From Diaphorobacter ruginosibacter (GTDB lineage: Bacteria; Pseudomonadota; Gammaproteobacteria; Burkholderiales; Burkholderiaceae_C): a stretch of 64,000 nt of DNA. This document shows, in pieces, positions 1 to 64,000 of the stretch (positions are counted from its first letter, which is position 1; each line of letters starts with the position of its first letter). The translations under genes were made by a program, and so were the position numbers. The stretch is taken from assembly GCF_040396215.1 (NCBI RefSeq), contig NZ_JBEBOW010000002.1, positions 9,437 through 73,436 on the forward strand. Reading direction: 5' to 3'. A model generated the notes under the pieces. The model searched no databases. It was not told the DNA's origin and was given only the letters and a program-made list of their open reading frames with translations.

Positions 1-203
1 CGGCAGGCATCTCCGTTCTGCAGGGCACGGGCGGCCTCGTGCAGCAGCGCGCAGATGCCCGCGTAGTTCAGCTCGGGATGAAGCTCCGCCATCTGGCCCA
101 CGCGCAGCCAGTGCTCGGCCTGGGCGTTGATGGAGCGGCTGAGCGCGGCGCTGGAGAGACGAATCTGGCCATGCAGTTCGTCGGAGATTTTGACGATTCC
201 CAT
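1..203 (-). CDS. ParD-like (antitoxin-family) small protein, N-terminal part only; ORF runs off the left edge
   Basis: Not in the ORF track because there is no stop in the window. The reverse strand from ATG (complement of 201-203) reads MGIVKISDELHGQIRLSSAALSRSINAQAEHWLRVGQMAELHPELNYAGICALLHEAARALQNGDAC with no stop to base 1. It resembles ParD_like-family proteins as I remember them. Confidence 0.5.
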   Translation of the reverse strand, partial: MGIVKISDELHGQIRLSSAALSRSINAQAEHWLRVGQMAELHPELNYAGICALLHEAARALQNGDAC

Positions 204-220
204 GCCCGCGATGATACGCT

Positions 221-241
221 GAATATACGTTTCGTATATTC
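221..241. promoter_or_regulatory. AT-rich perfect palindrome GAATATACG-TTT-CGTATATTC between the PAPS-reductase-like stop and the ParD-like start; candidate operator or hairpin
   Basis: Read directly: 9-bp arms with a 3-nt centre. It is an isolated AT-rich dyad in GC-rich DNA, 18 nt upstream of the ATG at 203. Confidence 0.35.
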
Positions 242-279
242 CCGCGCTTCAGCAGCCCCGCTTTCCCGGGGCGTATCCG

Positions 280-921
280 TCAATGCGAAAGATGCAGCCC
301 GCATTCGCGGTTGGCTTCGCCCTTGGTGGGGTCCACGTAGTCGAAATTGTTGGGCAGTCCGTGCTCGACGAGATATTCATGGAGCTGCTTGGAACTCCAG
401 TGCAGCAGCGGCGCGACCTTGATCAACCCGTCCGGGTTGATGCTCACCGGCTCCATCTGCGCGCGCACCGCCGTGTCCGTCGCCCGCAGGGCGGTGAACC
501 AGACCTCGGGCGCGGTCTCGCGCAGCGCGCGCGCGAAGGGCTCCAGCTTGACCTCCTCGGTGAAAGCCTCATGGCGCGGGTCGTCCAACGCGGGCGCCGG
601 GCCTTCCACCGCCTCGCGGTGCGCGCGGCTGCGGCGGGGCAGGTAGATGGACAGGTTCAGGTCCAGCTTCCGGGTCACCTCGTCGGCAAAGCGATACGTC
701 GCCTCTGTGTTGTAGCCGTTGTCCATCCAGATCACGCGCATGCCCGGCTGCGCGCGCACGCACATGTGCAGGATCACCGCCTCGAACGGCCGGAAATTGG
801 TGGTGACGATGGCTGTCTTGCCCAGGCCCGCCGCCCAGTTGACCAGGCCCTGGGCGTCGCGGCCCAGCGTGGCGTTGATGTGGGCGATATCGATGTTCTT
901 CATGTCTGCTTGCTGGTTCAT
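280..921 (-). CDS. phosphoadenosine phosphosulfate (PAPS) reductase family protein, short form without Fe-S cysteine cluster
   Basis: 213-aa ORF. It has the C-terminal ECGLH motif typical of CysH-type reductases and a PP-loop-like region (IVTTNFRPFEAVILHM...VIWMDNGYNTEATY). Only two Cys in total. GAGGA lies 8 nt upstream of the ATG. Confidence 0.8.
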   Translation of the reverse strand: MNQQADMKNIDIAHINATLGRDAQGLVNWAAGLGKTAIVTTNFRPFEAVILHMCVRAQPGMRVIWMDNGYNTEATYRFADEVTRKLDLNLSIYLPRRSRAHREAVEGPAPALDDPRHEAFTEEVKLEPFARALRETAPEVWFTALRATDTAVRAQMEPVSINPDGLIKVAPLLHWSSKQLHEYLVEHGLPNNFDYVDPTKGEANRECGLHLSH

Positions 922-987
922 ATCCTGTCCTCGCGCATCGCGGCCGATGCGGCCGGGTCATGGGTCCAATTGTTGTCCGGGTGCGTT

Positions 988-1749
988 TCAGTGGCCGCTT
1001 TGCGCCACCCATTGCGCGATGTCATCAGCCACCTGCAGGGCGGCGTCCGACAGAGCCCCCGCGCCGCCCGCCGCGTCGGCGGAGGCGGCCGGGCGCTGCG
1101 CCACGAACACGCGCTGCGCGATCAGCTCGTCGCCCGATTTGCTCGACGAGATCAGCGAGGCACGCACGCGCACCAGCCCCACGCTGTCCTTCTCGGAGCT
1201 GAACACCTGGCTGAATTCCTCGAGTTCCGCGCGCAGGATGGTCGGCGACCTGCCGCCGGTGATCTGCTGGTCGATGTTCTCGCTGCCGAAGATCACCGCG
1301 CGGTTCTGGGCGCTCAGGCGGTCGCGCACGGCCATCTGCATGAGCGCCGCTGGCGCCTGGCTCCAGCGCGCGAGCGTATAGGGGTACAGCACCTGCGCAT
1401 TCGCGTATGCAAGCCGGTAATACAGCGCGCTGCGGCCATCGGGAGGCCCCGCCGTGGCGAAGTCGGCCAGGCCGATGGGCGGCAAGGGCTGGCGCTCCTG
1501 CGCAGCGGCACCAGCGGCCCGCGCCGTCGTCAGGCCGGGGCCGAAGTCGTATACATCGGCGCGCTGCGGCGGCTGGGGCAGTATCGAGCCGCAGCCGGCC
1601 AGCAGCGCGGCCAGAGCCAGCGCGGCAAGGCCAGCGCCGGGCGCACGGACGGCCGGGCTGCGGCGCGGTGCCTGCAAGGATTCCGCGGAGCGCGGCTTGG
1701 CGGCGCGGGAAGGTGTGGCGGCGATCATGGGCATGGCATCTCTTCTCAT
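988..1749 (-). CDS. ABC-type transport auxiliary lipoprotein (Mla/MCE operon accessory component)
   Basis: Lipobox LLAGCGS after a hydrophobic stretch. It is the last gene of the permease/ATPase/MCE operon, starting 10 nt after the MCE stop. The start could also be the internal Met near 1734. Confidence 0.7.
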   Translation of the reverse strand: MRRDAMPMIAATPSRAAKPRSAESLQAPRRSPAVRAPGAGLAALALAALLAGCGSILPQPPQRADVYDFGPGLTTARAAGAAAQERQPLPPIGLADFATAGPPDGRSALYYRLAYANAQVLYPYTLARWSQAPAALMQMAVRDRLSAQNRAVIFGSENIDQQITGGRSPTILRAELEEFSQVFSSEKDSVGLVRVRASLISSSKSGDELIAQRVFVAQRPAASADAAGGAGALSDAALQVADDIAQWVAQSGH

Positions 1750-1758
1750 CTCTCGGCT

Positions 1759-2748
1759 TCAATGGGACGCTTGCGGCACGGCGCGGGGTGCCACGAAGCC
1801 AGGTTCGCCGGGGCCTGCCGTGCCCGCGCCGGCGCCGAAGATCAGCGATTGCGGGTTGTCACTGATGCTGTCGGCGGTGCGGCCCAGGCGCTGCGCCGCG
1901 CGGCCGGTCTGCTCGGCCGCGTAGTTCAGGCGCGGCAGCGTCACGCGGCCAAAACGGTCGGCGGCGGCGGCAAGCGATTGTGCGCTGACGGCGATCTCCC
2001 TGACCGGCCCGCCCTCCTGGCTCAGGCCCTGCACGGTCTGGCCGATGTCGTCGGCCGCGCGCGCGGCGCTGTCGCCCGCCGCGCGCAGGGAGGCCAGCGT
2101 TTTCTGCGCATCGCTGGCAAGCGCGGGCACGGAGGCCAGGGCGGGATCGAGCTTGGTGGCCACCGTGTTGTCGATCCGCTTGAGCAGCACATTCACGCTG
2201 CCGGCCGCCTGGCCGAGTTCATCGAGCGCCTTGCTGAAGCGCTTCTGGTTGTCGTCGCCCAGCAGCGTGTTCAAGCGATGGGTGGCGTCGTTGACCTGCA
2301 CCAGGATGTTCGGAATCTGCTCGGCGATCTGGCTGAACTGCGAAGACTGCAGCGGCAGGCGGGGAATGCCGTCCGCGCCCGGCGCGACGGGCTGCAGCGG
2401 CGACTCCGCATCGTCGAGCTGCACGTGCGCAAGTCCCGTGACGCCCTGGTAGCCGAGCGTTGCGAATGTGGTGCTGGTGATCGGCGCGTTCTCGTTCACG
2501 GCGATGCGGATCAATACGTTGCCCGCCACTTCAGGGTCAAAGCCGACCGAGGTCACCCTGCCCACCGCAACACCCTTGTAGCGCACCGCCGCCTGCGGCT
2601 GCAGGCCGGTGACGCTCTCTTTGCTGGACAGCTCGAATATCTTGTAGTCGGTCTTGTCGCGCGAGAGCCAGAGGCCGAGGCCGGCGAGCAGCGCCGCCAC
2701 CACGATCAGGAAGATGCCCGCAGCCAGTGCGTGTGACTTGTTTTCCAT
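1759..2748 (-). CDS. MCE-family (MlaD-like) substrate-binding protein
   Basis: N-terminal TM helix (AAGIFLIVVAALLAGLGLWL) followed by an MCE core (VTGLQPQAAVRYKGVAVGRVTSVGFDPE). Its start overlaps the ATPase stop at 2748. Confidence 0.85.
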   Translation of the reverse strand: MENKSHALAAGIFLIVVAALLAGLGLWLSRDKTDYKIFELSSKESVTGLQPQAAVRYKGVAVGRVTSVGFDPEVAGNVLIRIAVNENAPITSTTFATLGYQGVTGLAHVQLDDAESPLQPVAPGADGIPRLPLQSSQFSQIAEQIPNILVQVNDATHRLNTLLGDDNQKRFSKALDELGQAAGSVNVLLKRIDNTVATKLDPALASVPALASDAQKTLASLRAAGDSAARAADDIGQTVQGLSQEGGPVREIAVSAQSLAAAADRFGRVTLPRLNYAAEQTGRAAQRLGRTADSISDNPQSLIFGAGAGTAGPGEPGFVAPRAVPQASH

Positions 2749-3641
2749 CAGATTTCCTTGGCGGGAGACGCCGCTCGCTCCTCGGGCCCGGCGGGCGCCG
2801 CCGCCATCGCCCTGCGGCCGCGTTCTCCGAGAAAAAAGTGGTGAATGAAAGGATGATCGAACTGCACCACCTCGGCGGGCGGCCCCTCGACGATCACGCG
2901 CTTGTCGGCCAGCACGGCGACGGTGGTCGATAGCGCGAACAGCGAATCCAGGTCGTGCGTGACCATGATCACTGTCAGGCCCAGCGTCGCGTGCATGTCC
3001 TTGAGGAGTTCGCAGAACTCGTCCGAGCCATTGGGATCGAGCCCGGCGGTGGGCTCGTCGAGCAGCAGCAGCGGCGGGTCCATGATGAGAGCGCGCGCGA
3101 GCGCCACGCGCTTGATCATGCCGCCCGAGAGATCGGCCGGCATGCGCGTGGCGACCTCGGGCTTGAGGCCCACCATCTGCAGCTTGACCATGGCCGCGTC
3201 GCGCACCAGGCCGGGGGGCAGCGTGCCCTGCTCCTGCAGCGCGAAGCCGATGTTATCGATCACGTTGAACGCCGAGAACAGCGCGCCATGCTGGAACAGC
3301 ATGCCCACACGGCTTGCCGCGCCTTCGGTGCTCAGCTCGGACGCCGGACTGCCCAGCACCGTCACCTCGCCCGTGGTCGGTCGGGTCAGACCCAGGATGT
3401 GGCGCAGCAGCACGGTCTTGCCCGTGCCCGAGCCGCCCACGAGCGACACGATCTCGCCGCGCCGCACCGTGAGGTTCAGGTCCTTGTGCACCGTGAAGGC
3501 GTCCTCGCCCGAGCCGAACACGGTGGACAGGCTCCGGATGTCGACCACCACCGGCGCATCCTCGGGCGGCGGCGGCGGAGCCTGCGTGAACGCGGGCCGC
3601 GACGCGCCGGCGTCCAGGTACTGCTGTCGGGCCGCGCTCAT
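2748..3641 (-). CDS. ABC transporter ATP-binding protein (MlaF-like)
   Basis: Walker A GGSGTGKT, signature LSGGMIKRVALARAL, Walker B LLLLDEPTAGLD. Confidence 0.92.
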   Translation of the reverse strand: MSAARQQYLDAGASRPAFTQAPPPPPEDAPVVVDIRSLSTVFGSGEDAFTVHKDLNLTVRRGEIVSLVGGSGTGKTVLLRHILGLTRPTTGEVTVLGSPASELSTEGAASRVGMLFQHGALFSAFNVIDNIGFALQEQGTLPPGLVRDAAMVKLQMVGLKPEVATRMPADLSGGMIKRVALARALIMDPPLLLLDEPTAGLDPNGSDEFCELLKDMHATLGLTVIMVTHDLDSLFALSTTVAVLADKRVIVEGPPAEVVQFDHPFIHHFFLGERGRRAMAAAPAGPEERAASPAKEI

Positions 3642-3644
3642 CGT

Positions 3645-4766
3645 TCAGAACCCCACATTCTTGAAAGCGACCGCGAACAGCGCATCCACGATGATGACCA
3701 TGGTGATGGCGCTGACCACCGATGCGGTCGTTCCCTCGCCCAGGCTCTGCGTGTTCGGCTCGACGCTCAGGCCCCAGTGGCAGGCGATCAGCGCAATGAA
3801 TACGCCGAACACCGCCGACTTGCTCATCGCCAGCCACAGGTTGGAAGGATTCACCGCCGCCGGCAGCGCTTCGACGAAATAAGCGGGCGAAATGTTCATC
3901 GCCACATCCGCGGCCAGCATCCCGCCCGCCAGGGCGGCCAGCGTGGTCCACAGCGCCACCAGCGGCATGGCTATGGCCAGCGCCAGCGCGCGCGGCATCA
4001 CGAGGCGAAAGCCATGCGAAATGCCCATCACGCGCAGCGCATCCAGCTCTTCCGTCACACGCATCACGCCGATCTGCGCGGTGATCGCCGAGCCCGAGCG
4101 GCCGGCCACCAGAATGGCGCCCAGCATCGGTCCCAGCTCGCGGATCAACGAAATTCCAAGAATGTTCACGATGAACGCTTCCGCGCCAAACTGCCGCAAT
4201 TGAAGCGACATCAGGTAAGCCAGCACCACGCCGATCAAGAAGCCCACCAGCGCCGTGATGGGCAGCGCCGTCGCCCCCGTGCGGTACAGGTGCGCAGAAA
4301 TATCGCGCCAGGGCCCCTTGCGCGGCTGCGCGGCCAGACGCAGCAGATCGAACATCAACTGCCCGATCAGCTCCACCAGATGCCTGAAATGGCCCGCGGC
4401 CCTGAACAGGCCCACGCCAAGCTGGTCCAGCCGCGCGAAGAGCCACGATGGCCCCTTGGATGACGTCTGCTCCCGGCTGAACTTGGCCAACTGCCCGAAG
4501 ATGTCCTGCTGCGCGGGCGTGGCCTGCAAGCCCTGCGGCATGCGCCCGCCCCAATGGTTCCACAGGATCTGCGCGCCCACATGGTCGAACCGCTCCATGT
4601 CCCGCAGATCCCATGAACCGGAGTTGCCCGCGCGCCTGAGCTCGTCCTGCAGCCGCCGCCACGCATGCCGGTCCGCGAAGGCGGCGGCCACCCACTCTCC
4701 CCGCGCCCTGACGCTGGAGGCAGTGCCTGGTTCGGCCTGTATCGACGGCGGATTCGTTGTCTGCAT
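3645..4766 (-). CDS. MlaE-family ABC permease with N-terminal STAS-like extension
   Basis: The ORF track gives 3645-5066. I trimmed it to the ATG at 4766 (MQTTNPPSIQ...) because the upstream 100 codons run into the divergent promoter region. The C-terminal half is polytopic membrane, typical of MlaE. Confidence 0.82.
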   Translation of the reverse strand: MQTTNPPSIQAEPGTASSVRARGEWVAAAFADRHAWRRLQDELRRAGNSGSWDLRDMERFDHVGAQILWNHWGGRMPQGLQATPAQQDIFGQLAKFSREQTSSKGPSWLFARLDQLGVGLFRAAGHFRHLVELIGQLMFDLLRLAAQPRKGPWRDISAHLYRTGATALPITALVGFLIGVVLAYLMSLQLRQFGAEAFIVNILGISLIRELGPMLGAILVAGRSGSAITAQIGVMRVTEELDALRVMGISHGFRLVMPRALALAIAMPLVALWTTLAALAGGMLAADVAMNISPAYFVEALPAAVNPSNLWLAMSKSAVFGVFIALIACHWGLSVEPNTQSLGEGTTASVVSAITMVIIVDALFAVAFKNVGF

Positions 4767-5182
4767 GTCAAAGAAGAATATGCGGCGCGGTGCCTGGCGG
4801 CGCGCGTTCGGAAAGGGTGATTCTGCACGCCTGGCGACTGTCCGGCACGACACGGGGATGTTCAGGAAAACGCGCGCATCCGCGCGGCACCGTGGCGAAC
4901 GCCGGGAACACGTCACCGGAAGGCGTCCATCATTCCATAAAAAAAGGCGCCCGCGCGCCTTCAGGTCTTTTTGTGAACAACCTCTTGCAAACGCGGCACG
5001 GCCGCGGGCGCTGCCGACGCTTTGAGAAAACATCACAAATCCCGCGCTGGCCGCCGGTCGCATCAAACCCGCGCCACAAATTCAATAGCAGATCAGCACT
5101 TCCCCTCTCGACACCCGGAAGCCTTCTTGCACAATGGCTGAACGAGACACACAGGCCTGTTCAGGCAAGGCATCCGGCATCC

Positions 5183-6853
5183 ATGAGCGACAACACGGAA
5201 TTCGACTACATCATCATCGGCGGCGGCACGGCCGGCGCGCTGCTCTCCAACCGGCTCAGCGCCGACAAACAGAAAAGCGTGCTGCTCATCGAGGCGGGAC
5301 GCCGCGACGACTACCACTGGATCCACATCCCGGTGGGCTATCTGTACTGCATCGGCAACCCGCGCACCGACTGGCTCTACAACACCGAACCCGATCCAGG
5401 GCTCAATGGCCGCACGCTGCGCTATCCGCGCGGCAAGACCCTGGGCGGCTGCTCCAGCATCAACGGCATGATCTACATGCGCGGCCAGGCGCGCGACTAT
5501 GAACACTGGGCGCAGGTCACGGGTGACGACGAATGGCGATGGAGCAGCGTGCTCGACGCCTTTCGCCGCCACGAGGACCACTGGCGCCTGGACGACCCGG
5601 CCAAGGCCAGCGAGGCGTTCAAGCAATTGCACGGCAGCAAGAGCACCGGCGGCTCGGGCGAGTGGCGCGTGGAAAAGCAGCGCCTGCGCTGGGACATCCT
5701 CGATGCCTTCGCGCGGGCGGCGGCCGAGGCCGGCATCCCCGCCACCGACGACTTCAACCGCGGCACGAACGAAGGCGTGGGCTATTTCGAGGTGAATCAG
5801 AAAAGCGGCTGGCGCTGGAATACCGCCAAGGCGTTCCTGCGCCCCACGTGCTACGGACGCCCGAACTTCGAGATGTGGACCAACGCGCAGGCAGCCAGGC
5901 TCATCGTCGAGCCCCAGGCCGACGGTTCGCGGCGCTGCACCGGCGTGCAGGTATGGACCGGCAGGGAAATGATCACCGTGAAGGCGCACCAGGAAGTCAT
6001 CCTGAGCGCGGGCGCGGTGAACTCGCCGCAACTGCTGCAGCTCTCCGGCATCGGCCCGGCGGCGCTGCTGCAAAAGCACGGCATCGATGTGGTGCGCGAC
6101 CTGCCCGGCGTGGGCGCCAACCTGCAGGACCATCTGCAGATCCGCGCCGTCTACAAGGTCGATGATGTGCCTACGCTCAACGTGATGGCCGGCAGCCTCG
6201 TGGGCAAGGCGAAGATCGGGCTCGAATACGCGCTCAGGCGCAGCGGGCCGATGAGCATGGCGCCCTCGCAGTTGGGCGCTTTCACGCGCAGCAGCCCGGA
6301 GCTGGCGCACCCGAACATCCAATACCATGTGCAGCCGCTGTCGCTCGACGCCTTCGGTGAGCCGCTGCACAGCTTCCCGGCCTTCACCGCCAGCGTCTGC
6401 AACCTGAACCCGACCAGCCGGGGCTCGGTGACGATCAGGCATGCCGACTTCAAGGCCGCCCCCGCGATCGCGCCGAACTACCTCTCCACCGACGAAGACC
6501 GCAAGGTGGCCGCCGACAGCCTGCGCGTGACGCGCCGCATCGTCGCGCAACCGGCGCTGGCGAAGTATTCGCCGCAGGAATGGAAGCCGGGCCCGCAGTA
6601 CCAGAGCGACGAGGATCTGGCGCGGCTCGCGGGCGACATCGCCACCACTATCTTCCATCCGGTCGGCACGACGCGCATGGGCCGCGACGACGACCCCATG
6701 GCCGTGCTCGACTCGCACCTGCGGGTGCGCGGCATCGCAGGATTGCGCGTGGTGGACGCGGGCGCGATGCCCACCATCACCAGCGGCAACACCAACTCGC
6801 CCACGCTGATGATCGCGGAGATGGCGGCGAAGTGGATTCGCGGCGGGCAGTGA
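5183..6853 (+). CDS. GMC-family FAD oxidoreductase (choline/alcohol dehydrogenase-like)
   Basis: MSDNTEFDYIIIGGGTAGALLSNRLS ADP-binding fold at the trimmed start (ATG 5183). The GMC signature region is present and the protein is about 556 aa. Confidence 0.9.
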   Translation: MSDNTEFDYIIIGGGTAGALLSNRLSADKQKSVLLIEAGRRDDYHWIHIPVGYLYCIGNPRTDWLYNTEPDPGLNGRTLRYPRGKTLGGCSSINGMIYMRGQARDYEHWAQVTGDDEWRWSSVLDAFRRHEDHWRLDDPAKASEAFKQLHGSKSTGGSGEWRVEKQRLRWDILDAFARAAAEAGIPATDDFNRGTNEGVGYFEVNQKSGWRWNTAKAFLRPTCYGRPNFEMWTNAQAARLIVEPQADGSRRCTGVQVWTGREMITVKAHQEVILSAGAVNSPQLLQLSGIGPAALLQKHGIDVVRDLPGVGANLQDHLQIRAVYKVDDVPTLNVMAGSLVGKAKIGLEYALRRSGPMSMAPSQLGAFTRSSPELAHPNIQYHVQPLSLDAFGEPLHSFPAFTASVCNLNPTSRGSVTIRHADFKAAPAIAPNYLSTDEDRKVAADSLRVTRRIVAQPALAKYSPQEWKPGPQYQSDEDLARLAGDIATTIFHPVGTTRMGRDDDPMAVLDSHLRVRGIAGLRVVDAGAMPTITSGNTNSPTLMIAEMAAKWIRGGQ

Positions 6854-6887
6854 TGGGCAAATGAGGCCGGCGGCGCCTCCATGAAAC

Positions 6888-6912
6888 GAAAAGGCCCTTC
6901 CGGGCCTTTGTT
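6888..6912. terminator. stem-loop AAAGGCCC-TTCC-GGGCCTTT between convergent genes
   Basis: 8-bp GC-rich stem with flanking A/T runs on both sides. It sits between the GMC gene stop (6853) and the stop of the convergent gene (6960). Confidence 0.5.
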
Positions 6913-6959
6913 CCGCCTCGCGCGGGCAGCACTGTCTTGCGCGCCGCCCCTGCGATGCC

Positions 6960-8468
6960 TCACCTCGGCAGCGAGCCGCTGATGACGCCCGTTCGGTCGA
7001 CGACGCGCTGCACGGGAATCCGGCCATGATTGCCGTTCTCGATGACTTCGTTGCGAAAACCTGTTTCCATGGCCCAGCCCATGATCGCGCCATCGTTGTA
7101 GGCGGGGGTGAAACGGTACTCGCCCCGGAAGTCCGTGCAGCGTACCGTCCCGTGCCGGGTCGTTTCATACCAGCACTGCGCGGAGCCGCTGGAATTCTTC
7201 GCCCGGCCGGCATCCACCCTGGTCAGGTCGAATACGGTGTGTTCACGTCCGCCACCTGCGCCGGCGACGAAGAACGCCCACTTGCCCAACAGCGACTCGG
7301 GCTGCGGCGCCATCACACCCACGGAGAATTTCTGCATGGGAACCCATTGCTCCGCGGGCAGAAGAATCATGCCCGTGGTCGGGGACGTGAAACGGATCTG
7401 CGCATTGCCGTCCGAGCCCGCGTCGATGCCGGTGAGCGCGTCGCTGCCGTAGTAACGGCCCCCGCGCACCTTCTGCAGCGCCACGGTGGATGAGCCGCCC
7501 TTGTACTTGCCCGAGCCGATGCGGAAAGTGGGGCTTCCGTCGGCCTCGTAGCCATAGAGCTGCACGACCAGCGTATCCAGTTGCAGATCCATCGTCAGGC
7601 CGCGCCCCGGCTTGCCCGTGTTCTCGCCGGAAATGATCCACAGGCCGGCCTCCGGCACGCTGCTGGTGGTCACTTCACCCGTGAACCAGTCCATGCTTTC
7701 GGTGTCGAACATCAATTCCATATCGCCTCGGAACCTGAGAAGCGCCAGGCGCGCGCCGACGACCCGATCCTTGCTGGATGAACCGCGCCTCGAAACAGTG
7801 CCCTCCACGCGCTGTCCATAGCGCTTGAGAGTCACCGTGGCGGACGACCAGCTATCCCACGTCATCGGGCAGGTGACCGCCGCAGTGTCGGCATTCACCT
7901 GGCATTCCCCGTCGTCGGACCACATTCTTCCGTCCGCATCGTTGATCGCGACCCCGGAAGACTCCGTGAAATAGCCGTCCATATTCTTCGTGAGCAACCA
8001 CACCTCGCCCATGCCCGGCGGCAGGAACCGCCCCTGCGGCACGCCATCGAACACATAGCGGGAAATATCCACGGCCGGCTCCCCTGGGAACTTGATCGTG
8101 CCCGTGGTTGCGCTGCTGAAATCGATCCGGACTTCTCCCGCGGAGCCCACCTCCGCCGCATCGAGCGCCGGCCCGCCCAGATAACGCCCGCCTCTGTATT
8201 CCATCAACTGGCCGCTGAAACTGTTGCCGTTCATCGCCCCGGCTGCAAGATGGAACGTGGCCTCGCCGGTCGGCGCGTAGTTGTAGACGGCCATCACCAG
8301 CGTGCCGTCGCGCACCTCGATGCCCATGCCGCGTCCCGGCTGACCGTTGACCTCTTGCGTCACCACCCAGTTGCCGGGACTGACGGTGAAGTTGGAAGCG
8401 GCCATGGCCATGGAGCCCATCCATGCCAGCCCGGCGATGCACATCTTTGCCGTCAATTTCATGTCCAT
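6960..8468 (-). CDS. secreted protein of unknown function with internal (A-B)x2 duplication
   Basis: Signal peptide MDMKLTAKMCIAGLAWMGSMAMA. Two clearly homologous modules are present (see findings). I recognise no family. Confidence 0.7.
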   Translation of the reverse strand: MDMKLTAKMCIAGLAWMGSMAMAASNFTVSPGNWVVTQEVNGQPGRGMGIEVRDGTLVMAVYNYAPTGEATFHLAAGAMNGNSFSGQLMEYRGGRYLGGPALDAAEVGSAGEVRIDFSSATTGTIKFPGEPAVDISRYVFDGVPQGRFLPPGMGEVWLLTKNMDGYFTESSGVAINDADGRMWSDDGECQVNADTAAVTCPMTWDSWSSATVTLKRYGQRVEGTVSRRGSSSKDRVVGARLALLRFRGDMELMFDTESMDWFTGEVTTSSVPEAGLWIISGENTGKPGRGLTMDLQLDTLVVQLYGYEADGSPTFRIGSGKYKGGSSTVALQKVRGGRYYGSDALTGIDAGSDGNAQIRFTSPTTGMILLPAEQWVPMQKFSVGVMAPQPESLLGKWAFFVAGAGGGREHTVFDLTRVDAGRAKNSSGSAQCWYETTRHGTVRCTDFRGEYRFTPAYNDGAIMGWAMETGFRNEVIENGNHGRIPVQRVVDRTGVISGSLPR

Positions 8469-8630
8469 GCGAATTGCCCTCTCGATGATTTCGCGCGGAC
8501 TGTATCAGCCGGAAATTTCCGCATCCAGCCGATCTCGACCGAACAAGACGACAAACGATACGGAGTTTGCGTTGGATTGAACGCTTGCGCTTTGGGAGGC
8601 GCTGCCGGGCGCGGAATTCGCAAACAAGTG

Positions 8631-8936
8631 TCAACGCAACGTGCCGATGTACTTCCGCGAATCAAGCCGCTGCCTGAGCATGTCGCCCGCGCGCTGAACC
8701 AGCGGGACGCGCTGTGGCGCGTCGGTCTCCTCCAGCCAGGCGTTCTCCAGGCGCGAGGCCCACTCCAGCAACTCGGGCGTGGCGTGGTTCTCCGCATGCT
8801 GACGCGCGAGAGTGATGATGGCCAACGCGTATTCGGCGTTGGCGGCCATCCACTCGGTATCCGTCACGCGCCCGGTGTTCCTGCGCAGCAGGACATGCAA
8901 ATGCGCGGCAATGGCCAGGCGATTGTTTTCGGTCAT
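8631..8936 (-). CDS. small hypothetical protein (101 aa) immediately downstream of amtB
   Basis: GGAGA lies 7 nt upstream of the ATG. The gene starts 59 nt after the amtB stop with no obvious terminator between. Codon usage looks like the neighbours. No family recognised. Confidence 0.5.
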   Translation of the reverse strand: MTENNRLAIAAHLHVLLRRNTGRVTDTEWMAANAEYALAIITLARQHAENHATPELLEWASRLENAWLEETDAPQRVPLVQRAGDMLRQRLDSRKYIGTLR

Positions 8937-8995
8937 GTCATATCTCCAGGCTGATTGAACAGGACAGGAACTGGCAAGCTGGCCGCATGGTGCTC

Positions 8996-10339
8996 TCAGG
9001 AGCCGACACGCTCGCTGTGCAGCGCGAGATCGAGCCCGAGACGCTCGGCCTCCTCGTCCACTCGCAGGCCGATCAGGCTGTCCACCAGCCAGAACAGCAC
9101 CGCCGTCGCCACCAGCGTGAAGGCGCCCACGGCCAGCACGCCGACAGCCTGCGTGACCACGCTGCCCTGGACACCGGCAATGTCGGCGTCGGCGAACAAG
9201 CCCGTCAGCAGCGAACCCACAATGCCGCCCACGCCGTGCACGCCGAACACATCCAGCGAATCGTCAGCGCCCAGCATGCGCTTGAGGCTGGTGGCACCCC
9301 AGTAGCACGCCACACCAGCCACCCCGCCGATGATGAGCGCCGAGCGTGGCGTGACGAATCCCGCCGCCGGGGTGATGGCCACCAGCCCGGCGACCAGCCC
9401 CGAGCACAATCCCAGCAGCGAGGTCTTGCCGCGCACCAGGTACTCGGCCGCCATCCATCCCAACGCGCCCGCGCTGGCGGCGATGTGGGTGACGGAGAGC
9501 GCCAGCGCGGCGCGACTGTCGGCGGCCAACGAAGAACCGGCGTTGAAGCCGAACCAGCCGATCCACAAAAGAGACGCCCCCATCATGGTGAAGCCCAGGT
9601 TGCAGGGCTCGAACGCCTCGCGGCCATAGCCGCGGCGCGCGCCGAGCATCCACGCACAGACCAGTCCCGCAATGCCCGCATTCACGTGGACCACCGTGCC
9701 GCCCGCGAAATCAAGCGCTCCCATGCGGGCCAGCCACCCGCCCGGCTCCCAGACCCAATGCGCGATCGGCGCATAGACGAGCAGGCTCCACAGCCCCACG
9801 AACACCAGCATCGCCCCGAAGCGCATGCGCTCCACCCAGGCGCCCACCAGAATGGCCGCCGTGATCACGGCAAAAGCCAGCTGGAACGTGGCGAAGGCCG
9901 CTTCCGGCAAATGGGGGGCAAGATGGCTGACCGCCACTTTCTGGTGCATGGCGCTGAAGTCCAGCCCGGCGAACCAGGCACGCGAGCCGGAACCGATCCA
10001 GCCCCCGCCCGGGGTGAACGCCAGCGAATACCCCAGCGCAAACCACAGAATGCTCACCAGGGCGGCAATCGCCACCACGCCGGCCATCGTGTTGAGCACG
10101 TTCTTGCGGCGCACCATTCCTGCGTAGAACAGCGCGATCCCGGGAAGCGTCATGAGGAGCACCAGAATAGTGGCGGTCATCACCCAGGCCGTATCGACCG
10201 CACTGACTTCACTCAATGGCGCCATCGCGGGAGCGTTGAGAGGAGCTGCCGGCAGCTCACATGGAAAAATACCCAGAACGCAAGCCCCAAAACTCCACAA
10301 AACCCGGCTTTTGCCGCCATGCTTCTTGTGCTTCGTCAT
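8996..10339 (-). CDS. amtB: ammonium transporter
   Basis: Typical Amt motifs: DTAWVMTATILVLLMTLPGIALFYAGMVRRKN, AVDFAGGTVVHVNAGIAGL, DDSLDVFGVHGVGGIVGSLLTGLF. An N-terminal signal-like segment is present. Confidence 0.93.
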   Translation of the reverse strand: MTKHKKHGGKSRVLWSFGACVLGIFPCELPAAPLNAPAMAPLSEVSAVDTAWVMTATILVLLMTLPGIALFYAGMVRRKNVLNTMAGVVAIAALVSILWFALGYSLAFTPGGGWIGSGSRAWFAGLDFSAMHQKVAVSHLAPHLPEAAFATFQLAFAVITAAILVGAWVERMRFGAMLVFVGLWSLLVYAPIAHWVWEPGGWLARMGALDFAGGTVVHVNAGIAGLVCAWMLGARRGYGREAFEPCNLGFTMMGASLLWIGWFGFNAGSSLAADSRAALALSVTHIAASAGALGWMAAEYLVRGKTSLLGLCSGLVAGLVAITPAAGFVTPRSALIIGGVAGVACYWGATSLKRMLGADDSLDVFGVHGVGGIVGSLLTGLFADADIAGVQGSVVTQAVGVLAVGAFTLVATAVLFWLVDSLIGLRVDEEAERLGLDLALHSERVGS

Positions 10340-10379
10340 AACTCACCGTGTATCAATGATTACGATATGTAATCAAGAT

Positions 10380-10395
10380 CGCACAAGTCATGCCA
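10380..10395 (-). promoter_or_regulatory. candidate sigma54 (-24/-12) promoter of amtB
   Basis: The reverse strand reads TGGCAT-GACTT-GTGC, against consensus TGGCAC-N5-TTGC. The GG and GC elements have correct spacing, about 40-55 nt upstream of the amtB ATG. Confidence 0.5.
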
Positions 10396-10475
10396 AGACT
10401 TGTCACTCGGGCGCTTCCGTGAATGGAGTGGCGTCGGGACGGACGCGCTCCAAAATAGGGTGGGGAAATCACCAA

Positions 10476-10492
10476 TGCACTATCAATGTGCA
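10476..10492. promoter_or_regulatory. candidate NtrC-type enhancer dyad TGCAC-TATCAAT-GTGCA
   Basis: 17-bp dyad matching 11 of 14 defined positions of TGCACCA-N3-TGGTGCA. It lies about 90 bp upstream of the candidate sigma54 promoter. Confidence 0.4.
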
Positions 10493-10615
10493 ACGATTAC
10501 AGTTACCTTACTCGAAAGCGCGCCTCGGCACGCAGCGAGGGGACCGAGGAGACGCGACAATTCAAAGAACACTATTCAAATTATTCGGAGCATCCCCATA
10601 AGATGCCAATTCACC

Positions 10616-10645
10616 AAGACGCCGCATAGCCGGCGTCTTTTTTTT
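10616..10645 (+). terminator. rho-independent terminator-like hairpin with no upstream plus-strand CDS (orphan)
   Basis: AAGACGCCG-CATAGC-CGGCGTCTT followed by a T run (about 8 T) on the plus strand. It lies 65 nt upstream of the TSUP gene ATG. Confidence 0.6.
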
Positions 10646-10653
10646 GGGGCCTG

Positions 10654-10669
10654 TTGCGGAATTCCGCAA
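10654..10669. promoter_or_regulatory. perfect 16-bp palindrome TTGCGGAATTCCGCAA upstream of the TSUP gene
   Basis: Read directly. It lies about 42 nt upstream of ATG 10711 and could be an operator or an RNA hairpin. Confidence 0.3.
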
Positions 10670-10710
10670 TAGGCCATGTTCCGCAGCCGGGCGGTGAGAC
10701 AATCCTCCCA

Positions 10711-11469
10711 ATGGAATGGATCATCGTCTCGCTGGCCTCGATGCTGGCCGGTTTCGTGGACGCTATCGTGGGCGGCGGCGGACTGATTCTCGTGCCCGCG
10801 CTGTTCGCCACCTTTCCCGCCGCGCCGCCCGCGACCTTGCTGGGCACCAACAAAAGCGGCTCCGTCTGGGGCACGGCCATTGCCACATTGCAATACAGCC
10901 GCAAGGTGCGCATCCGCTGGCACGCCATGTGGCCGGCCGCCGTGGCGGCCCTGGTGGGCTCGTTTCTGGGCGCATGGGCTGTCACGTTGATTTCCGGTGA
11001 ATTCCTGCGCAAGCTGCTGCCCTTCATCCTGATCTGCCTGCTGCTGTACACGCTGGCGAAGAAGGAGCTTGGCAAAAACCACGCGCCGCGCTTCGAAGGC
11101 CGCCGCGAAGTGGCGATCGCCTGCGCCATCGGCCTGACGGTGGGCGCCTACGATGGTTTTTTCGGCCCTGGAACCGGCAGCTTCTTCATTTTCCTGTTCG
11201 TTCGCCTTCTCGGCTACGACTTCCTGAACGCCTCGGCGTCGGCCAAGCTGATGAATCTGGCGAGCAATGCGTCGGCGCTGGTGCTGTTCGGCCTCAAGGG
11301 ACATATCTGGTGGCACTACGCCGTTGCGCTGGCGGTCTCCAACGTCATCGGAAGCCTGGCGGGAACCCATCTCGCGCTCAAGCATGGCGCGGGTTTCGTG
11401 CGCGGCATCTTCATTCTCGTGGTGAGCGCGCTGATCCTGAAGACCGGCTACGACGCTTTCCTGCGCTGA
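10711..11469 (+). CDS. TSUP (TauE/SafE) family anion exporter membrane protein
   Basis: MEWIIVSLASMLAGFVDAIVGGGGLILVPAL is typical of the family. The protein is polytopic and about 252 aa. The start was trimmed from 10654. Confidence 0.85.
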   Translation: MEWIIVSLASMLAGFVDAIVGGGGLILVPALFATFPAAPPATLLGTNKSGSVWGTAIATLQYSRKVRIRWHAMWPAAVAALVGSFLGAWAVTLISGEFLRKLLPFILICLLLYTLAKKELGKNHAPRFEGRREVAIACAIGLTVGAYDGFFGPGTGSFFIFLFVRLLGYDFLNASASAKLMNLASNASALVLFGLKGHIWWHYAVALAVSNVIGSLAGTHLALKHGAGFVRGIFILVVSALILKTGYDAFLR

Positions 11470-11502
11470 CCCGGGCATATCGCCCCTGCCGTCAGTGCGG
11501 CA

Positions 11503-13458
11503 TCAGGGGATTGGCGGCTCGTTGGAGGCAACCGGGATGTCTTCCGCCCGGCGCGGCGTGCCGATCGGCGCGGTGGCCTGGCCCTTGGACACCGCGGCCA
11601 GATCCGCCTCGCTCGGGTACTGGCCCATCAGCCAGTAGTCGAACACCCGCCGCACGATGGGGCCCGCCGCCGCCGCGCCGAAGCCCGCGTTCTCCACGAT
11701 CACGGCGACGGCGATGCGTGGCTCCTCCAGCGGCGCGAAGGCTGCGAACAGCGAATGGTCGCGCTTGTGCTCGTCCATCAGCTTGGCGTTGTATTTCACG
11801 TTCTGCCCCAGGCTCACCGCCTGCGCCGTGCCTGTCTTGCCGCCGGAGGTGTATTGCGCGCTGGCAAACAGGCGCGCGCCGGTTCCGACCTTGTTCACCA
11901 GGCCCAGCGATTTGTGGATGATGTCGATGTTCTTCGGATCGTAGCCAAGCGGTGTGCCGGGCTGCTGCTGGATATCGGAGACCTTGCCGGTCACCGCATC
12001 CTTGGTGGCCTTGGCGATGTGCGGCGTGAAGCGCGTGCCGCCGTTGGCGAGCGTGGCCTCGGCCGCCGCGAGCTGCAGGATGGTGAAGTTGTTGTAGCCC
12101 TGGCCGATGCCCAGCGAAACCGTCTCGCCCGAATACCAGCGCTTCATCTCGGGGCGCTTGTAGGTGTTGCGCTTCCACTCCGTGCTGGGCAGCGTGCCGC
12201 GCACCTCGCCATTGAGGTCAATGCCGGTGATCTGCCCGAAGCCCAGCGGCTTCATGAAGTCGTGGATCATGTCCACGCCCATGTCCACGGCAAGCGAATA
12301 GAAATAGGTATTGCTCGAGTACTGGATCGCGCGGTACATGTCCACGCCGCCCAGGCCGCCCTCGTGGCTGCGGAAGGTACGCCCGCCGTAGTTGAAATAG
12401 CCGGGGTCGCTGTAGACCTGCGTGGGCGAGCGCTTGTGCAACTGCAGCGCCGCCAGGCCCATGAAGGGCTTGTAGGTCGAGCCCGGCGGGTAGGTGCCGC
12501 GCAGCGCGCGGTTGAGCAGCGGTTTGTTGATGGACTCGTTGAGCGCCTGCCAGTTCTCCTGGTCGATGCCTTCCACGAAAAGGTTGGGGTCGAACGTGGG
12601 CTTGCTCACCAGGGCCAGGATTTCGCCATTGCGCGGATCCATCGCCACCAGCGCGCCACGGCGGTCGCCGAACATGTCCTCCACCAGCTTCTGCAGCTTG
12701 ATGTCCACCGAGAGCATCACCGTGTCGCCCGGTGTCGCCGCGAAGCTGGCCAGGCGGCGCACCGCGTGGCCGCCCGCCGATGTCTCGAGCCGCTCCACGC
12801 CGGTGTGGCCATGCAGCGTGGACTCGTAGGACGACTCCACGCCGAGCTTGCCGATGTAGTCGGTGCCCCGATAGTTGGCCGAATCATCCGAGTCCTCGAT
12901 GCGCTCCTTCTCGCGCTGGTTGATGCGGCCGATGTAGCCGATCAGGTGGCTTCCCGTCTCGCCGAGCGGATAGCTGCGGAACAGGCGCGCCTTGATGTCC
13001 ACTCCCGGGAAACGGTAGCGCTGCGCCGCGAAGCGCGCCACTTCCTCGTCGGTCAGGCGCGTGCGGATCGGAATCGATTCGAAGCTCTTGGAGTCGTCCA
13101 TGAGCCGGCGGAACTTGCGCCGGTCGCGCGAGCTGATGTCGACGATCTTCGACAGATCCTCGATGGTGTCATCCAGGTTGGAGACCTTCGAGCGCGTGAT
13201 CTCCAGCGTATAGGCTGAATAGTTGGATGCGAGCACGACACCGTTGCGGTCCAGGATCAGGCCGCGATTGGGAACGATGGGCACGACGGCCGTGCGATTG
13301 CTCTCGGCCTGTTCGGCCAGATCCTCGTGGCGCACCACCTGCAGCACGAGCAGCCGCGCGACGATGAGCAGGAATGCCAGCAGGACCAGGAACCCGACGA
13401 CGATCACCCGCAGACGAAAGCGGGAGACGTCGGCCTCTACGTTTCGCAATTCAGTCAT
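11503..13458 (-). CDS. mrdA: penicillin-binding protein 2 (elongasome transpeptidase)
   Basis: TM anchor, PBP dimerisation region, and motifs STYKP (GSTYKPFM), SSN (YSSNTYF) and KTGTAQ. It lies downstream of mreBCD. Confidence 0.93.
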   Translation of the reverse strand: MTELRNVEADVSRFRLRVIVVGFLVLLAFLLIVARLLVLQVVRHEDLAEQAESNRTAVVPIVPNRGLILDRNGVVLASNYSAYTLEITRSKVSNLDDTIEDLSKIVDISSRDRRKFRRLMDDSKSFESIPIRTRLTDEEVARFAAQRYRFPGVDIKARLFRSYPLGETGSHLIGYIGRINQREKERIEDSDDSANYRGTDYIGKLGVESSYESTLHGHTGVERLETSAGGHAVRRLASFAATPGDTVMLSVDIKLQKLVEDMFGDRRGALVAMDPRNGEILALVSKPTFDPNLFVEGIDQENWQALNESINKPLLNRALRGTYPPGSTYKPFMGLAALQLHKRSPTQVYSDPGYFNYGGRTFRSHEGGLGGVDMYRAIQYSSNTYFYSLAVDMGVDMIHDFMKPLGFGQITGIDLNGEVRGTLPSTEWKRNTYKRPEMKRWYSGETVSLGIGQGYNNFTILQLAAAEATLANGGTRFTPHIAKATKDAVTGKVSDIQQQPGTPLGYDPKNIDIIHKSLGLVNKVGTGARLFASAQYTSGGKTGTAQAVSLGQNVKYNAKLMDEHKRDHSLFAAFAPLEEPRIAVAVIVENAGFGAAAAGPIVRRVFDYWLMGQYPSEADLAAVSKGQATAPIGTPRRAEDIPVASNEPPIP

Positions 13459-13500
13459 GATGGGCGCATTCCATGGGTGGCCGGGCGGGAGGCAGACGCA

Positions 13501-14016
13501 TCAAAGCGGACGATTTTCGTCCGGATCGGGCGGACGCCGCTGCGGCGCAAGCAGGATCCACGTGGCGAATGGCCACAGCACCGCTTCGAGCGCAGGGGCG
13601 ATCAGACCCTCGATGCCAGGCAAAGTTCCTCCCGAAATCAGGCGCACCACCAGCTCGACCGCATGCGCGCCCAGGAACAGCGGCACCATCTGCAGCGCCT
13701 GCAGCCACACGTTGAACCACAGCATGCGGCGGCTGGACATCTGGGCCGCATACATCAGCAGGCAGTACACCAGCGCGTGCTGGCCGAGCAGCGCCGACTG
13801 GCTCACGTCCATGCACAGCCCCAGGATGAAGGCCACGCTCATGCCGACCCGCTGCGGCTGGTGAATTCCCCAGAATGCCAGCAGCACCATCAGCCAGTCG
13901 GGCGTCCAGACCACGCGGCCGAGCGGCAGCAGATTGACCGCGAGCCCCACGAGAAAGCTCACCACGATGAACAGCGGGCTGACGGGAAGCAGCAGTTGCT
14001 GGCCCTTGGGCATCAT
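13501..14016 (-). CDS. mreD: rod shape-determining protein MreD
   Basis: 171-aa polytopic membrane protein in the canonical position between mreC and mrdA. Confidence 0.85.
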   Translation of the reverse strand: MMPKGQQLLLPVSPLFIVVSFLVGLAVNLLPLGRVVWTPDWLMVLLAFWGIHQPQRVGMSVAFILGLCMDVSQSALLGQHALVYCLLMYAAQMSSRRMLWFNVWLQALQMVPLFLGAHAVELVVRLISGGTLPGIEGLIAPALEAVLWPFATWILLAPQRRPPDPDENRPL

Positions 14017-14083
14017 GATGCGAAGCCCTCCCGAGCGGATGCGCGGCGCAGGGCGCGCGAAGTCATCGTCCTCATCGTCCGCA

Positions 14084-15055
14084 TCACGGCCTGCTCCCTT
14101 TCGAGGCCCGGCCGGGCAGATCCCTGGCCGCCTGCGGCTTGTCGGCCTTGCCGGACTTGGGCGCCGGCACTTCCGCCTCGACTTCCGTTCGCACGCCGTC
14201 CGTCAGCGGTTTGAGAACGGAGACATATTGCGCGCCGCTCATCTGCGCCAGCGGCTGGCAATAGATGCGCGAGAACGAGGAATCGGCACGCTTTTCCACC
14301 TTGGTGACGCGGGCCACGGGCAGCCCCGGCTGGTAGACGCCGTCCATGCCGCTGGTGCTGAGCATGTCGCCCTCCTGCACATCGGCATTGCTGGGCATGA
14401 AGCGCAGCTCCATGCCGCCGCCATGGCTCATCACCGGGTCGCCATAGGCCACGCCGCGCGCGCCTGTGCGCATGTTGCGCACGGGAATCGCCTGGTCGCG
14501 GTCTATCAGCAGCGTCACCTCGCTGGAGAGCGGAAAAACGCGCGTGACCTGCCCAAGCACGCCCGAGGCGTCGATGACCGGGGAGCCGGGCACCACGCCC
14601 GCCACCTGCCCCCGGTCGATGACGACGCGGCGGGTGTAGGGATCGGCCGCGTCGTACACCACCTGCGCGGCCATGCCCTCGGCCTGGACGCGCTCGCGCA
14701 GCTCCAGCAACTGGCGCAGCTGGGTGTTTTCCTGCAAAAGCAGCTCCACCTGATTGGCCTGCTGCGACATCGCCGCCATCCGGCTCTGGGCTTCGTCGCG
14801 GCCCCGCTGCGCATCCTCGAGGGACTGGTAATAGCCCGCGCCATATTGAGCGAACTCCACCGGCTTGAGCATGACCCACTGGATGGGCATGAGCACCGTG
14901 CCGATCGCATTGCGGATGGGTTCGGTGACGTGGAACCGGGCGTCCGCCACCATCAAAAACAGCGCCAAGGCGCTGTAGAAAGTCAGGCGTGCGAGCGGAG
15001 AAGGGCCGTGCTTGAAGAGTGACGGTGCCTTGCGGTCGAGCGTGCCTAGTGGCAT
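14084..15055 (-). CDS. mreC: rod shape-determining protein MreC
   Basis: Trimmed to ATG 15055 (MPLGTLDRKAPSLFKHGPSPLARLTFYSALALFLMV). It has a coiled-coil segment then beta domains (VIDASGVLGQVTRV, GMDGVYQPGLPVARV). Confidence 0.9.
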   Translation of the reverse strand: MPLGTLDRKAPSLFKHGPSPLARLTFYSALALFLMVADARFHVTEPIRNAIGTVLMPIQWVMLKPVEFAQYGAGYYQSLEDAQRGRDEAQSRMAAMSQQANQVELLLQENTQLRQLLELRERVQAEGMAAQVVYDAADPYTRRVVIDRGQVAGVVPGSPVIDASGVLGQVTRVFPLSSEVTLLIDRDQAIPVRNMRTGARGVAYGDPVMSHGGGMELRFMPSNADVQEGDMLSTSGMDGVYQPGLPVARVTKVEKRADSSFSRIYCQPLAQMSGAQYVSVLKPLTDGVRTEVEAEVPAPKSGKADKPQAARDLPGRASKGSRP

Positions 15056-15110
15056 GGCCCGCTCCGTCGGATTGCACTGCCCGCGTCCACCACGCTCACC
15101 GCTCTTTCGG

Positions 15111-16154
<1,044 letters not shown>

Positions 16155-16662
16155 TCAAGAATCCTCTCAGGCACGGCAGGCAACATCGGCGTGCCGTCGC
16201 CAGGAAATACGGGGAAATTTTGGCCTTTTTCGCACAATGACCAACTGTGCGGAGGGTATTGCGATAAAGCGGGAATAATACCGCAACACCTGTGAATAAC
16301 TTCCCTCTAAATTGCTCATGATTGGGCTTTACACACAGTTTCCTTGCCGATGGGAAGCCCGGGAACCGTCATCAATTGCTTCCTTCCCGACGGATGACGG
16401 CGTCCGCACCAAAACGGGGATCGATGAAAAACAGCCGGACGATGCCCCGCGCGCGCCTCAGGCCGTTCCCGATCCCCTGCGGGGCGCCGGTATTTTCAGC
16501 CTTTGACCGGGCACGGATCGCGGCCTTGCGCCCCCACGCGGCGGGCGCGGCGCGCAAAGGCGGGATAATAGGCAGCTTCCCCTTCGCCCATCCCACGGCC
16601 GCACGCATCCACCGCGCCGCCCGCATGTGGATGGCAGGGTCGACTTCCCGCAAAAGACTTCT

Positions 16663-16962
16663 ATGGCACTGACACAAGACGACATTGCCCGCATTGCCAA
16701 TCTGGCACGGCTGGAACTCAATCCCGACGAGAGTGAGCGCATGCTCTCGGGTCTCAACCAGTTCTTCGAGGTGGTCGAGCAGATGCGCGCCGTCGATACG
16801 TCCGGCGTATCGCCCCTGTCCCACCCCGTGGCCGCGGTCAGGGACATCGAACTGCGCCTGCGAGAGGACGTCGTGAGCGAGTCCGATCAACGCGAGGCCA
16901 ACCAGAAGAGCGCGCCGGCGGTGGAAAAGGGCATGTTCCTCGTTCCCAAGGTGATCGAGTAA
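16663..16962 (+). CDS. gatC: Asp-tRNA(Asn)/Glu-tRNA(Gln) amidotransferase subunit C
   Basis: [19 protein letters not shown]... 99 aa, upstream of gatA. The start was trimmed from 16627. Confidence 0.93.
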
Positions 16963-17091
16963 TACGGCGCCTGCATCCCGGCCCGAAGGGAGCCAGAGTC
17001 GGAAAAATCCGATTTCCGCGAAACCGCTGCGGGGCGTGGCGCCACGTGAGCATGGCGATCGAGCCGAACGCACAACGAATACGAGAACGCA

Positions 17092-18570
17092 ATGAGCACT
17101 TCTTCCCATGAATTGCATGATCTGAGCCTTGCCCAACTGGCCGCCAGGCTCAGGGCACGCGAGGTTTCCTCCGTCGAGACAGCGCAGCACTTTCTTGCCC
17201 GCGCCAAGGCCCACGGCGAACTGGGCGCATTCGTCCATATCAACGAAGAGGTGACGCTCGCGCAGGCCCGGGCCGCCGACGCGGCGATCGCCGCGGGCAC
17301 CGACGCCCGGCTGGCGGGCGTGCCGATCGCGCACAAGGATCTGTTCGTCACCAGGGAGTTCCCGACCACCGCCGCGTCGAAGATGCTCGCCGGCTACCAG
17401 TCGCCCTTCGACGCGACCATGGTGACCCGGCTGGCCGAGGCCGGCTGCGTCACCCTGGGCAAGCTCAACATGGACGAGTTCGCCATGGGCTCGGCCAACG
17501 AGAACTCGGCCATCGGCAAGGTGCTCAACCCTTGGGACAGGACACGCGTTCCCGGCGGCTCCTCGGGCGGGTCGGCGGCGGCGATCGCGGCACGCCTGGC
17601 TCCGGGCGCGACCGGCACCGACACCGGCGGCTCGATCCGCCAGCCGGCATCGTTTTGCGGCATCACCGGCATCAAGCCGACCTACGGCCGCGCCAGCCGC
17701 TACGGCATGATCGCGTTTGCTTCCAGCCTCGACCAGGCCGGCCCGATGGCCCGCACCGCCGAGGACTGCGCGCTGATGCTCTCGGCCATGTGCGGCCCCG
17801 ATGCGGACCGCGACTCCACCAGCCTGGACACACCCGCCGAAGACTTCACGCTCAAGCTCAATGACTCGCTGGACGGCCTGCGCATCGGCATCCCCAAGGA
17901 GTTCTTCGGCGACGGCCTGTCCGCCGACGTGCGCGCGGCCATCGACGGCGCGCTCAAGGAGTATGAAAAGCTCGGCGCCCGGCTCGTGCCCATCAGCCTG
18001 CCGCGCACCGAACTGTCGATCCCGGTGTACTACATCATCGCGCCCGCGGAAGCATCGTCCAACCTCTCGCGCTTCGACGGCGTGAAGTTCGGCCACCGCG
18101 CCAGGGACTACACCGACCTGGAGAGCATGTACAAGAAGACCCGCGCCGAGGGCTTCGGCGACGAGGTCAAGCGCCGCATCATCATCGGCACGTACGTGCT
18201 CAGCCACGGCTACTACGACGCCTACTACCTGCAGGCGCAAAAGATCCGCCGCATGATCGCCGACGACTTCCAGGCCGCCTTCAGGGAATGCGACATCATC
18301 GCCGGTCCCGCCGCTCCCACCGTCGCGTGGGCGCTGGGCGGCAAGAGCGACCCCCTGGCCAATTACCTGGCCGACATCTACACCCTGCCCGCCTCGCTCG
18401 CCGGCCTGCCCGGCATGAGCGTGCCCGCCGGCTTCGGCGAAGGCGGCATGCCCGTCGGCCTGCAGCTCATCGGCAACTACTTCGGCGAGGCGCGCCTGCT
18501 CAACGCGGCGCACCGCCTGCAGCAGGCAACCGATTTCCATCTGCGCCAGCCCACGGGCCTGGCCCGGTAA
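17092..18570 (+). CDS. gatA: Asp-tRNA(Asn)/Glu-tRNA(Gln) amidotransferase subunit A
   Basis: Amidase signature [12 protein letters not shown]. 492 aa. Confidence 0.97.
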
Positions 18571-18593
18571 CCGGCAGGAAGGACGACAGGAAC

Positions 18594-20048
18594 ATGACCG
18601 AAAAGACCATCAAGCTGATCAATGGCTACGAAGTGGTGATTGGCTTTGAAACCCACACCCAGCTCGCCACCCATTCCAAGATATTCAGCCGCGCCAGCAC
18701 CGCCTTCGGCGCGGAGCCCAACACCCAGGCCTGCGCCGTGGACCTGGCGCTGCCCGGCACGTTGCCGGTGATGAACAGGAAGGCCGTCGAATGCGCGATC
18801 AAGCTGGGCCTGGCGCTTGGCTCGCACATCGCGCCCGTGAGCATCTTCGCGCGCAAGAACTATTTCTATCCCGATCTGCCCAAGGGCTACCAGATCAGCC
18901 AGTTTGAAATTCCCGTGGTGCAGGGCGGCTCGGTGAGCTTCTTCGTCGGCGAGGAGAAGAAGACCGTGCGCCTGGTGCGCGCGCACTTGGAGGAAGACGC
19001 CGGCAAATCCGTGCACGATGAGTTCATCGGCCAATCCGGCATCGACCTGAACCGCGCGGGCACGCCTCTGCTGGAGATCGTCACCGAGCCCGACATGGGC
19101 AGCACCGAGGAAGCGGTTGCGTACGCCAAGGAGCTGCACAAGATCGTCACCTGGATCGGCATCTGCGACGGCAACATGCAGGAAGGCTCGTTCCGCTGCG
19201 ACGCCAACGTCTCCGTGCGCAAGCCCGGCCAGCCGCTGGGCACGCGCCGGGAGATCAAGAACCTGAACTCCTTCAGGAACATGCAGATCGCCATCGACTA
19301 CGAAATCCGCTGGCAGATCGAGGAGCTCGAAGACGGCCGCGCCATTCAACAGGCGACGGTGCTGTTCAACCCCGACACCGGCGAGACCCGCGCCATGCGC
19401 ACCAAGGAGGACAGCGCGGACTACCGCTACTTCCCCGACCCCGACCTGCCGCCGCTGCACGTGGCCGCCGAATGGGTGGAGCAGGTCAGATCCGGGATGC
19501 CGGAGCTGCCGCGCCAGCGCGCCGAGCGCTTCGTCGGGCAATACGGCCTGCCCGAATACGACGCCACTACGCTCACGCAAAGCCAGGCCATGGCCGACTA
19601 CTTCGAAGCCGCCGCCCAGGCCTGTGGGCAACCCAAGCTGGCGTCCAACTGGGTGATGGGCGAAATCTCGCGTCGCCTGAACCTCGAAGAAATCGGCATG
19701 GAACAGGTGAAAGTGTCCGCCGCCCAATTGGGCGCGCTCATCCAGCGCATCCAGGACGGCACCATCAGCAACAACGCCGCCAGGCAGGTGTTCGAGGCGC
19801 TGTGGAGCGGCGAAGGCTCCGAAGTCGATGCCGTGATCGAGGCCAAGGGGCTCAAGCAGATGAACGACACGGGCGCGCTCGAGAAGATCATCGACGAGGT
19901 GATCGCCGCGAACCCCGCCAACGTGGAGCAGTACAAGGCCGGCAAGGACAAGGCGTTCAACGCGCTCGTCGGACAGGTCATGAAAGCATCCAAGGGCAAG
20001 GCAAACCCCGGACAGGTCAACGAACTGCTGAAGGCGAAACTGGCCTGA
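18594..20048 (+). CDS. gatB: Asp-tRNA(Asn)/Glu-tRNA(Gln) amidotransferase subunit B
   Basis: [14 protein letters not shown] and [10 protein letters not shown] motifs. Trimmed to ATG 18594, preceded by GGAAGGA. Confidence 0.97.
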
Positions 20049-20111
20049 TCCCTCTTTTTCTCTTTTTTCCACCAGGATCGGCTGCCCGGGCAGCGCGGCC
20101 AAATACAGAAG

Positions 20112-20146
20112 AAAACCATCCGTCTTCGGACCGATGGTTTTTTCTT
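20112..20146 (+). terminator. rho-independent terminator after gatB
   Basis: AAAACCATCCGTC-TTCG-GACCGATGGTTTT (one internal mismatch) followed by TTTCTTTTCTT. Confidence 0.65.
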
Positions 20147-20152
20147 TTCTTA

Positions 20153-20419
20153 GAACGTGTTTACGATCTCCTCGCGCCGCGACAGCGGCTTTGCGCGATG
20201 GGATGCAAGGCGCAATACCGCAGCAATAGCCGTGCTATTGCGAGGATTTGCAACGCCGCAGACCGCCCGCAAAGCCACTGTCCCGCAGGGTTGGTGTGCA
20301 ATCGGGCGATTTGCAGCGCGCTGGCCCTTGCTTGCACCCCGGTGCAAGCGGCGGACCATCGCTTCGAACTCATCCCGATTGCACTCCAACGCGGCTGCGT
20401 AGAGATCGTAAACACGTTC
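20153..20419. mobile_element. MITE-like non-autonomous element, long copy (267 bp), 18-bp perfect terminal inverted repeats, flanked by direct TTA
   Basis: GAACGTGTTTACGATCTC at 20153-20170 and its exact reverse complement at 20402-20419. TTA occurs at 20150-20152 and 20420-20422. A second, internally deleted copy is at 62663-62712. It contains no credible ORF. Confidence 0.55.
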
Positions 20420-20610
20420 TTACCGCTTCACGGCCGCAGTTCAGATGTTTTCTAAAAATTGCAATTTGAGATCAAGCGGTAAGAATGATTGAAAAATTCA
20501 ATAGTAGAATTTAAAACGTTGCCAGAAATTCAACCCGGCGCGGGTACTGAAATACTCAGGTCACTTTCTCGTATGCAATCACATTCGTTGCCTGTAACAG
20601 AAAGACATGC

Positions 20611-22740
20611 ATGAGTCAGCCTACACAGTTCAAGAAGGCTTCCAGGAACAGGGCGACATCAAAATCCATCCCCTACATCGCGGCGAGGGATGACCGCTGC
20701 GATTGCGAGCCGGCACACGCGACGCTGGACGCGCTGCAGCCCCTGGTCTGGATGGCGGATTCCGCCTGCGAGAGCGGCTGGGGGAATTCCGCATGGACGG
20801 ACGTCACCGGCATCGACTCCACCGACTGGCTGCAGGCCATCCATCCCGACAGCGTGAACAGCATCCGGGAACTGTGGGAGGCCGCGCTCGCGCATGGCAC
20901 CCACTTCCAGGAAGAGCTTCGCCTGCGCACGCGCAGCGGCGACTATCGCTGGTTCCTGGTCGCCGCGCTGTTTCGCAGGAGCGCGGACCAGGCCAACGGC
21001 CATTGGTACCTGACCGCCACCGACATCCACGAGCGGACGCTGGCGCGCCAGGAGCTCCATCTGAGCCTGAGCATGCGCGAGCAGATGCTGAATGCCACCG
21101 TTGATTGCATCCAGATTCTGCGGCCCGACGGCACGCTGGCGCACATGAATCTCGCGGGCTGCCGGGCGCTGGGCATCTCGCCGGATTCCGGGTTCGGCAT
21201 GAAATGGGTCGAACTGTTCCCCCACGAAGCCCGACTTGCCGGCCAGCGCGCGCTGCGCCAGGCGCTGCAGGGCGGCACGGCCCGCTTTTCCTGCAGGAGC
21301 GAGTTTCCAGGCACGGCGCCGCAATACAGGGAGAACACGCTCTCGCCCATCATGGACGAGGACGGCCAGCCGATCTGCATTCTCTGCGTCTCGCGCGACG
21401 TCACACTCCAGCAGCAGGCCGAAGACCGCCTGCGCCGGGCCGGCGAGGTGGATGAACTCACCGGGCTGCCCAACCGGCGTGCATTCAACGAGCATCTGCG
21501 GCCCGCGCTCGGGCAAGCGCGCGACAACGGCAGCGCCGCGCTGCTGATGATCCTGAATCTCGATCACTTCAAGTACCTCAACGAGACGCTGGGGCACGCC
21601 GCCGGCGACCATCTGCTGCAGGTGCTGGCGCGGCGTATCCAGGGTTGCCTGCCCGAATCGGCCTACATCGCGCGCGTGGGGAGCGACGAATTCGCCATCG
21701 TCGTGCAGGACATCGAGGGCGACGAAGCCCTGCAGCGCACCGCCGCGCGCGTGATGGCGCAGCTCGACCCCCCCATCCATTACGCCGGGAAACGCATCAA
21801 CGGCGGCATGAGCATGGGCTGCGCGCTCTACCCGCGCGATACGCGCGATCCGGTGGTCCTGATGCGCCAGGCCGACATCGCGCTCAACGACATGAAGGCC
21901 TGCGGACGTGGCGGCATGAGGGTCTATCGCGCGAACATGATGCGCCCGCTGGAGGAGGCCGCCGCGCAGCTCGAACACGCGCGCCGCATCGTCCGCGATG
22001 GCTCGGTGAAGCCGTACTATCAGCCCAAGATCCGCCTTCACGACCGCAAGCTCGTGGGCATGGAGGCGCTGCTGCGCTCGCAGAATCCCGAGCACGGCGG
22101 CCTGCAGATGCCGGCCATGGTGCAGGCCGCGTTTCGTGATTTCGACCTGTCCACCCGCATGGCGGAGGCGCTGCGCACGCGCATCTTCAGCGACATCGCG
22201 CAATGGCTTCGCGCGGGCCTGGAGGTCGTTCCCGTCTCGATCAACGCGTCGCCGGTGGAATTCATGCGCGACAACTATGCCGAGCTCCTGCTCGGGCAAC
22301 TGGAGAAGGCCGCCGTCGCGCCGCACCTCATCGAGCTGGAGGTCACCGAACACACCCTGAATGAACGCTGCGCCGATTACGTCGTGCGCGCGCTCACCCT
22401 GCTGCGGCGCGAAGGCATTCACGTGGCGCTGGATGATTTCGGCACCGGCCACTCCTCGCTCACCCGGCTGCGGAACTTTCCCGTGGACTGCCTGAAGATC
22501 GATGCCGGATTCGTGAACAATTTCGGCACCGATCCCGCCGTCACGGCGGTCGTCAACGCCATCGGCCAGATCGGCTCGGCGCTATCGCTCGAACTGGTGG
22601 CCGAGGGCATCGAGACCGAGCAGCAGTGCCGGGCGCTGGAGGCGGCAGGCTTCAGCATCGGCCAGGGACATTTGTTCAGCGAAGCCGTCAGCGGCGACGC
22701 CATCGCCGCGCGCCTGCTGGAGTCGATGGCGCTGGCATAG
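20611..22740 (+). CDS. PAS-PAS-GGDEF-EAL signalling protein (c-di-GMP turnover)
   Basis: It has PAS-like segments. The GGDEF domain has GSDEF at the signature position (RVGSDEFAIV). The EAL domain has EALLR and DDFGTGHSSL. Confidence 0.9.
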   Translation: MSQPTQFKKASRNRATSKSIPYIAARDDRCDCEPAHATLDALQPLVWMADSACESGWGNSAWTDVTGIDSTDWLQAIHPDSVNSIRELWEAALAHGTHFQEELRLRTRSGDYRWFLVAALFRRSADQANGHWYLTATDIHERTLARQELHLSLSMREQMLNATVDCIQILRPDGTLAHMNLAGCRALGISPDSGFGMKWVELFPHEARLAGQRALRQALQGGTARFSCRSEFPGTAPQYRENTLSPIMDEDGQPICILCVSRDVTLQQQAEDRLRRAGEVDELTGLPNRRAFNEHLRPALGQARDNGSAALLMILNLDHFKYLNETLGHAAGDHLLQVLARRIQGCLPESAYIARVGSDEFAIVVQDIEGDEALQRTAARVMAQLDPPIHYAGKRINGGMSMGCALYPRDTRDPVVLMRQADIALNDMKACGRGGMRVYRANMMRPLEEAAAQLEHARRIVRDGSVKPYYQPKIRLHDRKLVGMEALLRSQNPEHGGLQMPAMVQAAFRDFDLSTRMAEALRTRIFSDIAQWLRAGLEVVPVSINASPVEFMRDNYAELLLGQLEKAAVAPHLIELEVTEHTLNERCADYVVRALTLLRREGIHVALDDFGTGHSSLTRLRNFPVDCLKIDAGFVNNFGTDPAVTAVVNAIGQIGSALSLELVAEGIETEQQCRALEAAGFSIGQGHLFSEAVSGDAIAARLLESMALA

Positions 22741-22809
22741 GCCACCCGCCAGCCCGCACACGGCGGCCCGTGCATGGCGGCCCGCAACCGCCATTCATCC
22801 CTGCGCCAA

Positions 22810-23472
22810 TCAATCCCTCGCGGCTGGCGCGGCCTGCTCCCCCGCCCTGGCCCACAGGGCCTTGAGCTGCGCCAGCTCGCCGTCGAAACGCTGGGAGACG
22901 CGGCGCTTTTCCTCTTGCTGGGCAGCGACGTAGCGGCGCTGTTCATCCAGCTCCCGCTCGTTGTCGGCGATGCGGCGCTGCAGCTTGACAGGGGCCTTCG
23001 CGGGATCGTTCTGGTAGAACTCCAGCTCGGTGTCGATGCTGGCGCGATCCGCGCGCAACTGGTCGATGCGCTTGTTCGCCATCAGGATCAGGTCATTGAG
23101 CGGCTCCATGGCCGCCTGGCGTTCCACGTTGTGCGCCGCCTCGTCCGGGTAGCGCGCAATGAGCGCGCGCTCACGGCGCTTTTGCTCCTGCACGCGCGCC
23201 TTCTGCTCGGCCTCCGCGCGGCGCTGCGCCTCCAGCTCCACGCGTTCGTTTTCCGAGAGCGTCGGCCCGATGCGGCGGCGCTCGGTGCCCGTGCGGTCCA
23301 GCACACGCTGCTCGCGGTCGATGCATTCGGCAATGGGGCGGTCGGCCGTCAGGCGCCGGCCATTTTTGTCAACACAGGTGTAGACGGTATTCTGCGCGGC
23401 AGCCATTTGCGCCGCGGCCCATAGCCCGAAGATCAAGAATCCTGGAAGAAAATGCCTTGCGACCGCTTTCAA
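22810..23472 (-). CDS. DUF4124-like periplasmic coiled-coil protein
   Basis: After a signal-like segment (FLPGFLIFGLWAAAQMAAAQ) comes VYTCVDKNGRRLTADRPIAEC, then a long charged coiled coil. I place the start at TTG 23472, 5 nt after GAGGGGGA. The ORF track extends to 23574. Confidence 0.65.
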   Translation of the reverse strand: MKAVARHFLPGFLIFGLWAAAQMAAAQNTVYTCVDKNGRRLTADRPIAECIDREQRVLDRTGTERRRIGPTLSENERVELEAQRRAEAEQKARVQEQKRRERALIARYPDEAAHNVERQAAMEPLNDLILMANKRIDQLRADRASIDTELEFYQNDPAKAPVKLQRRIADNERELDEQRRYVAAQQEEKRRVSQRFDGELAQLKALWARAGEQAAPAARD

Positions 23473-23524
23473 GCCGTCCCCCTCGATGGGTTGGTTGTCA
23501 TGGAGCGCGCGAGCGCATACCCCA

Positions 23525-24226
23525 TCAATGGTCACCGACTCCGAAACGCTCACGGTAGGCCAGAACCCTTTCATGGTGGGCCTTCATGTCCTGATCGCCA
23601 CCACTTGCCGCCAGATACTGCAATAAGTCTGCCAACTTTGCGATGGTGCATACCTGCATGCCGAGCTCACTGCGCACGTACTGCACGGCGCTGTGCTCCA
23701 CGTCGCGTCCATTCTCGGTGGCCTTTTCCTGGCGGTCCAGCGCAATGGCGATGGCATGGGGCACGGCGCCCGCCGCCTTGATCAGCGCGATCGACTCGCG
23801 CGCCGCCGTCCCGGCCGACATCACGTCGTCGATGATCAGCACGCGCCCCTTGAGCGCAGCGCCCACCAGCGTGCCGCCCTCGCCGTGATCCTTGGCCTCC
23901 TTGCGGTTGTAGGCGAACGGCACATTGCGGCCGGCGCGCGCCAGTTCCACGGCCACCGTGGCGGCCAGCGGGATGCCCTTGTAGGCGGGGCCGAAGACCA
24001 TGTCGAACTCGATACCGCTCGCCAGGATGGCTTTTGCATAGAATTCCGCGAGACGGCCCATCTTGGCGCCATCATCGAACAGCCCCGCATTGAAGAAATA
24101 GGGGCTCATCCGCCCGGCCTTGGTTTTGAATTCCCCAAAGCGCAAAACACCGGATTGCACTGCGAAACGCACGAAATCCAGCGCCAACCGGGACTGCTCT
24201 GCCGTCTTTTCGCTTTTGTCCATCAT
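23525..24226 (-). CDS. pyrE: orotate phosphoribosyltransferase
   Basis: GVLRFGEFKTKAGRMSPYFFNAGLF and the PRPP motif VLIIDDVMSAGTA. Trimmed to MMDKSEK (ATG 24226). Confidence 0.93.
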   Translation of the reverse strand: MMDKSEKTAEQSRLALDFVRFAVQSGVLRFGEFKTKAGRMSPYFFNAGLFDDGAKMGRLAEFYAKAILASGIEFDMVFGPAYKGIPLAATVAVELARAGRNVPFAYNRKEAKDHGEGGTLVGAALKGRVLIIDDVMSAGTAARESIALIKAAGAVPHAIAIALDRQEKATENGRDVEHSAVQYVRSELGMQVCTIAKLADLLQYLAASGGDQDMKAHHERVLAYRERFGVGDH

Positions 24227-25040
24227 GAATTCATCCTTGTTCAAGTTAACCAGCCTCAACCTCAACGGCATTCGCTCGGCAGCATCCAAAGGCGTGCTGG
24301 AATGGTTGGACCAGAGTCGCCCGGATTGTATTTGCGTACAGGAAATCAAGGCTCAGGCCGCCGATATTGCCGACAAGTTCGAATCGATCGGGGGTCTGCG
24401 CGGGCACTTTCACTTTGCGCAGAAAAAGGGTTATTCCGGCGTCGGCGTGTACTCGCGCGAGGAGCCCAGCGACGTGGTGATCGGCTACGGATCCGGCGAA
24501 TTCGACGCCGAAGGCCGCTATGTGGAGGCGCGCTTCGACACGCCCGCGCGCAAGCTCTCGATCATCAGCGCCTACTTTCCCAGCGGCTCATCCGGGGATC
24601 TGCGCCAGCAGGCGAAATTCCGTTTCCTGCTCGAATTCCACCAGCATCTGATGGCGCTGAAGGGCGAACGCGAGTTCATTCTCTGCGGCGACATCAATAT
24701 CGCGCACCAGCAGATCGACCTGAAGAACTGGCGCAGCAACCAGAAAAACAGCGGTTTTCTGCCCGAGGAACGTGACTGGATGACAAAGTTGTTGCACACA
24801 ACTGATCCCACCGGCGGGCTGGTGGACGTGTACCGGCTCCTGCAGCCCACCGCGACCGACACCTGCTACACGTGGTGGAGCAACCGTGGCCAGGCGTATC
24901 TGAACAATGTCGGGTGGCGGCTGGACTACCACCTGGCCACACCGGCGCTCGCGGCGCTGGCGCGCACCGAGGAAATCTACAAGGAGCGCAAGTTCTCGGA
25001 CCATGCGCCGATCACTGTCGGCTATGACTTCAGGCTGTGA
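24225..25040 (+). CDS. xth: exodeoxyribonuclease III
   Basis: LTSLNLNGIRSA..., CVQEIK, and SDHAPITV at the C-terminus. The start is uncertain: ATG 24225 overlaps the pyrE start codon, and the alternative is TTG 24237. Confidence 0.88.
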   Translation: MNSSLFKLTSLNLNGIRSAASKGVLEWLDQSRPDCICVQEIKAQAADIADKFESIGGLRGHFHFAQKKGYSGVGVYSREEPSDVVIGYGSGEFDAEGRYVEARFDTPARKLSIISAYFPSGSSGDLRQQAKFRFLLEFHQHLMALKGEREFILCGDINIAHQQIDLKNWRSNQKNSGFLPEERDWMTKLLHTTDPTGGLVDVYRLLQPTATDTCYTWWSNRGQAYLNNVGWRLDYHLATPALAALARTEEIYKERKFSDHAPITVGYDFRL

Positions 25041-25112
25041 CGCGCCGCGGCCCATGCGAACGGCGTGGATGCACGCATAATGGATGAGACACATTCTCAT
25101 TCATGAACAAGG

Positions 25113-26045
25113 ATGGCTGGCTTGACTCCCAAGACCCTTTCCCGCCGCATGCTGCTCGCGGCTGGCGCCGGCAGCCTGCTCGGCGGCTGCTCCGTGGCCG
25201 CCCGCAGGCCGGGCGACCCGCTGCGCGACGCGCCCCCCGTGAGCCTTCCCCGCAGCCATCAGGTGGATATGCGGGACGCCGCGACGGGGCATGTGCGGCG
25301 CATCTTCGTGCAGGTGCCCGAACAGCCCGCGCCGAACGGCGGCCACCCCACGCTGTACGTGCTCGACGCGAACGCGGTCTTCGTCATGGCCGCGCAGATC
25401 GCGCGCAACATGGGCAACCGTCCTCCGGGATTGCGCCCCGATCCGCTGATGATCGTCGGCATCGGCTATCCCACCGAATCCTCCATGGACCAGCAGGCCC
25501 GCAAGCGCGACTACACGCCGCCGCCCGCCACAGAGCCCGGAACGGGCGGCGCCGAGGAATTCCTCGATTTCATCCAGAAGCAGTTGCAGCCCGCGCTGCG
25601 GGCCGCGTGGCCGACGGACGCATCGCGCCAGACCCTGTTCGGCCATTCGCTGGGCGGCCTGCTGGCGGTTCACGCGCTCGCCACGCGCACGCGGATGTTC
25701 ACGCGGTACGCCGCCGCCAGCCCGTCGCTGTGGTGGAACGGCGGCAGAACGCTTCAGACCGTCGAGGGCTGGCTCGCGCGCGCGCCCGCCGAGGCGGCGG
25801 ACCGGCCCCAGGTCCAGCTGCGCGTGGGCGCGCTGGAGCGCGCGGCCCGCTCGCATGACCCGCAGCGCGCGGCCAAGGCGTCCGAGCGGCTCATGAACGA
25901 GCATGCCGAAACCCTCGCGGCGCGCCTGTCGGCCGGGCGCATCCCGGTCGATTTCAAGGAGTTCCCCGGCCTGGACCACGGCGGCGTCATCATGCCTGCG
26001 CTGACGGATGCCGTCCTCTTCGCTGCTCAGCGCAGCGCCATGTAG
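25113..26045 (+). CDS. secreted alpha/beta-hydrolase (putative esterase family, IroE/enterochelin-esterase-like)
   Basis: Tat/lipoprotein-like N-terminus (SRRMLLAAGAGSLLGGCS) and nucleophile elbow GHSLGG. Confidence 0.78.
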   Translation: MAGLTPKTLSRRMLLAAGAGSLLGGCSVAARRPGDPLRDAPPVSLPRSHQVDMRDAATGHVRRIFVQVPEQPAPNGGHPTLYVLDANAVFVMAAQIARNMGNRPPGLRPDPLMIVGIGYPTESSMDQQARKRDYTPPPATEPGTGGAEEFLDFIQKQLQPALRAAWPTDASRQTLFGHSLGGLLAVHALATRTRMFTRYAAASPSLWWNGGRTLQTVEGWLARAPAEAADRPQVQLRVGALERAARSHDPQRAAKASERLMNEHAETLAARLSAGRIPVDFKEFPGLDHGGVIMPALTDAVLFAAQRSAM

Positions 26046-27070
26046 CGTTGAGCGGCTTCCCAGCCCAGATCGGCCAGAGGCCCTGCCTTGCGGCCGGTTT
26101 CCGCGGCATTGTCGGCGGCTGCGTTGCCATCGGCCGCGCGCTGCGCGATGCCGTGCAGGATGGCCGCCATGCGAAACAGGTTGTAGGCGATGTAGAAATC
26201 CCAATGCCCCGCCGCGTCACGGCCGGTCGCGTCGCCATACCATTTCACGTATTGCGCTTCATCCGGAATGCCGAGGCTGGCCAGATCGAGCCCGCCGATG
26301 CCGCGCCAGAGATCGTGCGGAATGCGCCAGCCCATGCACTGGTATGCCAGATCGGCCAGCGGATGGCCCAGGGTGGAGAGCTCCCAGTCGAGCACCCCGA
26401 TCACGCGCGGCTGCGTGGGATGGAACACCAGGTTGTCGAGCCGGTAGTCGCCGTGCACCAGGGTGGTCTCGTCGCCTGCCGGAAGATGCTCCGGCAGCCA
26501 CTCCATGAGTCTGTTCATGGACGCATTGACCGGCAGAGTGGACTCGCGGCACTGGCGCGTCCAGCGCGCGATCTGGCGGCTCACGTATTGGCCTTCCCTG
26601 CCATAGTCGCCCAGGCCGACGGCCTTGTAGTCGACCGAATGCAGGGCGGCGATCACGCGGTTCATCTCGCGGTAGATGGCCTCGCGCCCGGCGTTGCCCA
26701 TGCCGGGCAATGCCTGGTCCATGAACACGCGGCCCTGCAGGAACTCCATCAGATAGAACGGCGTGCCGATCAGGCTCGCATCCTCGCAATAGTCGAGCAT
26801 GCGCGGCACCGGAACGCCGGTGCCGGCGAGCGCCTTCATCACGCGGAATTCACGGTCGATGGCGTGCGCCGATGCGATCAGCGTTCCCGGCGGCTTCTTG
26901 CGCAGCACGTACTGGCGGTCCTTGCCCGCATGGATCCGGAACGTGGGATTGGACTGCCCCCCGGCGAGTACGCTTACCTCGATCGCATCGGTATCCGCGA
27001 GCCCCTTGCCGCGCAAATACGCGGCGAGCACCTCGGCGGGCAACTGCGTGGCGATGTCGTGCGCGCTCAT
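26027..27070 (-). CDS. phosphotransferase (APH/choline-kinase-like) family protein
   Basis: HGDYRLDNL catalytic loop and VLDWE. Its start overlaps the SDR stop (ATGA). Confidence 0.85.
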   Translation of the reverse strand: MSAHDIATQLPAEVLAAYLRGKGLADTDAIEVSVLAGGQSNPTFRIHAGKDRQYVLRKKPPGTLIASAHAIDREFRVMKALAGTGVPVPRMLDYCEDASLIGTPFYLMEFLQGRVFMDQALPGMGNAGREAIYREMNRVIAALHSVDYKAVGLGDYGREGQYVSRQIARWTRQCRESTLPVNASMNRLMEWLPEHLPAGDETTLVHGDYRLDNLVFHPTQPRVIGVLDWELSTLGHPLADLAYQCMGWRIPHDLWRGIGGLDLASLGIPDEAQYVKWYGDATGRDAAGHWDFYIAYNLFRMAAILHGIAQRAADGNAAADNAAETGRKAGPLADLGWEAAQRYMALR

Positions 27071-27840
27071 AGGCCGCTCACCAGGTGAGCGCCGTCCACG
27101 GCGACGGTGGAGCCCGACATCGCCGCGCCCGCGTCGGACGCGAGCAGCAGCAGCGGCCCGTCCAGATCGCTCAGCTCGCTGAAGCGGCGGCTCGGAATGC
27201 GCATGCGCAGCTTCTCGCCCGGCTCGCTGGTGAGAAAGTCCCGGTTCAGATCGGTGATCACATATCCCGGCAGCAGCGCATTGACCCGGATGCCGTAGCG
27301 TGCCAGCTCCAGCGCCATCGCCTTCGTGGCCTGGATCACCCCTGCCTTGGAGATCGCATACGGAGCGACCCCGCCGCCCACGCGCTCGCCCAGGATCGAC
27401 GCCACGTTCACGATCGCGCCTCCCTTTTTCGCGGCGACCATGCGCCGCGCGCCCTCGGTGGCGACGAGCCAGTTGCCCTTGAGATTGGTATCGATCACCT
27501 GGTCGAAATCATCCTCCGTCTGCTCGAGCAGCGCGCGCGTCACGGTCACGCCCGCATTGTTGACCACCACATCCGGCACGCCCCATGCGCCAACGGCGTC
27601 AAAGCAGTCCTTCACGCTGCGCGCATTGCTCACGTCCAGCGAAAACGCACGTGCCTCGCCGCCGGCGCGCACGATGTCCTCCACCACCGATTGCAGCTTG
27701 TCCGCGCGCCGCGCGGCCACCGCCACCTTCGCTCCCTGGGAGGCCAGCATTCGCGCGAAATGCGTGCCCAGGCCGCTGGATGCGCCCGTCACCAGCGCCC
27801 ATTTGCCGCTCAGGCTGAATTTGTCGAGAACGCCGCTCAT
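27067..27840 (-). CDS. SDR-family oxidoreductase (classical)
   Basis: TGASSGLG, NNAG and YAISK motifs. Its start overlaps the acyl-CoA dehydrogenase stop (ATGA). Confidence 0.9.
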   Translation of the reverse strand: MSGVLDKFSLSGKWALVTGASSGLGTHFARMLASQGAKVAVAARRADKLQSVVEDIVRAGGEARAFSLDVSNARSVKDCFDAVGAWGVPDVVVNNAGVTVTRALLEQTEDDFDQVIDTNLKGNWLVATEGARRMVAAKKGGAIVNVASILGERVGGGVAPYAISKAGVIQATKAMALELARYGIRVNALLPGYVITDLNRDFLTSEPGEKLRMRIPSRRFSELSDLDGPLLLLASDAGAAMSGSTVAVDGAHLVSGL

Positions 27841-29030
27841 GCCGAACCCTCCGCCAGCGCCGCCGCCTTCTCGGCCATGTGGACCAGCTTGCGCGCCATG
27901 CTCCAGCGATGCACTTCGCTCGGGCCGTCGTAGATGCGGAAGGCGCGCATGTCGCTGAAGATGCGCATCACCGGCGTCTCGCCGGTCACGCCCTGGCCTC
28001 CGAGCATCTGCACGCTGCGATCGACCACGCGCCATTCGGCTTCGGAGCAGATCACCTTCGCGCGGCTCGACTCGTAGTTCCCCTTCTCCCCCTGATCCAG
28101 CAGCCACGCGGTGTGCCAGATGTTCAGGCGAGCGGTGTGCAGGTCCATGTCGTTGTCGGCCAGCATGAAGCCCACGCCTTCGTGCTCGGCCAGCGGCTTT
28201 CCGAAAGCATGGCGCTTGCGGGTGTATTCCAGCGCCGTTTCATGCGCGCGGCGCGCCTGCCCGAGCCAGCGCATGCAGTGCGTGAGCCGCGCGGGCGCGA
28301 GGCGGACCTGCGCATAGCGAAATCCCTTGCCGATCTCACCGAGCACGTCGCTCGCGGGCACGCGCAGGTTGTTCAGGCGCAGCACGCCGTGGCCGCCGGT
28401 GAAGCACGAATCCATGGCATCCATGCTGCGCTCCAGCACGATCTCCGGGCGGTCCATGTCCGAGAGGAACATCGTCGCCGAGCCATCCTCCATGCGCGCC
28501 ATGATGATCGCGTAATCCGCGCCTTCGGCCCCGGTGATGAACCACTTCAGGCCGTTGATGACGTAGTCGTCGCCATCCCTGACCGCCGTGGTCGCCAGCA
28601 TCGACGGATCGGCGCCCGCCCCCGGCGAGGGCTCGGTCATCGCAAAGCACGAACGGGTCTCGCCCGCGACCTGCGGACGCAGCCAGCGCTCCTTCTGCGC
28701 CGCCGTGGCGACCTCCTCCATCAGGTGGATGTTGCCTTCGTCCGGCGCGTGGATGTTCATCGCCGTCGGGCCAAGCCACGAATAGCCGGCCTCCTCGAAC
28801 ACCACCGCCTTCTCGATGTGGGTGAGCCCGAGTCCGCCCATTTCCCTGGACGCATGCGGCGTGAGCAGCCCCGCGGCCCTGGCGCGGCCGACCAGCTCGC
28901 GGCGCAGTTCCTCGCTCGGGCCATGCGCCGACTGGCGCGGATCACGCTCCAGCGGAATCACCTGCTCTGCGATGAAGCGCCGCGTTTTTTCCTGCAGCTC
29001 ACGCAGTTGCGGGGAAAGCGAAAAGTCCAT
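27837..29030 (-). CDS. acyl-CoA dehydrogenase family protein
   Basis: MDFSLSPQLRELQEKTRRF..., FAMTEP, and the C-terminal IYDGPSEVH. Trimmed to ATG 29030. Confidence 0.92.
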   Translation of the reverse strand: MDFSLSPQLRELQEKTRRFIAEQVIPLERDPRQSAHGPSEELRRELVGRARAAGLLTPHASREMGGLGLTHIEKAVVFEEAGYSWLGPTAMNIHAPDEGNIHLMEEVATAAQKERWLRPQVAGETRSCFAMTEPSPGAGADPSMLATTAVRDGDDYVINGLKWFITGAEGADYAIIMARMEDGSATMFLSDMDRPEIVLERSMDAMDSCFTGGHGVLRLNNLRVPASDVLGEIGKGFRYAQVRLAPARLTHCMRWLGQARRAHETALEYTRKRHAFGKPLAEHEGVGFMLADNDMDLHTARLNIWHTAWLLDQGEKGNYESSRAKVICSEAEWRVVDRSVQMLGGQGVTGETPVMRIFSDMRAFRIYDGPSEVHRWSMARKLVHMAEKAAALAEGSA

Positions 29031-29108
29031 GAAGACCTCCTGACATGGTGGATTGACAGTCATTGAGCCAGCGCAAGTTCAATTATTCATAACTGAATTT
29101 CAACCTGG

Positions 29109-29121
29109 ATTGTTCAACAAT
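29109..29121. promoter_or_regulatory. candidate GntR/FadR-type operator ATTGTTCAACAAT
   Basis: Perfect 13-bp palindrome containing GT-N3-AC, in the divergent intergenic region between the acyl-CoA dehydrogenase operon and the GntR gene. Confidence 0.4.
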
Positions 29122-29254
29122 ATTGGAGCACAACAAACACCTGTCCAGCTATCCTGTTGGCGACAGCCCGCCTTTCTGGCACACCCTTTCTGCGGAATAC
29201 TTGTCGGCGCCCCCGCGCGAGGCGGGGCGCCATCCACTCCCATCCGGCATTTTT

Positions 29255-29941
29255 ATGAACGACACCATGATCGAGCAAAGCGATGAGGCGGCGCACGCCG
29301 CCACCGATGGCGCGCGCAGCGCTTCCGGCAGCGTCTTCTACGGCATCATGAGCGGGCTCGAGGCCCGCACCTTCGTTCCGGGCCAGCGGCTGGTGGAGGT
29401 GGATCTGGCCGCGCAATATGGCGTGAGCCGCAATTCAGTGCGCGAAGCCCTGCAGCGGCTCGCCGCCGAGGGCGTGGTGGAACTCTCGCGCAACCGGGGC
29501 GCGGCGATCCGCTCGCTCACGCTCAGGCAGACGCTGGAAGTGCTCGACGTGGCCGAGCGCATGACCGGACTGCTCGCCCGCAGCGCGGCGCAGGGCATCG
29601 CGGACGGCCACCCCGGCGGCGCCATCGAGGCAGCGCTGGACGATCTTTCACGGGCCGACCAGGCCCACGACGGCGAGGCATTCACGCGCGGACGGCGCAA
29701 CCTCTACCGGGCCTTGCTGCAAACCAGCGGCAGCCAGGAACTGCGGCGCCTCTTCCCGGCCATCCAGATGCCCGTCGTCTATGCCCAGCACCGCCCGGCC
29801 ACGCTGCAGAAGGTGCGCATGCGCGACTATCGGGTCATGTGCGATGCCATCCTCGCGGGCAATGCGTCGGCGGCGGACAAGGCCGCCATGGCCCACGTGC
29901 AGAACGTGCGCGCGGCCATCGTCCGCGGGACCGCCACGTAG
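29255..29941 (+). CDS. GntR-family (FadR/FCD-type) transcriptional regulator
   Basis: The wHTH is LVEVDLAAQYGVSRNSVREALQRLAAEGVVEL, followed by an all-helical C-terminal domain. Trimmed to ATG 29255. Confidence 0.85.
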   Translation: MNDTMIEQSDEAAHAATDGARSASGSVFYGIMSGLEARTFVPGQRLVEVDLAAQYGVSRNSVREALQRLAAEGVVELSRNRGAAIRSLTLRQTLEVLDVAERMTGLLARSAAQGIADGHPGGAIEAALDDLSRADQAHDGEAFTRGRRNLYRALLQTSGSQELRRLFPAIQMPVVYAQHRPATLQKVRMRDYRVMCDAILAGNASAADKAAMAHVQNVRAAIVRGTAT

Positions 29942-29974
29942 CCGCTGCGGCGGAACGCCCCGGACACCCGGCGC

Positions 29975-30262
29975 ATGCGGGACAATGACGCGATGACGAC
30001 GCCCCCGCCCTCCCCGCCCCAGCAGCCGCGCAACCCGCTCCACGGAGTCACCCTCGAGCGCATGGTGACCGATCTCGCCGCCTATTTCGGCTGGCGCGAG
30101 CTGGGCGAGCGCATTCCCGTTCGCTGCTTCACGCATGACCCCAGCGTATCGTCGAGCCTCAAGTTCCTGCGCAGGACGCCCTGGGCGCGAGACAAGGTGG
30201 AGGGGCTGTATCTGTTCATGCTGCGCGAGCAAAGACGCGAGGAGCAGCGGCGGGCGCAGTGA
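29975..30262 (+). CDS. VF530/DUF2132-family small DNA-binding protein
   Basis: NPLHGVTLERMVTDLAAYFGWRELGERIPVRCFTHDPSVSSSLKFLRRTPWARDKVEGLY matches my memory of this family. Confidence 0.7.
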   Translation: MRDNDAMTTPPPSPPQQPRNPLHGVTLERMVTDLAAYFGWRELGERIPVRCFTHDPSVSSSLKFLRRTPWARDKVEGLYLFMLREQRREEQRRAQ

Positions 30263-30302
30263 GCCGCGCGCCGCCGCATGCTCCGGGCGCGGCCCGCCGC
30301 GA

Positions 30303-31304
30303 TCAGGAATCCGGCGTGAAATTCAGCGCCTGCACCGCCTTCTTCCAGCTCGCCCGCTCCCGCGTGATCGTGGCCTTGAGCGCATCGGGCTCGCCCCACT
30401 GGGCTTTCTGCAACTGGCGGCCCATGGATGCCTGGATGGCGGGATCGGCCAGCGCCTGTTGCAGCGTCTTGCGCAGATGCGCCACCGTGGCGTCCGGGGT
30501 GCCGGCCGGGGCGAACACCGCGATCCACACGCTGCGCGCGTATTCGCCAAAGCCCTGCTCATGGAACGTGGGCACGTGCGGCACGAAACGGCTGCGCTCC
30601 TCGCCCGTCGTGCCCAGGATGCGGATCTTTCCAGCGGCGGCAAACTCCACCACGTCCTCGAGCGGAACGACCACCGCCGACACCAGCCCGCCCTGCAGAT
30701 CGAGCACGGCGGGGCCGGGGCCGCGATACGGCACGTGGTTGACTTCGGCGCCCGCGATGCGCGCCGTCATGCTGCCCACGAAATGCGGCATCGAGCCCGC
30801 GCCCGGAGAGCCGAAATTGGCCTGCGCCGGGTTCTTCTTGCTCCATTCGAAGTAACCCTTCAGATCCTTCACGCTCTCGGGCACCATCGGCCCCACCGCC
30901 AGCGCCAGATCGAACGAGCCCAGGCTGCCCACCACGATCAGGTCCTTGTCCGGATCATAGGAAAGCTTCTTGTAGGTCACCGGATAGACGGTAATCGGCG
31001 AGGACACGCCCACGTAGATGTTGCTGCCGTCCTTGGGCAGCGTCTTCAGGTAATTCACCGCGATCATGCCGCCCGCGCCGGTCTTGTTCTCGACCATGCT
31101 GTTGACCGTGTAGCCGGGCCTGAGCACCTCCGCCACCTGGCGCGCTATGTTGTCCACGAGCGACCCCGCGGGCACGCCGATGACCACGCGCGTCATGCCC
31201 AGCGCCTCCTGCGTCGCCAGCGCCCAGGGCGCCACGCCCATGGAAGCGGCCGCCGCTGCGGCCATGCCGCCAAAACGGCGGCGATTCATCATGTTGTGGT
31301 TCAT
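30303..31304 (-). CDS. Bug-family (TctC-like) tripartite tricarboxylate transporter substrate-binding protein
   Basis: Tat-like signal (MNRRRFGGMAAAAAASMGV) and family-typical blocks (VVENKTGAGG, VPYRGPGPAV). Confidence 0.9.
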   Translation of the reverse strand: MNHNMMNRRRFGGMAAAAAASMGVAPWALATQEALGMTRVVIGVPAGSLVDNIARQVAEVLRPGYTVNSMVENKTGAGGMIAVNYLKTLPKDGSNIYVGVSSPITVYPVTYKKLSYDPDKDLIVVGSLGSFDLALAVGPMVPESVKDLKGYFEWSKKNPAQANFGSPGAGSMPHFVGSMTARIAGAEVNHVPYRGPGPAVLDLQGGLVSAVVVPLEDVVEFAAAGKIRILGTTGEERSRFVPHVPTFHEQGFGEYARSVWIAVFAPAGTPDATVAHLRKTLQQALADPAIQASMGRQLQKAQWGEPDALKATITRERASWKKAVQALNFTPDS

Positions 31305-31349
31305 TGCTTGTCTCCTTGTTTTCGATGAACTCCTGCGAGTTCCAGTGGG

Positions 31350-32154
31350 TTACCGCCAGTCCAGCAGGTCCAGCATGTTCCGCCCCATCACGCGTTCCAG
31401 ATCCCGCTCCGTGAGGAAGGGAAGCTGTTCGCGGAAATGGGTGACGCATTGCGCATAGGGGTGGTGCAGCCGGCTCAGGTCGCTGCCCCACAGAACGCGT
31501 TCGGCGCCGAAGGCATCGAAGACGGCCTTGAGCGGCTCCTCCAGCGACTTGAATGGGTAGGGATCGATCGCATAGTCGCCCACGCCCACCGCCTTCACGC
31601 GGATGTTCGGCAGGCTCGCCAGTTCGAGCAGTTGCGGCCAGTGCCGGAACGCCACCGGACCGACGGATGCGCGCGGCACGCCGAGATGATCGACGACGAT
31701 CCGCAGTTTCGGATGATCGGCCGCGACCTTGCGCGCGATCTCCAGATGACCCGGCACCAGCAGCGCCACGGGAATGCCCGCCTCCTCGGCCACCGACCAC
31801 AGCGGATCGAGCAGTCCGTCGAAATAAGGCTGGAGCCGCTCGGGCGTGTTCAGCAAAAAGCGCACGCCGCGCATGTGCGGCTGAGAGTGCCATTCACGCA
31901 AAGTCCGCGCCGCATCCGGCTGCGCGGGATCGAGCAACCCCATGACCGAGAACCGCTCGGGCATCCGCGCCGCGATCTGCAGCGCGTACTGGTTTCCGTT
32001 CGGATCCCACAGCGGCGGAACCAGCACCACGCGATCCACCTGGGCGGCCGCCATTTCCTGCAGCAAAACGGACTGGTCGATCGGGTCGCGCCGATGGTGT
32101 CCGGTCGACGTCCCCGACGACCACGGATGGACTTGTGCGTCCACAATTTTCATA
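31350..32154 (-). CDS. amidohydrolase_2-family protein (lactonase/LigI-like fold)
   Basis: MKIVDAQVHPW at the N-terminus, VVDHLG, and WGSDL near the C-terminus. Trimmed to ATG 32154. Confidence 0.82.
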
Positions 32155-32278
32155 CTCAACCTTGCGGGATAAAAAGATGACACATCCGATGCTAGCCATC
32201 GCCGGATCAACGGTTGATAAGAACTTGGAGGGCAGCCATAAAAAATGGCTGCACCATTTCTCGAGGCGCGGCGGGCGC

Positions 32279-33496
32279 TCAGCGCTTGCGCAGGAACTGC
32301 GCGCTCCTGGCGAACGCGTCGATGAAATACTGCTGCGATTCGTTGAGCGTCCGGCCCCGCACCTTGCTGATTCCGACCTGCGGCTCCTCGCATTCGAAAT
32401 CGAAGGGCAGCGGCGCCAGCAGGCCGAAATGCCGCTCGCTGAGCACCTCCACCCAACTGAGCACGGTGAGCATGTCGGAGTCGGCCAGCGTGATGCGCAT
32501 GGTCGATAGCGAGTAGGTCTCGATCTGCGCTGGCGGCAGCGTGGTCTCGGAGAACAGATGCTCGTAGGCCAGCCGCCTGGGCGAGCCCGCGGGCGGAATG
32601 ATCCAGGGATACCGCTGCAGGTCCTCGACCGTGATCCGCTCCTTCTTGTGCAGCGGATGCCCGCGCCGCGCCACGATGCAGTACGACTCGTTGTAGAGCG
32701 GCTGCTGCGCGAGCCCCAGCCCCGCGCTCTGCTTCTTGATCAGTCCGACGATGAAGTCCAGCTCCTCGCGCAGCAGCTTGTTCACGAGCTGCTCGTGGGT
32801 GCCGCTGATCACCGAGATGCGCACGTCGGGATAGCGCTCGCGCGTCTCCTTCATCGCATTCACCAGCAGCATGGAGGGATCGAGCAGCATCACCCCCAGC
32901 GTGATGCTCTTGTTGCGCGGATAGTTGAAGCCGCGGATCGCATCGGCAAGCGCGCCGATCTGCGCCTCCGCATGCTTGAGCCGCGCGGCCAGCTCATCGG
33001 CCAGTCCGGTCGTGCGGATGCCCGAGGCGGTATTGCGGTACAGCGCACAGCCCAGGTTGGACTCGAGCGTGCGCGCCGAGCGCTGCAGCGATGCATCGGT
33101 CACGCCCAGCTTGGCGGCCGCGCCCCGGAAGGAATGGCATTCATGAATCGCAATCAGCGCCTGCACCTGCGAGCGCGTCATGCGCGCGGCCACCGCCAGC
33201 GGCGCGATCTTGCGCTCGCCCGGCAGCAGCTGCATGGTCTCGGCCAGCCATTCCAGGATCTTCTTGGTGCGGATATGCGCCGCCACCCCCACCTCGGTGA
33301 GGTAGATGCCGGTCTTGTGCCGCTCGAACAGCGTCGCGCCCAGCGCCTTCTCCAGCGCGAGGATGCAGGTGGTGATGGCCGGCTGGGTGCGCAGCAGCTC
33401 CTGCGCGGCGCGCGTCACGTTCTCGTTCTCCGCGACGCATTCGAAAACTCTGAGCTGCCAGAAATTGGGAAGATTGTTGGTCATGGGCGCATCCAC
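32279..33496 (-). CDS. LysR-family regulator with a duplicated N-terminal HTH (405 aa)
   Basis: Two LysR-type wHTH-like segments are followed by a LysR substrate-binding domain. The first is LRVFECVAENENVTRAAQELLRTQPAITTCILALEKALGATLFERH. The second is VQALIAIHECHSFRGAAAKLGVTDASLQRSARTLESNLGCALYRN. Confidence 0.85.
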   Translation of the reverse strand: MDAPMTNNLPNFWQLRVFECVAENENVTRAAQELLRTQPAITTCILALEKALGATLFERHKTGIYLTEVGVAAHIRTKKILEWLAETMQLLPGERKIAPLAVAARMTRSQVQALIAIHECHSFRGAAAKLGVTDASLQRSARTLESNLGCALYRNTASGIRTTGLADELAARLKHAEAQIGALADAIRGFNYPRNKSITLGVMLLDPSMLLVNAMKETRERYPDVRISVISGTHEQLVNKLLREELDFIVGLIKKQSAGLGLAQQPLYNESYCIVARRGHPLHKKERITVEDLQRYPWIIPPAGSPRRLAYEHLFSETTLPPAQIETYSLSTMRITLADSDMLTVLSWVEVLSERHFGLLAPLPFDFECEEPQVGISKVRGRTLNESQQYFIDAFARSAQFLRKR

Positions 33497-33544
33497 CGCG
33501 GTGAGAATCCATCGCCCATGATCGATCCGAATGACTGGGCAGCG

Positions 33545-34405
33545 TCAGGAGGCAATCACCCGGTTGGCGAGTTTGCCGATCCCGTCGATTGTGATCTCGC
33601 AAACATCGCCCGGTTTCATCCAGATGGGCGGTTTGCGCGAAAACCCTACGCCGCTGGGCGTGCCGGTGGCCAGGATGTCGCCGGGCTGCAGCGGCGCGAC
33701 GGTGGATGCATATTCGATGAAGGCCGCGATCCTGTGCAGCATGAGGTCGGCCAGGTCGGACTGCAGCACCTCGCCGTTCAGGCGCGTCTCGATGCGCAAC
33801 CGGTAGGGATCGCCCACCTCGTCCGCCGTCACGATCCACGGGCCGATCGAGCCGCTGCGGTAGAAGTTCTTGCCGGGCGTGATCTGGCGGGTGTGGAACT
33901 GCCAGTCGCGCACGCTGCCGTCGTTCAGGATGGTGTAGCCCGCGATGTGCTCGAACGCATCCTGCGCGGCAATGCGATGGCCGGGTTTGCCGATCACCAC
34001 GGCCAGCTCGCCCTCGTAGTCGAACTGCTCGCTCACGCCGGGATGCCACAGGTCCTCGCCGTGCGCCACGAAGCTGTCGTTGAAGCGCGCGAACATCGCG
34101 GGCTTCTTGGGCAGATCCTGCACGCGACCCGCGGATTCGACCTCCTTGTGATGCTCGGCGTAGTTCACGGCCAGGCACCAGATGTGCTCGGGGTTGGTGA
34201 TGGGCTTGAGCAGCTTCACGTCGGCCAGGCTCAGGCTCGGCGGGTAGTCCGCCAGGTCGCCGATCTGGCCGAGCCCTGCCGCGATCAGGTCTCGCAGCGT
34301 CGGATGGCGGGCCGCGAAATGCGGGCCCAGATCCACCACCTGCGAATCACCGACCACCGCGCCGTAGCTGGCGCGGCCCGCATGTTCAAAGCTGATGAGT
34401 TTCAT
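33545..34405 (-). CDS. fumarylacetoacetate hydrolase (FAH) family protein
   Basis: FDYEGELAVVIGK and the C-terminal GDILATGTPSGVG. Confidence 0.9.
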   Translation of the reverse strand: MKLISFEHAGRASYGAVVGDSQVVDLGPHFAARHPTLRDLIAAGLGQIGDLADYPPSLSLADVKLLKPITNPEHIWCLAVNYAEHHKEVESAGRVQDLPKKPAMFARFNDSFVAHGEDLWHPGVSEQFDYEGELAVVIGKPGHRIAAQDAFEHIAGYTILNDGSVRDWQFHTRQITPGKNFYRSGSIGPWIVTADEVGDPYRLRIETRLNGEVLQSDLADLMLHRIAAFIEYASTVAPLQPGDILATGTPSGVGFSRKPPIWMKPGDVCEITIDGIGKLANRVIAS

Positions 34406-34424
34406 GAGATGCGTCCTTGTTTTC

Positions 34425-35204
34425 CTAGATCAGCGCGGCATACGAGCCGCCATCGAGTTGCAGGTTCTGTCCGGAGATGAAGCTGGCCTGCGCGCTGCAC
34501 AGATAGGCGCAGGCGTCGCCAAACTCCTCGGGCCGCCCCAGGCGCCTGGCGGCGATGGTGTTGGCGATGCGCCTGCGGGCTTCCTCCACCGTGATGTCTT
34601 CACGCTTGGACATGCGCTCGGCCATGAAGCGCTGGCGGTCGGTATCGAAGCGCTCGGGCAGCATGTTGTTGATGGTGACGTTGTCGATGACCGAATCCTT
34701 CTGCACCGACTTGGACAGCGCCGTGAGGCCCGCGCGCACCGCCGCCGACAAGCCCATGGTGGCGCTGGGCGACTTCACCATCGCCGAGGTGATGTTGATG
34801 ATGCGGCCGAACTTGCGCTCGCGCATGCCCGGCACGTAGGCCTTGATCAGCATGATGGGCGCGAGCATGTTGCCCTCGACCGCATCGCGCCAGTCGTCGT
34901 CCGACCAGTCGGCGATCTTGCCGGGCTCGGGGCCTGCGTTGTTGTTCACCAGGATGTCGGCGTCGGGGCAGGCCGCGAGAATCTTCGCGCGCCCCTGTTC
35001 CTGCGTGATGTCGGCCACGAGGACGTGCGGACGGTTGCCGGTCAGCGCCTCGATCTGGCGCGCCGCCTCGAGCAGCTTGGCCTCGGTGCGTCCGTTGATC
35101 CAGACCTCGCAGCCCTCGCGCGCCAGCGATGTGGCGCAGGCCAGCCCCAGCCCTTGCGAAGATGCACAGACGAACGCCTTCCGGCCCTTGATTCCCAGGT
35201 CCAT
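34425..35204 (-). CDS. SDR-fold protein lacking the canonical YxxxK catalytic pair
   Basis: Rossmann motif ASSQGLG and NNNAG are present. At the expected Tyr/Lys positions, 13 and 17 residues after the ITS Ser, the sequence reads S-A-A-V-R. Confidence 0.82.
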   Translation of the reverse strand: MDLGIKGRKAFVCASSQGLGLACATSLAREGCEVWINGRTEAKLLEAARQIEALTGNRPHVLVADITQEQGRAKILAACPDADILVNNNAGPEPGKIADWSDDDWRDAVEGNMLAPIMLIKAYVPGMRERKFGRIINITSAMVKSPSATMGLSAAVRAGLTALSKSVQKDSVIDNVTINNMLPERFDTDRQRFMAERMSKREDITVEEARRRIANTIAARRLGRPEEFGDACAYLCSAQASFISGQNLQLDGGSYAALI

Positions 35205-35244
35205 TTTTCTCTCCTGAATGGTATGGATGGTTTACCGCGCGCGA

Positions 35245-36270
35245 TCAGCTCGCCAATGCCGCGAGATGCGCCTTCAGGCGCGGATAGACACGCAGCACGT
35301 TTTCCTTGAACACGGCCTCGCGCTGCGCGGGCGTGAGATGCGGCGTGCCATCGATGTAGCGGCGCGTGTCGTCATAGTTGTGGCCGGTCTCCGGATCGAT
35401 GCCCTTGACCGCGCCGATCATCTCCGAGCCGAACAGGATGTTCTCGGCCGGCACGACCTTGGCGAGCACGTCGATGCCCGCCTGGTGATACACGCAGGTG
35501 TCGAAATAGACATTCTTCAGAATGCCCTCGGTCAGTTTGCCCAGCCCCATGTCCTGCGCGAGGCCGCGGTAGCGGCCCCAGTGATAGGGAACCGCGCCGC
35601 CGCCATGCGGGATCACGAAACGCAGCGTGGGGAAGTCCTCGAACAGCTGCGGCGCGAGCAGGAACTGCATGAACGCCGAGGTGTCGCCATTCAGGTAGTG
35701 CGCGCCCACATGGTGGTGGCAGGGGTTGCACGAGCTGCTCACATGCACCATGGCCGGTACGTCGAGCTCCACCATCTTTTCGTAGAGCGGGTAGTAGGCC
35801 TTGTCGGTCAGCGGCGGCGCCTGCCAGAAGCCGCCCGACGGGTCGGGGTTCAGGTTGCAGGCGACGAAGCCCAGCCCGGTGACGCAGCGCTCGAGCTCCC
35901 TGACGCTCGCGGCGATGCCGAAGTCCGCCGCGCTGGCCGATTGCGGCAACTGGCATACGCCCACGAAATTCCGCGGGTACAGCTCGCACACGCGCTGGAT
36001 CAGGTTGTTGGCCACTTCGGACCATTCCACGCTCTGCTCGGGCGTTCCGAGATGGTGGCCCATCTGGCCGGCGATCGGCGAGAACAGCGTGAGGTCCAGC
36101 CCGCGTTCGCGCTGGAACCGGATCTGCTTTCCCTCCAGCCCCGCGCGCAGTTCGTCGTCGGAGATGGCGAGCGGCTCGCCCAGCACGCCCGTGCCTTCCA
36201 GCTGCTTCTTGCGCCATGCGTGCAGCGCGGGGGGAACGGTCGTGAAGTGACCGTGGCAATCGATGATCAT
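35245..36270 (-). CDS. amidohydrolase_2-family hydratase, LigJ (4-oxalomesaconate hydratase)-like
   Basis: MIIDCHGH..., YEKMVELDVPAMVHVS, FPTLRFVIPHGGGAVPYHWGRYRGLA and FDTCVYHQ closely match my recollection of LigJ from Sphingobium SYK-6. Confidence 0.8.
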   Translation of the reverse strand: MIIDCHGHFTTVPPALHAWRKKQLEGTGVLGEPLAISDDELRAGLEGKQIRFQRERGLDLTLFSPIAGQMGHHLGTPEQSVEWSEVANNLIQRVCELYPRNFVGVCQLPQSASAADFGIAASVRELERCVTGLGFVACNLNPDPSGGFWQAPPLTDKAYYPLYEKMVELDVPAMVHVSSSCNPCHHHVGAHYLNGDTSAFMQFLLAPQLFEDFPTLRFVIPHGGGAVPYHWGRYRGLAQDMGLGKLTEGILKNVYFDTCVYHQAGIDVLAKVVPAENILFGSEMIGAVKGIDPETGHNYDDTRRYIDGTPHLTPAQREAVFKENVLRVYPRLKAHLAALAS

Positions 36271-36299
36271 GTTGAATGTCTCCTGCAGTGGGGCTGCGC

Positions 36300-37232
36300 C
36301 TATCGCGCCGCGCCCGAAAGAATGGGCGATGCCTGCTTCACGAAGCGCTCGGGCGGAGCCTCCCCGCTGTCATGCACCATGCCCGAGCCGATCTTGATTT
36401 CGTTGAAGCCGCTGTGCGCGTTCATCTTCTCGGTCGAGGACCAGTGTTCGTGCATGACGTTGAACGGCGACATCCAGTAGTCGAAGATCTGGCTGCCCAG
36501 CGCGTGCCGGCCGATGCCGCGCACATGGTCGTACTTGAGGCCGTGCAGGTAATCGCCGCCGGTGAAGATCTCATCGACGCGCTCGACCTCGAACGAAGCA
36601 TGATGCAGCCCGTTCTTCTCGCCGCGAAAGATGAACAGCACGTGGTGGTACACCGGGTCTTCTCCGCAGTCGGTGCGCACGAAGCGGCCCAGGGTATTGC
36701 CGGGCTCGCCGATGTACAGCTCGTCCGTGGGCAGGAATCCGAAGTTCTCCTGGTACCAGGCGATGGTCTCGGCCAGGCGCGTGGTCATGTAGGCCGTGTG
36801 CACCAGCTTCTCGATGCGCGCGGGGCCATGGTCCTTGCTCGCGCCGCCGCTGCCGCGCAGCGGATTGCGGCGCGGCAGCTCGTCCACCGCGGCGCGGCCC
36901 TGCACCAGCTCCACGCGCAGGCCATTGGGGTCGTGCAGCACCAGGCGTTTGCCGCCGCCGGGCTCGTCGATGGGTTCCACCTTCGCGCCAAAGCGCTGCT
37001 CGAGCGACTCGATGGGCACATCGGGGTTCACCTCGTAGCCCACGCCGATCACGCCGCTCTCCCCGAGTTCCGTCACATGGACGAAGGGCGCATCCGCAAT
37101 GCCGCGCATGTACAGGCGCCTGTCGTCGCGCAGCACCCGCACCAGCCCGAAGTCCAGCAGGAATTTCTCCTGAACATCGAGGTCCGGCGCGCCCAGGCGC
37201 ACATATGCCACCGAAGAAACGATTCCGGGCAT
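36300..37232 (-). CDS. two-domain VOC/type I extradiol ring-cleavage dioxygenase
   Basis: Two glyoxalase-like halves. Metal ligand contexts are HHVLFIF, HHASFEV and RHALGSQIFDYWMSPFNVMHEHW. Confidence 0.82.
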   Translation of the reverse strand: MPGIVSSVAYVRLGAPDLDVQEKFLLDFGLVRVLRDDRRLYMRGIADAPFVHVTELGESGVIGVGYEVNPDVPIESLEQRFGAKVEPIDEPGGGKRLVLHDPNGLRVELVQGRAAVDELPRRNPLRGSGGASKDHGPARIEKLVHTAYMTTRLAETIAWYQENFGFLPTDELYIGEPGNTLGRFVRTDCGEDPVYHHVLFIFRGEKNGLHHASFEVERVDEIFTGGDYLHGLKYDHVRGIGRHALGSQIFDYWMSPFNVMHEHWSSTEKMNAHSGFNEIKIGSGMVHDSGEAPPERFVKQASPILSGAAR

Positions 37233-37244
37233 CTGACTGTCTCC

Positions 37245-38145
37245 TTAATTCTTTTCCAATACATTGCGCACGTCGCCGTAGAGTTCCTCCGGCGAATAGC
37301 GCTTGCTGATCATCTGCTGCTCGAACGCGTAGTCGATCACCTTGCGCAGCGAGGCATCCAGCGCGTCGAAGCCGAACGGCTGCAGGTCACGGCTCGCCGG
37401 CGCGGGCATGTCGCCCGCGAGCGCGCGGCTTTCGATGAGCATGCGATAGATCTCCGCGACGGCACGTGGACTGGTCTTGAGCAGTTCGTCCTTGACCACC
37501 ACCACATGGTTGATGGGCACCACGCCGGTGCGCTCGCTCCATGCCCTGGCGGCCTCGAGCGGAGACGCAATGACATGGCGCAGCCTGTCCTTGTTCTCGA
37601 TGGCGCCGCCGGCGATGATCGCGTCCACCTGGCCCGCCAGCAGCGCCTCCTCCAGGCTCAGCGACTTGTCCATGCCACGCACCCATTCGGGGTCCTTGTA
37701 CTCGGCAACGTGCGCGCCCTGCTGGCTCCACCAATGCACGTCCCGCATGTCGATGCCGTATTCATCGCAGAGAATCCCGCGCACCCAGGCGGGCGTGGTC
37801 TGCGAATACGAGCGCATCGCCACGCGCCTGCCCTTGAGCTCTCGCGGACCGAACTCGTCATCGGCGCGCGCATAGAGGCTCTTGTGATGGAAGTTTCCGT
37901 TCATCACGAACGGCAGCAGGCGGTAGCGGTGGCCCGCATCGAAGGCGAGCAGGTAGGTCACCACGGCCAGTTCCGCCACGTCGAACAGGTGCGCGCGCAC
38001 CACGTCCTTGAATGCGGACTGCGCATTGTCCACCGGCGCTATGTCGAGTTCCACGATGTCGGATGCCACCTGTCCGGCCTTGAGCGGGGCTGTCTTGGGA
38101 TAGGTCCCGAACATCGCCTTCAATGACGTTTTTTCGTTTTGCATG
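37245..38145 (-). CDS. 4,5-dihydroxyphthalate decarboxylase (PhtD/OphC)-like protein, paralog 2
   Basis: It has a periplasmic-binding-protein-like fold and no signal peptide. Motifs FDVAELAVVTYL and LKGRRVAMRSYSQTTPAWVRGILCDEYGID parallel paralog 1. Trimmed to ATG 38145. Confidence 0.72.
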
Positions 38146-38160
38146 TTCTTTTGCTCCCCC

Positions 38161-39123
38161 TCACTTCCAGCAGGCCACCTGGCCGGCCGCCGCATGGCGC
38201 GGATCGATGAAGATGTCTTCGGCCGCGACCTCCCCGCCCACCAGTCCCTGCTGGTGAGCATAGCGGATCAACGCCTGCAGCGAAGCCTGGTTTTCCGCGA
38301 ATCCATAGGGCAGCGGATCACCCACGTACTGGCGCAATTTCAGATAGCGCCTGTCGTCGCCCGACGGCTCGGCGCGCGACTCCAGCGACTGCAGGTAGGC
38401 GTCCTTGGAGCGCGTGAAATGCCCATACAGGGCCAGCCCGATCCCGGGGTGGCGCTCGAGCACCTCGTTCCTCACCACGATCACGCCATGGATCGGATAG
38501 ATGCCCGTGCGCTCGAACCACCGGCGCTCCACGCTGGCCGCGTCCGCCACGAGATCCTCCATCTCGACCTGCGCGTCGCCCGCGCCTGCGAGGCCGTCGA
38601 ACGCCACGTCGATCTCGCCCGCGTTGATCGCATCGGCGATCTTGCGGCCTTCAGGCAGGCGCTGCACGTTGGCGGGCAGCGCCATGTCGTCCAGGTTCTC
38701 GGCCTCCTCGGTGACCCACTGCACCTTGCCCGCGTCGAGCCCGTAGTCATCGGCGAACACGCCGCGCGTCCACACGGCCGCCGTCACCGAATAGTTGCGC
38801 ACGCCGACCTTGCGGCCCTCGAGCTGCCGGGGGCTGTCGATCACGACGCCCTTGCGCTTCTTGATGCCCGAGTGGCGAAAGCGACGCGTCATCGGGATCG
38901 GCAAAGCGGTGATCCGCGCGCCGCGCTCGAGCGCCATCAGGTACATGGTCGGCGCCATCTCGCAGATGTCATAGGGCTGGGTGCGCGCCATGTCGCGGTA
39001 GGCATCGGGCATGCGCTTGATATCCACGAAATCGAACACAACGCCCGGCATCGCCTCCCGCAGCTGGCGCACGCCTTCGAGCTGCGCGTGCTTTCCCAGC
39101 ACGGTCTTGAGACTATCGGCCAT
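38161..39123 (-). CDS. 4,5-dihydroxyphthalate decarboxylase (PhtD/OphC)-like protein, paralog 1
   Basis: YDICEMAPTMYLMA, RRFRHSGI and LEGRKVGVRNYSVTAAVWTRGVFADDYGLD resemble Pht5/PhtD as I remember it. Its start overlaps the HpcH-family gene stop by 1 nt. Confidence 0.78.
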   Translation of the reverse strand: MADSLKTVLGKHAQLEGVRQLREAMPGVVFDFVDIKRMPDAYRDMARTQPYDICEMAPTMYLMALERGARITALPIPMTRRFRHSGIKKRKGVVIDSPRQLEGRKVGVRNYSVTAAVWTRGVFADDYGLDAGKVQWVTEEAENLDDMALPANVQRLPEGRKIADAINAGEIDVAFDGLAGAGDAQVEMEDLVADAASVERRWFERTGIYPIHGVIVVRNEVLERHPGIGLALYGHFTRSKDAYLQSLESRAEPSGDDRRYLKLRQYVGDPLPYGFAENQASLQALIRYAHQQGLVGGEVAAEDIFIDPRHAAAGQVACWK

Positions 39124-39983
39124 CACAGCCCCTTGACGATGTTGCGGCCCGTATCCAGCGCCGAGAAGTCGCGGCGCGGATAGCTCATCAGGAAACGGTA
39201 GCCCTGCTCGATGATGCCCTGCGCGTTCTGCCGGGTCATGTGCGGATGGCCCACGGGCACGTTGAACGCCCTGCCCACCTCCAGCACATGCGCCATGTGC
39301 CTGAGCAGCTCGGGGTTCTCGTAGTCGCGCGGGCAGCCCAGCTCCTGCGTGAGATCGCCCTCGCCGATCAGCAGCACGCCGATGCCCTCGACCTCGCGGA
39401 GCATCGTCTCGATGTTGTTGACGCCCTGCACATCCTCGATCATCAGCGCGACCAGGATCTCGCCCTCGGGCACCAGCGGCCACACATCGGCGCGCTTGTA
39501 ATACTCCTGCTGCGACAGGCCCCAGTAACGCGCCGCGGCCATCGGCGCGTCGCCGCGCAGGCCCGCGGGCTCATAGTGATCGCGGCCGGGCAGGCGCGGA
39601 TAACGGCAGGCCGCCACCGCGTTGTAGGCCTCGGCGCTGTTGCTGATGCGCGGCCAGACGATGCCATAGGCGCCCAGGTCCAGCGCCTGCTTGGCAAGCC
39701 ACTGGTTCATCTCGCTGCCACTGGCAGGAATGCGCACCATCGGCGTCATCGGGTTGGCCAGCGAGCCCATCTTCACGATCTGCTCGCGCTGCAGCAGAAA
39801 CTGCATCGCCGTGCGCAGCGCCGAGATGTCCCACGGGTTGTGCTCGAGCTCGAACACCAGTCCGTCGTTGCCCGACTGGCCAAAGTTGACCGCGTTTTCG
39901 ATCTCCGCCTGCACGAACGATGTGAATGCGATACCCGGACCCGACTCCAGCGCGCGAATAATGCCATTGAGGCGCATGCTCAT
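39123..39983 (-). CDS. HpcH/HpaI-family class II aldolase
   Basis: 286 aa of TIM-barrel aldolase family sequence (MVRIP..., IEDVQGVNNIETM, LLIGEGDL). Confidence 0.86.
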   Translation of the reverse strand: MSMRLNGIIRALESGPGIAFTSFVQAEIENAVNFGQSGNDGLVFELEHNPWDISALRTAMQFLLQREQIVKMGSLANPMTPMVRIPASGSEMNQWLAKQALDLGAYGIVWPRISNSAEAYNAVAACRYPRLPGRDHYEPAGLRGDAPMAAARYWGLSQQEYYKRADVWPLVPEGEILVALMIEDVQGVNNIETMLREVEGIGVLLIGEGDLTQELGCPRDYENPELLRHMAHVLEVGRAFNVPVGHPHMTRQNAQGIIEQGYRFLMSYPRRDFSALDTGRNIVKGL

Positions 39984-40005
39984 TTCTCCACCAAAATACA
40001 GAAAA

Positions 40006-41043
40006 TCAAATCATCGCCACGCAAAATGCATCACCCGCATCGGATGGCAATTGCTTTTCAAACCAGTTTTCCGCGCCATCGAAGGTATAGAAAACCTGGC
40101 CGCCACGCGTCACGGAAATGACGCCATCACCATTCTTGATATGAACATTGATGCCCATGATGGTGCTTTCCGGATTCACCTGAGAATCGGCGCGCCGCCA
40201 ATTTCGTCCAAGATCGTCGCTGGTATAGACAGCACCGGCGTTGCTGCGCGAGGAAATACTGAAACACGCATAGAGTTTCTCTGGCTTTCCTGCCACCACG
40301 CGCAGATCGCGGCAATAACTGAAAGGAGCGAAATTGCGGACTTTCAAATCCTCGAAGGTCTTGCCAAGGTCGTTGCTTTCGAATACGCCCATGCGGCACA
40401 GGTAATACACGGCATCGGGCCTGGCCGTCGATGTGGTCACCGCATGCGCGTCGAACATCCCCTCGGCCTCGTCATCCGTCTCGATCTTGCTCTTGAGCAC
40501 GGGATCCCTGGCAAGCTCGACCAGCGCCCCGGTACGGGCATTCCAGGTCTTTCCGCCGTCCTCGCTCAGCATGAAACCATTGATTTCGGCAATGCCGTAG
40601 AGCACCTTGTCGTTGGTCGGATGAAATGCCAGGCGCATCACGCGCGAGGCGCCGAAACGGATATTGAAGCGCTCCGGATGATTCACCTGGCATGCCGTCC
40701 AGGTTTCACCGCCATCCAGGCTCTCGAACACGCCAATCGGAGAGGTGCCCGCAAACAGATGATCCGGGTTGCGCGGGTCAAATTCGATGGACCAGAACTG
40801 AATACCCTCCGGCGCATGCACGTTGCGCCATCCCAGGCCCTTGTCGGTGGATTTGAAAATACCTTTTCTCGTGGCGGCGAAAATAATATTCTCATTGACC
40901 GGATGCTGGACAACCGCCTGCACTGCGGCATTATCAGGAATATCACCCACCTTGACCCACTCCTTGCCATGCTCCATTCTGTAGAGCGAGCCAATGGCAT
41001 TTTCCCGGGTCACCGCCGTTCCTGCAAAAAGCACCTTGTCCAT
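40006..41043 (-). CDS. cytoplasmic BNR/Asp-box beta-propeller protein of unknown function
   Basis: Six Asp-box-like repeats: STDKGLGW, SLDGGETW, SEDGGKTW, SNDLGKTF, SDDLGRNW, TFDGAENW. No signal peptide. GC is locally low. Trimmed to MDKVLFAG (ATG 41043). Confidence 0.78.
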   Translation of the reverse strand: MDKVLFAGTAVTRENAIGSLYRMEHGKEWVKVGDIPDNAAVQAVVQHPVNENIIFAATRKGIFKSTDKGLGWRNVHAPEGIQFWSIEFDPRNPDHLFAGTSPIGVFESLDGGETWTACQVNHPERFNIRFGASRVMRLAFHPTNDKVLYGIAEINGFMLSEDGGKTWNARTGALVELARDPVLKSKIETDDEAEGMFDAHAVTTSTARPDAVYYLCRMGVFESNDLGKTFEDLKVRNFAPFSYCRDLRVVAGKPEKLYACFSISSRSNAGAVYTSDDLGRNWRRADSQVNPESTIMGINVHIKNGDGVISVTRGGQVFYTFDGAENWFEKQLPSDAGDAFCVAMI

Positions 41044-41239
41044 GCATATCTCCTGAATTTGATGAATCAATTCTAGGAATTCACGATTTCAGCGGCCAAT
41101 CAATTTGAACGGCTATCCATAAATTTTTGCTGAATGAATTCGCGCCACCGCCAGGGCATGGCGCGGGACGAAAAAAAGGCCCCCACGCTTCCCCGCTGCG
41201 CGTGGTCCGCTGCCCCCGAGGGGGTGATTTTTGGGCGAC

Positions 41240-41263
41240 AAAAAAAGGGACCGCCCGGGTCCC
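41240..41263 (-). terminator. rho-independent terminator after the maleate-isomerase-like gene
   Basis: The reverse strand reads GGGACC-CGGGC-GGTCCC followed by TTTTTTT. A second, weaker hairpin plus T run follows at about 41171-41205. Confidence 0.65.
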
Positions 41264-41290
41264 TCAAGAAGCACTCGCATTTCCTCTCTG

Positions 41291-42037
41291 TCAATGTGTG
41301 AACAGCCGCCCCGCATCCGGCAGGTTGCCGCTCCAGCCCACCTGCCGCAGCGCATCCCAGAGCACGGCCTGATTGCTCGTCACCACCGGCACGCCGAGCT
41401 TGTCCTCGAGCTCCCGCACCGCCTCGAACGCACGCACGTTCGCGCATGACAGCAGGATCGCGTCCATGCCCGGCACCGCATGCTGCAGCGCGTGCGTGAC
41501 GAGCTGCGCGGGCGGCATCAGCGCGGCCTGGCGGGCATCGACGAAATTCAGTCCCACGGATTGCAGAATCTCCAGGCCGTCGGCCTCCAGCGAGGTCCGC
41601 TCGTCATTGGAGAACTTGTCCGCGAACGGGCAGACATGCACGATCTTTGCCGCGCCCACGGCCTTGAGCGCGCGCTTGATGGCCACCATGGTGTTGGACG
41701 ACTTCACGCCCAATTCCTTTTCCATGCGCTCGGCAAGCGACCAGTCGCCCCGCGCGCCGTTCGAGACACTCGCGCCCGTGCAGTTGAAGGTGATCACGTC
41801 CGCGCCAAGGTCCTTGAGGTAGCCGGACTCATCGATGGCCTCCAGGTGCGCGCGCAGCAGACTGTCGCGCGTGACCACTCCGCCCTCCTTGCGCAGGCGG
41901 ATGCGGTGTACGTGGTAGGCCACGTCCTCGGGGCAGAACTTGCGGAAATCGTCCTCGCCGATGGTGTTGAGCGACGGCACGACCATGCCGATGCGCTGCT
42001 TTTTCTTGTCTTCACTCGTTTGCATGTTCAAAGTCAC
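41291..42037 (-). CDS. Asp/Glu/hydantoin racemase superfamily protein (maleate cis-trans isomerase / arylmalonate decarboxylase-like)
   Basis: Two catalytic-Cys contexts, FNCTGAS and LSCANVR. Its start overlaps the Bug gene stop (ATGA). Confidence 0.82.
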   Translation of the reverse strand: MTLNMQTSEDKKKQRIGMVVPSLNTIGEDDFRKFCPEDVAYHVHRIRLRKEGGVVTRDSLLRAHLEAIDESGYLKDLGADVITFNCTGASVSNGARGDWSLAERMEKELGVKSSNTMVAIKRALKAVGAAKIVHVCPFADKFSNDERTSLEADGLEILQSVGLNFVDARQAALMPPAQLVTHALQHAVPGMDAILLSCANVRAFEAVRELEDKLGVPVVTSNQAVLWDALRQVGWSGNLPDAGRLFTH

Positions 42038-43029
42038 TTCTGCTTGGCCGCGCCGGTTTCCTCGATGATCTTGCCGTAGCGCTGGATGTCGCTGGCGATC
42101 AGCTTGCGGAATTCCTCGGAAGAACCGTACAGGCGCTCGTTTTTCTGCACCTCGAAGAATTTCCCTGATTCGGGATCATCCAGAATCGCCCTGATCTCGC
42201 GGTTCAGCCGCTCGACGATGGGCGCGGGCGTGTGCGCGGGCGCCAGGATGCCCATCCAGTTGACCACCTCGAAGCCCGGCAGATGCGCGGCCTCCGCGAT
42301 CGTGGGGATGCCCGGCGCCATGGCGCTCGGGCTGGCCGTGGAAATCGCCAGCATCTTGAGGCGGCCGGTCTTGGCGAAGGTATCGGCCGATGCGTAGCCG
42401 CTCGAGACCATGTCCACCTCGCCCGCCACCGCCGCCTGCACCGAGGCCGGCGTGCCCGCGTAGGGAATGAAGCGTATGGGCAGATTCGCCTCCTTCACGA
42501 ACATCGCCATGCCCAGGTACATGGTCGTCGATCCGCTGATCGCGCCGTAAGTCAGCTTGTCGGGATGGGCCTTGGCATAGGCCATCATCTCGGGCAAGGT
42601 GTTGAACGGCGCATCGGCGCGCGCCGCGATACCGTTGGGAGCGGTCGCCACGGGCGCCACCGGGGCAAAGTCCTTGAGCGCATCAAACGGCAGGTTGGGG
42701 TAGAAACCCGGATTGATGGCATGCGCGACGCTGGTGAACAGCAGCGTCTGCCCATCGGGCCTGGCGCGCGCCACGACCGCCGTGCCGATCGCCGCGCCCG
42801 CGCCGGGCTTGTTCTCCACGACCACCGGCTGGCCGAGCCGCCCTTCCAGCTTCTTGCTGATGTAGCGGGCCATCAGGTCCACGCCGCCGCCGGGGGCGAA
42901 CGGCACGATCAGGTTCACCGCGCGGGTGGGATAGCCATCCGCCTCGGCGCTCATGGCGTTTGCGCCAGACAACACCCCGCCCACGGCCATGACGCCCGCG
43001 AGCGCCGCCTTCTTGTTCCAATTCCACAT
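42034..43029 (-). CDS. Bug-family (TctC-like) substrate-binding protein
   Basis: Signal peptide MWNWNKKAALAGVMAVGGVLSGANAMS and family blocks (VVENKPGAGA, IPYAGTPAS). Trimmed to ATG 43029. Confidence 0.9.
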   Translation of the reverse strand: MWNWNKKAALAGVMAVGGVLSGANAMSAEADGYPTRAVNLIVPFAPGGGVDLMARYISKKLEGRLGQPVVVENKPGAGAAIGTAVVARARPDGQTLLFTSVAHAINPGFYPNLPFDALKDFAPVAPVATAPNGIAARADAPFNTLPEMMAYAKAHPDKLTYGAISGSTTMYLGMAMFVKEANLPIRFIPYAGTPASVQAAVAGEVDMVSSGYASADTFAKTGRLKMLAISTASPSAMAPGIPTIAEAAHLPGFEVVNWMGILAPAHTPAPIVERLNREIRAILDDPESGKFFEVQKNERLYGSSEEFRKLIASDIQRYGKIIEETGAAKQK

Positions 43030-43084
43030 GCTTTGTCTCCACTGGGCGACGCCGGCTTGCAATACGGCGCCGCCATGCACTGCC

Positions 43085-44218
43085 TCAGAAATAGTGCTTC
43101 ATGCCCACCGTGATCAAACGGGTGTCGTTCTTGTAGATCGCCGGATTGCCGTCGCTGCCTTTAAGATCCGTCACGAAATCGGCGTACAGCGACGTGCGCT
43201 TGGACAGCGCATACTGCGTGCCGACATTCACCACGAACGCATCGGTGCCGTCCACGATGCCGTAGGCCCCGGTGCCGTTGGTGCTGTGCTGGCCGAACTT
43301 CAGGTACGGCTCGAAGGCGCCCATGCGATAGGCGCTGGTCAGCGCCCAGGACTTGGCGCGGGTCCATTTTGCAGATGGGCCCGAGGCGGTTTCATATTGG
43401 TAGATGGCGCCCACGCGCAGAGCGCCGAATTTATACGTTCCACCCAGGCTGGTAAGCGCGCCCTTGGCATTCCACAGCGGATCCGGGCGAACCTCGGCAT
43501 AACCAATGCCGATGAACAGATTCTGATCCTGATATGTCAGCGTCGCATCGACGTGATCTCCAGATCCATTGGCCGGATTTTTCCCAAGCTCACCCATGGA
43601 ATACATGACTTTCGCCTGGAAACCGGAAATACGTGAGCTCACATATTGAATCGCATTATTCTTGCGATTCGATTCAGCGCTTCCCGCCGTGCCATTTCCA
43701 CCCGAGAAAACAGAAATACCTTCATTATTATTACCACCCCGCCCGGGACTTCCGGATATCCAGCGCCCCACGGTCGCCAGATCTCCGTTGTACATGATGC
43801 CCGTGCCGTTGAAGCCGCTGCCGCACCAGTGCAGATCCACCTGGCACAGCAGATTGGCGGACCCCGTCAGATAGCGGCCGAAACGCACCTCGCCCCATTG
43901 CGCGCCGGACAGGCCCACCCAGGAATTCCGGTTGAAGAATCCGAAGCGGCTGGTCTCGCCCGTGTCCACTGCGGGGGCCATCTCCAGCATGAAATTGGCC
44001 TTCAGGCCGCCGCCCAGGTCTTCCTTGCCGGCAATAATCAACCGCGATGTTTCAAACGCGCCATTCTGCAGGCGATTGACGGTATTGCCATTGGCGCTCT
44101 TGTAATTCTGAATACCCGCATCCAGCACACCCGAAATCTTCAATTCAGACTGCGCCTGTGCTGAAATCCCCACCGCTCCCAATAGCCCCAAAGCCACCCA
44201 TCGATATTGCAATCGCAT
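43085..44218 (-). CDS. outer-membrane general porin (Gram-negative porin family)
   Basis: Signal peptide ending AQA. The sequence has alternating beta-strand character and ends in the aromatic residues ...GMKHYF. Confidence 0.9.
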   Translation of the reverse strand: MRLQYRWVALGLLGAVGISAQAQSELKISGVLDAGIQNYKSANGNTVNRLQNGAFETSRLIIAGKEDLGGGLKANFMLEMAPAVDTGETSRFGFFNRNSWVGLSGAQWGEVRFGRYLTGSANLLCQVDLHWCGSGFNGTGIMYNGDLATVGRWISGSPGRGGNNNEGISVFSGGNGTAGSAESNRKNNAIQYVSSRISGFQAKVMYSMGELGKNPANGSGDHVDATLTYQDQNLFIGIGYAEVRPDPLWNAKGALTSLGGTYKFGALRVGAIYQYETASGPSAKWTRAKSWALTSAYRMGAFEPYLKFGQHSTNGTGAYGIVDGTDAFVVNVGTQYALSKRTSLYADFVTDLKGSDGNPAIYKNDTRLITVGMKHYF

Positions 44219-44516
44219 ATTTTGTCCCCGTAAGAATTATTCAACCCGCATGCGCCAGAATTCAAAACTCATGCGCTGCGGTAATTCTCATCAATTGGAG
44301 GCATGAAGTCCCATACAAAATGGGATGCATCTATAAATTTGTACTGAACAGCGGTTTTCTCAGGGTTTTCCAGCAAATCGGAAGCGGACGGAAAACAAGG
44401 GGCCGGATCTCCATCCATGGAGCCGTTTCGCGCCAGCGGGCGGGATGGCCCGGCGAGCATGCCGCATGTGCGGCGCCGGATCGCCAGGCCCGCAGGCACC
44501 CCGCCATAGGGGGGGT

Positions 44517-44550
44517 GCAGGAACAGGGTATGCGCAGGAACAGGGTGTGC
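44517..44550. repeat. tandem 17-bp direct repeat GCAGGAACAGGGTRTGC x2
   Basis: Read directly. The copies at 44517-44533 and 44534-44550 differ at one position. They lie in the intergenic region between the giant gene stop and the porin promoter region. Confidence 0.6.
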
Positions 44551-44607
44551 GCCGGAAGAATCCGCGCCGCCCGCAAGCCTCAATGGCTTGCGGACAGACC
44601 CGGTCGT

Positions 44608-47600
44608 TCAATCCGTGTGAAAGCGCCGCGGGCCGGATCGCTGGCGCCCCATCGCCAGACCCGACAGCAGCAGGCTGAGCAGCCCCAAGGCCAGCGCGCC
44701 CAAGGAAGGCACGGGCGTGGCGCCGGTGGGCCCGGGTGCCGCGCTGTTGATGGCAACACCACCGGGATCGGTGATGAACGAGTTCGCCAACAGATCACTG
44801 TCGCCCAAACCACCATCGGTCACCGTCAGCGTGACGGTGTTGCCGGAGATGGTGACACCGGGCAGCCGGTACCAGTGATCAGTGGGGTCGTCACTTGTCT
44901 TGCCGTATTTCCAATACTGCGCACCCGCGGGGAAACTCATGGGGTAGGTGAACTGAATGGTTGCCGCGGACCCTTTGAGTCCGTTGATGGCCGTGAATCC
45001 GAACAGACCTGCGGGGAACGTCAAATTGGCTGGAGGAACAAGGTCGGTGGACACCTGAAAACCCGTCACATCCCAGCCCGGTACGTCACCTGGCGGGCCA
45101 AAGATCCAGCCATCGCCCGAAATCTGCGCGGTGGCCAGGCCCTGAGGCAGGGTGCCGGTCACCGTGCTGGAAGTCCCCGCGGGCAGTGTCACCAGAACGC
45201 TGGCGTCCATTTCGGCGGCGGCATGGCTCTCGTCTCCCGGCTGTGAGGCCGTGACCGTGCACGTGCCTGCCGTGTAGAACGCCAGCGTCGTTCCCGTGAC
45301 CTCGCACACGCGGGTCGTCTTGGAGGTAAACGTGGTCACGGTCAGCCCCGGGATGTCGGACGTGGCACTGAGCGCCACATCCGCCGCGCGCAGCACCAGC
45401 GGGCCTGCTGGGAGACTGAACGTGAGGGTCTGCGAAGCCTTGCCGACGCTGATGGTCACGCTGTTGGAACTGGTCGCCGCATCGTAGCCGCCCGACGCGG
45501 CATTGCTCGCATTGATTTCGCACGAGCCGATGGCCTTGCCCGTGACCAGCCCCGACTTGGGGTCCAGGGTGCAGGCATCGCCGCCAGCCACCAGGGCGTA
45601 GGTGTAGTCGATCGTGCCGCTGCCGCCGGCGGCCGTCACGTTGGTGCTTCCATTCAGGGCGATGCTGGTGCTGGCGGCGCTGATGGTGATTTGCGCCTGG
45701 GCCTGATTGACGATGTTGATGGTGGCGGTGCTGGCGGGGGAATCCAGATAGTAGGCGTCTCCAGGCATGACCGCCTGCACGACGCAGGCGCCAGCGGAAA
45801 CCGCCGAGATCGTGTTGCCAAAGAGCGTGCAGACCCCAGGCGCGCCGCTGACGATGGAGTACACCACCGCGTTGTTGGTCGAGCCGCCTGTAAAACCAAG
45901 GAGCGCTGTCTGTCCGGCTTGCACAGTGGAGCTTGGCGCCGTGATCGCGAACGCCTGTTGCTCTGCTTTGTTCACGGTGATCGTCACGTCGCCCGATCCG
46001 GCTTCATAGTTGGCGTCGGCGGCTTGCGTTGCCGTCACCACGCAACTGCCCACCCCCGATGCCGACAGCACGTTGCCCAGAACCGAGCAGGGGCCGCTGG
46101 ACACCGCATACGAAATCGCACCGGTGCTGGCGTTCGGTGTCACACTCAGTTGCGACGTCTGGCCATAGGCGATGGTGGCGGGCGTTGCCTGCACGGCAAG
46201 TATTTCCCCGCTGGCCTTGGTGACGGTGATGACGGTGGACGCGATGGCGGGAAAGTAGTTGTCGTCACCGGCTTCGCTGGCGTTGATCGTGCAGGCTCCG
46301 GCGGTGAGCGCCTCGACTTGCGTGGCGCCGTTGATGCGGCAGACGGCGCTGGAAGAGGGGTCGACCGTCGCGGTTTCCGCGCCGCCGGACAGCGCGCCCG
46401 TGAAGCTCAATGCCGAGAATCCGCCAACCGGCATGCTCGAAGGTGCGGCGGTGACGGCGAACAAGGGTTGTTGCGCCTTGGCCGTCGTCAGTTCAATGGT
46501 CCAGGATGCGGGGTTGTAGTTGGTGTTGCCCGGGTTGGTCGCGATGACCTTGCACGCGCCCTGGGCCTTGACAGCGGTGACCTGGTTGCCGGACACCGAA
46601 CAGTAGGTGGAGGCATTCGCGTCGGCGGGGTCGAGCTCGTAGACCACCTGTACGCCGGTCACGCCGCCCGACGGAGTCAGCGTGACGCTGGCCTGGAAGG
46701 GCACGGACGTGCTGCTTGCCGAGACCGTGAAGTCCGTCTGATCTGCTTTGAGATTGGTCAGCGAGAAATCGGTCGTGGCGGCTCCGCTCGTGGCCACCAC
46801 GAGATAGGACCCGGCATACCCATTGGCCTTCACGCCCGTGAGCGTGGCATAACCGTCCACATCGGCCGTGGCGGTGTGCGTGCCGGGCATGTTGGTGGAA
46901 GGCGCGTTGGCGACGGCGGGCGCGGTGAAGTTCACGATCACGCGGGGAACCGGCTGGCCCAGCGAGTCTTTGACCAGCACCTTCAGATCCGCGTAGTCCT
47001 GCAAAATGATGGCGCTCTGCGTTCCGCCGCTGTCCTGAATGTCGAACGTGACGGGCGGGCCATATGAATCGATCCGCCGGAGCTCGCCTCGCTGCACGAT
47101 GCCCGGTGATGCGCTCGACGCACCGCCGGCGTACAGCACGGGACGGCCGAAGGGCCGGGTGGTGGCGTTGATATCCACAGCCTCGGCGGCCAATGCGTTG
47201 AAGCTGTCCATGCCGGACGCGCCGATCAGCCCCCAGAATTCGGGGGTGTTGGACGCAGCCGTGAAGCGCGCGAGAAATCCGTCCTGTCCTCCCAGGGAGA
47301 CATTGGAGAGGCCGCCCGCGCTCCCGGTTCCCGTCAGGTTCGTCAATGCGCCCGTCGAGTTGCCGATCACGTAGTAGCCATCGCCCACCGCCGCGACCGC
47401 GGTGGCGCTGTCGTATCCGCTGCCGCCCAGATACCGCGCGGACAACACGGACGCGCCACTGGCGGCAAGGCGCACCACGAAGCCATCCATGCCGCCGGCG
47501 AACGTGTTGCCGGCCACCGCATTGATGGGGAATCCCGAGGCGCTGGTCTCGCCGACCACCAGCACGCTGCCGTCCGCAAGAAGCCGGGCGCCCAACGCGC

Positions 47601-49197
47601 GGTCGCTGGTCACCTTGGCGGCGTCGTACGAGCCCGTGAGGAGGGTGAAATATTCATAGGCATCGCCCGTCGGATTGACGCGCGCGACGAACCCATCGGC
47701 CATATCTCCGTTGGAGTCGCCATCCGCGGGCCGGGCGTTGGGGACCTGGTTCAGGCCTGGCACGCCCGTGGGCATGCCGGCGGATGTCGAGTCGGTCTCT
47801 CCAGCCACGATGACGGCATTGGTTCCTGGATCGACTGAAATCGCGTGGCCGATATTGACGGCGCCGTCGCCATTCAATGCCCGAAAGTATTCGAATGCCT
47901 GCCCGTTTGCCGCCACGCGCGCGACAAACGCGTTCTTGCCGGTGCTGCTCCACGGGGTCGCGGAAGAGCCCAAGGCGCTCGGGGTGCAGACGCCCGCGGC
48001 GCAAGTCGGCGTGGCGAACCCGGTGATGTAGAGGCGGCCCGCGCCATCGACCGCCACGGCGTTCGCCTGATCGTCACCGGCGCCGCCAAACAGGCTCGAC
48101 CACACCACGGTGTTGTCTGCGGGGTCGATCTTGGCGAAGAAGCCGTCTTTGTCCGTGCTCGTCTTGCTGCCGTGCAGGTTGGCGTCGGTGCGTGTTCCCT
48201 GCGTGGGGAAATTGGTGGATTCCGTCACTCCGCCGATATAGACGGAGCCGTCCGGGCCGAGGGCCAGGCCACGACAGCTATCGTTGCCATTGCCGCCAAG
48301 AGTGAACCGGCTTGAGGACCCGTCGCCGTTGAATCGCGCAACAAACGCCTTCTGAAGCCATCCATCCTGCGTCGTGCCGCACACCCAGGTGGTCTTGCCG
48401 GCGACATCCCGCGCGACGGCGTTCACCACATCGTTCACGTTGTCGCCCACCAGGCCCGCCGGAGCCGCCCATGCGGGGTCGACCACCAGCGGCAAGGAGG
48501 TGTCGTAGTCGCCCAGCGTGAACGTCACGCGCCAGGTGCCGGCATCCACCGGCTGCAGCACATAGCCCGCCGCAACCCGCACCCGTTTGTTGCCAACGGT
48601 CTGGTAGGCAACAGGAGCGCTATCGTGCAGGGTCGTGCCGTTCACACGCCACTCCAGCGCCCCCTCCGGCGTCATGCGCGCGGATTCGGCGCCCGCGATG
48701 CGCAGCGCCACCTGCCGGGCATCGGCGCCCGCCGCCAACTCGAACTGGTACTTCAAACCGGTGTCCGTGCCCTTGAAGACCGCATCCACCCCTGGCCAGA
48801 CACCACGGTAGGCCAGCTCGGCGTAACCCGCCCGGTTGCGCACCCAGTCACTCTGCGGGCCCACAAAGGCGCTATACGACGATGTCGTGATCTTCTGGCC
48901 CAGCGGCGCGGAAGAGGCGCCGCCATCAAAGGCGTAACTCAGCCCCGCATGCACGCCAATGCTCTTGAGCCGGACCGGCTGGCTCGCAGGCCCCTGCTCC
49001 ATGCTCACGCCACGAGCGTCAAAGCGAATGGAGCCGCCCGCCGTATTGACGACGTAAAGCGGCTCGGTCTGAGACGGCGAAAGATCAATGAAGCGGCCGC
49101 TGCGCTCGGCGAGGTCACGTTGAACCAGTGGCTCGCTTTGCGCATGGGCCATTGACGCGCTCAGAAGCATTGCAGCGGCGAGTAGGGAGTGATGCAT
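44608..49197 (-). CDS. giant secreted surface protein: N-terminal domain, beta-propeller-like repeats, Big/Ig-like repeats, choice-of-anchor-like domain, IPTL-CTERM-like sorting signal
   Basis: Signal peptide MHHSLLAAAMLLSASMAHA. Repeated D-G-F-[VL]-A-[RK] strands are present. There are six ~88-aa Ig-like repeats with two Cys each. The C-terminus is ...DGGLGDSDLLANSFITDPGG...TPVPSLGALALGLLSLLLSGLAMGRQRS. An alternative TTG start at 49239 abuts the upstream stop. Confidence 0.9.
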   Translation of the reverse strand: MHHSLLAAAMLLSASMAHAQSEPLVQRDLAERSGRFIDLSPSQTEPLYVVNTAGGSIRFDARGVSMEQGPASQPVRLKSIGVHAGLSYAFDGGASSAPLGQKITTSSYSAFVGPQSDWVRNRAGYAELAYRGVWPGVDAVFKGTDTGLKYQFELAAGADARQVALRIAGAESARMTPEGALEWRVNGTTLHDSAPVAYQTVGNKRVRVAAGYVLQPVDAGTWRVTFTLGDYDTSLPLVVDPAWAAPAGLVGDNVNDVVNAVARDVAGKTTWVCGTTQDGWLQKAFVARFNGDGSSSRFTLGGNGNDSCRGLALGPDGSVYIGGVTESTNFPTQGTRTDANLHGSKTSTDKDGFFAKIDPADNTVVWSSLFGGAGDDQANAVAVDGAGRLYITGFATPTCAAGVCTPSALGSSATPWSSTGKNAFVARVAANGQAFEYFRALNGDGAVNIGHAISVDPGTNAVIVAGETDSTSAGMPTGVPGLNQVPNARPADGDSNGDMADGFVARVNPTGDAYEYFTLLTGSYDAAKVTSDRALGARLLADGSVLVVGETSASGFPINAVAGNTFAGGMDGFVVRLAASGASVLSARYLGGSGYDSATAVAAVGDGYYVIGNSTGALTNLTGTGSAGGLSNVSLGGQDGFLARFTAASNTPEFWGLIGASGMDSFNALAAEAVDINATTRPFGRPVLYAGGASSASPGIVQRGELRRIDSYGPPVTFDIQDSGGTQSAIILQDYADLKVLVKDSLGQPVPRVIVNFTAPAVANAPSTNMPGTHTATADVDGYATLTGVKANGYAGSYLVVATSGAATTDFSLTNLKADQTDFTVSASSTSVPFQASVTLTPSGGVTGVQVVYELDPADANASTYCSVSGNQVTAVKAQGACKVIATNPGNTNYNPASWTIELTTAKAQQPLFAVTAAPSSMPVGGFSALSFTGALSGGAETATVDPSSSAVCRINGATQVEALTAGACTINASEAGDDNYFPAIASTVITVTKASGEILAVQATPATIAYGQTSQLSVTPNASTGAISYAVSSGPCSVLGNVLSASGVGSCVVTATQAADANYEAGSGDVTITVNKAEQQAFAITAPSSTVQAGQTALLGFTGGSTNNAVVYSIVSGAPGVCTLFGNTISAVSAGACVVQAVMPGDAYYLDSPASTATINIVNQAQAQITISAASTSIALNGSTNVTAAGGSGTIDYTYALVAGGDACTLDPKSGLVTGKAIGSCEINASNAASGGYDAATSSNSVTISVGKASQTLTFSLPAGPLVLRAADVALSATSDIPGLTVTTFTSKTTRVCEVTGTTLAFYTAGTCTVTASQPGDESHAAAEMDASVLVTLPAGTSSTVTGTLPQGLATAQISGDGWIFGPPGDVPGWDVTGFQVSTDLVPPANLTFPAGLFGFTAINGLKGSAATIQFTYPMSFPAGAQYWKYGKTSDDPTDHWYRLPGVTISGNTVTLTVTDGGLGDSDLLANSFITDPGGVAINSAAPGPTGATPVPSLGALALGLLSLLLSGLAMGRQRSGPRRFHTD
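45184..46749 (-). repeat. six tandem coding repeats (~88 aa each) for Cys-pair Ig-like domains inside the giant gene
   Basis: Each unit has the form ...[FL]x[VI]xAxxxxxxxxxxxxLxxxGGxxxxxxxYxxxxxxxxCxxxGxxxxAxxxGxCxxxAxxxGxxxYxxAxxxxxxIxVxKA. The units begin at ORF-track residues (numbered from 49239) 831, 922, 1009, 1092, 1180 and 1269. Confidence 0.7.
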
Positions 49198-49239
49198 GGC
49201 GCGTCGAAGAAGTGGTGGGCGGTGGCGAGATGGCGGCAA

Positions 49240-49767
49240 TCAGGACCGCGGAGGGAAGACACCCTGCAGCGCGATGCAGAAATACGCCGTGAGATAGGGC
49301 GGCAGATTGTTGTGCGGCATTCCTCCTCCCACAGGGGCGACCTGCTGCGGCGACATCCTGGTCAGACTGCTTGCGGGTGTCGTGGCATAGGCACGGGTAG
49401 GGGCGGACCCCAGGGCCGATGTGCCGGAGGCCGACGTCACCGCGGCGTCGCCGGCCAGACCGGTCTTGACCATATGGGTATGGCTCGGAATCTCGGATTC
49501 CAGCAGCGTGACCGTATCGGAGCCACCCGTCTCGCCCAGGTCATGCAGCGAGAGCCCGGCCCCCTGGCCGGGATGCATGGGCATCCGCCCCTGCAGATCA
49601 GGCAGCGCGAAATTGGACTTTCCATCACCGCCGTACGTGGTTCCCAACAGGGAAAACAAGGCGGTGTTCTGTGAAAGGGGCAGCAACTGGCCATCGCACC
49701 AGGCCCAGCCGCGGGGTGCGAAGTTGAACGGGAAAATGCGGATTTCCGCTACAAAGGGATCTGCCAT
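49240..49767 (-). CDS. phage Tail Collar domain protein, paralog C (MdpB-like)
   Basis: MADPFVAEIRIFPFNFAPRGWAWCDGQLLPLSQNTALFSLLGTTYGGDGKSNFALPDLQGRMPMH... and C-terminal PHNNLPPYLTAYFCIALQGVFPPR. No signal peptide. Confidence 0.88.
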   Translation of the reverse strand: MADPFVAEIRIFPFNFAPRGWAWCDGQLLPLSQNTALFSLLGTTYGGDGKSNFALPDLQGRMPMHPGQGAGLSLHDLGETGGSDTVTLLESEIPSHTHMVKTGLAGDAAVTSASGTSALGSAPTRAYATTPASSLTRMSPQQVAPVGGGMPHNNLPPYLTAYFCIALQGVFPPRS

Positions 49768-49771
49768 GATC

Positions 49772-50275
49772 TCAAGTCGGTGAGGGAAAGATGCCTTGCA
49801 GGGCGATGGTGAAACTCAGCGTCAGGAAGGGCGGCATATTCACATGCGCCTGAGAAGCGCCCACGTTCGTGACGCTGGCGGGCGTCAGGCTGACATCTGC
49901 TCCAGGCGCATAGTGTCCGAAGGCCGCTGCAGGAATATGGGTGCTGCTGGCACTGTTGGAGCTGCGGTTGCCTGGCGCCTCGGAGGCATTCACCAGATGG
50001 GTGTGGGCCGGCAGCTCGCCGATGCTGAGCGTATGCGCCTGTTCGCCCGCGCGTTCTCCAAGCGCATGCCCGTTGCCGACATGCATCGGCATGCGCCCTC
50101 GAAAGTCCGGTAGCGCGAAGTTGACACGCCCGTCCCCACCGAATGTCGTTCCAAGCAGCGAGAAAAGTGCCTGGTTTTGATTGATGGGTAACAGTTGCCC
50201 GTTGCACAACGCCCAGCCCCGCGGAGGGAAGGCGAAGGACATGACGCGGATTTCTGAGAGGAATGGTTCAGCCAT
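49772..50275 (-). CDS. phage Tail Collar domain protein, paralog B (MdpB-like)
   Basis: MAEPFLSEIRVMSFAFPPRGWALCNGQLLPINQNQALFSLLGTTFGGDGRVNFALPDFRGRMPMH... and C-terminal HVNMPPFLTLSFTIALQGIFP. Confidence 0.88.
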   Translation of the reverse strand: MAEPFLSEIRVMSFAFPPRGWALCNGQLLPINQNQALFSLLGTTFGGDGRVNFALPDFRGRMPMHVGNGHALGERAGEQAHTLSIGELPAHTHLVNASEAPGNRSSNSASSTHIPAAAFGHYAPGADVSLTPASVTNVGASQAHVNMPPFLTLSFTIALQGIFPSPT

Positions 50276-50781
50276 CAGTTTTCATTCGGATAAATGCCGT
50301 ACAGCGAGATGATGAAATTCACGCAGAGATACGGCGGGAAGTTGTCATGTGGCTGGGAGCCTCCGGTGGGATCGAGGGCGCTCGGACCCAGAGCCCCCTC
50401 GGGCGCTTGCGTATTGGCAAACACCTTGTGATCGCGATGGCCGGCGAATACGCCATCCTTGGGCGACGCCTGTGAGCCCGTTCCCGAGCTTGCCAGGAGC
50501 GCATGGGAATGGGAAGGAATCTGATTGACGGAGAGCGTCACGGCTTCCACGCCGCCGGTTTCCGCCAGGATGAAACCACTTCCTTGATGCAGGGGGATGC
50601 GTCCACGCAGATCGGGCAACGCGAAAGTCTCCTGGCCATCGCCGCCGTAGGTGGTGCCGATCAGCTGGAAGAGTGTTTCCAACTCGGAAATCGCCAGCAA
50701 TTGCCCTTCACAGAACATCCAGCCCGCGGGCGCAAAATTGCCCGCGAATATTCGAATTTCACCGACATAGGGCTGTGCCAT
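50275..50781 (-). CDS. phage Tail Collar domain protein, paralog A (MdpB-like)
   Basis: MAQPYVGEIRIFAGNFAPAGWMFCEGQLLAISELETLFQLIGTTYGGDGQETFALPDLRGRIPLH... and C-terminal PHDNFPPYLCVNFIISLYGIYP. Trimmed to ATG 50781 by alignment with the paralogs. Confidence 0.88.
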   Translation of the reverse strand: MAQPYVGEIRIFAGNFAPAGWMFCEGQLLAISELETLFQLIGTTYGGDGQETFALPDLRGRIPLHQGSGFILAETGGVEAVTLSVNQIPSHSHALLASSGTGSQASPKDGVFAGHRDHKVFANTQAPEGALGPSALDPTGGSQPHDNFPPYLCVNFIISLYGIYPNEN

Positions 50782-50851
50782 AACGAAAGGACGACGCCGA
50801 TGACGCCGCATTTTGTTTTAATTATTTAAATTCTAGAATAGATCAATCAAA

Positions 50852-51280
50852 ATGTTAAAAAATCTTGCGGCAAATCAGATGACGAAATCCAATCGAAGAA
50901 ATTTTCTGAAGCTGGCTGGCTCCATGCCCGCAACCGCGGTCGTGCCCGGCGCCATGCTGACCGCGGTCGCCAGCCAGGCGAGCGAACCGCCCGCCAGCGC
51001 CGCGCTGACCCGCCAGAAGTTCTTGGCGCTTCTCGATCAAACCTTCCATCTTTCCCAGGATGGCACGGCACGCACGGCACGGCTCACGTCCGTGGAAGAC
51101 TTGCCCAATTGCACCAACCACGCGCAGTCGTTTCGCGCCGTGTTCGAAGTGCTGGGCCCCCAGGGCGCACGGCAGGCGCTGTGGCAGGTGGAACACCCCA
51201 GCCTGGGACTGCACGCCATCTTCATGACCCCGAATGACGCGCAAGGCCGCGCGCTGGAGGCGATCTTCAATCGCGGTTGA
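50852..51280 (+). CDS. small Tat-signal protein of unknown function (paralog of 51832-52191)
   Basis: Twin-arginine motif SNRRNFLKLAGS followed by AVASQA. The alternative start ATG 50879 gives MTKSNRRNFL. It is divergent from the collar operon. Confidence 0.68.
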   Translation: MLKNLAANQMTKSNRRNFLKLAGSMPATAVVPGAMLTAVASQASEPPASAALTRQKFLALLDQTFHLSQDGTARTARLTSVEDLPNCTNHAQSFRAVFEVLGPQGARQALWQVEHPSLGLHAIFMTPNDAQGRALEAIFNRG

Positions 51281-51851
51281 GGGGTGCTGGCGCGGCTGCC
51301 TGTCCCGTGGTTTGCGCCGTGGTTTGCGCGGTATTGACCGGCTGCGGCTCCCGGAACATTTTCATGTACGCCCCCTGGATTTCGCTGTCCACGAACCCCA
51401 AGCGCTCGTAGAGGCGTTTGGCCGGGTTGTCTGGCTCCACGAACAACCGCGCTCTGCGCCCCGTGGCATCGGCCTGCTGCGTCACCCAGCGGACCAGCTG
51501 CGTGCCATGCCCCTGTCCTCGTCGCCGCACTGACAGGGACACTTCCATCAGGGCCAGCAGGTCCGGTCCGTCACTCAGGTACAGCCGTCCAATCCGGACA
51601 CCCTCCAGTTCGATCACGAAGTAACGGGCATAAGGGTAATGGGCGCGATAGTGCCGATCCTGCAGGGTGAATTGCGCGTCGCAGAACGCATCCATCTCCT
51701 GCTCCGTCCAGCCGGAGGCAGCCAGCTCCGGCCTGCGCACCTCCCGATAGACCGAGCGCAAGAACGGATAGTCATCAGGCCGCACGGGACGCAGGACCAG
51801 CGCCCCCACGCGCAGATCCGCCGGGGCGCCCTCAACCGCCATGGCTGTCAT
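51267..51851 (-). CDS. GNAT-family N-acetyltransferase
   Basis: LRPVRPDDYPFL at the N-terminus, the acetyl-CoA loop RRRGQGHGTQLV, and NPAKRLYERLGF. Confidence 0.85.
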   Translation of the reverse strand: MTAMAVEGAPADLRVGALVLRPVRPDDYPFLRSVYREVRRPELAASGWTEQEMDAFCDAQFTLQDRHYRAHYPYARYFVIELEGVRIGRLYLSDGPDLLALMEVSLSVRRRGQGHGTQLVRWVTQQADATGRRARLFVEPDNPAKRLYERLGFVDSEIQGAYMKMFREPQPVNTAQTTAQTTGQAAAPAPLNRD

Positions 51852-52191
51852 GGCTCACGCAGGCCTCGTACTCGAGCCCTTCGCTGGTGCGCGCCACGGG
51901 TGCGATGAACACCGCGAAATCTCCCAACTCCGCATGGCGCATGCGGTACGTCCGCTGCGGCAACTGCGGCGACGCGGGGCCCTGAAAAAATACGCTGAAC
52001 TGCTGGTGCTGCTGATGGGCCGGGCGCTCCCGCAGCGCTCCCAGCCGAAGCGGCACCGACTGGGTCCGCCCCTGCTCATCCCCCCAGTAGCACTGCAACA
52101 CCTGTCCCTGCAATGCGGCCGCGATGTCGTGGGTCAGCACGCGCGACCAAAGCGCATCGTCGAGCAAATGGGTCTCAGTGACTGGTGGCAT
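51832..52191 (-). CDS. small cytoplasmic protein of unknown function (paralog of 50852-51280)
   Basis: Trimmed to ATG 52191 (MPPVTETHLL...). Its C-terminal half aligns to the Tat-signal protein (see findings). It overlaps the GNAT start by 20 nt. Confidence 0.58.
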   Translation of the reverse strand: MPPVTETHLLDDALWSRVLTHDIAAALQGQVLQCYWGDEQGRTQSVPLRLGALRERPAHQQHQQFSVFFQGPASPQLPQRTYRMRHAELGDFAVFIAPVARTSEGLEYEACVSHDSHGG

Positions 52192-52412
52192 GTGGCGGCA
52201 TCTCGCAATGGAACCGGCAAATTCTACAGGCGCCTTGAGCCCTCGAGCCGTCATTGGCGGCCCGCTTGGCTCTTTCCAGAGCCCGGATCTTCGCGATCCA
52301 TGCCGGCGCAACCCTCGCGCAGATCAACGCGTTTTGAAACTCTGTTGTCGAAGTTCACCGCGCCTCCCGCAAAATATTCGAAACTTCATCATCAGCAACC
52401 TCGTCTCCCGCC

Positions 52413-53051
52413 ATGCTCCAATACCACACCGTTCCCGTCACCGCCTTTCAGCAGAACGCCTCCATCGTCTGGTGCGACGTCACGGGGGACGCCGCGATCA
52501 TCGATCCGGGCGGCGACATCGACGCTCTGCTGGACCAGGTGCGCCAGCGCGGGCTGAACCTCAAGGCAATATGGCTCACGCACGCGCATATCGATCACGC
52601 GGGCGGCGCGGGCGAGCTGGCGCGCGAGCTCGGCTTGCCCATCATCGGCCCGCAGGAAGGCGACCAGTTCTGGATCGACGGATTGCCGCAGCAAAGCAGG
52701 ATGTTCAATTTCCCGCCCGCGCTGGCGTTCACGCCCACGCGCTGGCTGCACGATGGCGACACGGTGCAGATCGGCAACGAGACGCTGAACGTGCGCCACT
52801 GCCCCGGCCACACGCCGGGCCACGTGGTGTTCCACGCCCCCCAGATCGACCGAGCGTTCGTGGGCGACGTGCTGTTCGCGGGCAGCATCGGCCGCACGGA
52901 TTTCCCCAGGGGAGACCATCAGCAGCTGATCGACTCGATCGTGCAGCGGCTGTGGCCCATGGGCGACCAGACGGTGTTCATCCCGGGACATGGCCCCGAG
53001 AGCACGTTCGGGCGCGAGCGGCGCACCAATCCCTACGTGGGCAACACCTGA
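52413..53051 (+). CDS. MBL-fold metallo-hydrolase (glyoxalase II / YcbL-like)
   Basis: THAHIDHAGG metal motif. 212 aa. Confidence 0.9.
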   Translation: MLQYHTVPVTAFQQNASIVWCDVTGDAAIIDPGGDIDALLDQVRQRGLNLKAIWLTHAHIDHAGGAGELARELGLPIIGPQEGDQFWIDGLPQQSRMFNFPPALAFTPTRWLHDGDTVQIGNETLNVRHCPGHTPGHVVFHAPQIDRAFVGDVLFAGSIGRTDFPRGDHQQLIDSIVQRLWPMGDQTVFIPGHGPESTFGRERRTNPYVGNT

Positions 53052-54004
53052 ACCGTCCTGGACGCCCGCAGCTCGGCGCGCACGACCACCAGCAGCCCGG
53101 TCATGACGAGCGCCAGCCCGGTCCAGGACTGCAGCCCCTGACGCTCGCCGACCACCCAGATCGCCAGCACGAACGCCGCGACGGGTTCGATCAGTGAAAG
53201 CGTCACCCCGGTGGGGCCGGAAATCCCGCGCAGCCCGGTGGAGAACAGCGCATGCGCCATGCCAGACACCACCACGCCAAGGTAGGCCGCCACCAGCAGC
53301 GAGGGCAGGCTGAACCGGGGCGCGCCCGCCAGCAGGAAGGCCACTGGCACCGCAAAAAGCGCCGCGCCGCTGAACACGTAAAAATTGGCCAGCCCGGGCG
53401 ATACGTGCGCCACCAGCCGCTTGTTGATCAGCGCATAGGCGGCATAGGACAGCCCCGCCAGCAGGCACAGCAGCAGCCCTCCCGCCGACAGCGGCGCCGC
53501 GCCCGCCCCCTTGCCCAAGGCCATCGCCACGCCGCCCGTGATGCTCACCGCCGTGCCGCACCACCACAGGGCGGACAGCGGCGTGCGCAGGAACACGGCC
53601 TGCATGAGTCCGGCCCAGATCGGGCTGGAGCCAATCGCCACTGCCGTGCCCACGGCCACGCCGGTCAGTTTGACGCCCGCATAGAAACAGATGCTGTAGC
53701 CGCCGATGCCGGCGGCGGCCAGCGCGATCAGGCGCATGTCCAGGCCCAGCCCGGAGGGCCGTGGAAACAGCGGCTGCCCTCCGCTTTTCCTGCGGCGGCG
53801 CACCATCGCCCATCGAAGCACGGCATAGAAAACCGCCGATACCGCGAGTTGCGCCGCGCCCAGCCAGTAGGGCGACAGGCCTTGCGCGCCCAGGCTCTGC
53901 GCGGTGCCCGTCGTTCCCCAGAACACGGCCGCGATGCTGACGAGCGCCACCCCGAGGGCGGGAGAGACCGGGTGGGCAGGCGGGTGCGTCATGGGCGCCA
54001 TCAT
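53033..54004 (-). CDS. EamA/DMT-family transporter
   Basis: About ten TM segments in a duplicated EamA pattern (FWGTTG...). Confidence 0.86.
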   Translation of the reverse strand: MMAPMTHPPAHPVSPALGVALVSIAAVFWGTTGTAQSLGAQGLSPYWLGAAQLAVSAVFYAVLRWAMVRRRRKSGGQPLFPRPSGLGLDMRLIALAAAGIGGYSICFYAGVKLTGVAVGTAVAIGSSPIWAGLMQAVFLRTPLSALWWCGTAVSITGGVAMALGKGAGAAPLSAGGLLLCLLAGLSYAAYALINKRLVAHVSPGLANFYVFSGAALFAVPVAFLLAGAPRFSLPSLLVAAYLGVVVSGMAHALFSTGLRGISGPTGVTLSLIEPVAAFVLAIWVVGERQGLQSWTGLALVMTGLLVVVRAELRASRTVQVLPT

Positions 54005-54065
54005 GCCGCCGCGCAGCCCCGCGATTTGTAGAGAAACGCTCGTGGTGCGCGCACGGCGCGGCCCG

Positions 54066-54782
54066 TCATGCAGCCCTGCGGGAGCCGCGCCGCAGGTCCC
54101 GCGCGCCCACCTGGCGGTCGCGGCGCAGCGCGAACGCCAGCGCGCTCGCGCTTTTGTAGCCGCAGCGCAATGCCGTGGTCTCCAGCGGCTCGCCGCGCGC
54201 GAGCGCGCGCGCGGCAGCGTCCAGGCGCTGCTCGCGCAGCCACTGCTGCGGCGTCTTGCCGGTGAGCTCCAGCCAGCGCAGGTGAAAGCGCTGCGCGCTC
54301 AGATGCACCAGCGCGGCCATGCGGCGCGTGTTCCAGTTTTCATGCAACTGCCGGATGATCTGCTCGCGCACATGGGACAGATCGAGGTCACGGCGCGCAA
54401 GCACGCGGGGCGCGCACAGCAGCTCGCTCAGGTGCCGGCCCGCGTCGTCGCCGCTCAGGGCGAGCGGCTTTTCACGCAACGCGGCGGGAACGGCGAAGCG
54501 CCGCACCTTGTCCACGCCGCCGCGGTCGTGCGGGGCGTCGATCACCAGCAGCCGCGCGCCCGGCGAGGCAAGAAACCCATGCTCCACGCCGGCGGGCACC
54601 ACCATGCCGCAGGCCGCATCGACGAAGGCCGCACGTCCGTTCACCTCCAGTTCCATGCGGCCTTCGAGCGCATACAGAATCTGCGCATGGTCGTGCGCAT
54701 GCGCCGCGTGTTCGCCGCTGTAGTGGCGAACCGACGCGATGGGCGCTGTCAGCAGGAACGAGGAATGGGCATGGCGGGCCAT
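54066..54782 (-). CDS. AraC-family transcriptional regulator (cupin + HTH)
   Basis: The N-terminal cupin-like part contains HAHDHAQILYALEGRMEL. The C-terminal AraC HTH contains MAALVHLSAQRFHLRW...GYKSASALAFALRR. Trimmed from the 528-aa ORF. Confidence 0.85.
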   Translation of the reverse strand: MARHAHSSFLLTAPIASVRHYSGEHAAHAHDHAQILYALEGRMELEVNGRAAFVDAACGMVVPAGVEHGFLASPGARLLVIDAPHDRGGVDKVRRFAVPAALREKPLALSGDDAGRHLSELLCAPRVLARRDLDLSHVREQIIRQLHENWNTRRMAALVHLSAQRFHLRWLELTGKTPQQWLREQRLDAAARALARGEPLETTALRCGYKSASALAFALRRDRQVGARDLRRGSRRAA

Positions 54783-54866
54783 GCGGCACATGGTAGCGCG
54801 GCGGCGCGGCGCATGTCCGCATAATGGCGGCTGCCGCGCCCTGCCCGCCTCTCTTTCTTTCGCTCG

Positions 54867-56243
54867 ATGTCTTCCGAATCCACCGCCCGAACCGAAACCG
54901 CCGACCTTCCCGCACGCTCGTGGCGCGACGCATGGCTCGTCTATCTGCGCCCCGAGAGCCTGCGCATGCTGTCGCTGGGATTCGCCGCGGGCCTGCCGCT
55001 GCTGCTGGTGCTGGGCACGCTGTCGTTCCGGCTGCGCGAGGCGGGCATCGACCGCGGCACCATCGGACATCTGAGCTGGGTGGGCCTGGCGTATGGCTTC
55101 AAGTGGGTCTGGGCGCCGGTCGTCGATCGCGTGCCGCTGCCCTGGCTCACGCGCGCCATGGGCCGGCGGCGCAGCTGGCTGCTGGCGGCCCAGATCGGCG
55201 TGATGTGCGGGCTTGCGGGCATGGCGCTGTCCAACCCGCAGACGGCGCTCGGGCCCATCGTGGCGTGGGCGCTCGTCACGGCGTTCTCGTCGGCCACGCA
55301 GGACATTTCGCTGGATGCCTACCGCATCGAGTCCGCTCCGATGGATGAACAGGCGGCGCTGGCCGCAAGCTACCAGCTGGGCTACCGGCTGGCGATGATC
55401 TGGTCGGGCGCGGGCGTGCTGTGGCTGGCCGCGCGCTCCGAGGTCGCGTCCCTGGCCGGCGCCTACCAGGATGCCGCCTGGCGCATTGCCTATCTGGCGA
55501 TGGCCGCGTCGATGATCGTTGGCGTCATCACCGTCGTGCTCTCCCGCGAGGGGAAGGGGCGCGAGCTGCCGCCCGCGCGCGGCGCCCGGGAGTGGCTGCA
55601 AAGCGCGCTGATCGAACCTTTCGCCGATTTCTTCCGCCGCTACAGGTGGCACGCCGCGGTCATTCTCGCGTTGATCGCCGTCTACCGGATCAGCGATGTC
55701 GTCATGGGCATCATGGCCAATCCGTTCTATGTGGACATGGGTTTCACCAAGGACGAGGTGCTATCGGTCGTCAAGACCTACGGCATCGTCATGACCATCG
55801 CCGGCGGGTTTGTCGGCGGCGCCCTGTCGATGCGCCTTGGCGTGATGCGCGTGCTCATGCTGGGCGCGGTCCTCAGCGCGCTGACGAATCTGCTGTTCGC
55901 GTGGCTGGCCACCGTGGGCCACAACGTGCCCGCGCTGATCCTGGTGATCTCGGCGGACAACCTGGCATCCGGCATCGCTTCCGGGGCCTTCATCGGCTAC
56001 CTGTCCAGCCTCACCAACATCAGTTATTCGGCGTCGCAATACGCGCTGTTTTCCTCGCTTATGCTGCTGCTTCCCAAATTCGTCGCGGGCTTCTCGGGCG
56101 ACTTCGTGAACGCCTACGGCTACAGCCGCTTCTTCATCTCCACCGCCATGCTCGGCCTGCCCGTGCTGCTGTTGGTATGGGCCGCCGGCCACGTCAAGAA
56201 GCGCAGCGAGCATGCGCCCCCTGCTTCCTCCGAAGCCGGCTGA
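54867..56243 (+). CDS. ampG: AmpG-family muropeptide MFS permease
   Basis: LGFAAGLPLLLVLGTLSFRLREAGID and GLAYGFKWVWAPVVDR are typical of AmpG. Confidence 0.9.
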   Translation: MSSESTARTETADLPARSWRDAWLVYLRPESLRMLSLGFAAGLPLLLVLGTLSFRLREAGIDRGTIGHLSWVGLAYGFKWVWAPVVDRVPLPWLTRAMGRRRSWLLAAQIGVMCGLAGMALSNPQTALGPIVAWALVTAFSSATQDISLDAYRIESAPMDEQAALAASYQLGYRLAMIWSGAGVLWLAARSEVASLAGAYQDAAWRIAYLAMAASMIVGVITVVLSREGKGRELPPARGAREWLQSALIEPFADFFRRYRWHAAVILALIAVYRISDVVMGIMANPFYVDMGFTKDEVLSVVKTYGIVMTIAGGFVGGALSMRLGVMRVLMLGAVLSALTNLLFAWLATVGHNVPALILVISADNLASGIASGAFIGYLSSLTNISYSASQYALFSSLMLLLPKFVAGFSGDFVNAYGYSRFFISTAMLGLPVLLLVWAAGHVKKRSEHAPPASSEAG

Positions 56244-56283
56244 TAAACTGCCCGCGCGCCCTGCGCACCCCGTGCGTCCCGCG

Positions 56284-56299
56284 CTTTACCTATCTTTAC
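56284..56299 (+). promoter_or_regulatory. direct repeat CTTTAC-N4-CTTTAC (10-bp phasing) upstream of the response-regulator gene
   Basis: Read directly, about 105 nt upstream of ATG 56403. OmpR-family regulators typically bind phased direct repeats. Confidence 0.3.
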
Positions 56300-56402
56300 G
56301 GAAACGGCGAACACGAGCAGCACGGCTCATGCACCATGTCGGGAAGAAGCCAGCCCGGCTGGCGCCCGATGCCGTGATAGTGAAGCCCATCATTCCAACG
56401 CC

Positions 56403-57119
56403 ATGCCTCATAACCTGTTGATGATCGAAGATGACGCCCGGCTCGCCCAGATGGTGAGCGAGTATCTGGCGCAGTCCGGCCTGCACGTCTCGCACTGCGG
56501 CGACGGGCAAAGCGGCCTCTCGCGGCTGACCGGCCCCGACGCCGCCGAGTTGCCCGAGCTGGTGATTCTCGACCTGATGCTGCCCGACATGGACGGGCTG
56601 GAGATCTGCCGGCGCATCCGCTCGCTGCCAGCGCCCGCCTCGCAGGTGCCGGTGCTGATGCTCACCGCCAAGGGCGATCCGATGGACCGCGTGATCGGCC
56701 TGGAGATCGGCGCCGACGACTATCTGCCCAAACCCTTCGAGCCGCGCGAGCTGCTCGCGCGCATCCGCGCCATATTGCGCCGCCGCGAGACCGGCACGCC
56801 GGCCGCGGCGCAGACCATGCGCTTCGGTTCGCTGGAAATCGACCGCGATGCGCGCACCGTCACCGTCAACGGCCAGCCCGCCGAGCTGACCTCCTATCAG
56901 TTCGATCTGCTCGTCACCATCGCCGAGCGCGCCGGCCGCGTGCTGACGCGCGACCAGATCATGGAAGCCGTGCGCGGCCGCGAGCTGGAGGCATTCGACC
57001 GGTCGATCGACGTGCACATGGGCCGCATCCGCGCGGCCATCGAGGCCGACCCGAAGAACCCGCGCCGCATCCTCACCGTGCGCGGCGTGGGCTACGTGTT
57101 CGCCAAGCAGCAGGATTGA
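56403..57119 (+). CDS. OmpR/PhoB-family response regulator
   Basis: Receiver domain (LVILDLMLPDMDG, LTAKGD) and winged-helix output domain (LTVRGVGYVF). Confidence 0.93.
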   Translation: MPHNLLMIEDDARLAQMVSEYLAQSGLHVSHCGDGQSGLSRLTGPDAAELPELVILDLMLPDMDGLEICRRIRSLPAPASQVPVLMLTAKGDPMDRVIGLEIGADDYLPKPFEPRELLARIRAILRRRETGTPAAAQTMRFGSLEIDRDARTVTVNGQPAELTSYQFDLLVTIAERAGRVLTRDQIMEAVRGRELEAFDRSIDVHMGRIRAAIEADPKNPRRILTVRGVGYVFAKQQD

Positions 57120-57170
57120 GGCGGCGGCCCGCCTCGCCCACCGTCCCCGCATCCATCCAACGCCATAGAC

Positions 57171-58487
57171 ATGTCACTGATCAGCCCGTTTTCCCGACGC
57201 CTTTACCTGCGCATCTGGCTTGCGCTGGTGGGCGGCGTGCTGGTCTTCGCGTTCGTGGTGGGCCTGGCCTGGCGCTGGACGGCTGAACACAATGCCCAGC
57301 AGAACCAGCAGCAGCAACCTCCGGCCCGCGACATCGTTGTCACGGACGACGACGGCAACCTCGTTCTGCGCGGCCTTGCCACGCGCGTGCAGCGCGAGCC
57401 GCGCGAGCCCGGAGAGGCCGTGGAGTTCAGCATCGAAAGCGAGTCCGGGGAGATTTTCCAGATGCAGCTATCGCCCCGACCGCCGCGCCCGGACGGCGCG
57501 CGTGAAGGAGTCCGCGAGGGGGGCCGTGAAAGGCGCGACGGCCGTGGACGCGACCCGGCGCGCGACGTGGCGTTCTGGCTGCGCCCGCCATTCGGCTTCG
57601 TCTGGGTGCTCGCGGCCGTGGGGATCGCAGTCACCATCGGCGTGTTTCCCATCATCCGCCGCCTGCTGCAGCGGCTGGAGAATCTGCAGCGCAGCGTCAA
57701 GCGTTTTGGCGAGGGCGACCTGAAGGTGCGGGTGCGCGCCCAGGGCCATGATGAGGTGGCCGATCTCGCGCGCCAGTTCAACGCCGCCGCCTCGCGCATC
57801 GAGACCCTGGTGCAGTCGCACAAGTCGCTGCTGGCCAACGCATCGCACGAATTGCGCTCGCCGCTCACCCGCATCCGCATGGGCATGGAGCTGATGCAGG
57901 ACGGCACGCCGTCGCCCGCGTCGCGCGCCGAGATCCTGCGCAACATCACCGAACTCGACCAGCTCGTCGATGAGATCCTGCTGGCCAGCCGGCTTGACGC
58001 CGGGGCGGCCGACGTCGGCACCATGGAGCCCGTCGATCTGCTGGGACTGGCCGCCGAGGAATGCGCGCGCGTGGACGCCGACCTGAACGCCCATACCGAG
58101 GGGCTGCAGGCAACCGACCTGGACGTCGAAGGCATCGCCAAGCTGCTGCGCCGCGCGGTGCGCAACCTGCTGGAGAACGCGCGCCGCTACAGCCAGGGCG
58201 AGATCACGCTGGAGCTGTCGCGGGAAGGCGGCGAAGTCGTGATCCGCGTGTGCGACCACGGCCCCGGCGTTGCGCCCGACCAGCGCGAACGCATCTTCGA
58301 GCCGTTCTACCGTCTGCCCGGCGCCAGCGAGCGCTCGGGGGGCGTCGGCCTGGGCCTCGCGCTGGTGCGCTCGATCGCCCAGCGGCACCACGGCAGCGTG
58401 CGCTGCGAGGACCGGCCGGACCACCAAAGCGGCGCCTGCTTCGTTCTTCGGCTGCCCGCCGTGCGCAACCAGAACATGGCGGGATGA
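57171..58487 (+). CDS. sensor histidine kinase (HAMP-HisKA-HATPase)
   Basis: H-box SHELRSPLT, N-box LLENARRY, and G-boxes DHGPGV and GLGLALV. Two TM segments. Confidence 0.92.
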   Translation: MSLISPFSRRLYLRIWLALVGGVLVFAFVVGLAWRWTAEHNAQQNQQQQPPARDIVVTDDDGNLVLRGLATRVQREPREPGEAVEFSIESESGEIFQMQLSPRPPRPDGAREGVREGGRERRDGRGRDPARDVAFWLRPPFGFVWVLAAVGIAVTIGVFPIIRRLLQRLENLQRSVKRFGEGDLKVRVRAQGHDEVADLARQFNAAASRIETLVQSHKSLLANASHELRSPLTRIRMGMELMQDGTPSPASRAEILRNITELDQLVDEILLASRLDAGAADVGTMEPVDLLGLAAEECARVDADLNAHTEGLQATDLDVEGIAKLLRRAVRNLLENARRYSQGEITLELSREGGEVVIRVCDHGPGVAPDQRERIFEPFYRLPGASERSGGVGLGLALVRSIAQRHHGSVRCEDRPDHQSGACFVLRLPAVRNQNMAG

Positions 58488-58509
58488 GGCCCGCGCGGGG
58501 CGATCTCCC

Positions 58510-59781
58510 TCATTCCTGGCGGCGCGGCCAGGCCAGCACCGACACGGCGTACATCGCGGCGCCCAGCACCAGTGCCGACGCGGCGAAAATCAAGGCCCGC
58601 TCGAATCCCTGGCCTTGCGTGGAATGCTGGAGCAGCCAGTTCACCAGCGGCGGCCCCGAGATCTGTCCGATCCCGTAGAGCACGCTGACCAGCGCGACGA
58701 AGCTGTCCGCCGACGAGGGCCAGAGGCGGCGCGCCTCGCGCAGGCCAAAGAAGGTGATCACCGTGAACGGCAATCCGACCAGCAGGCTGCCCAGCGCGAA
58801 CCCCAGCGTGTCCGGAAGCAGCAGCCCCAGCACGACGCCCGCGGCCTGCACCAGGAAGGCCGCCACGAGCACCAGGCGCTGGTCCCACTGCGGGCGCGCG
58901 CGCGTGCTGGCCACGGTCCCCACGACCGCGCCCACGCCGGCGATCGGCCAGAAAAGATCCGCCCAGACGGAGTGGCCCGGCAACGCCCCGCGCGCGATCA
59001 CCGGAAGAAAGGTGGCGGTCACGATGTAGCCCAGCCCGGACAGGCCGTAAGCCACCGCGTGGATCACTCTGGCGGCCACGGGCGCCGCCGCCTGCGCCGA
59101 TGCCTGCGCGCCGGACTTCGCATGACCCGGATGGAGCGCCGCCCGGCCCGCGATCACCGGCCAGATAGGCACGCATAGCAAGGCCGCCAATACCGCGAAC
59201 AGCAGCCAGCCGCTCGCGGCGCGCCAATGCATCGCCACCATGCCGCTGGTGAGCACGCCGGTGAGCGCGATGCCCAGCCCCGGCCCCGCATAGATGAGCG
59301 CCGCCAGCTCGGGGCGGCCCAGGGCCGCCAGGCGCACCATGCACCAGGAGGTCAGGCCGAGCAACGTGATCGCGCTGGCCAGCCCCGCGCCGAAGCGCAG
59401 CACCGTCCAGAACTGGGAAAACGGCAGCGCCATGGCGGCAGTGAACACCGCCGTGATGGCAATGCCCAGCTTGACCAGCACCGCCGGGTGCAGCACCTCG
59501 TAGGCGCGCGGCGCAAGCCACGGCAGCGCCATTCCCAGCAATGCGCCGGCCAGATAGCCCAGATAGTTGGCCGTCGCCAGCCAGCTCCCCTGCGCCAGGG
59601 TGATCACCCCGTCGTGCAGCATCATGGGCAGCAGCGGCGTGAAGGCGAAGCGCCCTATGCCCATGGCAATGGCCAGCGCGGCCATACCCGCCAACGCGAT
59701 GCGCCACGGGCGCGTCGAACCGCTGGCGGCCTGCAGGCCTCGGGGTTGGCCCTCCGAAGATTTCAAGGACATGCTCTCCAT
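58510..59781 (-). CDS. YbfB/YjiJ-family MFS transporter
   Basis: GIGRFAFTPLLPMM...WLATANYLGYLAGAL is typical of the family. 12 TM-like segments. Confidence 0.82.
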   Translation of the reverse strand: MESMSLKSSEGQPRGLQAASGSTRPWRIALAGMAALAIAMGIGRFAFTPLLPMMLHDGVITLAQGSWLATANYLGYLAGALLGMALPWLAPRAYEVLHPAVLVKLGIAITAVFTAAMALPFSQFWTVLRFGAGLASAITLLGLTSWCMVRLAALGRPELAALIYAGPGLGIALTGVLTSGMVAMHWRAASGWLLFAVLAALLCVPIWPVIAGRAALHPGHAKSGAQASAQAAAPVAARVIHAVAYGLSGLGYIVTATFLPVIARGALPGHSVWADLFWPIAGVGAVVGTVASTRARPQWDQRLVLVAAFLVQAAGVVLGLLLPDTLGFALGSLLVGLPFTVITFFGLREARRLWPSSADSFVALVSVLYGIGQISGPPLVNWLLQHSTQGQGFERALIFAASALVLGAAMYAVSVLAWPRRQE

Positions 59782-59817
59782 GGTGATTTCATTCTTGTTT
59801 CAAGATTGTTTTTTATA

Positions 59818-59843
59818 TGATAATCTCAAAAAAAGATTTATCA
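59818..59843. promoter_or_regulatory. candidate LysR-type binding site TGATAA-N14-TTATCA in divergent promoter region
   Basis: Perfect 6-bp inverted half-sites in the AT-rich 75-bp spacer between the MFS gene (start 59781) and the LysR gene (GTG 59857). Confidence 0.4.
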
Positions 59844-59856
59844 GGAAATAATTACC

Positions 59857-60753
59857 GTGGATTTGCTTGCGCTGGAGATTTTTCGCGCGGTGGCCGAGGA
59901 ACGCAGCGTCACCCGCGCCGCCGAGCGGCTGGGCCGCGTGCAGTCCAACGTGACCACGCGCGTGCAGCAGCTCGAAGAGCAGTTGGGCACGGCGCTGTTC
60001 GTGCGCGAAGGCCGCCGCATGCTGCTGACGCCCACGGGTGAGACGCTGCTGGGCTATGCCGAGCGCCTGCTCGCCCTGGCCGAGGAGGCGCGGCAGGCCG
60101 TGTCGCCCGGACGGCCCACGGGCCAGCTGCGGATCGGCGCCATGGAAAGCACCTCCCTGGCCCGGCTGCCCCAGCCGCTGGCCGACATGCATTCCCGGTG
60201 GCCCGAGCTGCAGCTCGAGCTTCGCACTTCGCCTTCGCGCCAGTTGGTGGAACAGCTGCTCGCCTACCAGATCGACGCCGCCCTGGTGGCCTGGCCTCCT
60301 CCCGGCGTGGACGCGGATGAGCTGGCGCTCGACCTCGCACCCGTCTTCAACGAGCAACTGCTGCTGGTTCTGCCGGCAACCCATCCCCCCGTGCGCTCGG
60401 CCCGGGACCTGCAGATCCACACGCTGGCCGCGTTCACGCGCGGCTGCACCTACCGGCAGATCGGCGAGGAGTGGATGCGCGGGCACGGCAAGCACGCGCC
60501 GCGCGTGCGCGAACTGGCGTCCTATCCCGCCATCCTCGCCTGCGTGGCCGCGGGAAGCTGCGCGGGCATCGTGCCGCAATCCGTGCTCGAGCAGCTGCGC
60601 GCGCCGCCCGCCCTGCAGTGCGTGCCGCTCGCGCAATGCGCCACCATGCTGGCGACCCGGCGCGGATACGGCACGCCGGCGCTGGACGCCTTCCGGCAGG
60701 CGCTGCAGGCCGGCGCGCCGCCAGCACCCCATCCACAGAACATGAACCACTGA
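59857..60753 (+). CDS. LysR-family transcriptional regulator
   Basis: LEIFRAVAEERSVTRAAERLGRVQSNVTTRVQQLEEQLGTALF. GTG start. Confidence 0.9.
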   Translation: MDLLALEIFRAVAEERSVTRAAERLGRVQSNVTTRVQQLEEQLGTALFVREGRRMLLTPTGETLLGYAERLLALAEEARQAVSPGRPTGQLRIGAMESTSLARLPQPLADMHSRWPELQLELRTSPSRQLVEQLLAYQIDAALVAWPPPGVDADELALDLAPVFNEQLLLVLPATHPPVRSARDLQIHTLAAFTRGCTYRQIGEEWMRGHGKHAPRVRELASYPAILACVAAGSCAGIVPQSVLEQLRAPPALQCVPLAQCATMLATRRGYGTPALDAFRQALQAGAPPAPHPQNMNH

Positions 60754-60766
60754 CCGAGGAGCCCGC

Positions 60767-61820
60767 CATGACCACCCCATCCCTGTTTGCGCGACTGGGT
60801 ATCGAACACCCCATCATCCAGGGCCCGATGACCGGCTCGGACACGCCCGCGCTGGCCGCAGCCGTCTCCAGCGCCGGAGCGCTGGGCATGCTGGGCTGCG
60901 GAATGCGCTCGCCCACAGCCATGAAGGAAGCCGCTGAAGCGGTGCGCGCGGCCACCGACCGGCCCTTCGGCATGAATCTGTTCGTGCTGAAAACACCGTC
61001 GCCCGACCCATCAGCCGTGCAAAAGGCCATGGCGCGGCTGGAGCCGCTGTATGCCGAATTCGGCCTGCAGCCCGCCATTCCCGCGCAATGGTGCGAGAAC
61101 TTCGAGGCGCAGTTCGAGATGCTGCTGGCATTGCGCCCGCCCGTGGCGAGCTTCACCTTCGGCATCCTCACCCGGAACCAGACCGAGCGCCTGCACGCGG
61201 CGGGCATCCCGGTGATCGGCACCGCCACGACCGTGGCCGAAGCCGAGGCCTGGGAAATCGTGGGCGCCGACGCCGTCTGCGTGAGCGGCATGGAAGCGGG
61301 CGGCCATCGCGGCACCTTCCTGGGCGACTTCCAGGCCAGCATGATCGGCACCCTGCCCCTGGTGGCCGAATGCACGCGCCGGCTGAGCGTGCCGGTGATC
61401 GCCGCGGGCGGCATCATGGACGGGCGCGGCATCGCCGCGGCACAGGCGCTGGGCGCGGCAGCCGTGCAGATGGGGACGGCGTTTCTCGTCTGCCCCGAAT
61501 CCGGCATCGGAGCGGCCTACCGCGAAGCGTTGGCCGGGGCATCGGCCTGCGACACCCGCTGCACCCGCATCTTCTCGGGCCGCCCATCGCGCGGCATCGT
61601 CAACACGATGATGGAAAAACTCGCCGGCTTCGAGCAGGATGTGCCCGAATACCCGGTGCAGAACGCGCTCACGGGGGCGCTTCGCCGCGCGGCGGGGGCG
61701 CAGGGCCGCGCGGACTATCTGTCGCTGTGGGCCGGACAGGGCGTGGCGCTGGCCCGCGCGATCCCCGCCGGCGAACTCGTGGCCACGCTGGTGCGCGAGA
61801 GAAGCGCCGCAGCCGCCTGA
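60767..61820 (+). CDS. nitronate monooxygenase (NMO/2-nitropropane dioxygenase family)
   Basis: IEHPIIQGPMTGSDTPALAAAVSSAGALGML and GMEAGGHRG. Trimmed to ATG 60767. Confidence 0.9.
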
Positions 61821-61830
61821 CAGCCAGGAC

Positions 61831-62589
61831 TCAGTCGTTCCACCAGCGTGTTTTCTCGCGCTGGTGGCGATGCCTGAACCGCAGGAACACGTTGTCGTTG
61901 GGCTCGCGCTGCAGCCGCTCGAACAGCTCCATCACGACGACGCCCAGCGGATGCAGGGCGCACACGTCCTGCAGCCGCCAGCGCAGGTTGCGCAGCGTGT
62001 CGTCGGTGCCGGGAATGAAGCCCGCGATCCCGTCGAACAGGCCGACACGGTGTGTCCGCAGCGCATCGAGCGACTCCTGGCGATCGGGCGCAGCGGTGTC
62101 CACGCCCTTGATATAGCGCTCCGTCTCGGCCAGCTTGACCGTATTGACCAGCAATGGGCCGTTCATCGCCACGGCGCGCAATACGGGGTCGCCGTCATGG
62201 TCGATGAAGGTATCGCACGCCGAGATAAGCCAGCGCATGTCCAGATGCCCGGCGAGAAAATCACGCTCGGCTATCCACATGCGCTTGAAGCGCGCGTAGT
62301 TGGCCTGGACGTCCGCCTCGCGGCGGATCAGCACGATCAGCATGGCATGCTGGTACAGCAGTTCGCTCTGGCCGATGAATTCACGCCGCACCCGCGCCAG
62401 GTGCTCGTTCAGATCGACGACGGAGCCGTGCGCATGCTGCGGCTCCTCCTCTCCCGCGACGATGCTGGAGCGCAAGGCGGCAAAGTCCTGCGAATCCAGC
62501 TGCGGCGCAAGCGCGTCCGCGCCAAAGCGGCGGCGGTGCCGGGTGAAGGAGAACCACTTCTCGAAGGCGGATTTGCGGCGATGGATCAT
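61831..62589 (-). CDS. hypothetical protein (252 aa), no family recognised
   Basis: The ORF has neighbour-like codon usage. It lies downstream of the glycosyltransferase and is separated from it by the short MITE-like hairpin. Confidence 0.55.
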   Translation of the reverse strand: MIHRRKSAFEKWFSFTRHRRRFGADALAPQLDSQDFAALRSSIVAGEEEPQHAHGSVVDLNEHLARVRREFIGQSELLYQHAMLIVLIRREADVQANYARFKRMWIAERDFLAGHLDMRWLISACDTFIDHDGDPVLRAVAMNGPLLVNTVKLAETERYIKGVDTAAPDRQESLDALRTHRVGLFDGIAGFIPGTDDTLRNLRWRLQDVCALHPLGVVVMELFERLQREPNDNVFLRFRHRHQREKTRWWND

Positions 62590-62662
62590 GGGATTCCAAC
62601 CATAGCATGTCTGGCGGCGGGCGCTGGGCGCGGGCGCCGATACAGGCCCCGCCTCTATCTAA

Positions 62663-62712
62663 GAACGTGTTTACGATCTCTACGCAGCCGCGAGGAGATC
62701 GTAAACACGTTC
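62663..62712. mobile_element. MITE-like element, short internally deleted copy (50 bp; 18-bp perfect stem, 14-nt loop), flanked by direct TAA
   Basis: GAACGTGTTTACGATCTC-TACGCAGCCGCGAG-GAGATCGTAAACACGTTC. TAA occurs at 62660-62662 and 62713-62715. Its termini are identical to those of the 20153-20419 copy, in inverted orientation. Confidence 0.55.
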
Positions 62713-63692
62713 TAACGGGTACCGCCGAGATAACGGCCGATGATGCTGTCGGCGCGCACCAGATGGCGCTGCATGTAGAGCTCGAGCCGCTTGCGGTCGG
62801 GCTTGCGCAGCTTGACCATCGGCGGCATGCACGCCGCGGCCGGACGCATCATGAGCTGCACCTTGAGGTGCGCGCGGCTCCAGCCCGATGCGTGGTGATA
62901 GAGAAACGGCCCGTCCTCCGCGCGCCACAGCGCCAGCCGGTAGCCGCCGCGCCGACGCATCACGTATTGCAGCGCGAGATGCATCGTCAGGTATTCCGGC
63001 GAGAAGATGCGCTGGCGCAACTGGTCATACATGCCTTCGGCGCGCAGCATCTCGATGTATTGCGCATTGCTGCCCGGCACCACGCGCGTGGTGAACTCGT
63101 GCTGAAGATCGGCGATGAACGGGCTGCCCGGCGGCGCCGCCATGAACCAGTTCTCCACCACCGGGAAGGCGGGATCGCTGGTGAACTGCTCGAGATAGAA
63201 GCCCACGTAGTCGCTGCGCGACCGCGCCTGCGCGTCGATCACCCAGTCGAGCGGCGCGGTGAGGATCGTGCTCGCATCCAGCCAGATGCCGCCATGCCGG
63301 CGCAGCAATTCCACGCGCACCCAGTCCGCCCGCTTGGGCGCGCTGGCCTGGTCGAGCGCCTGTGGAATGCCATCGAGATACTGGAGCGCGCTGTGCTCGT
63401 CGAGGATGCGGATCTCGAAATCCGGGCACATGGCGCGCCAGTTGTCGAAACAGCGGCGAATCAGCTCGGGCTGCGAAGGCCCGCTCCAGAAGGCCCAGAT
63501 GATGCGCGGAATCGCCCCGCCGCGCGCTGCGGGAAACTCTGTCCCGTCGGCGGTCGGTATCTCGTGGCATCGCGGAGGCGGTTGCGCATAGTCGCGAACG
63601 GGTTTGCCGAACCATTGGTTCCAGCCGTAGATCAGCCGCGCAAGCAGCATCTCGCCCCGGTCGCGCAGCGGCAATGAGGTGTGCCGGCTCAT
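62712..63692 (-). CDS. glycosyltransferase, capsular-polysaccharide-synthesis (Caps_synth / DXD sugar transferase)-like
   Basis: IPRIIWAFWSG, ADWVRVELLRRHGGIWLDAS and ENWFMAAPPGSPF are typical of this family as I remember it. The stop codon TAG (complement of 62712-62714) is built from the MITE end plus its flank. Confidence 0.72.
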   Translation of the reverse strand: MSRHTSLPLRDRGEMLLARLIYGWNQWFGKPVRDYAQPPPRCHEIPTADGTEFPAARGGAIPRIIWAFWSGPSQPELIRRCFDNWRAMCPDFEIRILDEHSALQYLDGIPQALDQASAPKRADWVRVELLRRHGGIWLDASTILTAPLDWVIDAQARSRSDYVGFYLEQFTSDPAFPVVENWFMAAPPGSPFIADLQHEFTTRVVPGSNAQYIEMLRAEGMYDQLRQRIFSPEYLTMHLALQYVMRRRGGYRLALWRAEDGPFLYHHASGWSRAHLKVQLMMRPAAACMPPMVKLRKPDRKRLELYMQRHLVRADSIIGRYLGGTR

Positions 63693-64000
63693 GCGGCGGC
63701 CTCAGCGCGGCGCAGCCACTTGCGCAGCTTGCGCGCGCGCAGCCACCAGCCGCGCGCGGCGTAGGCCTTGCACAAGGCTTCGGGCGCCAATGGCGATGAC
63801 GCGGCGAAGGCCTCGCGCGCCTGCCGCATCGCGCCTTGCCCGCCCGCGCCCTCCATGCCGTCCAGATAACGCATCGCACCGATGAAGTTGCGCGCGCTCT
63901 GGTGAGCCAGGGCAAGCAGCAGCCGCGCATCGTCCGCGCAGACGCTGCCCGCGAGCGCTCCCCGAAAGCCTACCAGGGCCCGCGCCTGATCGAGCGCCTT
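63689..64000 (-). CDS. C-terminal part of an unknown protein; ORF enters from beyond the right edge
   Basis: The reverse frame is open from 64000 to the stop at 63689 (104 codons: KALDQARALVGFRGALAGS...KWLRRAEAAA). The stop overlaps the glycosyltransferase ATG (ATGA). Confidence 0.45.
   Translation of the reverse strand, partial: KALDQARALVGFRGALAGSVCADDARLLLALAHQSARNFIGAMRYLDGMEGAGGQGAMRQAREAFAASSPLAPEALCKAYAARGWWLRARKLRKWLRRAEAAA

Follow-up and report, generated by a model that had tools for sequence, protein, structure and literature searches.

Three tail-collar paralogs form the core of a conserved cellular gene cassette with an acetyltransferase, DUF6916 proteins and a giant secreted protein

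Introduction

Among the closest described systems is the tail of the virophage DSLV2, in which three consecutive PF07484 proteins co-purify as a ~55-kDa A:B:C heterotrimer that forms ~16-nm fibers and binds cells (PMC12724248). In phage T4, a metal ion on the trimer axis (Zn or Fe) is bound by HxH motifs. The small collars of cellular genomes go under the names COG4675, MdpB, RhiB and MrpB; no function has been assigned to them in the searchable literature, and the work on Microcystis mrpAB dates from 2001. COG4675 proteins have been detected in soil metaproteomes (PMC5579227), and Solibacter collar paralogs were reported to be under positive selection (PMC3174227). In Acaryochloris marina, AM1_3684 and AM1_3686-3690 are co-regulated; three of these genes are annotated "phage tail collar," one as an acetyltransferase and two as hypotheticals, and co-induction of the collar-type genes, the acetyltransferase and neighboring hypotheticals is about 6- to 16-fold (PMC11633204). 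Their likeness to the cassette described below is by annotation only.

Here, we analyzed a 64-kb stretch of DNA from Diaphorobacter ruginosibacter (hereafter, the window), in which three small collar genes adjoin a gene for a giant surface protein. They belong to a cassette that consists of three collars, a GNAT, one or two DUF6916 proteins, and a giant secreted protein encoded alongside, and that occurs in at least seven phyla. No paper describing this cassette was found in the literature searched, and we infer that it is ancient, widespread and cellular, and apparently undescribed.

Results

Gene layout of the locus

The three collar genes lie on the minus strand: collar 1 at 50275..50781 (168 amino acids [aa], w1 orthogroup, PF07484 E = 8e-28), collar 2 at 49772..50275 (167 aa, w2 orthogroup, E = 2e-27), and collar 3 at 49240..49767 (175 aa, w3 orthogroup, E = 7e-28). 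The longest ORF form of collar 1 begins at 50811; the starts of its orthologues (MAxP) place the start at 50781 (MAQPY). Collars 1 and 2 overlap by 1 nt at 50275 (TGATG), a 4-nt gap (49768-49771) separates collars 2 and 3, and the stop of collar 3 directly abuts the giant ORF (TTG 49239, ATG 49197). The giant gene (44608..49197, minus strand, Pfam and NCBIfam matches) encodes ~1,529 aa from the ATG at 49197, its ORF extending to the TTG. Apart from the longer form of collar 1, these coordinates and junctions for the collars had been given in the original prediction, a first reading made from sequence alone, and they held when read directly from the DNA. The bounds that it set for the locus were incomplete, since a GNAT gene and two DUF6916 genes of the same unit had been left out. 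Of these, the long DUF6916 gene (50852..51280, plus strand, 142 aa, PF21880 E = 3e-15), whose product carries a twin-arginine signal, is transcribed divergently from the collars. The GNAT N-acetyltransferase gene (51267..51851, minus strand, 194 aa) was identified by Pfam Acetyltransf_1/7/10 in identical metagenome loci, and the short DUF6916 gene (51832..52191, minus strand, 119 aa, no signal peptide) by PF21880 in gene calls of identical metagenome loci; the stop of the latter and the GNAT start overlap by 20 nt.

A consensus scan of the A+T-rich divergent intergenic region (50782..50858) revealed a sigma-70-like site upstream of collar 1 (TTAACA-17-TAGAAT, minus strand, 50858-50830), which is weak evidence, as 3 sites were found versus 1.6 expected. 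No terminator-like sites were detected between the collar genes in the consensus scan. Two such matches fall at the collar-3/giant junction, at 49286-49303 (opposite strand) and at 49107-49091 (minus strand, inside the giant ORF), a yield that is within chance (3 found versus 6.2 expected).

Sequence and conservation of the collar proteins

All three window collars matched the PF07484 Collar model at 95.1 to 96.8 bits (E = 7e-28 to 2e-27), for which the Pfam gathering threshold is 24 bits, and collar 3 also gave a weak Gp10_C match (25.6 bits, under the 27-bit cutoff). The proteins are pairwise 42 to 48% identical with 58 invariant columns, indicating paralogy far beyond chance. Thus, the claims that the three small proteins are paralogs, that each is a Tail Collar protein, and that they share N- and C-terminal blocks around a divergent middle rich in Gly, Ser, Ala and Thr all held. 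That first reading did not include the conserved HxH motif (P[SA]H[ST]H), in which HxH is invariant across all three collar orthogroups. We found no hydrophobic N-terminal segment in any of the three window collars and no signal peptide on collar proteins in any locus inspected, while the giant has a plausible signal peptide (MHHSLLAAAMLLSASMAHA, ahead of QSEP), as had also been claimed.

A profile of the three paralogs matched solved fiber tips, including 8kec (E = 1e-8), 9nxk (E = 1e-4), and T4 gp12 (1ocy, 1pdi, 5iv5). The alignments to 8kec and 9nxk extend through PSHxH, and the one to 9nxk also runs through the PP[YF]L block; the gp12 matches, at query positions 15-74, are restricted to the collar. 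For one collar, the monomer structure predicted by AF2 was of low confidence (pLDDT 41.6).

Exactly three collar orthogroups were obtained, with 88, 84 and 82 members, and the window collars represent one each. Identity is 72 to 74% inside orthogroups versus 47 to 50% between them; collar 1 of the window sits in the 82-member group, with 72% mean identity across phyla, and the w2 collar has >8,000 homologue clusters that are ~70 to 75% identical across phyla. In the collar alignment, 94 of 176 columns are conserved in every orthogroup, 36 of those 94 being paralog specific, and the w3 collar carries a conserved group-specific insertion, PGLSL. The scaffold is 87 to 89% identical across phyla, and a hypervariable segment of ~45 residues only 27 to 29%. 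Identity is much lower for the other cassette genes (GNAT, 46%; DUF6916, 38%; giant core, 36%). The collar scaffold is the most strongly conserved part of the cassette, above every other gene in it.

The cassette across genomes

We surveyed the species loci whose flanks extend for 3.5 kb or more (n = 52). A GNAT was present in 50 of them and DUF6916 in 47. In 47, an ORF of 1,000 aa or more adjoins the cluster on the same strand, and at most three have giants on both sides. The co-occurrence of triplet and giant across genomes, proposed as a check of the original prediction, was therefore borne out (47/52). Unbiased clustering of neighbors at 85 loci returned GNAT, DUF6916 and the giant as the only recurrent genes, with GNAT orthologues at 83/85. 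Three DUF6916 proteins picked regardless of context all came from a collar-trio cassette (3/3). Complete clusters contain exactly three collars in 71 of 76 cases; together with the 87 to 89% identity of the scaffold across phyla, the intactness of the three genes in these clusters points to strong purifying selection. The cassette occurs in hundreds of matching stretches of genome, which come from bacteria of soil, water and sludge.

The canonical collar order, w2-w1-w3 with w2 first, was found at 72/85 loci. The window has the order w1-w2-w3, which is common only to Diaphorobacter, Delftia and one Sphingobacteriales MAG, and its GNAT and DUF6916 genes are of the cassette type and lie within 5 kb of the collars. 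The window locus is a derived, Comamonadaceae-type variant of the cassette, with swapped collar order and a replaced giant.

The giant surface protein

The window giant contains DUF7948 (E = 5e-35), an SBBP beta-propeller repeat, Ig-like repeats and choice-of-anchor U (E = 1e-28). Its C-terminal 60 residues pass the IPTL-CTERM model TIGR04174 (22.2 bits versus a cutoff of 20.5), and its Delftia orthologue matches Pfam IPTL-CTERM. Its only homologues are the giants found in Diaphorobacter (75%) and Delftia (40%). The canonical giant has a core of ~920 aa (Big_9/cadherin and beta-helix-like), and the HMM of this core matched 74 of 85 loci but gave no match in the window. The window giant is thus a lineage-specific replacement of the canonical beta-helix giant by a DUF7948/SBBP/IPTL-CTERM protein; a giant partner had been correctly called for the window, but it is not the canonical one. 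Across cassettes, the giants have signal peptides together with sorting signals that suit the lineage, be it a T9SS C-terminal domain, IPTL-CTERM or RTX repeats.

GNAT and DUF6916 proteins

The window GNAT has weak NCBIfam matches to rimI and AAC(6'). The long DUF6916 carries the twin-arginine motif SNRRNFLKLAGS... (SNRRNFLK), scoring 16.9 bits with TIGR01409 (cutoff, 16.7) and 17.1 bits with Pfam TAT_signal, which is under the 22.7 cutoff. It meets the motif criterion of a TAT substrate (S/T-R-R-x-F-L-K and a hydrophobic region), export itself being inferred from the signal. The motif occurs in 56 of 76 long-form DUF6916 representatives versus none of 68 short forms. The short form is the commoner type in cassettes, of which 23 of 74 have a TAT-type copy. 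An AF2 model of the short DUF6916 (pLDDT 82.5) shows two short helices and a six-stranded beta structure. Fusions of DUF6916 with a SAM methyltransferase exist in some lineages and suggest a role in the cytoplasm.

Cellular context

When 30 further window genes were scanned with Pfam, no phage family was found and only housekeeping ones were, MreB, MreD, PBP2, GatA/B, AmtB, MlaE and TctC among them, so the claimed absence of phage genes from the 64 kb held. In 11 Pfam-annotated homologous neighborhoods from unrelated lineages, again no phage genes were present; the flanks are cellular and differ between lineages, and the finding that would have refuted the prediction, triplets normally embedded in prophages or tailocins, was not obtained. 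The best match on the viral contigs retrieved was 48% identical, versus 62 to 74% in cellular genomes of seven phyla. DUF6916 was encoded by 1 of 80 retrieved viral contigs and the giant core by none. The cassette proteins are essentially absent from these contigs. On virus-labelled contigs, distant small-collar triplets adjoin long collagen-triple-helix proteins, a class that forms trimeric fibers. PHROGs matches of the collars are tail proteins without exception, and the GC3 of the cassette is below that of its flanks. None of the seven proteins had a PADLOC-DB 2.0 match at E <= 0.01, and the cassette stably occupies varied chromosomal sites, not defense islands. Taken together, the locus is very likely a conserved cassette rather than what is left of a prophage.

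Discussion

We propose that the three collars would be non-interchangeable subunits of one A:B:C heterotrimeric fiber tip that folds in the cytoplasm and is probably metal stabilized via the HxH motif. The near-invariant scaffold of this tip would serve assembly and docking, and the ~45-residue hypervariable segment would be its ligand-binding surface. With the neighboring giant, the tip would make up a recognition or adhesion device, for which the small distal adhesins on the long fibers of phages may offer a parallel. The GNAT and the cytoplasmic DUF6916 would be modification, assembly or adaptor factors, and where a twin-arginine DUF6916 is present (window included), the folded trimer may cross the inner membrane with it as a TAT hitch-hiker. 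The proposal of a heterotrimeric tip working with the giant as a surface recognition or adhesion device is inferred, its function and export are unproven, and taken whole it could as readily fall as stand.

Its parts differ in strength. We lean toward a heterotrimeric tip without having direct evidence for it; indirect support comes from the exactly three orthogroups kept 1:1:1, from the 36 paralog-specific fixed columns and from the heterotrimer demonstrated for the virophage trio, so the possibility raised in the original prediction is strengthened and is still an inference. For action of the tip outside the cell together with the giant, our doubts slightly outweigh our confidence. There is no direct evidence of collar-giant contact, and the collars, which have no signal peptide in the inspected loci, could act outside the cell only if exported by a route that is unproven. 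Also, if the collars dock on the canonical core, they have no obvious partner in the window, where the giant is without it. A domesticated collar module next to a giant, as first suggested, is supported, and its adhesion or recognition role is still inference. Export by TAT hitch-hiking is no more than a possibility, raised by analogy with hydrogenase small and large subunits, an example of such export. The presence of a TAT-type DUF6916 in just 23/74 cassettes speaks against it. We also observed that near-invariance of a scaffold across phyla is atypical of receptor-binding proteins, which is unexplained under the tip proposal.

Other readings were considered. In the first, the paralogs would be three independent homotrimeric lectins, each with its own tip and specificity, deployed with the giant. 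In its favor, phage fibers that contain a collar, such as T4 gp12 and gp37, are homotrimers, and the paralog-specific fixed columns are compatible with three specialized homotrimers too. Against it stand the strict 1:1:1 retention with gene order fixed in 72/85 loci, the likeness of the three collars in domain layout and their similar length, and the fact that the sole tested trio of small tandem collar proteins, that of virophage DSLV2, is a heterotrimer. We consider this reading unlikely. Also unlikely is a cytoplasmic complex for assembly, modification or quality control that would act on the giant pre-protein or another conserved intracellular target without any surface tip. The lack of signal peptides on the collars, GNAT and short DUF6916 agrees with it, as does the methyltransferase-DUF6916 fusion, and extreme scaffold conservation would suit a universally conserved intracellular partner. 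However, the hypervariable segment, the homology to receptor-binding fiber tips and a DUF6916 paralog inferred from its signal to be TAT exported argue against such a complex, and the giant can be swapped for unrelated giants, which is awkward for a dedicated chaperone.

We regard as very unlikely an antagonism or anti-phage device, in which the cell would release the tip, either to direct targeting in the manner of a bacteriocin or as a decoy that masks receptors, with the GNAT serving in immunity or modification. The phage-derived tip with its hypervariable segment and the positive selection reported in Solibacter (PMC3174227) count for it, and GNATs act as immunity enzymes in some toxin systems; against it, the seven proteins have no PADLOC match, the cassette has no recognizable toxin, lysis or release gene, and its chromosomal sites are stable and varied instead of defense islands. 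Finally, a decayed prophage or tailocin remnant beside a large neighbor by chance, for which the phage origin of the Collar domain, the tail-protein PHROGs matches and the lower GC3 could be cited, is all but excluded, being effectively refuted by intact trios (71/76 clusters), conservation and the same non-phage partners recurring in 7 phyla, with no phage genes in the 64-kb window and with the 80 retrieved viral contigs yielding DUF6916 only once and the giant core not at all.

To return to the tip proposal, a bolder version of it can be entertained as no more than a possibility: the cassette may encode a hitherto unrecognized recognition apparatus common to at least seven phyla. The phage-derived A:B:C tip, with near-invariant scaffold and hypervariable binding segment, would follow an antibody-like constant/variable design. 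Its assembly, with metal, would take place in the cytoplasm; the dedicated GNAT would modify it, DUF6916 adaptors would receive it, and where a twin-arginine copy exists it would be exported prefolded via TAT hitch-hiking. Docked on exchangeable giant secreted fiber or adhesin proteins, the tip would set what the cell binds.

One large subfamily of cellular collars is thus the core of a fixed multi-gene cassette and, very likely, not phage debris. The cassette collar genes are routinely annotated "phage tail protein" and may therefore mislead prophage detection. If the tip sets binding specificity, it would provide a compact, naturally modular binding scaffold. Culturable hosts for these hypotheses include Delftia, Comamonas, Mesorhizobium, Flavobacterium, Dyadobacter and Chiayiivirga.

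Among known systems, the cassette resembles TAT hitch-hikers such as the hydrogenase subunits in that a small twin-arginine protein is encoded beside signal-less proteins, which probably reach their fold in the cytoplasm and possibly bind metal there; the likeness is one of analogy only, no DUF6916-collar interaction has been shown, and most cassettes are without a TAT copy. With tailocins and extracellular contractile injection systems it shares the keeping of phage tail parts for the cell's own use, but those retain sheath, tube, baseplate and spike, whereas the cassette has a fiber tip only, with non-phage partners. RhiB (rhiABC, Rhizobium leguminosarum) and MrpB (mrpAB, Microcystis) are likewise small cellular Collar proteins with no known function, regulated by quorum sensing or light. 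They fall in the same COG4675 as the cassette homologues and bear the same JGI name, "microcystin-dependent protein," orthology not being established. Theirs are single collar genes paired with RhiA or MrpA, in contrast to a trio with GNAT, DUF6916 and giant, and no cassette neighbor is annotated as RhiA/MrpA-like (annotation only). The tips of T4 gp12 and gp37, and the related gp10/gp11 baseplate trimers, have the same succession of Collar, HxH and head region. The T4 proteins are homotrimeric, with the collar at the C-terminal end of long fibers assembled on a baseplate, whereas each of the three cassette paralogs is a tip and nothing more (~170 aa), without tail or baseplate genes in the vicinity. 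As for DSLV2, a member of the Aquatic Virophage 1 lineage, its collar genes encode virion components beside capsid genes, whereas the window cassette is chromosomal and cellular, has no capsid genes, and includes GNAT, DUF6916 and a giant secreted protein; the 1:1:1 heterotrimer was shown experimentally for the virophage and is inferred for the cassette. Shared by the two are three consecutive, co-oriented small PF07484 genes (PMC12724248) and a conserved collar followed by a variable head patch, which in DSLV2 comprises residues 120-145.

Genes and junctions of the collar locus

Three paralogous ORFs were called on the minus strand at 50781-50275, 50275-49772, and 49767-49240. Their products are 42 to 48% identical in pairwise comparison, with 58 invariant columns, and each scored 95 to 97 bits against the Pfam Collar model PF07484 (cutoff, 24). 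Direct reading of the sequence revealed a 1-nt TGATG overlap at 50275 between the first two genes and a 4-nt separation (49768-49771) between the second and the third, and the giant ORF (44608 to 49197, or to 49239 when TTG is counted) abuts the stop codon of the third collar. The giant protein carries a signal-peptide-like N terminus, matched DUF7948, SBBP repeat, and choice-of-anchor U in the Pfam scan, and passed the IPTL-CTERM model at its C terminus. The original prediction, made from sequence alone, had claimed these ORF positions, the paralogy, the Collar domain, the junctions, and a giant surface protein with such an N terminus, and all of them held. The unit it delimited, collars plus giant, was too small, since a GNAT gene and two DUF6916 genes upstream also belong to it.

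These are a long DUF6916 gene divergent from the collars (50852-51280, plus strand; 142 amino acids [aa], with the consensus twin-arginine signal SNRRNFLK), a GNAT acetyltransferase gene (51267-51851, minus strand), and a second, signal-less DUF6916 gene (51832-52191, minus strand; 119 aa). The GNAT and long DUF6916 genes are convergent and share 14 nt at their 3′ ends (51267-51280), and the GNAT start lies in a 20-nt overlap with the short DUF6916 gene (51832-51851), which suggests translational coupling of the latter pair. Identical copies of the whole block are carried by four metagenome contigs. A G+C-rich hairpin (GCGGCGTCATCGGCGTCGT) was observed at 50791-50809 on the minus strand, between a promoter-like site and the start codon of the first collar gene; it sits within an alternative upstream reading frame starting at 50811.

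The original prediction had also found no phage context, and this held: a Pfam scan of thirty other genes of the window detected no phage gene, and they are ordinary chromosomal genes (MreB/D, PBP2, GatA/B, AmtB, MlaE, TctC receptors, and regulators). GC3 is 0.70 to 0.81 in cassette genes versus about 0.85 to 0.91 in most flanking genes, which hints at a possible horizontal origin of the cassette, and regional GC falls to 0.59 to 0.62 at 40000-46000 and 50000-52000. A BNR/Sortilin-Vps10 protein is encoded a few genes away (40006-41070, minus strand), and a much longer one of about 1,100 aa lies near Holophagales cassettes (loci L006, 16554-19838, and L007, 16520-19831); this proximity may be a coincidence or a loose association.

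Conservation of the cassette across bacteria

Homologues of the middle collar paralog fall into more than 8,000 clusters and are about 70 to 75% identical in Comamonas, Gaiellaceae, and Holophagales alike. Pfam-annotated neighborhoods in Diaphorobacter, Holophagales, two Verrucomicrobia-type contigs, and another metagenome lineage contain the same gene set, namely, three Collar genes, GNAT, one or two DUF6916 genes, and a giant repeat protein whose domains differ among neighborhoods (He_PIG, Calx-beta, Big_9, Cadherin_5, or CLIPPER). A one-genome-per-species scan yielded at least 532 confirmed matching stretches, the best 80 of which span seven phyla (Verrucomicrobiota, Acidobacteriota, Chloroflexota, Actinomycetota, Bacteroidota, Gemmatimonadota, and Alpha-, Beta-, and Gammaproteobacteria).

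The gene-neighborhood survey proposed with the original prediction was run by calling ORFs at these loci and searching them with HMMs built from cassette proteins. Exactly three collar genes were present in 71 of 76 complete collar clusters. At the loci with at least 3.5 kb of flank (n = 52), GNAT was found in 50, DUF6916 in 47, and a neighboring ORF of 1,000 aa or more on the same strand in 47; in 3 of the 5 loci counted as exceptions to the last, a giant lies on the opposite strand. Of the adjacent giants, 31 lie upstream of the collars and 19 lie downstream. Chance adjacency was considered and rejected, with giants on both sides, our internal control for it, in at most three loci. When every neighboring ORF was clustered as an unbiased test, the only clusters common to the loci were GNAT (83 loci), the giant family (74 loci), and DUF6916 (73 loci), and the remaining recurrent clusters look like shadow ORFs. 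Conversely, all three DUF6916 proteins picked regardless of context sit in the same cassette. At some loci the collar triplet is itself repeated, with two or three in tandem; examples are L033 (3401-12368), where a canonical giant lies between triplets, and L050. These data indicated that the locus very likely belongs to a conserved cellular cassette and is not a prophage remnant.

Exchange of the giant partner

A core of about 920 aa, consisting of a Big_9/cadherin domain and beta-helix-like repeats, is common to the giants of 74 of 85 loci. Its position follows the gene order: it is N-terminal in giants encoded downstream of the collars and C-terminal in those encoded upstream. The giant partners possess signal peptides, along with sorting signals that suit the lineage, namely, a T9SS C-terminal domain in Bacteroidota, IPTL-CTERM in Comamonadaceae, and, at one locus, RTX repeats. 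Canonical giants with a C-terminal core end in R(L/M)RQRQxTTxRLPGYGG...GGG(F/Y)xGxxxCP (e.g., L036, 3038-9943; L056, 1516-5808; and L021, 2315-9979), and no recognizable sorting signal was seen after this motif.

The giant of the window is of another type. The core HMM found no match in it, BLASTP ruled against homology to canonical giants by recovering only Comamonadaceae relatives and Ig-repeat similarity, and a PDB sequence search gave no match for it or for a canonical giant. With w1, w2, and w3 denoting the collar orthogroups of the first, second, and third collar genes, the order is w2-w1-w3 in 72 loci. Four loci have w1-w2-w3 (that of the window and those of Diaphorobacter, Delftia, and one Sphingobacteriales MAG), and precisely these four lack the canonical core. 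All three Comamonadaceae loci have a giant of the DUF7948/SBBP/IPTL-CTERM type, those of Diaphorobacter and Delftia being 75% and 40% identical to the one in the window, and the MAG carries an HYR_4C/Ig_7/PKD_5 protein with a T9SS C-terminal domain. Since these loci carry other giants, the trio keeps adjoining a giant secreted protein despite partner exchange, and we regard the window locus as a derived variant of the cassette.

Three collar orthogroups with a constant scaffold and a variable segment

Single-linkage clustering of 263 collar ORFs at 60 to 65% identity produced exactly three groups (88, 84, and 82 members), each receiving one window protein. Across phyla, mean identity is 72 to 74% within an orthogroup and 47 to 50% between orthogroups; the corresponding means are 46% for the cassette GNAT, 38% for DUF6916, and 36% for the giant core. 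Within the collars, a scaffold of 123 to 128 residues averages 87 to 89% identity, and a variable segment of about 45 residues, flanked by the invariant HxH motif on one side and the GGSQxH block on the other, averages 27 to 29%. At least 80% conservation in every orthogroup was found at 94 of 176 columns, 36 of which are fixed for a residue that differs among the three paralogs. The strict 1:1:1 retention, the paralog-specific positions, and the constant scaffold with its hypervariable segment form the pattern expected if the collars were obligate partners in a hetero-oligomer whose binding surface varies, but this inference rests on sequence alone and is no proof of such an assembly.

The three-paralog profile matched the solved phage fiber tips 8kec, 9nxk, and T4 gp12. 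The 8kec and 9nxk alignments extend through the HxH motif, and that of 9nxk continues into the C-terminal PP[YF]L block; T4 gp12 matches are restricted to the collar region. HxH motifs of T4 gp12 and gp37 bind metal on the trimer axis. All PHROGs matches of the collars are tail proteins. An AF2 monomer model of the second paralog was unusable (pLDDT, 41.6), which we ascribe to a shallow alignment (30 sequences) and to a fold that may need trimer partners.

DUF6916 and GNAT

DUF6916 is a large family (10,410 representatives at 50% identity) that requires a profile for detection, as a single-sequence search with the window protein returned only 3 matches. Its model is good (pLDDT, 82.5) and shows two short helices and a six-stranded beta structure, with no Foldseek match below E = 1e-3 in PDB and BFVD and no PHROG match found. 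The best Foldseek matches, norovirus protease half-barrels and a few phage head-tail or tail proteins, were set aside as uninformative (TM about 0.45, none significant). Two classes exist: a cytoplasmic form of about 100 aa (TAT motif in 0 of 68 representatives) and a form of about 150 aa (twin-arginine motif in 56 of 76). A TAT-type copy occurs in 23 of 74 cassettes, including that of the window. One representative, P0244 (237 aa), has two tandem DUF6916 domains after a twin-arginine-like leader. Fusions of DUF6916 to a SAM-dependent methyltransferase (288 to 290 aa) occur at L011 (11556-12422) and L081 (11559-12431). An extra ORF of about 270 aa without a Pfam match follows the L011 fusion, and related ORFs of about 265 aa were seen in 7 loci (e.g., L070, 11960-12757). 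For GNAT, the only PDB sequence match was to a spermidine acetyltransferase (E = 4e-4), and it is too weak for a substrate to be assigned.

Proposed mechanism and rival explanations

We propose that the three collars would form one heterotrimeric fiber tip, probably metal stabilized, with a variable binding surface, an inference that we favor by a modest margin. Together with the giant protein, the tip would serve in recognition or adhesion at the cell exterior; this is inferred more weakly, and we consider it somewhat less likely than not. The twin-arginine DUF6916 would export the prefolded trimer by hitchhiking, and GNAT would modify a cassette component, one candidate being the collar N terminus because all three window collars begin with Met-Ala. 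These last two steps, taken jointly, are speculative and unlikely. Several difficulties confront the mechanism: no signal peptide was seen in any collar of the loci inspected, which weighs against an extracellular role; the TAT copy is missing from two thirds of cassettes; DUF6916 is sometimes fused to a methyltransferase; the canonical core is missing from the window; and the extraordinary conservation of the collar scaffold has no explanation.

Among the rivals, three separate homotrimers and a cytoplasmic role were judged unlikely to a similar degree. The strict 1:1:1 retention of the collars weighs against the former. The latter would suit collars devoid of signal peptides; the hypervariable segment and the matches to fiber tips speak against it. 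Antagonism or a decoy function would give the cassette another purpose; PADLOC had no model matching any cassette protein. The prophage-remnant reading was considered, tail-protein matches and phage-free surroundings included, and rejected. The original interpretation, a domesticated and possibly heterotrimeric collar module with a giant surface protein, was supported and extended.

Comparison with known systems

The window locus is a variant-form member of a widespread cassette of which no description was found in searchable papers mentioning COG4675, PF07484, or "tail collar"; DUF6916, DUF7948, PF21880, and PF25778 were likewise unmentioned in the literature searched, subscription-only papers lying outside both searches. 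RhiB and MrpB, which share the COG of the cassette collars, have no known function. COG4675 proteins occur in soil metaproteomes (PMC5579227), and positive selection was reported in Solibacter collar paralogs (PMC3174227). In Acaryochloris marina, low far-red light induces AM1_3684 and AM1_3686-3690 more strongly than most genes and to a similar extent (PMC11633204). This set consists of three genes annotated "phage tail collar," one acetyltransferase gene, and hypothetical genes next to them, and its resemblance to the cassette rests on annotation alone.

The best match among 2.9 million viral contigs was 48% identical, and the 80 best viral loci include DUF6916 in one and the giant core in none. 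Small-collar triplets do exist in virus-labelled contigs, adjoining long collagen-triple-helix proteins. At L128 (206-11285), distantly related triplets of small collars (227 to 236 aa) come after a collagen-repeat protein of 2,348 aa whose C terminus is a Collar domain. At L094 (882-5345), the triplets are preceded by three collagen/CBM96 paralogs, an arrangement suggestive of heterotrimeric collagen-like fibers. L094 has two triplets (5693-8909), and another virus-labelled contig, L096, has three (1-5456). These arrangements provide an independent link between collar trios and long trimeric fibers. Moreover, three consecutive PF07484 proteins of the virophage DSLV2 were shown by experiment to form a 1:1:1 heterotrimer, which makes fibers of about 16 nm and binds Synechococcus cells (PMC12724248). 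We judge the cassette to fall outside the kinds of system described so far; its central part, a collar fiber tip that may be heterotrimeric, belongs to a known class of molecule.
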